In this document: positions 1 through 64,000 of the stretch, one piece after another | Position numbering within the stretch: position 1 is the first letter of the stretch | How the letters are laid out: each line of letters begins with the position of its first letter | Assembly: GCA_964187785.1 (NCBI GenBank) | Contig: OZ076409.1 | Location: 70,930,001 to 70,994,000, forward strand | Source: Amphiscolops sp. MND2022 | Lineage: Eukaryota | Reading direction: 5' to 3' | Length of the DNA stretch: 64,000 nt | Translations under genes and position numbers: made by a program | The notes under the pieces: generated by a model | Told to the model about the DNA's origin: nothing | The model's input: the letters and a program-made list of their open reading frames with translations, nothing else | Databases searched by the model: none

Positions 1-730
1 ATCACTACTACAAGGTTTCATACCCATGATATGGTGCCTTCAGGGGGGCAAACAGATTACCGCTATCTATCACCGTTACGGACTTGGCCCCCCAGCCTAA
101 CCGCTATGTGACCGGAAATTGCACTTTTTGAGCCCAAAGGGTCGATCCTAGCCGGGCAACGTTAGGTAACATATTGTGGTACTCATTGAGACGAGTTGGG
201 GGATATAGTTTCAGTCACCCCCCGTTACCCCTTGAGACCGGAAATGACCGTTATGTGAGTAGAATTGCAATTTTTATACCTTTTGAAGGGCATTTAGGTG
301 CGGAAGGAATGGTAATAGGTGCTTGGACACTATATGATGTAATGGAGGTCGTGAGGAGAGCATTCGGAAGTAACCGTTACGTTGACCCCAAAGTCCCCCT
401 GGTACCGTTAACAACCGGAAATGGCCAAATTTTGTGTTTATAGGGTACAAATGTTTGGTATTTTATGGATAAAAGTACCTGGAAGGTGTTTTAAAGGCCT
501 CCAGAAATGAACATAGTCATGAAACTTTGTGGGGGGTAACGGTATATAGCACCGGAAGTCCAAACCGTTAGTTACAGAATAGGTTTTTTGGTTTCAAAAT
601 GTCTTTAGGCGTAGTTTTGTGGGTTGAATCGTCATAATATCAACTAATACGGACTTTTTTCGGAAATAAAATTTTTTCACATTAGTTTCAGGGACCTCCA
701 ATGTTTCAGTCAACATAACCGTTACATTTT

Positions 731-774
731 GATAGCCTTTCAAGTTGGCCTGGTGTCAACTTGGAAGGGCTATC
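731..774. repeat. 44-bp imperfect palindrome of family L (one per L unit, ~420 bp before the junction)
   Basis: GATAGCCTTTCAAGTTGGC-CTGGT-GTCAACTTGGAAGGGCTATC. Confidence 0.9.
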
Positions 775-1073
775 CTTCTAAAATCGTTAATCAAGAGTGT
801 TTTTGGGGAGGTATATGTTGCATTAGTACCAATTAGAGCTTCATCAACAGTTTGCCAACGGCAAAAACGATGTCGTGATAATTCCGTTATAAGAATATTA
901 ATTAACAAATTGTTTACAAAGTTGATTTTTTCCATTCGAAAAGTGTCCTAATGCCACCAAATTGAATAAAATAATAAATGGTATTGACTTAAACTAAATA
1001 ACATTGAAAAAGAAGATCAACATTTTTATTAGGTCTCATCATGGAAGCTGAAACCTCACGTTTTAACTTAATT

Positions 1074-1195
1074 AACGTCAACGCCACATACTTTACATCA
1101 ACGCCCACCGTCTGTGGGCATGCCGAGGCATGCCCTTCGACGACGTATACCAATTACATATATATCTACACCCTAACCGCGGTAGCCGCTAGGTG
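1074..1195 (+). other. Conserved terminal module and junction (representative; one per unit end, 35 copies)
   Basis: AACGTCAACGCC-N-CATCAACGCCC-CGTC-NNN-GGGCATGCCGAGGCATGCCC-TTCGACGACGTAT-variable tail-GCTAG|GTG; the only long block near-identical across L, S and X. Confidence 0.93.
1116..1135. promoter_or_regulatory. 20-bp palindrome matching a zero-spacer p53-family response element (representative of 35)
   Basis: GGGCATGCCG|AGGCATGCCC versus RRRCWWGYYY x2 matches 19/20. The match is seen; function as a p53 site is untested. Confidence 0.4.
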
Positions 1196-4100
1196 CCGGG
1201 ATTTTCTATTCGACAAGTTTGCGCGCCTTGGGGAGGGTCCCTTTGCGCGCTTTAAGATCCAGGTGTTTCCAACTCCTAAACGGGCATGTGATTTCGACGA
1301 TCTCCTAAACTAGCCATACGATTTGGCTGAAATTTGGCACACGTACCCCCCTCGGCACGGTGAAGATGATTTCCTACTGACGTTTTTCCCGCTAAACATT
1401 TTTTGTTGACCAAAATAACGGTTTTTGGGGTAAAATTTTCAACTTTTTTTAAATTTCATCTTATATCTCGCCACGAGTACACGCTAGCGCTTCCAAACCT
1501 TGCTGACGAAACCTTGCAAACTGTCTCAGGAATGCTGTGTGAAATTTTCAGCTCAATCGGACCTAAACTCGGGGAGATATAGCGTTTTTCCGGAGCGGGG
1601 GGGTTTCATTTTTCTAACGGTCCAGCTTATCTTTGCCATTTTTTCGAAAATGCACTCGCCTAAAGGCCTCCCCTGGCCGGTTTTATTCCCAGCAAAACCA
1701 TTTGGCCCTAAATACGGAGTTTCAGCGTTCCAGCATTCCCGGGCGAAAAGATGTGGGACTTAGAAAAGTTCAAAAATTTTCAAAAAAAAATTTTTCCGTT
1801 ATTTGGGCCCTCAAAGTGGGGGAAAAGTCCCCCCAACCAGTAAAGCAAGTGAATGCATGTGGAAAGCCCTTGTTTAGACGAGAAAAATGCCGTTTAGAAC
1901 GTCTTTTTATCTTAACTTGACATTGACTTTTGTCGTTTTGAAGGTGACCGTTAGATACGGAAAATTGATGTTTTGAGTATTTATCCCATCTGAAAGCCAT
2001 TGAGATACAACATGTTTTGCTCAAAACGTGTTTCATTGCAGTTTCGCTGTCCATTATCACCCTTTGGTGTCTTTTCACGTATTTTTCGTTTCTATAATAA
2101 CAATTTTTTTGTGTATTTATTCATTTTTTTCTCATCAAATAACTTGAAACAGTTGAGTACATTCCATCTCCCTTCCCGGGGGAGATGAGAATGTACTCGC
2201 TAAAGGTCAGGAACTACGGTCTATATCTTCCACAACACAAAAGGGATTGCAAATGGTTTCAGTTTGTCGCAGAAAACTTCTTTTTGCCCTCTGTGACTCG
2301 ACAAAATGAACGTTTCTTACTTACTTTGAAACTCAGCATACCACAACTCATCTCTAACGTCAGCGCCCCCCATACTTGCATCAACGCCCACCGTCCGTGG
2401 GCATGCCGAGGCATGCCCTTCGACGACGTATACCAAGATATACCTGGAGCGCGGTAGCCGCTAGGTGCCGGTGTTTTTTTACACAATGGGGGAAGTTGCG
2501 CGGTTGGGGAGGGTCCCTGACGCGCTCCCGGGATTTCGGATTTTTTAACCTTTACGTACCCATCAAAAATTTTGGGATCTCGAAAACTAGCCGTACGATT
2601 TGGCTGAAATTTGGCACACGTACCCCCCTCGGCACGGTGAAGATGATTCCCTACTGACGTTTTTCCCGCTAAACATTTTTTGTTGACCAAAATAACGGTT
2701 TTTGGGGTAAAATTTTCAACTTTTTTTAAATTTCATCTTTTATCTCGCCACGGGTACACGCTAGCGCTTCCAAACCTTGCTGACGAAACCTTGCAAACTG
2801 TCTCAGGAATGCTGTGTGAAATTTTCAGCTCAATCGGACTTGAACTCGAGGAGATATAGCGTTTTTCCGGAGCGGGGGGGTTTCATTTTTCTAACGGTCC
2901 AGCTTATCTTTGCCATTTTTTCGAAAATGCACTCGCCTAAAGGCCTCCCCTGGCCGGTTTTACTCCCAGCAAAACCATTTGGCCCTAAATACGGAGTTTC
3001 AGCGTTCCAGCATTCCCGGGCGAAAAGTTGTGGGACTTAGAAAATTTCAAAAATTTTCAAAAAATTTTTTTTTCGTTATTTGGGCCCCCAAAGTGGGGGA
3101 AAAGACCCCCCAACCAGTAAATCAAGTGAATGCATGTGGAAAGGCCATGTTTATAGGAGAAAAATGCCGTTTAGAACGTCTTTTTATCTTGGCTCAACGT
3201 TGACTTATGACGTTTTGAAGGTGATGTTTGGAGGTGTAAAGCAAGTGAATAGTAAACGTTATGAGTATTTATCTGATCTGAAAGCCATTGAGATGCAATA
3301 TGATTGCTCAAAACGTAATTCATTGCAGTTTGGCAATCAATCAACACCCTTTGTTGTCGTTTGACATACTTTTTTGTTGTTAAAATAAAAAATTTTGTGT
3401 ATTTATTCATTTTTTTCTCATCAAATAACTTGGAACAGTTGAGTACATTCCATCCCCCCCTTCCGGGGGAGATGAGAATGTACTCGCAAAAAGCACCGAA
3501 CTACGGCCCTTACCTTCCCGAGCTACGCAGTATAAGGATTACATATTGGTTCCGACATTTTCATAGAGTTATATCTTGGTAATCTGTCTGGATATGCCGA
3601 AAAATCAGCACGTGCCTTTTAATACCAAGTTGCTCACAACGACAATTATTTTATATCAACGCCCCCATATTTATCAACGCCCCCCGTCCGTGGGCATGCC
3701 GAGGCATGCCCTTCGACGACCCGCACCAAAATATGCGTTAGCGCGGTAGCCGCTAGGTGCCGGTGTCTTTTTACACAATGGGGGAAGTTGCGCGGTTGGG
3801 GAGGGTCCCTGACGCGCTTCCGTGAGATCAGGTTTTTCAACTAGTGAAATCGACAAAGAAAATTGAGATCTCGTAAACTAGCCATACGATTTGGCTGAAA
3901 TTTGGCACACGTACCCCCCTCGGCACGGTGAAGATGATTCCCTACTGACGTTTTGCTCGCTAAACATTTTTTGTTGACCAAAATAACGGTTTTTGGGGTA
4001 AAATTTTCAACTTTTTTTAAATTTCATCTTATTTCTGGACAGGGGTTTACGCTAGCGCTTCAAAACCTTGCTGATGAAACCTTGCAAACTGTCTCAGGAA

Positions 4101-5030
4101 TGCTGTGTGAAATTTTCAGCTCAATCGGACTTGAACTCAGGGAGATATAGCGTTTTTCCGGAGCGGGGGGGTTTCATTTTTCTAACGGTCCAGCTTATCT
4201 TTGCCATTTTTTCGAAAATGTACTCGCCTAAAGGCCTCCCCTGGCCGGTTTTATTCCCAGCAAAACCATTTGGCCCTAAATACGGAGTTTCAGCGTTCCA
4301 GCATTCCCGGGCGAAAAGTTGTGGGACTTAGAATTTTTCAAAAGTTTTCAAAATTTTTTTTTCCGTTATTTGGGCCCCCAAAGTGGGGGAAAGCACCCCC
4401 CAACCAGTAAAGCGAGTGAATGCATGTGGAAAGCCCTTGTTTAGACAAGAAAAATGGCGTTTAGAATGTCTTTTTATCTTAACTTGACATTGACTTTTGT
4501 CGTTTTGAAGGTGACCGTTAGATACAGAAAATTGATATTTTGAGTATTTATCCCATCTGAAAGCCATTGAGATACAACATGTTTTGCTCAAAACGTGTTT
4601 CATTGCAGTTCCGCTGTCCATTGACACCCTTTGATGTCTTTTGACGTAATTTTCTTTTCTATAATAACAATTTTTTTGGGTATTTATTCATTTTTTTCTC
4701 ATCAAATAACTTGAAACAGTTGAGTACATTCCATCTCCCTTCCCGGGGGAGATGAGAATGTACTCGCTAAAGGTCAGGAACTACGGTCTATATCTTCCAC
4801 AACACAAAAGCAATTGAAAATTGTTTCAGTTTGTCGCAGAAAACTTTTCTTTTTGCACTCAGTGACTCGGCAAAGTGAACGATTTTGACCCATATTGAAT
4901 CTTACTTTACCACAACTCATCTCTAACGTCAACGCCCCCCACACACATCAACGCCCCCCGTCCGTGGGCATGCCGAGGCATGCCCTTCGACGACGTATAG
5001 CAAAATATATTCGAACGCGGTAGCCGCTAG
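1193..5030 (+). mobile_element. Three family S cassettes (1193-2464, 2465-3756, 3757-5030; 1272-1292 bp)
   Basis: Heads start GTGCCGG; shared body; GAGTACATTC...GAATGTACTC palindrome; shared terminal module. Confidence 0.6.
2155..2198. repeat. ~44-bp imperfect palindrome of families S and X (one per unit)
   Basis: GAGTACATTCCATCTCCC-loop-GGGAGATGAGAATGTACTC; X version at 38265-38310. Confidence 0.9.
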
Positions 5031-8000
5031 GTGCGGGGGGGAAACCCCAACAAAATTTTTGGAGGATTCGGGTAGGGTCCTGAATCCGAGTTCAGTGCTG
5101 CCAGCTTTCGTTAAGAAAATTTGGATAGGATTCGGGATCTCGTGATCTAACCATAGGATTTTAAAGTTGGAGCGGCCCCCACCAGATTTTCCAAAAATTA
5201 GCGCCCCCCACCGGGTTCCATACCCCGGAAAATTTTTTTCTGGCCACACGGGCGACCGTTAGGGGGTCATTTTAGGGGTAAAATTCATATAGGGCCACAT
5301 AACTTTTTTTCTGTTGATTTAAAACTTTGGGACCCTGCTAAAAGTTTCTTGACCGTGTTGCAAGGGCTCCGGAGGTCCAAACCAAATTTTTCTAGCTTGA
5401 AGCTATCTCCAAGTACCCCCCCGCCCAAAACGTTATTTTTCCGGAAACGCAGGTTTTTGACCCGGAAGGAGTCGTCTGAGCGCGGGGTCGTTAGGTGATG
5501 TTTTGGGGACGGCCTTGAGACGAAGTGGGGGACATGTAGTTTGCCAACCCCAGTTTACCCCCCGGACGGGAAATGACCGTTATATGAGCGGGAAAATTGC
5601 CCCCCTCCACGTTTTACCGCTATTTCCGGTGTGAAGGAGTGGGAGTAGCGCGTCGGGTGCCATATATCAAAAGTAGGTTTAAACAAGGATCTATCGGAAA
5701 CATGTGGTTTGGGACCCCCTGGACCAACCCGTTAGCGGGAAATGGGACTTCCGCCTCCTTTTTTTACGGTTAAAAACGGAAAATGGGCATTGAGGGGTAA
5801 ATATCTCGTGAACGCGTGGAGCTACGGTGTCCTTCACTACTACAAGGTTTCATGCCCATCATATGGTGCCTTCAGGGGGGCAAACAGATTTCCGCTATCT
5901 ATCACCGTTACGGACTTGGCCCCCCAGCCTAACCGTTAAGTGACCGGAAATGTCATATTTTGAGCCCAAAGGGTCGGTCTCAGCCAGGGAACGTTAGGTA
6001 ACTTATTGTAGTACTCATTGAGACGAGTTGGGGGACATAGTTTCAGTCACCCCCCGTTACCCCTTAGGACCGGAAATGACCGTTATGTGAGTAAAATTGC
6101 CATTTTTGTCCTATTTGAAGGCCATTTAGATGAGGAAGGAGTGGTAATAGGTGCTTGGACACTATATGAGGTAAGGGAGGACGTGAGGCGAGCATTCGGA
6201 TATAACCGTTATTTTGACCCTAAAGTCCCCCTGGTACCGTAAACGACCGGAAATGGTCAAATTTTGTGTCTATTGGGTACAAATGTTTAGTATTTTGTAG
6301 ATAAAAGTATCTATTAGGTGTTTCGACGGTCTGCAATAGTGAACATAGTCATGAAACCTTGTGGGGGGTAACGGGGTATATAGCACCGGAAGTCCAAACC
6401 GTTGGACACAGGATAGGTTTTTGGTTTTAAATTGTCTTTCGGCGTACTTTTGTCGACTATTATGGACTATTTTTTGAAAATTAAAGTTTTTCTATATAGT
6501 TTCAGAGACTCCGAAACCTCAACCAACATAACCGTTACCTTATGATAGCCTTTCAAGTTGGCCTGCTGGCAACTTGGAAGGGCTATCCTTCAAAAATCGT
6601 TAATCAAGAGTGTTTTTGGGTAGGTATATATTCAATTAGTACCAATTAGAGCTTCATCAACAGTGTATCAACGACAAAAACTAAGCCGTCATGATTCCGT
6701 TGTTAGAATAGTAGTGAGCTAATTGTTGACAAAAATATTTTTTTTATACAAAATGTGTCCTAAATGCCAGGAAACCTATTTACCTAACAAATGGTATTGA
6801 TTGGAATGTATGTAACCTATTTATAAAAGTTCAAATTGATTATTACGTTTCATTATGGAAGCTGAAACGTCATATTTCAGTTTAATTAACGTCAACGCCA
6901 CATACTTTACATCAACGCCCACCGTCTGTGGGCATGCCGAGGCATGCCCTTCGACGACGTATACCAAATACATACCCAACGACGCCCGTACATCCCGGGC
7001 TAGGTGCGGGGGGGAAACCCCAACAAAATTTTTGGAGGATTCGGGTAGGGTCCTGAATCCGAGTTCAGTGCTGCCAGCTTTCGTTAAGAAAATTTGGATA
7101 GGATTCGGGATCTCGTGATCTAACCATAGGATTTTAAAGTTGGAGCGGCCCCCACCAGATTTTCCAAAGTTATTCGCCCCCCACCGGGTTCCAGCGTGAT
7201 TGAAATATTTTGACGGGGTACACGGGCGACCGTTAGGGGTCATTTTGGGGGTAAAATTTATATCCGGTCGCATAACTTTTTTCCTGTTGGATTAAAACTT
7301 TGGGACCCTGCTAAAAGTTTCTTGACCGTGTTGCGGGGGCTCCGGAGGTCCAAACCAAATTTTTCTATCTTGAAGCTATCTCCAAGTACCCCCCCGCCCA
7401 AACCGTTATTTTTCCGGAAACGCAGGTTTTTGACCCGGAAGGAGTCGTCTGAGCGCGGGGTCGTTAGGTGATGTATTGGGGACGGCCTTGAGACGAAGCG
7501 GGGGATATATAGTTTGCCGACCCCAGTTTACCCCCCGGACGGGAAATGACCGTTATATGAGCGGGAAAAATGCCCCCCTCCACGTTTTACCGCTATTTCC
7601 GGTGTGAAGGAGTGAGAGTAGCGCTTCGGGTGCCATATATCAAAAATAAGTTTAGCCAAGGACCTATCGGAAACATGTAGTTTGGGACCCCCTGGACCAA
7701 CCCGTTAGCGGGAAATGGGGCTTCCGCCTCCTTTTTTTACTGCTAAAACCGTAAAATGGGCATTGAGGGGTAAATATCTCCTGAACGCGTGGAGCAATCG
7801 TGTCCATCACTACTACAAGGTTTCATACCCATGATATGGTGCCTTCAGGGGGGCAAACAGATTTCCGCTATCTATCACCGTTACGGACTTGGCCCCCCAG
7901 CCCAACCGCTATGTGACAGGAAATGTCACTTTTTGAGCCCAAAGGGTCGGTCCCAGCCTGGGAACGTTAGGTAACTTATTGTAGTACTCAATGAGACGAG

Positions 8001-10946
8001 TTGGGGGATATAGTTTCAGTCAACCCCCGTTACCCCTTAGGACCGGAAATGACCGTTATGTGAGTGAAATTGCAATTTTTATACTCTTTGAAGTGTATTT
8101 AGGTGCGGAAGGAGTGGTAATAGGTGCTTGGACACTATATAATGATAGGGAGGACGTGAGGCGAGCATTCGAAAAAAAACAGTTATGTTGACCCCAAAGT
8201 CCCCCTGGTACCGTAAATGACCGGAAATGGTCAAATTTTGTGTTTAAAGGGTACAAATGTTTGGTGTTTTATGGATAACAGTACCTATTAGGTGTTTCGA
8301 CGGTATGCAGTTGTGAACATAGTCATGAAACCTTGTGGGGGGTAACGGTATATAGCACCGGAAGTCCAAAACGTTGGAGACAGGATAAGTTTTTTGGTTT
8401 TAAAACGTCTTTCGGCCTACTTTTGTCGACTATTATGGTCTATTTTTGAAAAATAGAATTTTTCCATATAGTTTCAGAGACTCCGAAACCTCAACCAACA
8501 TAACCGTTACCTTATGATAGCCTTTCAAGTTGGCCTGGTGTCAACTTGGAAGGGCTATCCTTCAAAAATCATTAATCAAGTGTGTTTTTGAGTATGTTTG
8601 TATTACTTTAGAATCAATTAGAGCTTCAAGAAAAGTTTGCCAACGACAAAAACTATGTCGTGATGATTCCGTTATTAGAATACTAGTTAACAAAGTTTTA
8701 AAAACGTTGATTTTTTACATTTCAAATGTGTCCTAAATGCCAGAAAACCTCTTTACCAAACAAATGGTATTGATTGAATTGTATATAACAGCTAATAAAA
8801 GTTCAAACTGAATATTACGTTTCATTTTGGAAGCTGAAACGTCATTTTATAGTTTCATTAACGTCAACGCCACATACTTTACATCAACGCCCACCGTCCG
8901 TAGGCATGCCGAGGCATGCCTTTCGACGACGTATACCAAATTCCTTTAACACAACACCCCCGAGCGCGGTAGCAGCTAGGTGCGGGGGGGTAACCCCAAC
9001 TTTTTTCTTGGAGGAATCGGGTAGGGTCCTGATTCCGAGTTCAGTGCCGCCAGCTATCGTTAAAAACCTATACCTTTTAAACCCGATCTCGAGAACTAAC
9101 CACGCCCCTTCTTTAATTTTTTGGCCCCCACTCACTTTTTGATAGTAGATCGCCCCCCACTGGGTTCCAAGTTGGGCAAAAATGGAGGTCATGGGTAACG
9201 GGGACCGTTAAGGGGTAACTCAGGGGGTAAAATTTATTTTTTGCGTCATATCTTTTCCCCCCGTGGATTTAGCGCTTCCGGTCAGCAGACAAAACCTCAT
9301 GTACGTGATACGGGGCCTCCGTAGGTCCAAACAAAATTTTTCTATCATGCACCGTTACGGACTTGCCCCCCCGGCCCAACCGTTATTTTGCCGGAAATTG
9401 CACTTTTTGACCGGGAAGGAGTCGTCTGAGCACGGAGTCGTTTGGTAATGTTTTGTAGTGCATCTGGAGACGTGTTGGGGGACATGTAGTTTGCCGGCCC
9501 CAGTTTACCCCCCGGACGGGAAATGACCGTTATGTGAGTTTTAAAATTACCCCCCTTCAATTTTCCCGGTTATTTCCGGTGTGAAGGAGTGGGAGTAGCG
9601 CGTCGGGTGCCATATATCAAAAGTAGGTTTAGACAAGGACCAACCGGAAACATGTGGTTTGGGACCCCCTGACCCAACCCGTTAGCCGTTATAAGGGTGA
9701 TCGCCTCCTTTTTTTACACTCAAAACCGGAAAACGGGTATTGAGGGGTAAATATCTCGTGAACGCGTGGAGCAATCGTGTCCATCACTACTACAAGGTTT
9801 CATACCCATGATATGGTGCCTTCAGGGGGGCAAACAGATTACCGCTATCTATCACCGTTACGGACTTGGCCCCCCAGCCCAACCGCTATGTGACCGGAAA
9901 TGTCACTTTTTGAGCCCAAAGGGTCGGTCCCAGTCTGGGAACGTTAGGTAACTTATTGTAGTACTCATTGAGACGAGTTGGGGGACATAGTTTCAGTCAC
10001 CCCCCGTTACCCCTTAGGACCGGAAATGACCGTTATGTGAGTGAAATTGCAATTTTTATACTTTTTGAAAGGCATTTAGGTGCAGAAGGAGTGGTAATAG
10101 GTGCTTGGACACTATATAATGATAGGGAGGACGTGAGGCGAGCATTCGAAAAAAACCGTTATGTTGACCCCAAAGTCCCCCAGGTACCGTAAATGACCGG
10201 AAATGGTCAAATTTTGTGTTTAAAGGGTACAAATGTTTGGTGTTTTATGGATAACAGTACCTATTAGGTGTTTCGACGGTATGCAGTTGTGAACATAGTC
10301 ATGAAACCTTGTGGGGGGTAACGGTATATAGCACCGGAAGTCCAAAACGGTGGAGACAGGATAAGTTTTTTGGTTTTAAAACGTCTTTCGGCCCACTTTT
10401 GTCGACTATTATGGTCTATTTTTGAAAAATAAAATTTTTCCATATAGTTTCAGAGACTCCGAAACCTCAACCAACATAACCGTTACCTTATGATAGCCTT
10501 TCAAGTTGGCCTGGTGTCAACTTGGAAGGGCTATCCTTCAAAAATCATTAATCAAGTGTGTTTTTGAGTATGTTTGTATTACTTTAGAATCAATTAGAGC
10601 TTCAAGAAAAGTTTGCCAACGACAAAAACTATGTCGTGATGATTCCGTTATTGTTAACAAAGTTTTAAAAACGTTGATTTTTTACATTTCAAATGTGTCC
10701 TAAATGCCAGAAAACCTCTTTACCAAACAAATGGTATTGATTGAATTGTATATAACAGCTAATAAAAGTTCAAACTGAATAATACGTTTCATTTTGGAAG
10801 CTGAAACGTCATTTTATAGTTTCATTAACGTCAACGCCACATACTTTACATCAACGCCCAACGTCCGTAGGCATGCCGAGGCATGCCTTTCGACGACGTA
10901 TACCAAATTCCTTTAACACAACACCCCCGAGCGCGGTAGCAGCTAG
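5031..10946 (+). mobile_element. Three family L cassettes (5031-7003, 7004-8979, 8980-10946)
   Basis: Heads start GTGCGGGGGGG(A/T)AACCCC; ~1.97 kb; GATAGCC...GGCTATC palindrome; shared terminal module. Confidence 0.6.
5064..5087. other. Head hairpin ~30-60 nt downstream of L and S junctions (representative)
   Basis: GGATTCGGG-TAGGGT-CCTGAATCC; S units carry different stems around a similar loop. Confidence 0.85.
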
Positions 10947-12233
10947 GTGGCCGGAAATTTTTTTTTTCAGCAAAATCTTTGCCATTGGGGGAGGGGCCCC
11001 GGATGGCCAGTAGTACGGGATAGCTTCCTACCAAATCCAGATGGAAAAAACGTGATTTCGGAAACTAGCCGTCAGAATTTGCTCAAAATTTGCATACGGC
11101 TTCCTATGACAATCCTAAGAACTAATCCCTACTGGCATTTTGCCCGAAAAACGCAAAAAGTTGGTCAAAATCTTAGTTTTTTGGTCAAAAAATGGCGTTT
11201 TTTCGAAAAAATTTTTTTCAGAGACAATTACTCGTAACTGGTTCACCCAGCGCAAAAACGCCTAGCTGATTTATTGTTGGGCACTTCATGAGGAGTGCGT
11301 ATACAAATTTTCGTCCAGATCGGAAAAAAATTGACTAAGTATTAGCCGGAATTCGGACGCATTTTTTCGCAAATTTTTGAAAACCTAGTCTATCTCTGCC
11401 GTTTTTTGCCCAGATTTTTTTCCAGGTCCTCTCCTAAAGGCCTCCCCTGGCCGGTTTACTTCCCAGAAAAACCATTTGGCCCTAAATACGGAGTTTCAGC
11501 GTTCTAGCATTCCCGGGCGAAAAGATGTGGGACTTAGAAAAAATTCAAAATTTTTCAAAAAATTTTTTTTTCGTTTTCCGGCCCCCCAATGAAGGGGAAC
11601 GACCCCCCAACGAGGATTTTTGGTGAATTCATGTGGAAAGGCCTTGTTTTGTGGAGCAAATTGCCGTTTAGAGCGACTTTTCATCTTAACTTGACGTTGA
11701 CCTCTGTCGTTTTGAATTTGATATTAGTATGTGTTGAGCATGTGAAAAGTTGATGATTTCAGTTGTTCTCTCGTGTTCAAGCCATTGAGATACAAGCGGT
11801 AGTGATCAAAATGTGATTTATCGCAATTTGGTGGTGCTTTTGGTGTATTTTGATTCTTTTAAATAAAAAGTTGGTCTTCATATATTTGGTGTATTGATTC
11901 AAATGAACAAGAAACAGTTGAGTACATTTCATCTCCCCCCTTGTGGGGGAGATGAGGATGTACCCGCTAAATGACACGCACAATGGCCCAATTTTATTTT
12001 TATGCGACGTTTTCTAGGCTTTTGCGCAAGCCCACCAAAATTTAGACTGGTTTCTTTTTCTTTTACTTCAAAATTTTCCGTACTAACCACCTTACGCACC
12101 ACCAGCTCAACGTAACATCTGTAACGTCAACGCCACACACTCTCACTAACGCCCACGGTCCGTGGGCATGCCGAGGCATGCCCTTCGACGACGTATGCCA
12201 GATAGCGCCACCTGGCGCAAACTTGTCCGCTAG
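10947..12233 (+). mobile_element. Divergent family S cassette (subtype S2, 1287 bp)
   Basis: Head GTGGCCGGAAA; S-type central block and palindrome; close sister copy at 59020-60307. Confidence 0.6.
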
Positions 12234-15200
12234 GTGCGGGGGGGAAACCCCATCCCTTATCTTGGAGGATTCGGGTAGGGTCCTGAATCCGAGTTCAGTG
12301 CCGCCAGCTCTCAGTAGAAATCTGGGCATTTTTTTGCGATCTCGTGATCTAACCATAGGATTTTAAAGTTGGAGCGGCCCCCACCAGATTTTCCAAAGTT
12401 ATTCGCCCCCCACCGGGTTCCAGCGTGATTGAAATATTTTGTCGGGGTACACGGGCGACCGTTAGGGGTCATTTTGGGGGTAAAATTTATATCCGGTCGC
12501 ATAACTTTTTTCCTGTTGGTTTAAAACTTTAGGACCCTGCTAAAAGTTTCTTGACCATGTTGCAGGGGCCCCGGAGGTCCAAACCAAATTTTTCTATCTT
12601 GAAGCTATCTCCAAGTACCCCCCCGCCCAAACCGTTATTTTTCCGGAAATGCCGGTTTTTGACCCGGAAGGAGTCGTCTGAGCGCGGGATCGTTAGGTGA
12701 TGTTTTGGGGACGGCCTCGAGACGAAGCGGGGGATATATAGTTTGCCGACCCCAGTTTACCCCCCGCACGGGAAATGACCGTTATATGAGCGGGAAAAAT
12801 GCCCCCCTCCACGTTTTACCGCTATTTCCGGTGTGAAGGAGTGGGAGTAGCGCGTCGGGTGTTATATAACAAAAGTAGGTTTAGACAAGGACCTATCGGA
12901 AACATGTAGTTTGGGACCCCCTGGACCAACCCGTTAGCGGGAAATGGCGCTTCCGCTTCCTTTTTTTACTGCTAAAACCGTAAAATGGGCATTGAGGGGT
13001 AAATATCTCGTGAACGCGTGGAGCAATCGTGTCCATCACTACTACAAGGTTTCATACCCATGATATGGTGCCTTCAGGGGGGCAAACAGATTTCCGCTAT
13101 CTATCACCGTTACCGACTTGGCCCCCCAGCCTAACCGCTATGTGACCGGAAATGTCACTTTTTGAGCCCAAAGGGTCGGTCCCAGCCGGGGAACGTTAGG
13201 TAACTTATTGTAGTACTCAATGAGACGAGTTGGGGGATATAGTTTCAGTCACCCCCCGTTACCCCTTGGGACCGGAAATGACCGTTATGTGGGTAAATTT
13301 GCAATTTTTATACTTTTTCAAGTGTATTTAGGTGCGGAAGTAGTGGTAATAGGTGCTTGGACACTATATGAGGTAATGGAGGACGTGAGGCGAGCTTTCG
13401 GAAATAACCGTTATATTGACCCTAAAGTCCCCCTGGTACCGTTAACGACCGGAAATGGCCAAATTTTGTGTCTATTGGGTACAAATGTTTGGTATTTTAT
13501 GGATAAAAGTACCTGGAAGGTGTTTTAAAGGCCTCCAGAAGTGAACATAGTCATGAAACCTTGTGGGGGGTAACGGTATATAGCACCGGAAGTCCAAACC
13601 GTTGGTCACAGAATAGGTTTTTTGGTTTCAAAATGTCTTTAGGCATAGTTTTGTGGGTTGAATCGTCATAATATCAATTAATACGGACTTTTTTCGGAAA
13701 TAAAATTTTTTCACATTAGTTTCAGGGACCTCCAATGCTTCAGTCAACATAACCGTTACATTTTGATAGCCTTTCAAGTTGACCTGGTGTCAACTTGGAA
13801 GGGCTATCCTTCTAAAATCGTTAATCAAGAGTGTTTTTGGGTAGGTATATGTTGCATTAGTACCAATTAGAGCTTCATCAACAGTTTGCCAACGGCAAAA
13901 ACGATGTCGTGATAATTCCGTTATAAGAATATTAATTAACAAATTGTTTCCAAAGTTGATTTTTTCCATTCGAAATGTGTCCTAATGCCACCAAATTGAA
14001 TAAAATAATAAATGGTATTGACTAAAACTAAATAACAATGAAAAAGAAGATCAACATTTTTATTAGGTCTCATTATGGAAGCTGAAACCTCACGTTTTAG
14101 TTTAATTAACGTCAACGCCACATACTTTACATCAACGCCCACCGTCTGTGGGCATGCCGAGGCATGCCCTTCGACGACGTATACCAAACAACCTCCATAT
14201 CTACACCCACCCGCGGTAGCAGCTAGGTGCGGGGGGGAAACCCCATCCCTTATCTTGGAGGATTCGGGTAGGGTCCTGAATCCGAGTTCAGTGCCGCCAG
14301 CTCTCAGTAGAAATCTGGGAAATTTTTTGCGATCTCGTGATCTAACCATAGGATTTTAAAGTTGGAGCGGCCCCCACCAGATTTTCCAAAGTTATTCGCC
14401 CCCCACCGGGTTCCAGCGTGATTGAAATATTTTGTCGGGGTACACGGGCGACCGTTAGGGGTCATTTTAGGGGTAAAATTTATATCCGGTCGCATAACTT
14501 TTTTCCTGTTGGTTTAAAACTTTGGGACCCTGCTAAAAGTTTCTTGACCGTGTTGCGGTGGCTCCGGAGGTCCAAACCAAATTTTTCTATCTTGAAGCTA
14601 TCTCCAAGTACCCCCCCGCCCAAACCGTTATTTTTCCGGAAACGCCGGTTTTTGACCCGGAAGGAGTCGTCTGAGCGCGGGGTCGTTAGGTGATGTTTTG
14701 GGGACGGCCTCGAGACGAAGCGGGGGATATATAGTTTGCCGACCCCAGTTTACCCCCCGCACGGGAAATGACCGTTATATGAGCGGGAAAAATGCCCCCC
14801 TCCACGTTTTACCGCTATTTCCGGTGTGAAGGAGTGGGAGTAGCGCGTCGGGTGTTATATAACAAAAGTAGGTTTAGACAAGGACCTATCGGAAACATGT
14901 AGTTTGGGACCCCCTGGACCAACCCGTTAGCGGGAAATGGGGCTTCCGCCTCCTTTTTTTACTGCTAAAACCGTAAAATGGGCATTGAGGGGTAAATATC
15001 TCGTGAACGCGTGGAGCAATCGTGTCCATCACTACTACAAGGTTTCATACCCATGATATGGTGCCTTCAGGGGGGCAAACAGATTTCCGCTATCTATCAC
15101 CGTTACCGACTTGGCCCCCCAGCCTAACCGCTATGTGACCGGAATTGTCACTTTTTGAGCCCAAAGGGTCGGTCCCAGCCGGGGAACGTTAGGTAACTTA

Positions 15201-18200
15201 TTGTAGTACTCAATGAGACGAGTTGGGGGATATAGTTTCAGTCACCCCCCGTTACCCCTTGGGACCGGAAATGACCGTTATGTGGGTAAAATTGCAATTT
15301 TTATACTTTTAAGTGTATTTAGGTGCGGAAGGAGTGGTAATAGGTGCTTGGACACTATATGAGGTAAGGGAGGACGTGAGGCGAGCATTCGGAAATAACC
15401 GTTATATTGACCCTAAAGTCCCCCTGGTACCGTAAACGACCGGAAATGGTCAAATTTTGTGTCTATTGGGTACAAATGTTTAGTATTTTGTAGATAAAAG
15501 TATCTATTAGGTGTTTCGACGGTCTGCAATAGTGAACATAGTCATGAAACCTTGTGGGGGGTAACGGGGTATATAGCACCGGAAGTCCAAACCGTTGGAC
15601 ACAGGATAGGTTTTTGGTTTGAAAATGTCTTTCGGCGTACTTTTGTCGACTATTATGGACTATTATTAAAAATTAAAGTTTTTCCATATAGTTTCAGAGA
15701 CTCCGAAACCTCAACCAACATAACCGTTACATTTTGATAGCCTTTCAAGTTGGCCTGGTGTCAACTTGGAAGCGCTATCCTTCTGAAATCGTTAATCAAG
15801 AGTGTTTTTGGGTAGGTATATATTGCATTAGTACCAATTAGAGCTTCATCAATAGTGTATCAACGACAAAAACTATGCCGTCATGATTCCGTTATTAGAA
15901 TCATAGTGAGCAAATTGTTGAAAAAAATGGTTTTTTCCATACAAAATGTGTCCTAAATGCCAGGAAACCTATTTACCTAACAAATGGTATTAATTGGAAT
16001 GTATGTAACAGATTTATAAAAGTTCAAATTGAATATTACATTTCATTATGGAAGCTGAAACGTCATATTTTAGTTTAATTAACGTCAACGCCACACACTT
16101 TACATCAACGCACACCGTCTGTGGGCATGCCGAGGCATGCCCTTCGACGACGTATGACAAATCCTCATCAAACGACGCCCGTACATGCCGGGCTAGGTGC
16201 GGGGGGGTAACCCCAACAAAATTTTTGGAGGATTCGGGTAGGGTCCTGAATCCGATTTTAACTCTAATAGCTATCGATAGGAAATCTTGCAAAAATTTCG
16301 GGATCTCGTGATCTAACCATAGGATTTTAAAGTTGGAGCGGCCCCCACCAGATTTTCCGAAAATTAGCGCCCCCCACCGGGTTCCATACCCCGGAAAATT
16401 TTTTTCTGGCCACACGGGCGACCGTTAGGGGGTCATTTTAGGGGTAAAATTCATATTGGGCCACATAACTTTTTTTCTGTTGATTTAAAACTTTGGGACC
16501 CTGCTAAAAGTTTCTTGACCGTGTTGCAAGGGCTCCGGAGGTCCAAACCAAATTTTTCTAGCTTGAAGCTATCTCCAAGTACCCCCCCGCCCAAAACGTT
16601 ATTTTTCCGGAAACGCAGGTTTTTGACCCGGAAGGAGTCGTCTGAGCGCGGGGTCGTTAGGTGATGTATTGGGGACGGCCTTGAGACGAAGCGGGGGACA
16701 TGTAGTTTGCCGACCCCAGTTTACCCCCCGGACGGGAAATGACCGTTATTTGAGCGGGAAAAATGCCCCCTCCACGTTTTACCGCTATTTCCGGTGTGAA
16801 GGAGTGGGAGTAGCGCGTCGGGTGTTATATAACAAAAGTAGGTTTAGACAAGGACCTATCGGAAACATGTAGTTTGGGACCCCCTGGACCAACCCGTTAG
16901 CGGGAAATGGGGCTTCCGCCTCCTTTTTTTACGGTTAAAAACGGAAAATGGGCATTGAGGGGTAAATATCTCGTGAACGCGTGGAGCAATCGTGTCCTTC
17001 ACTACTACAAGGTTTCATGTCCATCATATGGTGCCTTCAGGGGGGCAAACAGATTTCCGCTATCTATCACCGTTACGGACTTGGCCCCCCAGCCTAACCG
17101 CTATGTGACCGGAAATGTCACTTTTTGAGCCCAAAGAGTCGGTCTCAGTCAGGGAACGTTAGGTAACTTATTGTAGTACTCATTGAGACGAGTTGGGGGA
17201 TATAGTTTCAGTCACCCCCCGTTACCCCTTAGGACCGGAAATGACCGTTATGTGGGTAAATTTGCAATTTTTGAACTTTTTGAAGGGCATTTAGATGCGG
17301 AAGGAGAGGTAATAGGTGCTTGGACACTAAATGAAGGAAGGGAGGACGTGAGGCGAGCATTCGGAAATAACCGTTATGTTGACCCTAAAGTCTCCCTGGT
17401 ACCGGAAGTGACCGGAAAGTGTCAAATTTGGTGTTTTTAGGGTACAAATGTTCGGTGTTTTATGGATTAAAGTACAGGTTAGGTGTTTTCACGGTCTGCA
17501 GTAGTGAACATAGTCATGAAAACTTGTGGGGGGTAACGGTATATAGCACCGGAAGTCCAAACCGTTGGAGACAGGATAAGTTTTTTGGTTTTAAAATGTC
17601 TTTCGGCCTACTTTTGTTGACTATTATGGACTATTTTTGGAAAATAAAGTTTTTCCAAATAGTTTCAGAGACTCCGAAACCTCAACCAACATAACCGTTA
17701 CCTTATGATAGCCTTTCAAGTTGGCCTGGTGTCAACTTGGAAGGGCTATCCTTCAAAAATCATTAATCAAGTGTGTTTTTGAGTTTGTTTGTATTACTTT
17801 AGAATCAATTAGAGCTTCAAGAAAAGATTGCCAACGACAAAAACTATGTCGTTATGATTCCGTTATTGGAATAATAGTTAACAAAATATTGATAAAGTTG
17901 ATTTTTTACATTTTAAATGTGTTCTAAATGCCAGAAAACCTCTTTACCAAACAAATGGAATTGATTGAATTGTATATAGAAGCTAATAAAAGTTCAAATT
18001 GAATATTACATTTCATTATGCAAGCTGAAACGTCAAATTATAGTTTATTTAACGTCAACGCCACATACTTTACATCAACGCCCACCGTCCGTAGGCATGC
18101 CGAGGCATGCCTTTCGACGACGTATACCAGATTCCACCCTCACAACACCCCCGAGCGCGGTAGCAGCTAGGTGCGGGGGGGTAACCCCAACTTTTTTCTT

Positions 18201-20164
18201 GGAGGAATCGGGTAGGGTCCTGATTCCGAGCTTAGTGCCGCCAGCTATCGTTAAAAACCCATACCTTTTAAACCCGATCTCGGGAACTAACCACGCCCCT
18301 TCTTTAATTTTTTGGCCCCCACTCACTTTTTGAGAGTAGATCGCCCCCCACTGGGTTCCAAGTTGGGCAAAAATGGAGGTCATGGGTAACGGGGACCGTT
18401 AAGGGGTAACTCAGGGGGTAAAATTTATTTTTTGCGTCATATCTTTTCCCCCCGTGGATTTAGCGCTTCCGGTCAGCAGACAAAACCTCATGTACGTGAT
18501 AAGGGGCCTCCGTAGGTCCAAACAAAATTTTTCTATCATGCACCGTTACGGACTTGCCCCCCCGGCCCAACCGTTATTTTGCCGGAAATTGCCTTTTTTG
18601 ACAGGGAAGGAGTCGTCTGAGCACGGAGTCGTTTGGTAATGTTTTGTAGTGCATCTGGAGACGTGTTGGGGGACATGTAGTTTGCCGACCCCAGTTTACC
18701 CCTCGGACGGGAAATGACCGTTATGTGAGTTTTAAAAATGCCCCCCTTCAATTTTCCCCGCAATTTCCGGTGTGAAGGAGTGGGAGTAGGGTGTCGGGTG
18801 CCATATATCAAAAGTAGGTTTAGACAAGGACCAACCGGAAACATGTGGTTTCGGACCCCCTGACCCAACCCGTTAGCCGCTATTAGGGTGATCGCCTCCT
18901 TTTTTTGCTGTTAAAACCGGAAAACGGGCATTGAGGGGTAAATATCTCGTGAACGCGTGGAGCAATCGTGTCCATCACTACTACAAGGTTTCATACCCAT
19001 GATATGGTGCCTTCAGGGGGGAAAACAGATTACCGCTATCTATCACCGTTACCGACTTGGCCCCCCAGCCTAACCGCTATGTGACCGGAAATTGCACTTT
19101 TTGAGCCCAAAGGGTCGATCCTAGCCGGGCAACGATAGGTAACATATTGTAGTACTCATTGAGACGAGTTGGGGGATCTAGTTTCAGTCACCCCCGTTAC
19201 CCCTTGAGACCGGAAATGACCGTTATGTGAGTAGAATTGCAATTTTTATACCTTTTGAAGGGCATTTAGGTGCGGAAGGAATGGTAATAGGTGCTTGGAC
19301 ACTATATGATGTAATGGAGGTCGTGAGGAGAGCATTCGGAAGTAACCGTTACGTTGACCCCAAAGTCCCCCTGGTACCGTTAACAACCGGAAATGGCCAG
19401 ATTTTGTGTTTGTAGGGTACAAATGTTTGGTATATTCTGGATAAAATTACCTGGAAGGTGTTTTAAAGGCCTCCAGAAGTGAACATAGTCATGAAACTTT
19501 GTGGGGGGTAACGGTATATAGCACCGGAAGTCCAAACCGTTAGTTACAGAATAGGTTTTTTGGTTTCAAAACGTCTTTAGGCGTAGTTTTGTGGGTTGAA
19601 TCGTCATAATATCAACTAATACGGACTTTTTTCGGAAATAAAATTTTTTCACATTAGTTTCAGGGACCTCCAATGTTTCAGTCAACATAACCGTTACATT
19701 TTGATAGCCTTTCAAGTTGGCCTGGTGTCAACTTGGAAGGGCTATCCTTCTAAAATCGTTAATCAAGAGTGTTTTTGGGTAGGTATATGTTGCATTAGTA
19801 CCAATTAGAGCTTCATCAACAGTTTGCCAACGGCAAAAACGATGTCGTGATAATTCCGTTATAAGAATATTAATTAACAAATTGTTTACAAAGTTGATTT
19901 ATTTCATTTAAAATGTGTCCTAATGCCACCAAATTGAATAAAATAATAAATGGTATTGACTAAAACTAAATAACATTGAAAAAGAAGATGAACATTTTTA
20001 ATAGGTCTCATTATGGAAGCTGAAACCTCACGTTTTAACTTAATTAACGTCAACGCCACATACTTTTCATCAACGCCCACCGTCTGTGGGCATGCCGAGG
20101 CATGCCCTTCGACGACGTATACCAAACAACCTCCATATCTACACCCAATTGCGGTAGCGGCTAG
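12234..20164 (+). mobile_element. Four family L cassettes (12234-14226, 14227-16196, 16197-18170, 18171-20164)
   Basis: Same head, body and terminal module as the other L units; 1970-1994 bp. Confidence 0.6.
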
Positions 20165-22726
20165 GTGCCGGTGTTTTTTTACACAATGGGGGAAGTTGCG
20201 CGGTTGGGGAGGGTCCCTGACGCGCTTCCGTGGTATCGGGTCTTTCAACCGATGAAAACGACATAAAAAATTGGGATCTCGTAAACTAGCCATACGATTT
20301 GGCTGAAATTTGGCACACGTACCCCCCTCGGCACGGTGAAGATGATTCCCTACTGACGTTTTTCCCGCTAAACATTTTTTGTTGACCAAAATAACGGTTT
20401 TTGGGGTAAAATTTTCAACTTTCTTTAAATTTCATCTTATATCTCGCCACGGGTACACGCTAGCGCTTCCAAACCTTCCTGACGAAAGTTTGCAAACTGT
20501 CTCAGGAATGCTGTGTGAAATTTTCAGCTCAATCGGACTTAAACTCGAGGAGATATAGCGTTTTTCCGGAGCGGGGGGGTTTCATTTTTCTAACGGTCCA
20601 GCTTATCTTTGCCATTTTTTCGAAAATGTACTCGCCTAAAGGCCTCCCCTGGCCGGTTTTATTCCCAGCAAAACCATTTGGCCCTAAATACGGAGTTTCA
20701 GCGTTCCAGCATTCCCGGGCGAAAAGTTGTGGGACTTAGAAAATTTCAAAAATTTTCAAAAAAATTTTTTTCCGTTATTTGGGCCCCCAAAGTGGGGGAA
20801 AAGACCCCCCAACCAGTAAAGCAAGTGAATGCATGTGCAAAGCCCTTGTTTGGACGAGAAAAATGCCGTTTAGAATGTCTTTTTATCTTAACTTGACATT
20901 GACTTTTGTCGTTTTGAATGTGACCGTTAGATACAGAAAATTGATATTTTGAGTATTTATCCCATCTGAAAGCCATTGAGATACAACATGTTTTGCTCAA
21001 AACGTGTTTCATTGCAGTTCCGCTGTCCATTGACACCCTTTGATGTCTTTTGACGTAATTTTCTTTTCTATAATAACAATTTTTTTGTGTATTTTTTTCA
21101 TTTTTTTCTCATCAAATAACTTGAAACAGTTGAGTACATTCCATCTCCCTTCCCGGGGGAGATGAGAATGTACTCGCTAAAGGTCAGGAACTACGGTCTA
21201 TATCTTCCACAACACAAAAGCAATTGAAAATTGTTTCAGTTTGTCGCAGAAAACTTTTCTTTTTGCACTCAGTGGCTCGGCAATGTGAACGATTTTGACC
21301 CATATTGAATCTTACTTTACCACAACTCATCTCTAACGTCAACGCCCCCCACACACATCAACGCCCCCCGTCCGTGGGCATGCCGAGGCATGCCCTTCGA
21401 CGACGTATAGCAAAATATATTCGAACGCGGTAGCCGCTAGGTGCCGGGATTTCTATTCGATAAAGTATGTGGCGCGTGTGGGTAGGGCCCCTGGCGCGCT
21501 CTTGGGTATGGTGTTCACCAGCTAGGAAACAGGGGTCGATTTTTCGGGATCTCCTAAACTAGCCACACGATTTGGCTGAAATTTGGCACACGTACTCCCC
21601 TCGGCATGGTGAAGATGATTCCCTACTAGCGTTTTGCTCGCAAAATTTTTTTTGTTGTCCAAAATAACGGTTTTTGGGGGAAAATTTTGAACTTTTTTTA
21701 AATTTCATCTTATATCTCGCCACGGGTTTACGCTAGCGCTTCAAAACCCTGCTAAAGAAAGCTTGCAAACTGTCTCAGGAATGCGGTGTGAAGTTTTCAG
21801 CTCAATCGGACTTAAACTCAGGGAGATATAGCGTTTTTCCGGAGCGGGGGGGTTTCATTTTTCTAACGGTCCAGCTTATCTTAGCCATTTTTTCGAAAAT
21901 GTACTCGCCTAAAGACCTCCCCTGGCCGGTTTTATTCCCAGCAAAACCATTTGGCCCTAAATACGGAGTTTCAGCGTTCCAGCATTCCCGGGCGAAAAGT
22001 TGTGAGACTTAGAAAATTTCAAAAATTTTCAAATTTTTTTTTTCCGTTTTCCGCCCTCCCCCCCGAGGGGAAAAGACCCCCCAACCAGTAATTTGAGTGA
22101 ATTCATGTGGAAAGGCCATGTTTAGAGGAGAAAAATCCCGTTTAAATTGTCTTTTTATCTTTATTCAACGTTGACTTATGACGTTTTGAAGGTGATGTTT
22201 GGAGGTGTGAAGCACGTGAAAAGTAAACGTTATGAGTTTTTATCTGATCTGAAAGCCATTGAGATGCAACCTGTTTTGCTCAAAACGTAATTCATATCAG
22301 TTTGGTAGTCAATCAACACCCTTTGTTGTCATTTGACATCTTTTTTTGTTGATATAAGAAAAAATTTCGTGTATTTATTCATTTTTTTCTCATCAAATAA
22401 CTTGAAACAGTTGAGTACATTCCATCCCCCCTCCACGGGGGAGATGAGAATGTACTCGCAAAAAGCCCCGAACTACGACCCTTACCTTCCTGAGCTACGC
22501 AGTATAAAGATTGCATATTGGTTCCGACATTTTGATAGAGTTATATCTTGGTAATCTGTCTGGGTATGCAGAAAAACCAGCACGTGCTTTTTTATACCAA
22601 GTTGCTCACAACGACATTTATTTTATATCAACGCCCCCATATTTATCAACGCCCCCCGTCCGTGGGCATGCCGAGGCATGCCCTTCGACGACGTATACCA
22701 AGATATGTTCGAGCGCGTTAGCCTAG
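20165..22726 (+). mobile_element. Two family S cassettes (20165-21440, 21441-22726)
   Basis: S body. The 3' half of 20165-21440 is near-identical to that of 3757-5030; the 3' part of 21441-22726 resembles 2465-3756. Confidence 0.6.
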
Positions 22727-25700
22727 GTGCGGGGGGGAAACCCCAACAAATATATTGGAGGATTCGGGTAGGGTCCTGAATCCGATTTTAACTCTAATAG
22801 CTATCGATAGGAAATCTTGCAAAAATTTCGGGATCTCGTGATCTAACCATAGGATTTTAAAGTTGGAGCGGCCCCCACCAGATTTTCCGAAAATTAGCGC
22901 CCCCCACCGGGTTCCATACCCCGGAAAATTTTTTTCTGGCCACACGGGCGACCGTTAGGGGGTCATTTTAGGGGTAAAATTCATATTGGGCCACATAACT
23001 TTTTTACTGTTGGTTTAAAACTTTGGGACCCTGCTAAAAGTTTCTTGACCGTGTTGCAGGGGCCCCGGAGGTCCAAACCAATTTTTTCTATCTTGAAGCT
23101 ATCTCCAAGTACCCCCCCGCTCAAACCGTTATTTTTCCGGAAACGCAGGTTTTTGACCCGGAAGGAGTCGTCTGAGCACGGGGTCGTTAGGTGATGTATT
23201 GGGGACGGCCTTGAGACGAAGTGGGGGACATGTAGTTTGCCAACCTCAGTTTACCCCCCGGACGGGAAATGACCGTTATATGAGCGGGAAAAATGCCCCC
23301 CTCCACGTTTTACCGCTATTTCCGGTGTGAAGCAGTGGGAGTAGCGCGTCGGGTGCCATATATCAAAAGTAGGTTTAGACAAGGATCTATCGGAAACATG
23401 TGGTTTGGGACCCCCTGGACCAACCCGTTAGCAGGAAATGGGGCTTCCGGCCCGTTTTTTTACGGTTAAAAACGGAAAATGGTCATTGAGGGGTAAATAT
23501 CTCGTGAACGCGTGGAGCAATCGTGTCCTTCACTACTACAAGGTTTCATACCCATGATATGGTGCCTTCAGGGGGGCAAACAGATTACCGCTATCTATCA
23601 CCGTTACCGACTTGGCCCCCCAGCCTAACCGCTAAGTGACCGGAAATGTCATATTTTGAGCCCTAAGGGTCGGTCCCAGCCGGGGAACGTTAGGTAACTT
23701 ATTGTAGTACTCAATGAGACGAGTTGGGGGATATAGTTTCAGTCACCCCCGTTACCCCTTGTGACCGGAAATGACCGTTATGTGGGTAAATTTGCATTTT
23801 TTATACTCTTTGAAGTGCATTTATTTGTGGAAGGAGTGGTAATAGGTGCTTGGACACTATATGAGGTAAGGGAGGACGTGAGGCGAGCATTCGAAAATAA
23901 CCGTTATGTTGACCCCAAAGTCCCCCTGGTACCGGAAGTGACCGGAAATTGTCAAATTTTGTGTTTTTAGGGTACAAATGTTTAGTGTTTTATGGATTAA
24001 AGTACAGGTTAGGTGTTTTCACGGTCTGCAGTAGTGAACATAGTCATGAAACATTGTGGGGGGTTACGGTATATAGCACCGGAAGACAAAAACGTTGGAG
24101 ACATGTTAGGTTTTTTGGTTTTAAAATGTCTTTCGGCGTACTTTTGTCCACTATTATGAACTATTTTTGAAAATTAAAGTTTTTCCATATAGTTTCAGAG
24201 ACTCCCAAACCTCAACCAACATAACCGTTACATTTTGATAGCCTTTCAAGTTGGCCTGGTGTCAACTTGGAAGGGCTATCCTTCAAAAATCGTTAATCAA
24301 GTGTGTTTTTGGGTATGTTTGTATCATTTTAGAATCAATTAGAGCTTCAAGAAAAGTTTGCCAACGACAAAAACTATGTCGTGATGATTCCCTTATTAGA
24401 ATAAAAGTTAGCAAATTGTTAACCAAACTGATTTTTTTCCATTTAAAATGAGTCCTAAATGCCAGGAAACCTCTTTACCTAACAAATGGTATTGATTGGA
24501 ATGTATGTAACATATTTATAAAAGTTCAAATTGATTATTACGTTTCATTATGGAAGCTGAAACGTCATATTTCAGTTTAATTAACGTCAACGCCACATAC
24601 TTTACATCAACGCCCACCGTCTGTGGGCATGCCGAGGCATGCCCTTCGACGACGTATACCAAATACATACCTAACGACGCCCGTACATCCCGGGCTAGGT
24701 GCGGGGGGGTAACCCCAACAAATATATTGGAGGATTCGGGTAGGGTCCTGAATCCGATTTTAACTCTAATAGCTATCGATAGGAAATCTTGCAAAAATTT
24801 CGGGATCTCGTGATCTAACCATAGGATTTTAAAGTTGGAGCGGCCCCCACCAGATTTTCCAAAGTTATTCGCCCCCCACCGGGTTCCAGCGTGATTGAAA
24901 TATTTTGACGGGGTACACGGGCGACCGTTAGGGGTCATTTTGGGGGTAAAATTTATAAAAGTTCGCATAACTTTTTTCCTGTTGGATTAAAACTTTGGGA
25001 CCCTGCTAAAAGTTTCTTGACCGTGTTGCAAGGGCTCCGGAGGTGCAAACCAAATTTTTCTATCTTGAAGCTATCTCCAAGTACCCCCCCGCTCAAACCG
25101 TTATTTTTCCGGAAACGCCGGTTTTTGACCCGGAAGGAGTCGTCTGAGCGCGGGGTCGTTAGGTGATGTATTGGGGACGGCCTTGAGACGAAGTGGGGGA
25201 CAAGTAGTTTGCCAACCTCAATTTACCCCCCGGACGGGAAATGACCGTTATATGAGCGTGAAAAATGCCCCCCTCCACGTTTTACCGCTATTTCCGGTGT
25301 GAAGGAGTGGGAGTAGCGCGTCGGGTGCCATATATCAAAAGTAGGTTTAGACAAGGATCTATCAAAAACATGTGGTTTGGGACCCCCTGATCCAACCCGT
25401 TAGCGGGAAATGGGGCTTCCGCCTCCTTTTTTTACGGTTAAAACCGGAAAATGGACATTGAGGGGTAAATATCTCGTGAACGCGTGGAGCAATCGTGTCC
25501 ATCACTACTACAAGGTTTCATACCCATGACATGGTGCCTTCAGGGGGGCAAACTGATTTCCGCTATCTATCACCGTTACCGACTTGGCCCCCCAGCCTAA
25601 CCGCTATGTGACCGGAAATGTCACTTTTTGAGCCCAAAGGGTCGGTCCCAGCCGGGGAACGTTAGGTAACTTATTGTAGTACTCAATGAGACGAGTTGGG

Positions 25701-28700
25701 GGATATAGTTTCAGTCACCCCCCGTTACCCCTTGTGACCGGAAATGACCGTTATGTGGGTAAATTTGCAATTTTTATACTCTTTGAAGGGCATTTAGATG
25801 CGGAAGGAGTGGTAATAGGTGCTTGGACACTATATGAGGTAAGGGAGGATATGAAGCGAGCATTCGGAAATAACCGTTATGTTGACCCCAAAGTCCCCCT
25901 GGTACCGTAAACGACCGGAAATGGTCAAATTTTCTGTTTATAGGGTACAAATGTTTGGTATTTTGTAGATAAAAGTATCTATTAGGTGTTTCGACGGTCT
26001 GCAGTAGTGAACATAGTCATGAAACTTTGTGGGGGGTAACGGTATATAGCACCGGAAGTCCAAACCGTTGGAGACAGGATAGGTTTTTTGGTTTTAAAAT
26101 GTCTTTCGGCGTACTTTTGTCGACTATTAAGGACTACTTTTAAAAATTAAAGTTTTTCCATATAGTTTTAGAGACTCCGAAACCTCAACCAACATAACCG
26201 TAACCTCATGATAGCCTTTCAAGTTGGCCTGGTGTCAACTTGGAAGGGCTATCTTTCAAAAATCGTCAATCAAGTATGTTTTTGGGTATGTTTGTATCAT
26301 TTTAGAATCAAATAGAGCTTCAAGAAAAGTTTGCCAACGACAAAAACTATGTCGTGATGATTCCGTTATTAGAATAATAGTTAGCAAATTGTTGAGAAAA
26401 TTGATTTTTTCCATATAAAATGTGTCCTAATTGCCAGGAAACCCATTTAACTAACAAATGGTATTGATTGGAATGTATGTAACAGAGTTATAAAAGTTCA
26501 AATTGATTATTACGTTTCATTATGGAAGCTGAAACGTTAATATTTTAGTTTAATTAACGTCAACGCCACACACTTTACATCAACGCCCACCGTCTGTGGG
26601 CATGCCGAGGCATGCCCTTCGACGACGTATGGCAAATCCCTTCTAACGACGCCCGTACATCCCGGGCTAGGTGCGGGGGGGAAACCCCTTCCTTTATCTT
26701 GGAGGATTCGGGTAGGGTCCTGAATCCGATTTTAGTTCGCCCAGCTCTCAGTAGAAATCTGGGAAATTTTTTGCGATCTCGTGATCTAACCATAGGATTT
26801 TAAAGTTGGAGCGGCCCCCACCAGATTTTCCAAAGTTATTCGCCCCCCACCGGGTTCCAGCGTGATTGAAATATTCTGACGGGGTACACGGGCGACCGTT
26901 AGGGGTCATTTTAGGGGTAAAATTTATATCCGGTCGCATAACTTTTTTCCTGTTGGTTTAAAACTTTGGGACCCTGCTAAAAGTTTCTTGACCGTGTTGC
27001 AGTGGCTCCGGATGTCCAAACCAAATTTTTCTATCTTGAATCTATCTCCAAGTACCCCCCCGCCCAAACCGTTATTTTTCCGGAAACGCAGGTTTTTGAC
27101 CCGGAAGGAGTCGTCTGAGCGCGGGGTCGTTAGGTGATGTATTGGGGACGGCCTTGAGACGAAGCGGGGGACATGTAGTTTGCCGACCCCAGTTTACCCC
27201 CCGGACGGGAAATGACCGTTATTTGAGCGGGAAAAATGCCCCCCTCCACGTTTTACCGCTATTTCCGGTGTGAAGGAGTGGGAGTAGCGCGTCGGGTGTT
27301 ATATAACAAAAGTAGGTTTAGACAAGGACCTGTCGGAAACATGTGGTTTGGGACCCCCTGGTCCAACCCGTTAGCAGGAAATGGGGCTTCCGCCTCCTTT
27401 TATTACTGCTAAAACCGTAAAATGGGCATTGAGGGGTAAATATCTCGTGAACGCGTGGAGCTACGGTGTCCATCACTACTACAAGGTTTCATACCCACGA
27501 TATGGTGCCTTCAGGGGGGCAAACAGATTTCCGCTATCTATCACCGTTACCGACTTGGCCCCCCAGCCTAACCGCTATGTGACCGGAAATGTCACTTTTT
27601 GAGCCCAAAGGGTCGGTCCCATCCAGGGAACGTTAGGTAACTTATTGTAGTACTCAATGAGGCGAGTTGGGGGACATAGTTTCAGTCACCCCCCGTTACC
27701 CCTTGGGACCGGAAATGACCGTTATGTGGGAAAAATTGCAATATATGTACTTTTTAAAGGACTTTTAGATGCGGAAGGAGTGGTAATAGGTGCTTGGACA
27801 CTATATGATGATAGGGAGGACGTGAGGCGAGCATTCGGAAATAACCGTTATGTTGACCCTAAAGTCCCCCTGGTACCGGAAGTGACCCGTAATGGTCAAA
27901 TTTTGTGTTTAAAGGGTACAAATGTTTGGTATTTTATGGAATAAAGTACATGGAAGGTGTTTCAAAGGCATCCAGAAATGAACATAGTCATGAAACCTTG
28001 AGGGGGGTAACGGTATATAACACCGGAAGTTCAAGCCGTTGGACACAGTATAGGTTTTTTGGTTTTAAAATGCTTATGAACGTACATTTGTGGGTTGAAT
28101 TGTTCTAATATTGACTTTTTTCGATATTTTTTGACATTAAAGGTTTTTCCAATAGTTTCAGGGACCTCCAAAGCTTCAATCAACATAACCTTTACATTGT
28201 GATAGCCTTTCAAGTTGGCCTGGTGTCAACTTGGAAGGGCTATCCTTCACAAATCGTATATCAAGTGTGATTTTGAGTATGTTTTTATCACTTTAGTATC
28301 AATTAGAGCTTAATCATTAGTTTGCCAACGACAAAAACCATGTCGTGATGATTCCGTTAGTAGAAGAATAAATAACAACTTGTTGACAAAGTTGATTTTT
28401 TGCATTTAAAATGTTTCCTAAATGCCAGGAAAACGATTTACGTTATAAATGGTACTGATTGACCCAAATAACAGTTAAATAAAGTTAAACATTATTTTTT
28501 CGTTTCATTATAGAAGCTGAAACCTCACGTTTTAACTTAATAAACGTCAACGCCACATACTTTACATCAACGCCCACCGTCTGTGGGCATGCCGAGGCAT
28601 GCCCTTCGACGACGTATACCAAAATCCAATATATCTACACCCACCCGCGGTAGCAGCTAGGTGCGGGGGGGAAACCCCATCCCTTATCTTGGAGGATTCG

Positions 28701-31700
28701 GGTAGGGTCCTGAATCCGAGTTCAGTGCCGCCAGCTCTCAGTAGAAATCTGGGAATTTTTTTGCGATCTCGTGATCTAACCATAGGATTTTAAAGTTGGA
28801 GCGGCCCCCACCAGATTTTCCAAAGTTATTCGCCCCCCACCGGGTTCCAGCGTGATTGAAATATTCTGACGGGGTACACGGGCGACCGTTAGGGGTCATT
28901 TTAGGGGTAAAATTTATATAATGTCGCATAACTTTTTTCCTGTTGGATTAAAACTTTGGGACCCTGCTAAAAGTTTCTTGACCGTGTTGCGGGGCCTCCG
29001 GAGGTCCAAACCAAATTTTTCTATCTTGAAGCTATCTCCAAGTACCCCCCCGCCCAAACCGTTATTTTTCCGGAAACGCAGGTTTTTGACCCGGAAGGAG
29101 TCGTCTGAGCGCGGGGTCGTTAGGTGATGTATTGGGGACGGCCTTGAGACGAAGCGGGGGACATGTAATTTGCCGACCCCAGTTTACCCCCCGGACGGGA
29201 AATGACCGTTATATGAGCGGGATAAATGCCCCCCTCCACGTTTTACCGCTATTTCCGATGGGAAGGAGTGGGAGTAGCGCTTCGGGTGCCATATATCAAA
29301 AGTAGGTTTAGACAAGGACCTATCGGAAACATGTGGTTTGGGACCCCCTGACCCAACCCGTTAGCGGGAAATGGGGCTTCCGCCTCCTTTTTTTACACTC
29401 AAAACCGGAAAACGGGTATTGAGGGGTAAATATCTCGTGAACGCGTGGAGCAATAGTGTCCATCACTACTACAAGGTTTCATACCCATGATATGGTGCCT
29501 TCAGGGGGGCAAACAGATTACCGCTATCTATCTCCGTTACGGACTTGGCCCCCCAGCCCAACCGCTATGTGACCGGAAATGTCACTTTTTGAGCCCAAAG
29601 GGTCGGTCCCAGCCTGGGAACGTTAGGTAACTTATTGTAGTACTCATTGAGACGAGTTGGGGGACATAGTTTAAGTCACCCCCCGTTACCTCTTAGGACC
29701 GGAAATGACCGTTATGTGAGTGAAATTGCAAATTTTATACTTTTTGAAAGGCATTTAGGTGCAGAAGGAGTGGTAATAGGTGCTTAGACACTATATAATG
29801 ATAGGGAGGACGTGAGGCGAGCATTCGAAAAAAACCGTTATGTTGACCCCAAAGTCCCCCTGGTACCGTAAATGACCGGAAATGGTCAAATTTTGTGTTT
29901 AAAGGGTACAAATGTTAGGTATTTTATGGATTAAAGTACATGGAAGGTGTTTCAAAGGCCTCCAGAAGTGAACATCGTCATGAAACCTTGTGGGGGGTAA
30001 CCGTATATAGCACCGGAAGTCCAAACCGTTGGTCACAGAATAGGTTTTTTGGTTTCAAAATGTCTTTAGGCGTAGTTTTGTGGGTTGAATCGTCATAATA
30101 TCAACTATTACGGTTATTTTTTGGAAATAAAATTTTTTCACATTAGTTTCAGGGACCTCCAATGCTTCAGTCAACATAACCGTTACTTTTTGATAGCCTT
30201 TCAAGTTGGCCTGGTGTCAACTTGGAAGGGCTATCCTTCTAAAATCGTTAATCAAGAGTGTTTTTGGGTAGGTATATGTTGCATTAGTACCAATTAGAGC
30301 TTCATCAACAGTTTGCCAACGGCAAAAACGATGTCGTGATAGTTCCGTTATAAGAATATTAATTAACAAATTGTTTACAAAGTTGATTTTTTCCATTTAA
30401 AATGTGTCCTAATGCCACCAAATTGAATAAAATAATAAATGGTATTGACTAAAACTAAATAACATTGAAAAAGAAGATCAACATTTTTATTAGGTCTCAT
30501 TATGGAAGCTGAAACCTCACGTTTTAACTTAATCAACGTCAACGCCACATACTTTACATCAACGCCCACCGTCTGTGGGCATGCCGAGGCATGCCCTTCG
30601 ACGACGTATACCAAACAACCTCCATATCTACACCCGATTGCGGTAGCAGCTAGGTGCGGGGGGGAAACCCCATCCCTTATCTTGGAGGATTCGGGTAGGG
30701 TCCTGAATCCGAGTTCAGTGCCGCCAGCTCTCAGTAGAAATCTGGGAAATTTTTTGCGATCTCGTGATCTAACCATAGGATTTTAAAGTTGGAGCGGCCC
30801 CCACCAGATTTTCCAAAGTTATTCGCCCCCCACCGGGTTCCAGCGTGATTGAAATATTTTGTCGGGGTACACGGGCGACCGTTAGGGGTCATTTTAGGGG
30901 TAAAATTCATATTGGGCCACATAACTTTTTTTCTGTTGATTTAAAACTTTAGGACCCTGCTAAAAGTTTCTTGACCATGTTGCAGGGGCCCCGGAGGTCC
31001 AAACCAAATTTTTCTATCTTGAAGCTATCTCCAAGTACCCCCCCGCCCAAACCGTTATTTTTCCGGAAACGCCGGTTTTTGACCCGGAAGGAGTCGTCTG
31101 AGCGCGGGGTCGTTAGGTGATGTTTTGGGGACGGCCTCGAGACGAAGCGGGGGATATATAGTTTGCCGATCCCAGTTTACCCCCCGCACGGGAAATGACC
31201 GTTATATGAGCGGGAAAAATGCCCCCCTCCACGTTTTACCGCTATTTCCGGTGTGAAGGAGTGGGAGTAGCGCGTCGGGTGTTATATAACAAAAGTAGGT
31301 TTAGACAAGGACCTATCGAAAACATGTAGTTTGGGACCCCCTGGACCAACCCGTTAGCGAGAAATGGGGCTTCCGCCTCCTTTTTTTACTGCTAAAACCG
31401 TAAAATGGGCATTGAGGGGTAAATATCTCGTGAACGCGTGGAGCAATCGTGTCCATCACTACTACAAGGTTTCATACCCATGATATGGTGCCTTCAGGGG
31501 GGCAAACAGATTTCCGCTATCTATCACCGTTACCGACTTGGCCCCCCAGCCTAACCGCTATGTGACCGGAAATGTCACTTTTTGAGCCCAAAGGGTCGGT
31601 CCCAGACGGGGAACGTTAGGTAACTTATTGTAGTACTCAATGAGACGAGTTGGGGGATATAGTTTCAGTCACCCCCCGTTACCCCTTGGGACCGGAAATG

Positions 31701-34700
31701 ACCGTTATGTGGGTAAATTTGCAATTTTTATACTTTTTCAAGTGTATTTAGGTGCGGAAGGAGTGGTAATAGGTGCTTGGACACTATATGAGGTAAGGGA
31801 GGACGTGAGGCGAGCATTCGGAAATAACCGTTATGTTGACCCTAAAGTCCCCCTGGTACCGTAAACGACCGGAAATGGTCAAATTTTGTGTTTTTAGGGT
31901 ACAAATGATTAGAATTTTATGGAAAAAAGTACCTGGTCGGTGTTTCAACGGCTTGCAGTAGTGAACATAGTCATGAAACCTTGTGGGGGGTAACGGTATA
32001 TAGCACCGGAAGTCCAAACCGTTGGAGACAGGATAGGTATTTTGGTTTTAAAATGCCTATAAGCGTACTTTTGTGGGTTGAATCGTTTCAATATCGACTA
32101 ATTTGGATATTTTTTTGACATTGAAGGTTTTTTCAATAGTTTCAGGGACCTCCAATGCTTCAATCAATATAACCGTTACCTTATGATAGCCTTTCAAGTT
32201 GGCCTGGTGTCAACTTGGAAGGGCTATCCTTCGAAAATCGTAATTCAAGTGTGTTTTTGAGTACGTTTTTATTACTTTAATATCAATTAGAGCCTAATCA
32301 TTAGTTTGCCAACGACAAAAACTATGACGTGATGATACCGTTAGTAGAAGAATAGTTAACAATTTGTTGACAAAATTGATTTTTTGCATTTTAAATGTTT
32401 CCTAAATGCCAGGAAAACAATTTATCTAATGAATGGTACTGATTGAACCCAAGTATCATTTGAAAAAAGTTAAACATTGTTTTTTCGTTTCATTATGGAA
32501 GCTGAAACCTCACGTTTTAGGTCACTTAACGTCAACGCCACATACTTTACATCAACGTCCGCCGTCTGTGGGCATGCCGAGGCATGCCCTTCGACGACGT
32601 ATACCAATTACATATATATCTACACCCACCCGCGGTAGCAGCTAGGTGCGGGGGGGAAACCCCAACAAAATTTTTGGAGGATTCGGGTAGGGTACTGAAT
32701 CCGAGTTCAGTGCTGCCAGCTTTCGTTAAGAAAATTTGGATAGGATTCGGGATCTCGTGATCTAACCATAGGATTTTAAAGTTGGAGCGGCCCCCACCAG
32801 ATTTTCCGAAAATTAGCGCCCCCCACCGGGTTCCATACCCCGGAAAATTTTTTTCTGGCCACACGGGCGACCGTTAGGGGGTCATTTTAGGGGTAAAATT
32901 CATATTGGGCCACATAACTTTTTTTCTGTTGATTTAAAACTTTGGGACCCTGCTAAAAGTTTCTTGACCGTGTTGCAGGGGCCCCGGAGGTCCAAACCAA
33001 ATTTTTCTATCTTGAAGCTATCTCCAAGTACCCCCCCGCCCAAAACGTTATTTTTCCGGAAACGCAGGTTTTTGACCCGGAAGGAGTCGTCGGAGCGCGG
33101 GGTCGTTAGGTGATGTATTGGGGACGGCCTTGAGACGAAGTGGGGGACATGCAGTTTGCCAACCCCAGTTTACCCCCCGGACGGGAAATGACCGTTATAT
33201 GAGCGGGAAAAATGCCCCCCTCCACGTTTTACCGCTATTTCCGGTGTGAAGGAGTGGGAGTAGCGCGTCGGGTGCCATATATCAAAAGTAGGTTTAGACA
33301 AGGATCTATCGGAAACATGTGGTTTGGGACCCCCTGGACCAACCCGTTAGCAGAAAATGGGGCTTCCGGCCCGTTTTTTACGGTTAAAAACGGAAAATGG
33401 GCATTGAGGGGTAAATATCTCGTGAACGCGTGGAGCTACGGTGTCCTTCACTACTACAAGGTTTCATACCCATGATATGGTGCCTTCAGGGGGGCAAACA
33501 GATTTCCGCTATCTATCACCGTTACGGACTTGGCCCCCCAGCCTAACCGTTAAGTGACCGGAAATGTCATATTTTGAGCCCAAAGGGTCGGTCCCAGCCA
33601 GGGAACGTTAGGTAACTTATTGTAGTACTCATTGAGACGAGTTGGGGGACATAGTTTCAGTCACCCCCCGTTACCCCTTAGGACCGGAAATGACCGTTAT
33701 GTGAGTAAAATTGCCATTTTTGTCCTATTTGAAGGGCATTTAGATGCGGAAGGAGTGGTAATAGGTGCTTGGACACTATATGAGGTAAGGGAGGACGTGA
33801 GGCGAGCATTCAGACATAACCGTTATGTTGACCCTAAAGTCCCCTTGGTACCGTAAACGACCGGAAATGGGCAAATTTTGTGTCTATTGGGTACAAATGT
33901 TTGGTATTTTGTAAATAAAAGTATCTATTAGGTGTTTCAACGGTTTGCAGTAGTGAACATAGTCATGAAACCTTGTGGGGGGTAACGGTATATAGCACCG
34001 GAAATCCGAACCGTTGGAGACAGGATAGGTTTTTTGGTTTTAAAATGTCTTTCGGCGTACTTTTGTCGACTATTATGGACTATTTTTATCAATTAAAGTT
34101 TTTCCATATAGTTTCAGAGACTCCGAAACTTCAACCAACATAACCGTTACCTTATGATAGCCTTTCAAGTTGGCCTGGTGTCAACTTGGAAGGGCTATCC
34201 TTCTAAAATCGTTAATCAAGAGTGTTTTTGGGTAGGTATATATTGCATTAGTACCAATTAGAGCTTCATCAACAGTGTATCAACGACAAAAACTATGTCG
34301 TGATGATTCCGTTATCAGAATAATAGTGAGCTAATTGTTGACAAAAATAATTTTTTCCATTCAAAATGTGTCCTAAATGCCAGGAAACCTATTTTCCTAA
34401 AAAATGGTATTGATTGGAATGTATGTAACCTATTTATAAAAGTTCAAATTGATTATTACGTTTCATTATGGAAGCTGAAACGTAATATTTCAGTTTAATT
34501 AACGTCAACGCCACACACTTTACATCAACGCCCACCGTCTGTGGGCATGCCGAGGCATGCCCTTCGACGACGTATACCAAATACATACCTAACGACGCCC
34601 GTACATCCCGGGCTAGGTGCGGGGGGGAAACCCCAACAAAAATTTTGGAGGATTCGGGTAGGGTCCTGAATCCGAGTTCAGTGCTGCCAGCTTTCGTTAA

Positions 34701-36589
34701 GAAAATTTGGATAGGATTCGGGATCTCGTGATCTAACCATAGGATTTTAAAGTTGGAGCGGCCCCCACCAGATTTTCCGAAAATTAGCGCCCCCCACCGG
34801 GTTCCATACCCCGGAAAATTTTTTTCTGGCCACACGGGCGACCGTTAGGGGGTCATTTTAGGGGTAAAATTCATATTGGGCCACATAACTTTTTTTCTGT
34901 TGATTTAAAACTTTGGGACCCTGCTAAAAGTTTCTTGACCGTGTTGCAGGGGCCCCGGAGGTCCAAACCAAATTTTTCTATCTTGAAGCTATCTCCAAGT
35001 ACCCCCCCGCTCAAACCGTTATTTTTCCGGAAACGCAGGTTTTTGACCCGGAAGGAGTCGTCTGAGCGCGGGGTCGTTAGGTGATGTTTTGGGGACGGCC
35101 TTGAGACGAAGCGGGGGACATGTAGTTTGCCGACCCCAGTTTACCCCCCGCACGGGAAATGACCGTTATATGAGCGGGAAAAATGCCCCCCTCCACGTTT
35201 TACCGCTATTTCCGGTGTGAAGGAGTGGGAGTAGCGCGTCGGGTGCCATATATCAAAAGTAGGTTTAGACAAGGATCTATCGGAAACATGTGATTTGGGA
35301 CCCCCTGGACCAACCCGTTAGCAGGAAATGGGGCTTCCGGCCCGTTTTTTTACGGTTAAAAACGGAAAATGGGCATTGAGGGGTAAATATCTCGTGAACG
35401 CGTGGAGCTACGGTGTCCTTCACTACTACAAGGTTTCATACCCATGATATGGTGCCTTCAGGGGGGCAAACAGATTTCCGCTATCTATCACCGTTACGGA
35501 CTTGGCCCCCCAGCCTAACCGCTAAGTGACCGGAAATGTCACTTTTTGAGCCCAAAGGGTCGGTCCCAGCCAGGGAACGTTAGGTAACTTATTGTAGTAC
35601 TCATTGAGATGAGTTGGGGGACATAGTTTCAGTCACCCCCCGTTACACCTTAAGACCGGAAATGACCGTTATGTGAGTAAATTTGCCGTTTTTGTCCTAT
35701 TTGAAGGGCATTTAGATGCGGAAGGAGTGGTAATAGGTGCTTGGACACTATATGATGTAAGGGAGGATATGAGGCGAGCATTCGGAAATAACCGTTATGT
35801 TGACCCTAAAATCCCCCTGGTACCGTAAACGACCGGAAATGGTCAAATTTTGTGTCTATTGGGTACAAATGTTGGGTATTTTGTAGATAAAAGTATCTAT
35901 TAGGTGTTTCGACGGTCTGCAGTAGTGAACATAGTCATGAAACCTTGTAGGGGGTAACGGTATATAGCACCGGAAGTCCAAACCGTTGGTGACAGGATAG
36001 GTTTTTTGGTTTTAAAATGTCTTTCGGCGTACCTTTGTCGACTATTAAGGACTATTTTTAAAAATTAAAGATTTTCCATATAGTTTCAGAGACTCCGAAA
36101 CCTCAACCAACATAACCGTTACCTCATGATAGCCTTTCAAGTTGGCCTGGTGTCAACTTGGAAGGGCTATCCTTCAAAAATCGTCAATCAAGTGTGTTTT
36201 TGGGTATGTTTGTATCATTTTAGAATCAATTAGAGCTTCAAGAAAAGTTTCCCAACAACAAAAACTATGTCGTGAAGATTCCGTTACTAGAATTATAGTT
36301 AGCAAATTGTTGAGAAAAATGTTTTCTTTCCAAATTAAATGTGTCCTAAATGCCAGGAAACCTATTTAACTAACAAATGGTATTGATTGGAATGTATGTA
36401 ACAGATTTATAAAAGTTCAAATTGATTATTAAGTTTCATTATGGAAGCTGAAACGTAATATTTTAGTTTAATTAACGTCAACGTCACATACTTTTTATCA
36501 ACGCCCACCGTCTGTGGGCATGCCGAGGCATGCCCTTCGACGACGTATACCAAATACATACCTAACGACGCCCGTACATGCCGGGCTAG
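22727..36589 (+). mobile_element. Seven family L cassettes (ends at 24698, 26670, 28660, 30653, 32645, 34616, 36589)
   Basis: L head, body and terminal module; 1971-1993 bp each. Confidence 0.6.
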
Positions 36590-38781
36590 GTGGAGGTTAT
36601 TTTATAATAATTAAAGTGTTTTTTTCCGGAGTTTGTGGCTTTGGAAAAAACAAAAGGCGAGAAATTGGGCACTCCGGGCTGAACCGTATACACTCAAAAT
36701 TCGCCCAATATTTATACGATCTCGAAACCCAGCCGTACGATTTGGCTGAAAATTTGCATGCGGCTAAAAAATCAGATTCTAAGAACTATTTCCTGCTGAC
36801 ATTTTTTTGAAATTTTTGTGTACGTTTCCCCCCCGCCCCCTAAAGGGGTCAATTTTCCCCAATTTTGCACTTATGAGTCAAATTCTCAAAACTGGTGGAT
36901 CTGAGCGTATTCCCAGCGGGGACAACTTTTAACAAGCGCTCTTCAGTAGACCTTTTTGACTTTTTACTTTGGTGGTAGGTTCACCCCCCAAGGAGGAAAT
37001 GGCGTTTTTGTGACTTCCGGTCGAGACTTTTTTTCACCCAAAAAATTGAAATAAGCCAGTTTTGAGCAGGAAGGAGTGGATTTGAAGTGTCTGTACCCTG
37101 CTAAAAATTTGTTGGGCTTGTAGCGATATATCTCATACCAAGTCTGGTTTTCATCCCCAAACCCCCCTTGAGACCAAAATTCAAACAAACATTTTACCTC
37201 TATTTGTCGTTTTTTTCACAAAATGTCGTCATTTCTATCGGCAAAGATTTGAATTAGGGGCTCCTAATAGCGTACCAAAGTTCAAGTACACTTGGAGTGC
37301 AATTGAGTGACCCTTTTTGGGCCTCTCGTGTGTTCGGCAATGACCGGAAGTGGTATAAACCCCCCTTTTTGACGTTTGTTGACCTTGAGACTCGCGCTTA
37401 GATGACGTTTGTGTCGCGCAAATCCTACAAACCAGTATTAGGATGACATGCTAGCCAACTAGAGAGCAATAAGGGAAACTATACTATACCGGAAGTAACC
37501 CCCTCTTGACCGGAAGTTGTCATTTTTGACCGGAAATGGTCCAAAACCTAGCGTGAAAGCAGTTTTTCATTGCTTTTAATGTCAACTTAATACTTTTTTC
37601 ACTCTGCGCGAGCTTGCCTTCAGGTCCGTTAGTGTTGCCCGTGCACACTGCAACAAATATACATCTGTAAAGATTTGGCTATAATTTCGTCGGAGAGAGA
37701 AATAACGGATTTTTGTGATTTTTTTTTCAAAAATATTAGTCTTTATCTGTCATTTTTACTCAACGTTATTGAAAAGTAGAACCACAGGTGTTAGTCTCTG
37801 CACAAATATATGTCTAACAAAAGCACTTGTTCCATTGGTTGCAGTTTGAGCGATCTAGTTTTGCCTCGTCACAAGTTAGGGGACTTGAAAAACTTTCAAA
37901 ATCTTTTCCGAACTTTTTTCTAAACGTCACGTCTCTCAAAGTTAAGAAACTTCCTCACAACTAGGACTGCAAGTGAATGCATGTGGTAAGACCTATAAAT
38001 GGAGAGAAAAACTCCGTTTAGGACGTCTCTTTATCTTAACGTGACGCTAAGAGATGTTGCTTTGAATGTGAGTTTGATAATGCGTCGAGAAGTAAAAGCG
38101 TGTAAATGGAACCTTTGTCTCGATAAATACTCATTGCACAACACGCGATGAACCCCAATTACCCTCAGTTTCAGTTGTTTAGTACATCAACGTCTTCCAA
38201 AGACCTTTTATCTATTTTGAAAAGTGTCGAAATCAATATTGATATCAGTTATCATGAAACACTTGAGTACATTCTCATCTCTCCCCATCGGGTGAGATGA
38301 GAATGTTCTTGCTAAAAGCCAGGTACTACGGCCCCCTTTTGTTTTAATACGATGCATTCTCTGCTTTAGCACATATATATTTTATTTCGCCTGATTGCTT
38401 GTATACTCTCTGACTTGTTGTTATAAATCTCTCGTCATTACTTTACATAAATATACAACCAAAAATCATTATCGTCAACGCCACATACATTTAGACGCCC
38501 ACCATTCCGTAGGTATGTCGAGGCATACCTTTCGATTACGTATGTCAAAACGCAAACGCGATAAAAAGTGCTGAAAGTCTGAAACAGTGACAAACAATTT
38601 AGACTATTTGACATATGGTAGGTTTTAATATGGGAGTTACACATCACTGACATTTCACATCATTCCAGCTGACGCCCACATACCAACATCAACGCCCACC
38701 GTCCGTGGGCATGCCGAGGCATGCCCTTCGACGACGTATGCCAATTTCTGCATATCTACACTCAATTGCGGTAGCAGCTAG
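36590..38781 (+). mobile_element. Family X cassette (2192 bp)
   Basis: Head GTGGAGGTTATTTTATAAT; distinct body with an S-like 3' region; extra degenerate copy of the terminal module; sisters at 54636-59019. Confidence 0.6.
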
Positions 38782-41700
38782 GTGCGGGGGGGTAACCCCA
38801 ACAAAATTTTTGGAGGATTCGGGTAGGGTCCTGAATCCGAGTTCAGTGCTGCCAGCTTTCGTTAAGAAAATTTGGATAGGATTCGGGATCTCGTGATCTA
38901 ACCATAGGATTTTAAAGTTGGAGCGGCCCCCACCAGATTTTCCGAAAATTAGCGCCCCCCACCGGGTTCCATACCCCGGAAAATTTTTTTCTGGCCACAC
39001 GGGCGACCGTTAGGGGGTCATTTTAGGGGTAAAATTCATATTGGGCCACATAACTTTTTTTCTGTTGATTTAAAACTTTGGGACCCTGCTAAAAGTTTCT
39101 TGACCGTGTTGCAGGGGCCCCGGAGGTCCAAACCAAATTTTTCTATCTTGAAGCTATCTCCAAGTACCCCCCCCCCCCGCCCAAAACGTTATTTTTCCGG
39201 AAACGCAGGTTTTTGACCCGGAAGGAGTCGTCGGAGCGCGGGGTCGTTAGGTGATGTATTGGGGACGGCCTTGAGACGAAGTGGGGGACATGCAGTTTGC
39301 CAACCCCAGTTTACCCCCCGGACGGGAAATGACCGTTATATGAGCGGGAAAAATGCCCCCCTCCACGTTTTACCGCTATTTCCGGTGTGAAGGAGTGGGA
39401 GTAGCGCGTCGGGTGCCATATATCAAAAGTAGGTTTAAACAAGGAACTATCGGAAACATGTGGTTTGGGACCCCCTGGACCAACCCGTTAGCGGGAAATG
39501 GGACTTCCGCCTCCTTTTTTTACGGTTAAAAACGGAAAATGGGCATTGAGGGGTAAATATCTCGTGAACGCGTGGAGCTACGGTGTCCTTCACTACTACA
39601 AGGTTTCATACCCATGATATGGTGCCTTCAGGGGGGCAAACAGATTTCCGCTATCTATCACCGTTACGGACTTGGCCCCCCAGCCTAACCGTTAAGTGAC
39701 CGGAAATGTCATATTTTGAACCCAAAGGGTCGATCCTAGCCGGGCAACGTTAGGTAACAAATTGTAGTACTCATTGAGACGAGTTGGGGGATCTAGTTTC
39801 AGTCACCCCCCGTTACCCCTTGAGACCGGAAATGACCGTTATGTGAGTAGAATTGCAATTTTTATACCTTTTGAAGGGCATTTAGGTGCGGAAGGAATGG
39901 TAATAGGTGCTTGGACACTATATGATGTAATGGAGGTCGTGAGGAGAGCATTCGGAAGTAACCGTTACGTTGACCCCAAAGTCCCCCTGGTACCGTTAAC
40001 AACCGGAAATGGCCAAATTTTGTGTTTATAGGGTACAAATGTTTGGTATTTTATGGATAAAAGTACCTGGAAGGTGTTTTAAAGGCCTCCAGAAGTGAAC
40101 ATAGTCATGAAACTTTGTGGGGGGTAACGGTATATAGCACCGGAAGTCCAAACCGTTAGTTACAGAATAGGTTTTTTGGTTTCAAAATGTCTTTAGGCGT
40201 AGTTTTGTGGGTTGAATCGTCATAATATCAACTAATACGGACTTTTTTCGGAAATAAAATTTTTTCACATTAGTTTCAGGGACCTCCAATGTTTCAGTCA
40301 ACATAACCGTTACATTTTGATAGCCTTTCAAGTTGGCCTGGTGTCAACTTGGAAGGGCTATCCTTCTAAAATCGTTAATCAAGAGTGTTTTCGGGTAGGT
40401 GTATGTTGCATTAGTACCAATTAGAGCTTCATCAACAGTTTGCCAACGGCAAAAACGATGTCGTGATAATTCCGTTATAACAATATTAATTAACAAATTG
40501 TTTCCAAAGTTGATTTTTTTCCATTCGAAATGTGTCCCAATGCCACCAAATTGAATAAAATAATAAATGGTATTGACTAAAACTAAATAACATTGAAAAA
40601 GAAGCTCAACATTTTTAATAGGTCTCATTATGGAAGCTGAAACCTCACGTTTTAACTTAATTAACGTCAACGCCACATACTTTACACCAACGCCCACCGT
40701 CTGTGGGCATGCCGAGGCATGCCCTTCGACGACGTATACCAAATACATTTCATATCTACACCCACCCGCGGTAGCAGCTAGGTGCGGGGGGGAAACCCCA
40801 ACAAAATTTTTGGAGGATTCGGGTAGGGTCCTGAATCCGAGTTCAGTGCTGCCAGCTTTCGTTAAGAAAATTTGGATAGGATTCGGGATCTCGTGATCTA
40901 ACCATAGGATTTTAAAGTTGGAGCGGCCCCCACCAGATTTTCCGAAAATTAGCGCCCCCCACCGGGTTCCATACCCCGGAAAATTTTTTTCTGGCCACAC
41001 GGGCGACCGTTAGGGGGTCATTTTAGGGGTAAAATTCATATTGGGCCACATAACTTTTTTTCTGTTGATTTAAAACTTTGGGACCCTGCTAAAAGTTTCT
41101 TGACCGTGTTGCAAGGGCTCCGGAGGTCCAAACCAAATTTTTCTAGCTTGAAGCTATCTCCAAGTACCCCCCCGCCCAAAACGTTATTTTTCCGGAAACG
41201 CAGGTTTTTGACCCGGAAGGAGTCGTCTGAGCGCGGGGTCGTTAGGTGATGTTTTGGGGACGGCCTTGAGACGAAGTGGGGGACATGTAGTTTACCAACC
41301 TCGGTTTACCCCTCGGACAGGAAATGACCGTTATATGAGCGGGAAAAATGCCCCCCTCCACGTTTTACCGCTATTTCCGGTGTGAAGGAGTGGGAGTAGC
41401 GCGTCGGGTGCCATATATCAAAAGTAGGTTTAGACAAGGATCTATCGGAAACATGTGGTTTGGGACCCCCTGGACCAACCCGTTAGCAGGAAATGGGGCT
41501 TCCGGCCCGTTTTTTTACGGTTGAAAACGGAAAATGGGCATTGAGGGGTAAATATCTCGTGAACGCGTGGAGCTACGGTGTCCTTCACTACTACAAGGTT
41601 TCATACCCATGATATGGTGCCTTCAGGGGGGCAAACAGATTTCCGCTATCTATCACCGTTACTGACTTGGCCCCCCAGCCTAACCGCTATGTGACCGGAA

Positions 41701-44700
41701 ATGTCACTTTTTGAGCCCAAAGGGTCGGTCCCAGCCGGGGAACGTTAGGTAACTTATTGTAGCACTCAATGAGACGAGTTGGGGGACATAGTTTCAGTCA
41801 CCCCCCGTTACCCCTTGAGACCGGAAATGACCGTTATGTGGGTAAATTTGCATTTTTTATACTCTTTGAAGTGCATTTATGTGCGGAAGGAGTGGTAATA
41901 GGTGCTTGGACACTATATGAGGTAAGGGAGGACGTGAGGCGAGCATTCGGAAATAACCGTTATGTTGACCCTAAAGTCCCCCTGGTACCGGAAGTGACCC
42001 GTAATGGTCAAATTTTGTGTTCAAAGGGTACAAATGTTTGGTGTTTTATGGATAACAGTGCCTATTAGGTGTTTCGACGGTCTGCAGTCGTGAACATAGT
42101 CATGAAACCTTGTGGGGGGTAACGGTATATAGCACCGGAAGTCCAAAACTTTGGAGAAAGGATAAGTGTTTTGGTTTTAAAATGTCTTTCGGCCTACTTT
42201 TGTCGACTATTATGGTCTATTTTTGAAAAATAAAGTTTTTCCATATAGTTTCAGAGACTCCGAAACCTCAACCAACATAACCGTTACGTTATGATAGCCT
42301 TTCAAGTTGGCCTGGTGTCAACTTGGAAGGGCTATCCTTCAAAAATCATTAATCAAGTGTGTTTTTGAGTATGTTTGTATTACTTTAGAATCAATTAGAG
42401 CTTCAAGAAAAGTTTGCCAACGACAAAAACTATGTCGTGATGATTCCGTTATTAGAATAATGGTTAAGAAAATGTTGATAAATTTGATTTTTTACATTTC
42501 AAATGTGTCCTAAATGCCAGAAAACCTCTTTACCAAACAAATGGTTTTGAGTGAATTGTATATAACAGCTAATAAAAGTTCAAATTGAATCTTACGTTTC
42601 ATTATTCAAGCTAAAACTTCATAACATAGTTTAATTAACGTCAACGCCACACACTTTACATCAACGCCCACCGTCCGTAGGCATGCCGAGGCATGCCTTT
42701 CGACGACGTATACCAGATTCCACCCACACAACACCCCCGAGCGCGGTAGCAGCTAGGTGCGGGGGGGAAACCCCAACAAAATTTTTGGAGGATTCGGGTA
42801 GGGTCCTGAATCCGAGTTCAGTGCTGCCAGCTTTCGTTAAGAAAATTTGGATAGGATTCGGGATCTCGTGATCTAACCATAGGATTTTAAAGTTGGAGCG
42901 GCCCCCACCAGATTTTCCGAAAATTAGCGCCCCCCACCGGGTTCCATACCCCGGAAAATTTTTTTCTGGCCACACGGGCGACCGTTAGGGGGTCATTTTA
43001 GGGGTAAAATTCATATTGGGCCACATAACTTTTTTTCTGTTGATTTAAAACTTTGGGACCCTGCTAAAAGTTTCTTGACCGTGTTGCAGGGGCCCCGGAG
43101 GTCCAAACCAAATTTTTCTATCTTGAAGCTATCTCCAAGTACCCCCCCGCCCAAAACGTTATTTTTCCGGAAACGCAGGTTTTTGACCCGGAAGGAGTCG
43201 TCGGAGCGCGGGGTCGTTAGGTGATGTATTGGGGACGGCCTTGAGACGAAGTGGGGGACATGCAGTTTGCCAACCCCAGTTTACCCCCCGGACGGGAAAT
43301 GACCGTTATATGAGCGGGAAAAATGCCCCCCTCCACGTTTTACCGCTATTTCCGGTGTGAAGGAGTGGGAGTAGCGCGTCGGGTGCCATATATCAAAAGT
43401 AGGTTTAAACAAGGAACTATCGGAAACATGTGGTTTGGGACCCCCTGGACCAACCCGTTAGCGGGAAATGGGACTTCCGCCTCCTTTTTTTACGGTTAAA
43501 AATGGAAAATGGGCATTGAGGGGTAAATATCTCGTGAACGCGTGGAGCTACGGTGTCCTTCACTACTACAAGGTTTCATACCCATGATATGGTGCCTTCA
43601 GGGGGGCAAACAGATTTCCGCTATCTATCACCGTTACGGACTTGGCCCCCCAGCCTAACCGTTAAGTGACCGGAAATGTCATATTTTGAACCCAAAGGGT
43701 CGATCCTAGCCGGGCAACGTTAGGTAACAAATTGTAGTACTCATTGAGACGAGTTGGGGGATCTAGTTTCAGTCACCCCCCGTTACCCCTTGAGACCGGA
43801 AATGACCGTTATGTGAGTAGAATTGCAATTTTTATACCTTTTGAAGGGCATTTAGGTGCGGAAGGAATGGTAATAGGTGCTTGGACACTATATGATGTAA
43901 TGGAGGTCGTGAGGAGAGCATTCGGAAGTAACCGTTACGTTGACCCCAAAGTCCCCCTGGTACCGTTAACAACCGGAAATGGCCAAATTTTGTGTTTATA
44001 GGGTACAAATGTTTGGTATTTTATGGATAAAAGTACCTGGAAGGTGTTTTAAAGGCCTCCAGAAGTGAACATAGTCATGAAACTTTGTGGGGGGTAACGG
44101 TATATAGCACCGGAAGTCCAAACCGTTAGTTACAGAATAGGTTTTTTGGTTTCAAAATGTCTTTAGGCGTAGTTTTGTGGGTTGAATCGTCATAATATCA
44201 ACTAATACGGACTTTTTTCGGAAATAAAATTTTTTCACATTAGTTTCAGGGACCTCCAATGTTTCAGTCAACATAACCGTTACATTTTGATAGCCTTTCA
44301 AGTTGGCCTGGTGTCAACTTGGAAGGGCTATCCTTCTAAAATCGTTAATCAAGAGTGTTTTCGGGTAGGTGTATGTTGCATTAGTACCAATTAGAGCTTC
44401 ATCAACAGTTTGCCAACGGCAAAAACGATGTCGTGATAATTCCGTTATAACAATATTAATTAACAAATTGTTTCCAAAGTTGATTTTTTTCCATTCGAAA
44501 TGTGTCCCAATGCCACCAAATTGAATAAAATAATAAATGGTATTGACTAAAACTAAATAACATTGAAAAAGAAGCTCAACATTTTTAATAGGTCTCATTA
44601 TGGAAGCTGAAACCTCACGTTTTAACTTAATTAACGTCAACGCCACATACTTTACACCAACGCCCACCGTCTGTGGGCATGCCGAGGCATGCCCTTCGAC

Positions 44701-47700
44701 GACGTATACCAAATACATTTCATATCTACACCCACCCGCGGTAGCAGCTAGGTGCGGGGGGGAAACCCCATCCCTTATCTTGGAGGATTCGGGTAGGGTC
44801 CTGAATCCGAGTTCAGTGCCGCCAGCTCTCAGTAGAAATCTGGGAAATTTTTTGCGATCTCGTGATCTAACCATAGGATTTTAAAGTTGGAGCGGCCCCC
44901 ACCAGATTTTCCAAAGTTATTCGCCCCCCACCGGGTTCCAGCGTGATTGAAATATTTTGTCGGGGTACACGGGCGACCGTTAGGGGTCATTTTGGGGGTA
45001 AAATTTATATCCGGTCGCATAACTTTTTTCCTGTTGGTTTAAAACTTTGGGACCCTGCTAAAAGTTTCTTGACCGTGTTGCGGGGGCTCCGGAGGTCCAA
45101 ACCAAATTTTTCTATCTTGAAGCTATCTCCAAGTACCCCCCCGCCCAAACCGTTATTTTTCCGGAAACGCAGGTTTTTGACCCGGAAGGAGTCGTCTGAG
45201 CGCGGGGTCGTTAGGTGATGTATTGGGGACGGCCTTGAGACGAAGCGGGGGATATATAGTTTGCCGACCCCAGTTTACCCCCCGGACGGGAAACGACCGT
45301 TATATGAGCGGGAAAAATGCCCCCTCCACGTTTTACCGCTATTTCCGGTGTGAAGGAGTGGGAGTAGCGCTTCGGGTGCCATATATCAAAAATAAGTTTA
45401 GACAAGGACCTATCGGAAACATGTAGTTTGGGACCCCCTGGACCAACCCGTTAGCGGGAAATGGGGCTTCCGCCTCCTTTTTTTACTGCTTAAACCGTAA
45501 AATGGGCATTGAGGGGTAAATATCTTGTGAACGCGTGGAGCAATCGTGTCCATCACTACTACAAGGTTTCATACCCATGATATGGTGCCTTCAGGGGGGC
45601 AAACAGATTTCCGCTATCTATCACCGTTACCGACTTGGCCCCCCAGCCTAACCGCTATGTGACCGGAAATGTCACTTTTTGAGCCCAAAGGGTCGGTCCC
45701 AGCCGGAGAACGTTAGGTAACTTATTGTAGTACTCAATGAGACGAGTTGGGGGATATAGTTTCAGTCAACCCCCGTTACCCCTTGGGACCGGAAATGACC
45801 GTTATGTGGGTAAATTTGCAATTTTTATATTCTTTGAAGTGTATTTAGGTGCGGAAGGAGTGGTAATAGGTGCTTGGACACTATATGATGTAATGGAGGT
45901 CGTGAGGAGAGCATTCGGAAATAACCGTTATGTTGACCCCAAAGTCCCCCTGGTACCGTTAACGACCGGAAATGGCCATATTTTGTGTCTATTGGGTACA
46001 AATGTTTGGTATTTTATGGATAAAAGTACCTGGAAGGTGTTTTAAAGGCCTCCAGAAGTGAACATAGTCATGAAACCTTGTGGGGGGTAACGGTATATAG
46101 CACCGGAAGTCCAAACCGTTGGTCACAGAATAGGTTTTTTGGTTTCAAAATGTCTTTAGGCATAGTTTTGTGGGTTGAATCGTCATAATATCAACTAAAA
46201 CGGACTTTTTTCGGAAATAAAATTTTTTCACATTAGTTTCAGGGACCTCCAATGCTTCAGTCAACATAACCGTTACATTTTGATAGCCTTTCAAGTTGAC
46301 CTGGTGTCAACTTGGAAGGGCTATCCTTCTAAAATCGTTAATCAAGAGTGTTTTTGGGTAGGTATATGTTGCATTAGTACCAATTAGAGCTTCATCAACA
46401 GTTTGCCAACGGCAAAAACGATGTCGTGATAATTCCGTTATAAAAATATTAGTTAACAAATTGTTTTCAAAGTTGATTTTTTCCATTAAAAATGTGTCCT
46501 AATGCCACCAAATTGAATAAAATAATAAATGGTATTGACTAAAACTAAATAACAATGAAAAAGAAGATCAACATTTTTATTAGGTCTCATTATGGAAGCT
46601 GAAACCTCACGTTTTAGTTTAATTAACGTCAACGCCACATACTTTACATCAACGCCCACCGTCTGTGGGCATGCCGAGGCATGCCCTTCGACGACGTATA
46701 CCAAATTCTTCCAACACAACACCCCCGAGCGCGGTAGCAGCTAGGTGCGGGGGGGTAACCCCAACAAATATATTGGAGGATTCGGGTAGGGTCCTGAATC
46801 CGATTTTAACTCTAATAGCTATCGATAGGAAATCTTGCAAAAATTTCGGGATCTCGTGATCTAACCATAGGATTTTAAAGTTGGAGCGGCCCCCACCAGA
46901 TTTTCCGAAAATTAGCGCCCCCCACCGGGTTCCAGCGTGATTGAAATATTTTGACGGGGTACACGGGCGACCGTTAGGGGTCATTTTGGGGGTAAAATTT
47001 ATATCCGGTCGCATAACTTTTTTTCTGTTGATTTAAAACTTTGGAACCCTGCTAAAAGTTTCTTGACCGTGTTGCAGGGGCCCCGAAGGTCCAAACCAAA
47101 TTTTTCTATCTTGAAGCTATCTCCAAGTACCCCCCCGCTCAAACCGTTATTTTTCCGGAAACGCAGGTTTTTGACCCGGAAGGAGTCGTCTGAGCGCGGG
47201 GTCGTTAGGTGATGTATTGGGGACGGCCTTGAGACGAAGTGGGGGACAAGTAGTTTGCCAACCTCAATTTACCCCCCGGACGGGAAATGACCGTTATATG
47301 AGCGTGAAAAATGCCCCCCTCCACGTTTTACCCCTATTTCCGGTGTGAAGGAGTGGGAGTAGCGCGTCGGGTGTTATATAACAAAAGTAGGTTTAGACAA
47401 GGACCTATCGGAAACATGTAGTTTGGGACCCCCTGGACCAACCCGTTAGCGGGAAATGGGGCTTCCGCCTCCTTTTTTTAGTGCTAAAACCGTAAAATGG
47501 GCATTGAGGGGTAAATATCTCGTGAACGCGTGGAGCAATCGTGTCCATCACTACTACAAGGTTTCATACCCATGATATGGTGCCTTCAGGGGGGCAAACA
47601 GATTTCCGCTATCTATCACCGTTACCGACTTGGCCCCCCAGCCTAACCGCTATGTGACCGGAAATGTCACTTTTTGAGCCCAAAGGGTCGGTCCCAGCCG

Positions 47701-50700
47701 GGGAACGTCAGGTAACTTATTGTAGTACTCAATGAGACGAGTTGGGGGATGTAGTTTCAGTCACCCCCGTTACCCCTTGGGACCGGAAATGACCGTTATG
47801 TGGGTAAAATTGCATTTTTTATACTTTTTCAAGTGTATTTAGGTGCGGAAGGAGTGGTAATAGGTGCTTGGACACTATATGAGGTAAGGGAGGACGTGAG
47901 GCGAGCATTCGGAAATAACCGTTATGTTGACCCTAAAGTCCCCCTGGTACCGTAAACGACCGGAAATGGTCAAATTTTGTGTCTATTGGGTACAAATGTT
48001 TTGTATTTTGTAGATAAAAGTATCTATTAGGTGTTTCGACGGTCTACAGTAGTGAACATAGTCATGAAACCTTGTGGGGGGTAACGGTATATAGCACCGG
48101 AAGTCAAACCGTTGGAGACAGGATAGGTTTTTTGGTTTTAAAATGTCTTTCGGCGTAATTTTTTCGACTCTTGTGGACTATTTTTAAAAATTAAAGTTTT
48201 TCCATATAGTTTCAGAGACTCCGAAACCTCAACCAACATAACCGTTACCTTATGATAGCCTTTCAAGTTGGCCTGGTGTCAACTTGGAAGCGCTATCCTT
48301 CTGAAATCGTTAATCAAGAGTGTTTTTGGGTAGGTATATATTGCATTAGTACCAATTAGAGCTTCATCAACAGTGTATCAACGACAAAAACTATGCCGTC
48401 ATGATTCCGTTATTAGAATCATAGTGAGCAAATTGTTGAAAAAAATGGTTTTTTCCATACAAAATGTGTCCTAAATGCCAGGAAACCTATTTACCTAACA
48501 AATGGTAATAATTGGAATGTTTGTAACAGATTTATAAAAGTTCAAATTGAATATTACATTTCATTATGGAAGCTGAAACGTCATATTTTAGTTTAATTAA
48601 CGTCAACGCCACACACTTTACATCAACGCACACCGTCTGTGGGCATGCCGAGGCATGCCCTTCGACGACGTATGACAAATCCTTATCAAACGACGCCCGT
48701 ACATCCCGGGCTAGGTGCGGGGGGGAAACCCCAACAAAATTTTTGGAGGATTCGGGTAGGGTCCTGAATCCGAGTTCAGTGCTGCCAGCTTTCGTTAAGA
48801 AAATTTGGATAGGATTCGGGATCTCGTGATCTAACCATAGGATTTTAAAGTTGGAGCGGCCCCCACCAGATTTTCCGAAAATTAGCGCCCCCCACCGGGT
48901 TCCATACCCCGGAAAATTTTTTTCTGGCCACACGGGCGACCGTTAGGGGGTCATTTTAGGGGTAAAATTCATATTGGGCCACATAACTTTTTTCCTGTTG
49001 GTTTAAAACTTTGGGACCCTGCTAAAAGTTTCTTGACCGTGTTGCAGGGGCCCCGGAGGTCCAAACCAAAATTTTCTATCTTGAAGCTATCTCCAAGTAC
49101 CCCCCCGCCCAAAACGTTATTTTTCCGGAAACGCAGGTTTTTGACCCGGAAGGAGTCGTCGGAGCGCGGGGTCGTTAGGTGATGTATTGGGGACGGCCTT
49201 GAGACGAAGCGGGGGACATGCAGTTTGCCAACCCCAGTTTACCCCCCGGACGGGAAATGACCGTTATATGAGCGGGAAAAATGCCCCCTTCCACGTTTTA
49301 CCGCTATTTTCGGTGTGAAGGAGTGGAAGTAGCGCGTCGGGTGCCATATATCAAAAGTAGGTTTAGACAAGGACCTATCGGAAACATGTGGTTTGGGACC
49401 CCCTGGACCAACCCGTTAGCGGGAAATGGGGCTTCCGCCTCCTTTTTTTACTGCTAAAACAGTAAAATGGGCATTGAGGGGTAAATATCTCGTGAACGCG
49501 TGGAGCTACGGTGTCCATCACTACTACAAGGTTTCATACCCATGATATGGTGCCTTCAGGGGGGCAAACAGATTTCCGCTATCTATCACCGTTACTGACT
49601 TGGCCCCCCAGCCTAACCGCTATGTGACCGGAAATGTCACTTTTTGAGCCCAAAGGGTCGGTCCCAGCCAGGGAACGTTAGGTAACTTATTGTAGTACTC
49701 ATTGAGATGAGTTGGGGGACATAGTTTCAGTCACCCCCCGTTACCCCTTAGGACCGGAAATGACCGTTATGTGAGTAAAATTGCCATTTTTGTCCTATTT
49801 GAAGGGCATTTAGATGCGGAAGGAGCGGTAATAGGTGCTTGGACACTATATGATGATAGGGAGGACGTGAGGCGAGCTTTCGGAATTAACCGTTATGTTG
49901 ACCCCAAAGTCCCCCTGGTACCGGAAGTGACCCGTTATGGTCAAATTTTGTGTTTAAAGTGTACAAATGTTTGGTGTTTTTTGGATAACAGTACCTATTA
50001 GGTGTTTCGACGGTCTGCAGTCGTGAACATAGTCATGAAACCTTGTGGGGGGTAAAGGTATATAGCACCGGAAGTCCAAACCGTTGGAGACAGGATAAGT
50101 TTTTTGGTTTTAAAATGTCTTTCGGCCTACTTTTGTTGACTATTATGGACTATTTTTGAAAAATAATTTTTTTCCAAATAGTTTCAGAGACTCCGAAAAC
50201 TCAACCAACATAACCGTTACCTTATGATAGCCTTTCAAGTTGGCCTGGTGTCAACTTGGAAGGGCTATCCTTCAAAAATCATTAATCAAGTGTAATTTTG
50301 AGTATGTTTGTATTACTTTAGAATCAATTAGAGCTTCAAGAAAAGTTTGCCAACGATAAAAACTATGTCGTGATGATTCCTTTATTAGAATAATAGTTAA
50401 CAAAATATTGATAAAGTTGATTTTTTACACTTTAAATGTGTTCTAAATGCCAGAAAACCTCTTTACCAAACAAATGGAATTGATTGAATTGTATATAACA
50501 GCTAATAAAACTTCAAATTGAATATTAGGTTTCATTATGGAAGCTGAAACGTCAAATTATAGTTTAATTAACGTCAACGCCACATACTTTACATCAACGC
50601 CCACCGTCCGTAGGCATGCCGAGGCATGCCTTTCGACGACGTATACCAAATTCCACCCACACAACACCCCCGAGCGCGGTAGCAGCTAGGTGCGGGGGGG

Positions 50701-53700
50701 AAACCCCAACAAAATTTTTGGAGGATTCGGGTAGGGTCCTGAATCCGAGTTCAGTGCTGCCAGCTTTCGTTAAGAAAATTTGGATAGGATTCGGGATCTC
50801 GTGATCTAACCATAGGATTTTAAAGTTGGAGCGGCCCCCACCAGATTTTCCGAAAATTAGCGCCCCCCACCGGGTTCCATACCCCGGAAAATTTTTTTCT
50901 GGCCACACGGGCGACCGTTAGGGGGTCATTTTAGGGGTAAAATTCATATTGGGCCACATAACTTTTTTTCTGTTGATTTAAAACTTTGGGACCCTGCTAA
51001 AAGTTTCTTGACCGTATTGCAAGGGCTCCGGAGGTCCAAACCAAATTTTTCTATCTTGAAGCTATCTCCAAGTACCCCCCCGCCCAAAACGTTATTTTTC
51101 CGGAAACGCAGGTTTTTGACCCGGAAGGAGTCGTCGGAGCGCGGGGTCGTTAGGTGATGTATTGGGGACAGCCTTGAGACGAAGCGGGGGACATGCAGTT
51201 TGCCAACCCCAGTTTACCCCCCGGACGGGAAATGACCGTTATATGAGCGGGAAAAATGCCCCCCTCCACGTTTTACCGCTATTTCCGGTGTGAAGGAGTG
51301 GGAGTAGCGCGTCGGGTGCCATATATCAAAAGTAGGTTTAGACAAGGATCTATCGGAAACATGTGGTTTGGGACCCCCTGGACCAAGCCGTTAGCAGGAA
51401 ATGGGGCTTCCGGCCCGTTTTTTTACGGTTAAAAACGGAAAATGGGCATTGAGGGGTAAATATCTCGTGAACGCGTGGAGCTACGGTGTCCTTCACTACT
51501 ACAAGGTTTCATACCCATGATATGGTGCCTTCAGGGGGGCAAACAGATTTCCGCTATCTATCACCGTTACGGACTTGGCCCCCCAGCCTAACCGTTAAGT
51601 GACCGGAAATGTCATATTTTGAGCCCAAAGGGTCGGTCCCAGTCAGGGAACGTTAGGTAACTTATTGTAGTACTCATTGAGACGAGTTGGGGGACATAGT
51701 TTCAGTCACCCCCCCGTTACCCCTTAGGACCGGAAATGACCGTTATGTGAGTAAAATTGCCATTTTTGTCCTATTTGAAGGGCATTTAGATGCGGAAGGA
51801 GTGGTAATAGGTGCTTGGACACTATATGAGGTAAGGGAGGACGTGAGGCGAGCATTCAGACATAACCGTTATGTTGACCCTAAAGTCCCCTTGGTACCGT
51901 AAACGACCGGAAATGGTCAAATTTTGTGTCTATTGGGTACAAATGTTTGGTATTTTGTAAATAAAAGTATCTATTAGGTGTTTCGACGGTTTGCAGTAGT
52001 GAACATAGTCATGAAACCTTGTGGGGGGTAACGGTATATAGCACCGGAAATCCGAACCGTTGGAGACAGGATAGGTTTTTTGGTTTTAAAATGTCTTTCG
52101 GCGTACTTTTGTCGACTATTATGGACTATTTTTAAAAATAAAAGTTTTTCCATATAGTTTCAGAGACTCCGAAACTTCAACCAACATAACCGTTACTTTA
52201 TGATAGCCTTTCAAGTTGGCCTGGTGTCAACTTGGAAGGGCTATCCTTCAAAAATCGTTAATCAAGTGTATTTTTGGGTATGTTTTATCATTTTAGAATC
52301 AATTAAAGCTCCAAGAAAAGTTTGCCAACGACAAAAACTATGTCGTGATGATTCCGTTATTAGAATGATGGTTAACAAAATGTTGATAAAGTTGATTTTT
52401 TAAATTGCAAATGTGTCCTAAAAGCCAGAAAACCTCTTTACCAAAAAAATGGTATTGATTGAATTGTATATAACAGGTAATAAAAGTTCAAATTGATTAT
52501 TACGTTTCATTATTCAAGCTAAAACTTCATAACATAGTTTAATTAACGTCAACGCCACACACTTTACATCAACGCCCACCGTCTGTGGGCATGCCGAGGC
52601 ATGCCCTTCGACGACGTATGACAAATCCATATCAAACGACGCCCGTACATCCCGGGCTAGGTGCGGGGGGGTAACCCCAACAAAAATTTTGGAGGATTCG
52701 GGTAGGGTCCTGAATCCGAGTTCAGTGCTGCCAGCTTTCGTTAAGAAAATTTGGATAGGATTCGGGATCTCGTGATCTAACCATAGGATTTTAAAGTTGG
52801 AGCGGCCCCCACCAGATTTTCCGAAAATTAGCGCCCCCCACCGGGTTCCATACCCCGGAAAATTTTTTTCTGGCCACACGGGCGACCGTTAGGGGGTCAT
52901 TTTAGGGGTAAAATTCATATTGGGCCACATAACTTTTTTTCTGTTGATTTAAAACTTTGGGACCCTGCTAAAAGTTTCTTGACCGTGTTGCAGGGGCCCC
53001 GGAGGTCCAAACCAAATTTTTCTATCTTGAAGCTATCTCCAAGTACCCCCCCGCCCAAAACGTTATTTTTCCGGAAACGCAGGTTTTTGACCCGGAAGGA
53101 GTCGTCTGAGCGCGGGGTCGTTAGGTGATGTATTGGGGAAGGCCTTGAGACGAAGCGGGGGACATGTAGTTTGCCGACCCCTGTTTACCCCCCGGACGGG
53201 AAATGACCGTTATTTGAGCGGGAAAAATGCCCCCCTCCACGTTTTACCGCTATTTCCGGTGTGAAGGAGTGGGAGTAGCGCTTCGGGTGTTATATAACAA
53301 AAGTAGGTTTAGACAACGACCTATCGGAAACATGTAGTTTTGGACCCCCTGGACCAACCCGTTAGCGGGAAATGGGGCTTCCGCCTCCTTTTTTTACTGC
53401 TAAAACCGTAAAATGGGCATTGAGGGGTAAATATCTCGTGAACGCGTGGAGCTACGGTGTCCATCACTACTACAAGGTTTCATACCCATGATATGGTGCC
53501 TTCAGGGGGGCAAACAGATTTCCGCTATCTATCACCGTTACCGACTTGGCCCCCCAGCCTAACCGCTATGTGACCGGAAATGTCACTTTTTGAGCCCAAA
53601 GGGTCGGTCCCACCCGGGGAACGTTAGGTAACTTATTGTAGTACTCAATGAGACGAGTTGGGGGACATAGTTTCAGTCACCCCCCGTTACCCCTTGGGAC

Positions 53701-54635
53701 CGGAAATGACCGTTATGTGGGTAAATTTGCAATTTTTATACTTTTTGAAGGGCATTTAGATGCGGAAGGAGTGGTAATAGGTGCTTGGACACTATATGAA
53801 GGAAGGGAGGACGTGAGGCGAGCTTTCGAAAATAACCGTTATGTTGACCCCAAAGTCCCCCTGGTACCGGAAGTGACCCGTAATGGTCAAATTTCGTGTT
53901 TAAAGGTTACAAATGTTTGGTGTTTTATGGATAACAGTGCCTATTAGGTGTTTCGACGGTCTGCAGTCGTGAACATAGTCATGAAACCTTGTGGGGGGTA
54001 ACGGGTTATAGCACCGGAAGTCCAAACCGTTGGCGACAGGATAAGTTTTTTGGTTTTAAAATGTCTTTCGGCCTACTTTTGTCGACTATTATGGACTATT
54101 TTTGGAAAATAAAGTTTTTCCATATAGTTTCAGAGACTCCGAAACCTCAACCAACATAACCGTTACCTTATGATAGCCTTTCAAGTTGGCCTGGTGTCAA
54201 CTTGGAAGGGCTATCCTTCAAAAATCATTAATCCAGTGTGTTTTTGAGTATGCTTGTTTTACTTTAGAATCAATTAGAGCTTCAAGAAAAGATTGCCAAC
54301 GACAAAAACTATGTCGTGATGATTCCGTTATTAGAATAATAGTTACCAAAATGTTGATAAAGTTGATTTTTTACATTTCAAATATGTCCTAAATGCCAGA
54401 AAACCTCTTTACCAAACAAATGGTATTGATTGAATTGTATATAGCAGCTAATAAAAGTTCAAATTGAATACTACGTTTCATTATGCAAGCTGAAATGTCA
54501 TATTATAGTTTCATTAACGTCAACGCCACATACTTTACATCAACGCCCACCGTCTGTGGGCATGCCGAGGCATGCCCTTCGACGACGTATACCAAATTCC
54601 TCCAACACAACACCCCCGAGCGCGTTAGCAGCTAG
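38782..54635 (+). mobile_element. Eight family L cassettes (ends at 40781, 42756, 44751, 46744, 48714, 50689, 52660, 54635)
   Basis: L head, body and terminal module; 1970-2000 bp each. Confidence 0.6.
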
Positions 54636-57600
54636 GTGGAGGTTATTTTATAATAATTAATGTGTTTTTTTCCGGAGTTTGTGGCTTTGGAAAAAACAAA
54701 AGGCGAGAAATCGGGCACTCCGGGCTGAACCGTATACACTCAAATTTCGCCCATTTTTTATACGATCTCGAAACTCAGCCGTACGATTTGGCTGAAAATT
54801 TGCATGCGGCTACAAATTGAGATTCTAAGAACTATTTCCTGGTGACATTTTTTTGAAATTTTTGTGTACGTTTCCCCCCCGCCCCCTAAAGGGGCCAATT
54901 TTCCCCACTTTTGCACTTATGAGTCAAATTCTCAAAACTGGTGGATCTGAGCGTATTCCCGCCGGGGACAACTTTTAACAAACGCTCCTCAGTAGACCTT
55001 CATGACTTTTTACTTTGGTGGTACGTTCACCCCCCGAGGAGGAAATTGCGTTTTTGTGACTTCCGGTCGAGGCTTTTTTCACCCAAAAATTAGATTTAAG
55101 CCAGTTTTGAGCAGGAAGGAGTGGATTTAAAGTGCCTGTACCCTGCTAAAAATTTGTTGGGCTTGTAGCGATATATCTCATACCAAGTCTGGTTTTCACC
55201 CCCAAACCCCCCTTGAGACCAAAATTCACCCAAAGTTTTTTACCTCTGTTTGTAGTTTTTTTACCGAATATCGTCATTTCCATGGGTAAGGAGTTGAATT
55301 AGGGGCTCCTAATAGGGTACCAATGTTCAAGTACACTTGCAGTGCAACTGATTGACCCTTTTTGGGCCTCTCCTGTGTTCGGCAAGGACCGGAAGCGGTG
55401 TAACCCCCCCTTTTTTGACGTTTGTTGACCTTGAGACTCGCGCTTAGATGACGTTTATGTCGCGCGAATCCTACAAACAAGTATTAGGATGACATGCTAG
55501 CCAACTAGAGAGCAGTAAGGGAAACAATATTATACCGGAAGTAACCCCCCGTGACCGGAAGTTGTCATTTTTGACCGCAAATGGTCCAAAACCTAGCGTA
55601 AAAGCAGTTTTTCATTGCTTTTAAAGTCAACTTCTTACATTTTTCAATCTGCGCGAGCTTTTCTTCAGGTTCGTTTTTGTTGCCAGTGCACAGCAACGAA
55701 TATACAACTGTAAAATTTTCGCTATAAAATTGTCGGAGAGAGAAATAACGGATTATTTGGACTTTTTTTCAAAAATATTAGTCTACATCTGTCATTTTTA
55801 CCCAATGTTACTCAACAGTAGAACCACAGGTTTTATTCTCTGCCCAAAAATATGCCTAACAAATTCACCTGTCCCTTTGGTTGCAGTTTGAGCATTCTAG
55901 CTTTACCTGGTCACAAGTTAGGGGACTTGAAAAAGTTTCAAAAATTTTTCCGAAAAATTTTTCTAAACGTCATGTCTCCCAAAGTTAAGAAACTTCCGCA
56001 CAACTAGGATTACAAGTGAATGCACGTGGTAAGACCTATAATTGGAGAGAAAAATTCAGTTTGGAACGTCTCTTTATCGTAACGTGACGTTAAGAGAAGT
56101 TGCTTTGAATGCGAGCTTGATGAGACGTCGAGAAGTAACAGTGTGTAAATGGAACCTATGTCTCGACAAATACTCATCGGAATACATGAGATGAACCCCA
56201 ATTACCCTCAATTTCAGTTGCCTAGTACAACAACGTCTTCCAAGGACCCTTTAATCTTTTTGATAAGCGTTGAAGTCATCATTAGCTTGAGTTCGCAAGA
56301 AACAATTGAGTACATTCTCATCTCTCCCCATCGGGTGAGATGAGAATGTTTTTGCTAAAAGCCAGGTACTACGGCCCAATTTTGTTTTATTGCGACGCAT
56401 TCTGTGCTTTAGCACATAGATACTTTTATTCCGTCTCACTTTTTGTATACACTCTGATTTGTTGTTATAAATTTCTCGTCATTACTTTACATAAACTAAT
56501 TACCATAAAACTTTAACGTCAAAGCCACATTCATTTAGACGCCCACCATTCCGTAGGTATGCCGAGGTATGCCATTCAAAGATGTATGTCAAACGCAAAT
56601 GCGATAAAATTAGTGCTGAAAATCGGAAACAGTGACAAACAGTTTTGACTTTTTGATATTTGTTAGGTTTTCATATGGAACTTACACATCACTGACAATT
56701 CAAAACATTCCAGCTGACGCTCACATACAAACATCAACGCCCACCGTCTGTGGGCATGCCGAGGCATGCCCTTCGACGACGTATAGCAAATTCCTTTAAT
56801 ATCTACACCCAATTGCGGTAGCAGCTAGGTGGAGGTTATTTTATAATAATTAAAGTGTTTTTTTCCGGAGTTTGTGGCTTTGGAAAAAACAAAAGGCGAG
56901 AAATTGGGCACTCCGGGCTGAACCGTATACACTCAAAATTCGCCCAATATTTATACGATCTCGAAACCCAGCCGTACGATTTGGCTGAAAATTTGCATGC
57001 GGCTAAAGAATCAGATTCTAAGAATTATTTCCTGCTGACAATTTTTTGAAATTTTTGTGTACGTTTCCCCCCCGCCCCCTAAAGGGGTCAATTTTCCCCA
57101 ATTTTGCACTTATGAGTCAAATTCTCAAAACTGGTGGATCTGAGCGCATTCCCGACGGGGACAACTTTTAACAATCGCTCTTCAGTAGACCATTTTGAAT
57201 TTTTACTTTGGTGGTACGTTCACCCCCCAAGGAGGAAATGGCGTTTTTGTGACTTCCGGTCGAGACTTTTTTCACCCAAAAAATAGAAATAAGCCAGTTT
57301 TGAGCAGGAAGGAGTGGATTTAAAGTGTCTGTACCCTGCTAAAAATTTGTTGGGCTTGTAGCGATATATCTCATACCAAGTCTGGTTTTCACCCCCAAAC
57401 CCCCCTCGAGACCAAAATTCACCCAAACGTTTTACCTCTATTTGTGGTTTTTTCACAAAATGTCGTCATTTCCATCGGCAAAGATTTGAATTAGGGGCTC
57501 CTAATAGGGTACCAAAGTTCAAGTACACTTGGAGTGCAACTAAGTGACCCTTTTTGGGCCTCTCGTGTGTTCGGCAATGACCGGAAGTGGTATTAACCCC

Positions 57601-59019
57601 CCTTTTTTGACGTTTGTTGACCTTGAGACTCGTGCTTAGATGACGTTTATGTCGCGCAAATCCTACAAACCAGTATTAGGATGACATGCTAGCCAACTAG
57701 AGAGCAATAAGGGAAACTATACTATACCGGAAGTAACCCCCTCTTGACCGGAAGTTGTCATTTTTGACCGGAAATGGTCCAAAACCTAGCGTGAAAGCAG
57801 TTTTTCATTGCTTTTAAAGTCAACTTATTACTTTTTTCACTCTGCGCGAGCTTGCCTTCAGGTTCGTTAGTGTTGCCCGTGCACACTGCAACAAATATAC
57901 ATCTGTAACATTTTCGCTATAATATCGTCGGAGAGAGAAATAACGGGTTTTTGGGATTTTTTTCAAAAATATTAGTCTTTATCTGTCATTTTTACCCAAC
58001 GTCGTTATTGAACAGTAGAACCATAGGGGTTAGTCTTTGCCCAAATATATGCCTAACACAAGCACTTGTCCCATTGGTTGCAGTTTGAGCGTTCTAGCTT
58101 TGCCTGGTCACAAGTTAGGGGACTTGAAAAACTTTCAAAATCATTTCCGAAATTTTTTTCTATACGTCACGTCTCCCAAAGTTAAGAAACTTCCTCACAA
58201 CTAGGACTGCAAGTGAAAGCATGTGGTAAGACCTATAAATGGAGAGAAAAACTCCGTTTAGAACGTCTCTTTATCGTAACGTGACGTTAAGAGATGTTGC
58301 TTTGAATGTGAGTTTGATAATGCGTCGAGAAGTAAAAGTGTGAAAATGGAACCTTTGTCTCGATAAATACTCATCGCAATACTTGCGATGAACCCCAATT
58401 ACCCTCAGTTTCAGTTGCTTAGTACATCAACGTCCTCCAAGGACCTTTATCTATTTTGAAAAGTGTCGAAATCATTATTAAAATCAGTTATCAAGAAACA
58501 CTTGAGTACATTCTCATCTCTCCCCATCGGGTGAGATGAGAATGTTCTTGCTAAAAGCCAGGTACTACGGCCCCCTTTTGTTTTGATGCGATGCATTCTC
58601 TGCTTTAGCACATAGATATTTTATTTCGCCTCATTGTTTGTATACTCTCTGACTTGTTGTTATAAATCTCTCGTCATTACTTTACATAAATATACAACCG
58701 AAAATCATCATCGTCACGCCACATACATTTAGACGCCCACCATTCCGTAGGTATGTCGAGGCATACCTTTCGATTACGAATGTCAAAACGCAAACGCGAT
58801 AAAAAGTGATGAATGTCTGAAACAGTGACAAACACTTTTGACTATTTGACATATGGTAGGTTTTAATATGGGAGTTACACATCACTGACATTTCACATCA
58901 TTCCAGCTGACGCCCACATACCAACAACAACGCCCACCGTCCGTGGGCATGCCGAGGCATGCCCTTCGACGACGTATGCCAATTTCTGTAAATCTACACC
59001 CAATTGCGGTAGCGGCTAG
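54636..59019 (+). mobile_element. Two family X cassettes (54636-56828, 56829-59019)
   Basis: Homologous to 36590-38781 over the full length; the second is visibly closer to 36590-38781 than to its neighbour. Confidence 0.6.
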
Positions 59020-62000
59020 GTGGCCGGAAATTTTTTTTTCATCAAAATCTTTGCCATTGGGGGAGGGGCCCCGGATGGCCAGTAGTACGGCATAGCTCCC
59101 TACGGAATCCAGGCAGAAAAAACGTGATTTTGGAAACTAGCCGTCAGAATTTGCTCAAATTTTGCATACGGCTTCCTATAACAATCCTAAGAACTAATCC
59201 CTACTGGCATTTTGCCCAAAAAACGCAAAAAGTTGGTCAAAATCTTAGTTTTTTGGTCAAAAAATGGCAATTTTTCGAAAAAAAATTTTTTCAGAGACAA
59301 TTACTCGTAGCTGGTTCACCTAGCGCAAAAACGCCTAGCTGATTTATTGTTGGGCACTTCATGAGGAGTGCGTATACAAATTTTCGTCCAGATCCGAAAA
59401 AAAATGACTAAGTATTAGCCGGAATTCGGACGCATTTTTTCGCAAATTTTTGAAAACCTAGTCTATCTCTGCCGTTTTTTGCCCAGAATTTTTTCCAGGT
59501 CCTCTCCTAAAGGCCTCCCCTGGCCGGTTTACTTCCCAGAAAAACCATTTGGCCCTAAATACGGAGTTTCAGCGTTCTAGCATTCCCGGGCGAAAAGATG
59601 TGGGACTTAGAAAAAATTCAAAATTTTTCAAAAAATTTTTTTTTTCGTTTTCCGGCCCCCCAATGAAGGGGAACAACCCCCCAACGAGGATTTTTGGTGA
59701 ATTCACGTGGAAAGGCCTTGTTTTGTGGAGAAAATTGCCGTTAAGAGCGACTTTTTATCTTAACTTGACGTTGACCTCTGTCGTTTTGAATTTGATATTA
59801 GTATGTGTTGAGCATGTGAAAAGTTGATGATTTCAGTTGTTCTCTCGTGTTCAAGCCATTGAGATACAAGCGGTAGTGATCAAAATGTGATTTATCGCAA
59901 TTTGGTGGTGCTTTTGGTGTATTTTGATTCTTTTAAATAAAAAGTTGTTCTTTATATATTTGGTGTATTGATTCAAATTAACAAGAAACAGTTGAGTACA
60001 TTTCATCTCCCCCCTTGTGGGGGAGATGAGGATGTACCCGCTAAATGACACGCACAATGTCCCACTTTTACTTTTATGCGACGTTTTCTAGGCTTTTGCG
60101 CAAGCCCACTAATATTTAGACTGGTTTCCTTTTCTTTTACTCCAAAATTTTCCGTACTAACCACCTTACGCACCACCAGCTCAACGTAACATCTGTAACG
60201 TCAACGCCACACACTCTCACTAACGCCCACTGTCCGTGGGCATGCCGAGGCATGCCCTTCGACGACGTATGCCAAATAGCGCCACAGGGCGCAAACTTGT
60301 CCGCTAGGTGCCGGTGTTTTTCACGACAAAGAAAGTTGCGCGCTTTGGGTAGGGTCCCGGCGCGCTTTTGGGGTTCATTTTAACAACCTGATCTCCCGTT
60401 GCACGTATGTCCGATTTTCCAAACTATCCTACCAATTTTGCTGAAATTTTGCATGTGGGTCCCTATGGACATTCTAAGAACAAATCCCTACTGGCGTTTT
60501 GACCGGAAAATTTTTTTTGTTGACTTATTGACAATTTTAGGTGCCGAAAATGACGTTTTTTCAAAAAAAAAATTTTTAAGAGCCCATATCTCGCTCCCAG
60601 GTGCCCGGAGCGGGTCGCATGTGGACGTTGATATTGCTAGGCACTTCGTAAGGAGTCTGTAGACAAATTTTGGTTCAGATTGGATGAAAATTGATTGAGT
60701 AATAGCCGCAAATTGGACGCATTTTGTCGAATTTTTTCGAAAACCCAGTCTATCTCTGCCGTTTTTTGCCCAGATTTTTTCTAGACCCTCTCCTAAAGGC
60801 CTCCCCTGGCCGAATTACCTCCCAGAAAAACCATTTGGCCCTTTTGCCGCAGTTTCAGCGTTCCAGGATTCCCCGGGTAAAAGTAAAATGTCTTAGAATT
60901 TTTTCGAAAAATTTTCAAAATTTTTTTTTCAACTTCAGGCCTCCCAAAGTCAAGAAACGTCCACACAACTAGTATTGCAAGTGGATGCATGTGGAAAGTG
61001 CTCGAATAGACGAGAAAAATGAGCTATTATAAACCTCTGTAGGTCAACCTGACGTTGACTTATGACAATTTTAGTGTGAGCTTGCTATATGGTAAAAAAT
61101 TTCAAAATTGAAAATCGAAGCTAAGTCTCATCCAAAACTCATCGGAACACGTTCAATCCATCCCAGAGCGGTTTAATTCCAGCTATATAATGCAGCAACA
61201 CTATTCAAGACCATTTGATCCACTTACATTAGTTTTGACACCGTATTATTCATCCGAGAGCACAAAACAGTTGAGTACATTCCATCTCCCTTTCGGGGGA
61301 GATGAGAATGTACTCGCTAAAGTCCAGGTAATACAGCCCATATTTGTTTTTATGCGACGCTTTTATGGTTTGTATGCTAGTGCGTACACGTATTAATCTT
61401 TTAACATATTTTTTGTCGTCTGCAGTTTGCTTTTGACTTGACATAAACTGAACGTTTTGTCCTTACAACATACACATTACTAACGTCAACGCCCCATCCT
61501 TGCATCAACGCCCACCGTCCGTGGGCATGCCGAGGCATGCCCTTCGACGACGTATACCAAGATATACATAAGCGCGGTAGCCGCTAGGTGGCCGTGTCTT
61601 TTCGACGTGCTTTTGCATTGAGGAGTGGGTAGGGCCCCGCGACGACCTAGAAGAATTGGATGCTCACCGAAACGTGAAGAATTCTACGAGATCTCATAGT
61701 TTGAGCCATACGATTTTTCTGAAATTTGGCATGTGGCCTGGAATTGGTGAGTAGGTAAAACGTGTAGAAGGTAATTTTTCCCAAATTCCACTGTGAGAGG
61801 AGATATGGGCAAATAACGGACCCAAAAATGGGGAAAATGCACATTTTTCAACTTTGTCAGCCAATATCTCTTTTCCAGGTGCCCGTAGCGTTCCGCACGT
61901 GGACATCAATATTGCTCAGCGCTGTTGGAGGAGTGCGTGGACAAAATTTGGTTTAAATCGGACTTGAACTTGACGAGAAATTAACGGTTTTTTGGGCGTT

Positions 62001-64000
62001 TCCGGGGTAAATTTTTTAACGGTCCAGCTTATCTTTGCCATTTTTTCGAAAATGTACATGCCTAAAGGCCTCCCCCTGGCCGAATTTACTCCCAGCAAAC
62101 CCATTTGGCCCTAAATACGGAGTTTCAGCGTTCCAGCATTCCGGGGCGGAAAGTTGTGGGACTTGGAAAAATTTCAAAATTTTTTCAAAAAATTTTTTCC
62201 CGTTTTCCGGGCCCCCCAATGAAGGGGAACGACCCCCCCAACCAGTATTTTGAGTGAATTCATGTGGAACGCCCATGTTTGGAGGAGAAAAATGCCGTTT
62301 AGAACATCTTTTTATCTTAACTTGACATTGACTTATGACGTTTTGAATGTGATGTTAGGATATATGAAGCATGTTAAAAGTTGAAGTTTTGAGTCTTTAT
62401 CTCATCGGAAAACCATTGAGATACAAGCAGTTTTGCTAAAAACGATTTTCATTGTAGGTTAGCAGAGTATTAGTACACTTTGATGTCATTTGAGTATTTT
62501 TTTCTTCTATATAATAACTGTTTTTATGTATTTATTCCAATTTATCTCATCTTTTAACATCAAGCAGTTGAGTACATTTCATCTCCCTTTCGGGGGAGAT
62601 GAGAATGTACTCGCTAAAAACCTAATGCTATGGCGCCAATGTTTGGATGGGAAGTTTTCTATGCTTTGAAAAAATTTATTTTTAATTACTTGATTTTTTA
62701 AAACAATAATTAACATGAAGTACATTACTTGCTCCTACTACTACTACCACCATACATCTCTAACGTCAACGCCCCCTGCTTGCATCAACGCCCCATCGTC
62801 CGTGGGCATGCCGAGGCATGCCCTTCGACGACGTATGCCAATTGCCCAGTGCCACGCAGTCTTTCCCCGCTAGGTGCCGGTGTTTTTTTACACAATGGGG
62901 GAAGTTGCGCGGTTGGGGAGGGTCCCTGACGCGCTTCCGTGGTATCGGGTCTTTCAACCGATGAAAACGACATAAAAAATTGGGATCTCGTAAACTAGCC
63001 ATACGATTTGGCTGAAATTTGGCACACGTACCCCCCTCGGCACGGTGAAGATGATTCCCTACTGACGTTTTGCTCGCTAAACATTTTTTGTTGACCAAAA
63101 TAACGGTTTTTGGGGTAAAATTTTCAACTTTTTTTAAATTTCATCTTATATCTCGCCACGGGTACACGCTAGCGCTTCCAAACCTTGCTGACGAAAGTTT
63201 GCAAACTGTCTCAGGAATGCTGTGTGAAATTTTCAGCTCAATCGGACCTAAACTCGAGGAGATATAGCGTTTTTCCGGAGCGGGGGGGTTTCATTTTTCT
63301 AACGGTCCAGCTTATCTTTGCCATTTTTTCGAAAATGCACTCGCCTAAAGGCCTCCCCTGGCCGGTTTTATTCCCAGCAAAACCATTTGGCCCTAAATAC
63401 GGAGTTTCAGCGTTCCAGCATTCCCGGGCGAAAAGTTGTGGGACTTAGAAAATTTCAAAAATTTTCAAAAATTTTTTTTTCCGTTATTTGGGCCCCCAAA
63501 GTGGGGGAAAAGACCCCCAAACCAGTAAAGCAAGTGAATGCATGTGCAAAGCCCTTGTTTAGAGGAGAAAAATGCCGTTTAGAACGTCTTTTTATCTTGG
63601 CTCAACGTTGACTTATGACGTTTTGAAGGTGATGTTTGGAGGTGTAAAGCACGTGAATAGTAAACGTTATGAGTATTTATCTGATCTGAAAGCCATTGAG
63701 ATGCAATATGGTTTGCTCAGAACGTAATTCATGGCAGTTTGGCAATCAATCAACACCCTTTGTTGTCGTTTGACATATTTTTTTGTTGTTATAATAAAAA
63801 ATTTTGTGTATTTATTCATTTTTTTCTCATCAAATAACTTGAAACAGTTGAGTACATTCCATCCCCCCTTCCGGGGGAGATGAGAATGTACTCGCAAAAA
63901 GCACCGAACTACGGCCCTTACCTTCCCGAGCTACGCAGTATAAGGATTACATATTGGTTCCGACATTTTCATAGAGTTATATCTTGGTAATCTGTCTGGA
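59020..64000 (+). mobile_element. Family S cassettes: 59020-60307 (S2), 60308-61587 and 61588-62873 (two further divergent subtypes), 62874-64000 (partial)
   Basis: All share the CCTAAAGGCCTCCCCTGGCCG block and the GAGTACATT palindrome; the complete units have the terminal module and are 1280-1288 bp. Confidence 0.6.

Follow-up and report, generated by a model that had tools for sequence, protein, structure and literature searches.

A gene-less array of head-to-tail units

The DNA analyzed here (the window) is a stretch of 64,000 nt that is occupied from end to end (1..64000, + strand) by a head-to-tail array of 34 complete units and two further units cut by the window ends, all in one orientation and with no intervening DNA. 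We delimited the units by cutting at CTAG|GTG after each copy of a 20-bp palindrome. The complete units fall into six clusters by size and sequence: nine are 1.27-1.29 kb long (four clusters), 22 are 1.97-2.00 kb, and three are 2.19 kb. The 1.27-kb family S1 comprises U1 (1193..2464, +), U2, U3, U12, and U13; the 2.0-kb family M, exemplified by U4 (5031..7003, +), has 22 complete members that are 79-99.9% identical and are mosaics of one another; the 1.29-kb family S2 comprises U7 (10947..12233, +) and U32 (59020-60307); and the 2.19-kb family L comprises U21 (36590..38781, +), U30, and U31. The remaining two, the 1.28-kb family S3 (U33, 60308..61587, +) and the 1.29-kb family S4 (U34, 61588..62873, +), are single copies. 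All 34 complete units are full length, and none carries a poly(A) tail or a 5' truncation. The size classes are clumped along the array (10 switches vs 18.3 in shuffles, p 0.001), a pattern that ordered growth or local amplification would give.

Each of the 35 joints reads CTAG|GTG (the first at 1189..1195, +), with the palindrome 43-58 nt before the unit end, and these joints account for all 35 CTAGGTG words on the + strand of the window, each of which lies 43-58 nt past a core. The boundary lies within these seven bases, and the exact cut cannot be fixed from the array. Families switch always at CTAG|GTG, and the joints are base-exact even between families that cannot be aligned with each other. 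Between the core and the joint lies a variable tail (first copy, 1145..1188, +), which goes with the upstream unit and contains small GC hairpins in some copies: tail similarity correlates with that of the upstream units (Mantel r 0.64, p 0.0005) but not with that of the downstream heads (Mantel r 0.02, p 0.36). Because the tails follow the upstream unit in this way, and because no exact match between units reaches far to both sides of a joint (40 and 326 nt at best), CTAG|GTG is the true unit boundary. U22 (38782..40781, +) and U24 (42757-44751) are near-identical, with two substitutions and one 5-base gap between them, and their neighbors differ on both sides, which makes the copy exactly one unit long. 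No other part of otherwise similar units varies as much as these tails of 35-50 nt, and tail types recur across the 2.0- and 2.2-kb families, a hint that sequence has been exchanged within the core. Some joints (e.g., 61580-61593) and the tail of U7 (about 12205-12222) may resemble the CTCF motif.

The units are discrete, with a GTG start and a CTAG end, and they share little beyond the end signal. No terminal inverted or direct repeats above shuffle level were found in them; in every one of the 34 units, the best inverted match between the first 60 and the last 90 nt has a length of 6-10 nt, and the shuffle means are 7.9-8.6 (60 shuffles each). One layout is common to all families: GTG at the start, then a 5' hairpin, a box about 105-130 nt from the start, and the core near the 3' end. 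The 5' hairpin of U1 (1221..1250, +) has a family-specific stem paired around a GG(G/T)AGGG loop. A 5' hairpin with this conserved loop is present in 32 of 35 unit starts (e.g., 5064-5087), as well as in a metagenomic relative, L047 (at 916-937), and the three 2.2-kb units carry a different one. The loop is kept while the stems read GGATTC/GAATCC, GGAATC/GATTCC, GCGCGC/GCGCGC, GCCAT/ATGGC, or GGCGC/GCGCC; the stem of U34 is exceptional in having only three pairs. The box, GATCTC...ACTAGCC...GATTT (1299..1338, +, in U1), can be recognized in L047 and in every family, about 105-130 nt into the unit. It resembles the interiors of insect Helitron and DINE-1 elements, a likeness that suggests an animal host.

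A long hairpin inside the units (2155..2198, +) was found in 13 copies, all in units of 1.3 or 2.2 kb and none in the 2.0-kb family. It lies upstream of the core, by about 250 bp in the 1.3-kb and about 440 bp in the 2.2-kb units, and shows paired changes in L047 (566-606). The 2.0-kb units (e.g., 5031-7003) hold about 11 copies of CCGTTA and about nine of CCGGAA each, which we take to be similar to Myb and ETS words, and this family also contains an internal diverged duplication of about 185 bp. In most units, as at 1074-1108, two CAACGCC words about 20-22 bp apart stand directly upstream of the core, in the manner of iterated protein sites. Loose matches to the core words of the hammerhead ribozyme number five and one and do not come one per unit. 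A REP-like GTRG foot stands before the hairpin, but its last two bases lie inside the stem.

The array is gene-less, and no transposase was found. Among the 17 stop-to-stop frames of at least 120 aa, the nine compared with Pfam gave nothing above cut-off; one match, with an E of 0.046, lay below its cut-off. Rfam returned no match at gathering score over the whole window and, with relaxed settings over 1000-7100 (6.1 kb), nine weak matches, all far below cut-off. No tRNA was found.

The core and its variants

The palindrome has 9-bp arms and a 2-nt center (first copy, 1116..1135, no strand assigned). The preliminary description of this DNA had counted 35 copies of the motif, and this count is borne out: the 18-mer GGCATGCCGAGGCATGCC occurs in 35 exact copies, all on the + strand, with 0.00 expected from 100 shuffles of the 64,000-nt window. 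It is the sole 18-mer present in every unit, and words from the core are the only words of 10 or more letters common to all 34 complete units. In either orientation, the 18-mer is absent from the literature searched, which excludes subscription journals and Repbase. The palindrome sits in a frozen block of 35 nt (first copy, 1110..1144, +), composed of GTCYGT, the 20-bp palindrome, and TTCGACGAC. When the 35 window copies are aligned with L047, 32 of the 35 positions of this block are invariant, 14 of which fall outside the 20-mer and hence outside the footprint of a p53 element. The CGTC-NNN flank that had been ascribed to all families is there in 33 of 35 copies, the exceptions being 12164 (GGTC) and 60238 (TGTC). 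In the nine 1.3-kb units, which are 58-97% identical and have 32% of their columns invariant, the core is the longest invariant run, at 35 nt, and the next is 14; in the 2.0-kb family, the core run is 18 nt, and other invariant runs of 17-22 nt are equally long.

The source of L047 is a metagenome scan with the palindrome, which gave 64 loci. One of these, L047 (1172 nt), is a true homologue; at the other 63, among the matches listed (60 of 178 BLAST rows and all 64 flanks), similarity extends over at most about 24-37 bases around the palindrome. Compared with U5, L047 is identical in 51 of 51 core positions, while its body is about 70% identical and aligns at 67-89% in patches. It has a joint of its own, CGAG|GTG, 52 nt past the palindrome, which leads from a 1.3-kb-like into a 2.0-kb-like unit. 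On the evidence of this one contig, another genome has the constrained core as well as a mixed array, which argues against mere local homogenization or misassembly. Searches with three patterns gave 0, 4, and 0 matches in viral contigs and 0, 5, and 0 in prokaryote genomes, and the four and the five are chance matches. One sequencing run contained a small share of the sequence, and there was no RNA run among those listed; the contigs of that run are scattered pieces in which the joint is bridged with 31 letters on each side in none of eight pieces (of 24), and we do not count them as evidence.

Across the 36 working cores (35 in the window plus L047), eight of the nine stem pairs are invariant, and positions 1 and 20 of the palindrome vary only jointly. 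The first palindrome with A..T instead of G..C at these positions lies at 8902..8921 (no strand assigned), and the others start at 10869, 18093, 42679, and 50612. These are exactly the five places named in the preliminary description, and mixed A..C or G..T copies number 0 of 35. The paired change is therefore real, but as an argument from compensation it is weaker than had been claimed. In a tree built from 300 columns upstream of the core for all 22 units of the 2.0-kb family, the five A..T copies form one clade (support 100/100) with two G..C units nested inside, and because of this they probably arose by one change and not by five. The A..T state recurs in L047 and also in the 2.2-kb family, in its second cores, which may have the same origin. 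Template switching or hairpin-templated repair in a palindrome can moreover yield paired changes without selection. We note that an alignment of 10 hand-picked, related core rows is 95.7% paired, with four pairs showing double changes, a count that is not proof given how the rows were chosen. The extended fold of the working cores is not exceptional either (z -0.8 to -2.7 in four folds).

A..T is not the only variant form, as had been thought, since each of the three 2.2-kb units has, about 197 bp before its working core, another copy that has diverged and shows 3-4 mismatches to the p53 consensus. In U21 (38511..38530, no strand assigned), as in U31 (at 58749), no joint follows this copy, and a paired change from C:G to T:A keeps the outer pairing and breaks both p53 half-sites; the copy in U30 (56555..56574, no strand assigned) has two T.G wobbles, one mismatch, and four p53 mismatches. 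These second cores are probably old ends bypassed by read-through or products of a local duplication. Their drift is only suggestive as evidence for a hairpin because compensation in one of two changes would not be unusual and could stem from hairpin-templated repair.

The likeness of the 20-mer to a p53-family site, scored here by two copies of the RRRCWWGYYY consensus and not by a weight matrix, is as close as had been described. The palindrome fits the consensus at 19 of 20 positions, and all 35 copies have the same element layout of two decamers with CATG cores, zero spacer, and one mismatch, the G at position 10. The central GA had been called the single mismatch; the G does mismatch, and the A fits R. 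These 35 one-mismatch matches compare with 0-2 such matches per sequence in 10 simulated 64-kb sequences. Each arm contains the self-complementary octamer GGCATGCC, so that the palindrome has the four quarter-sites found in a p53 element. For a perfect palindrome of random sequence with 9-bp arms, the probability of so good a match is 3.7e-4, or 1.2e-2 if the arms are taken as self-complementary, both values being for a motif picked afterwards. As had been pointed out, the A..T form, the sole variant among working cores, keeps the consensus, and it is compatible with the hairpin and the p53 readings alike; positions are frozen both within and beyond the p53 site.

What the palindrome may do

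Since eight of nine stem pairs are invariant, the palindrome is not a pure structure signal; the data say that the core sequence is read base by base by something. The reading that we favor, to which we would give a probability of about 0.55, is that the palindrome forms the center of a signal by which the right end is recognized in non-autonomous elements of a rolling-circle, Helitron-like kind, which would insert at resident joints. An autonomous partner outside the window would act in trans through a single-strand transposase (HUH, Helitron-type), which would read the frozen 35-nt block as sequence plus hairpin. Copying would stop at CTAG, 43-58 nt past the palindrome, and the new copy would land at the joint of a resident copy, recreating the joint and with it the landing site; insertion at resident joints is what we infer from the arrangement of the units. 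Joints rebuilt in this manner would let the array grow with mixed families, and recombination between neighboring units would produce the mosaics. The constant place of the core near the unit end in every family, its frozen flanks, the restriction of family switches to CTAG|GTG with tails that follow the upstream unit, and the one-unit-long copies U22 and U24 in different surroundings all favor this reading, as do the intact core and separate joint of L047 and the paired changes in the 5' and internal hairpins. An enzyme-read site had been proposed before, and the proposal agrees with this anatomy (a fixed place near the unit end, frozen flanks, paired changes in other hairpins), although the compensation in the palindrome itself supports it less than had been claimed.

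Several observations do not sit well with an end signal of this type. Neither a transposase nor an autonomous partner was found in the window (nine of 17 long frames compared with Pfam), the 5' end is GTG and not TC, the distance from palindrome to end is 43-58 nt and variable instead of about 11, and L047 ends in CGAG and not CTRR. Helraiser, as described in PMC4778049, does not hop locally. A pure hairpin should also vary in pairs more than a stem with eight of nine pairs fixed, and the extended fold is unexceptional.

A second reading, compatible with the end signal, treats the palindrome as a candidate binding site of the p53/p63/p73 type that would be kept either for the element, through activation by DNA damage or in the germ line, or for the benefit of the host. 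We regard this as rather unlikely. The 19/20 match with zero spacer and CATG cores in all 35 copies, the quarter-sites that a plain hairpin does not need, the low chance of such a fit (for one post hoc motif), and the persistence of the consensus in the sole variant all speak for it. There are also precedents: p53 sites in retroelements are documented (bioRxiv 10.1101/2025.10.01.679811), and sites for host stress factors are known in Helitrons (PMC6927752). Other features count against it. Transitions are tolerated at R, W, and Y, yet no lone one is seen in 36 working cores; positions 1 and 20 co-vary, which p53 does not require; the mismatching G is itself frozen, together with 14 bases beyond the 20-mer; and the array has no gene to regulate. 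Other hairpins of these elements, which have no p53 likeness, show paired changes too. We conclude that the palindrome does strongly resemble a p53 site but that this is probably not what has chiefly preserved it; from the standpoint of the end-signal reading, the match is incidental or a secondary use. The elements described in bioRxiv 10.1101/2025.10.01.679811 are likewise two RRRCWWGYYY decamers matching at 19 of 20 positions, but they lie in LINE, LTR, and SINE copies with binding data, whereas here the candidate site is a frozen end motif of DNA-type units known from its sequence. If a p53-family protein binds it, the DNA-damage response would be linked directly to the end signal of a DNA element.

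Joining both ideas leads to a bolder proposal, which we think distinctly improbable: an undescribed class of eukaryotic self-targeting elements in which one enzyme would stack gene-less cassettes of many families, integron-like, at a joint that is regenerated each time, and in which the end signal would double as a p53-family site and tie growth or excision of the array to DNA-damage or germ-line signaling. We find the organization of the array more surprising than the resemblance to a p53 site.

It is doubtful that the array is an integron-like stack of cassettes built by a tyrosine recombinase of the Crypton type, in which circles would recombine via the 7-bp CTAGGTG with the palindrome as an accessory site. 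The single orientation, the same 7-bp sequence at each joint, and the mixing of families are what such a stack would show, and Cryptons are described as elements without terminal inverted repeats that end in direct repeats of 4-6 bp and have given rise to non-autonomous derivatives in animals (PMC3212892). Tyrosine recombinases, though, typically need inverted arms of 11-13 bp around a 6-8-bp spacer (PMC3212892), and such arms are lacking here: across the 35 joints they score 6.2 of 12 vs 6.26 at random places. The palindrome is in addition too far from the joint, at a variable distance, and there is no recombinase gene in the window.

We are just as skeptical of the idea that the core acts as a compact promoter, or as a signal for processing, and that the units are tandem genes for structured non-coding RNAs (or RNA-mobilized elements) driven from the end of the upstream neighbor. 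The core does stand shortly before the start of the next unit (about 45-58 nt), and several hairpins with paired changes are present. The lack of any Rfam family at gathering score, with weak subthreshold matches only and no tRNA, counts against it, as does the full length of 34 of 34 units without poly(A) tail or 5' truncation; gene arrays also have no need for tails and heads to be shuffled independently at one base.

The least probable reading, to which we attach very little weight, is that of an ordinary complex satellite whose core is functionless and kept uniform by gene conversion and hairpin-templated repair: the units are strongly mosaic, the 2.0-kb family has other invariant runs of 17-22 nt against 18 for the core, and template switching in the palindrome could account for the paired changes, but the core is intact in L047, from another genome, while the bodies diverge, second cores without a joint have decayed within the same array, and joints between unalignable families are base-exact. 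L047 by itself already largely refutes a satellite, unless the contig is a recent transfer from the same host lineage. Two other readings were rejected outright. In an assembly chimera formed via the shared core, the switch would not fall at the 7-bp joint 43-58 nt away, and L047 has a like joint; a spliced-leader or recursive-splice reading of AG|GT is at odds with the variable tails and with GAG in L047.

Comparison with known mobile elements

Terminal inverted repeats of the MITE/DDE type are absent here, and the units all have one orientation although CTAG is symmetric. Dada elements likewise have no terminal inverted repeats, and two of their families are described in tandem, in the same orientation, with one 6-7-bp sequence between them (PMC3706591). 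In that account, however, Dada elements target snRNA or tRNA genes (GCGAA-type sites) and have short subterminal inverted repeats (PMC3706591), whereas the window, beyond which the outer flanks of the array lie, has no Rfam or tRNA match and the units have no subterminal inverted repeats. Replitrons are described with short terminal direct repeats, as which the 7-bp joint could be read, and a right-end hairpin, and are placed in algae, plants, and protists (PMC10288648). The telomere-targeting Helitrons of Paramecium share with our reading of the units a rolling-circle mode, target specificity with, in their case, an absolute orientation bias, and derivatives without ORFs (PMC13085455); their copies are described there as flanked by telomeric repeats of varying length, whereas the joints here are flush and invariant.

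Helitron1 (HLE1) elements, as characterized in PMC4778049 and PMC11417382, have a 3' CTAG, a subterminal palindrome of about 20 bp, no terminal inverted repeats, and no duplication of the host target, and they are like the units here in size (1.3-2.2 kb), in having conserved right and diverse left ends, and in forming head-to-tail joints. In Helraiser, the CTAG end lies behind a 19-bp palindrome that acts as a termination signal, and head-to-tail circles are formed (PMC4778049); Helitrons are reported to vary less at their right than at their left ends (PMC11417382). With the cut set after CTAG, all 35 joints carry the 3' CTRR of HLE1, with CGAG in L047. The 5' TC of HLE1 is replaced by GTG after CTAG at 35 of 35 joints, and the HLE1 palindrome (16-20 nt, about 11 bp from the 3' end) has its counterpart here at 43-58 nt; at about 11 bp, 2 of 35 tails have a GC hairpin of 5-6 bp. 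HLE1 inserts between A and T without target duplication; the joints here read G|G, and the array has at least 36 units from six clusters with no host DNA between them.

In the position of the palindrome, the units are closer to HINE, DINE-1, and Helitron2 elements, which are described as having hairpins close to either end and, at 38-60 bp from the 3' end, a palindromic element (PMC4067079, PMC5148889, PMC7492417). In the HINEs of mites, this palindromic subterminal element lies 38-60 bp from the 3' end (PMC4067079); here the palindrome is at 43-58 nt, and the hairpin anchor at the 5' end is found in 32 of 35 starts. The hairpins of the Fusarium Helitron2, FoHeli, contain GCC GAA GGC, close to the GCC GA GGC of the core, and in both a GTCY unit stands beside the hairpin (PMC5148889). 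Unlike the elements described in these sources, the units here have no 5' subterminal inverted repeat, T-rich ends, TT target, microsatellite run, or central repeats: the 11-15-bp subterminal inverted repeats of HLE2 are found in none of the 34 units, and in place of T-rich ends and TT insertion the joints read CTAG|GTG.

The units probably work like a non-autonomous Helitron and are not filed as one, because the 5' TC, the hairpin spacing, the subterminal inverted repeats, and the TT ends were all looked for and do not match. Termini of this kind would be missed by detectors that seek a 5'-TC or terminal inverted repeats (criteria as given in PMC11417382). In the literature searched (titles and the starts of abstracts, outside subscription journals and Repbase), we found no descriptions of such head-to-tail arrays of non-autonomous Helitrons. 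In bat and maize, distant Helitron relatives are reported to adjoin each other directly in some places (PMC4067079). An array of this sort bears on how mobile DNA builds heterochromatic arrays, and its mechanism would provide insertion that is site-specific by nature. In the Helitron tandems known so far, it is mostly one element that is repeated, or a few that adjoin, whereas here at least 36 units from six clusters are stacked flush over more than 64 kb. This stack, whose arrangement recurs in a distant genome, speaks for a transposase, of the rolling-circle or another type, with its own ends as the target.
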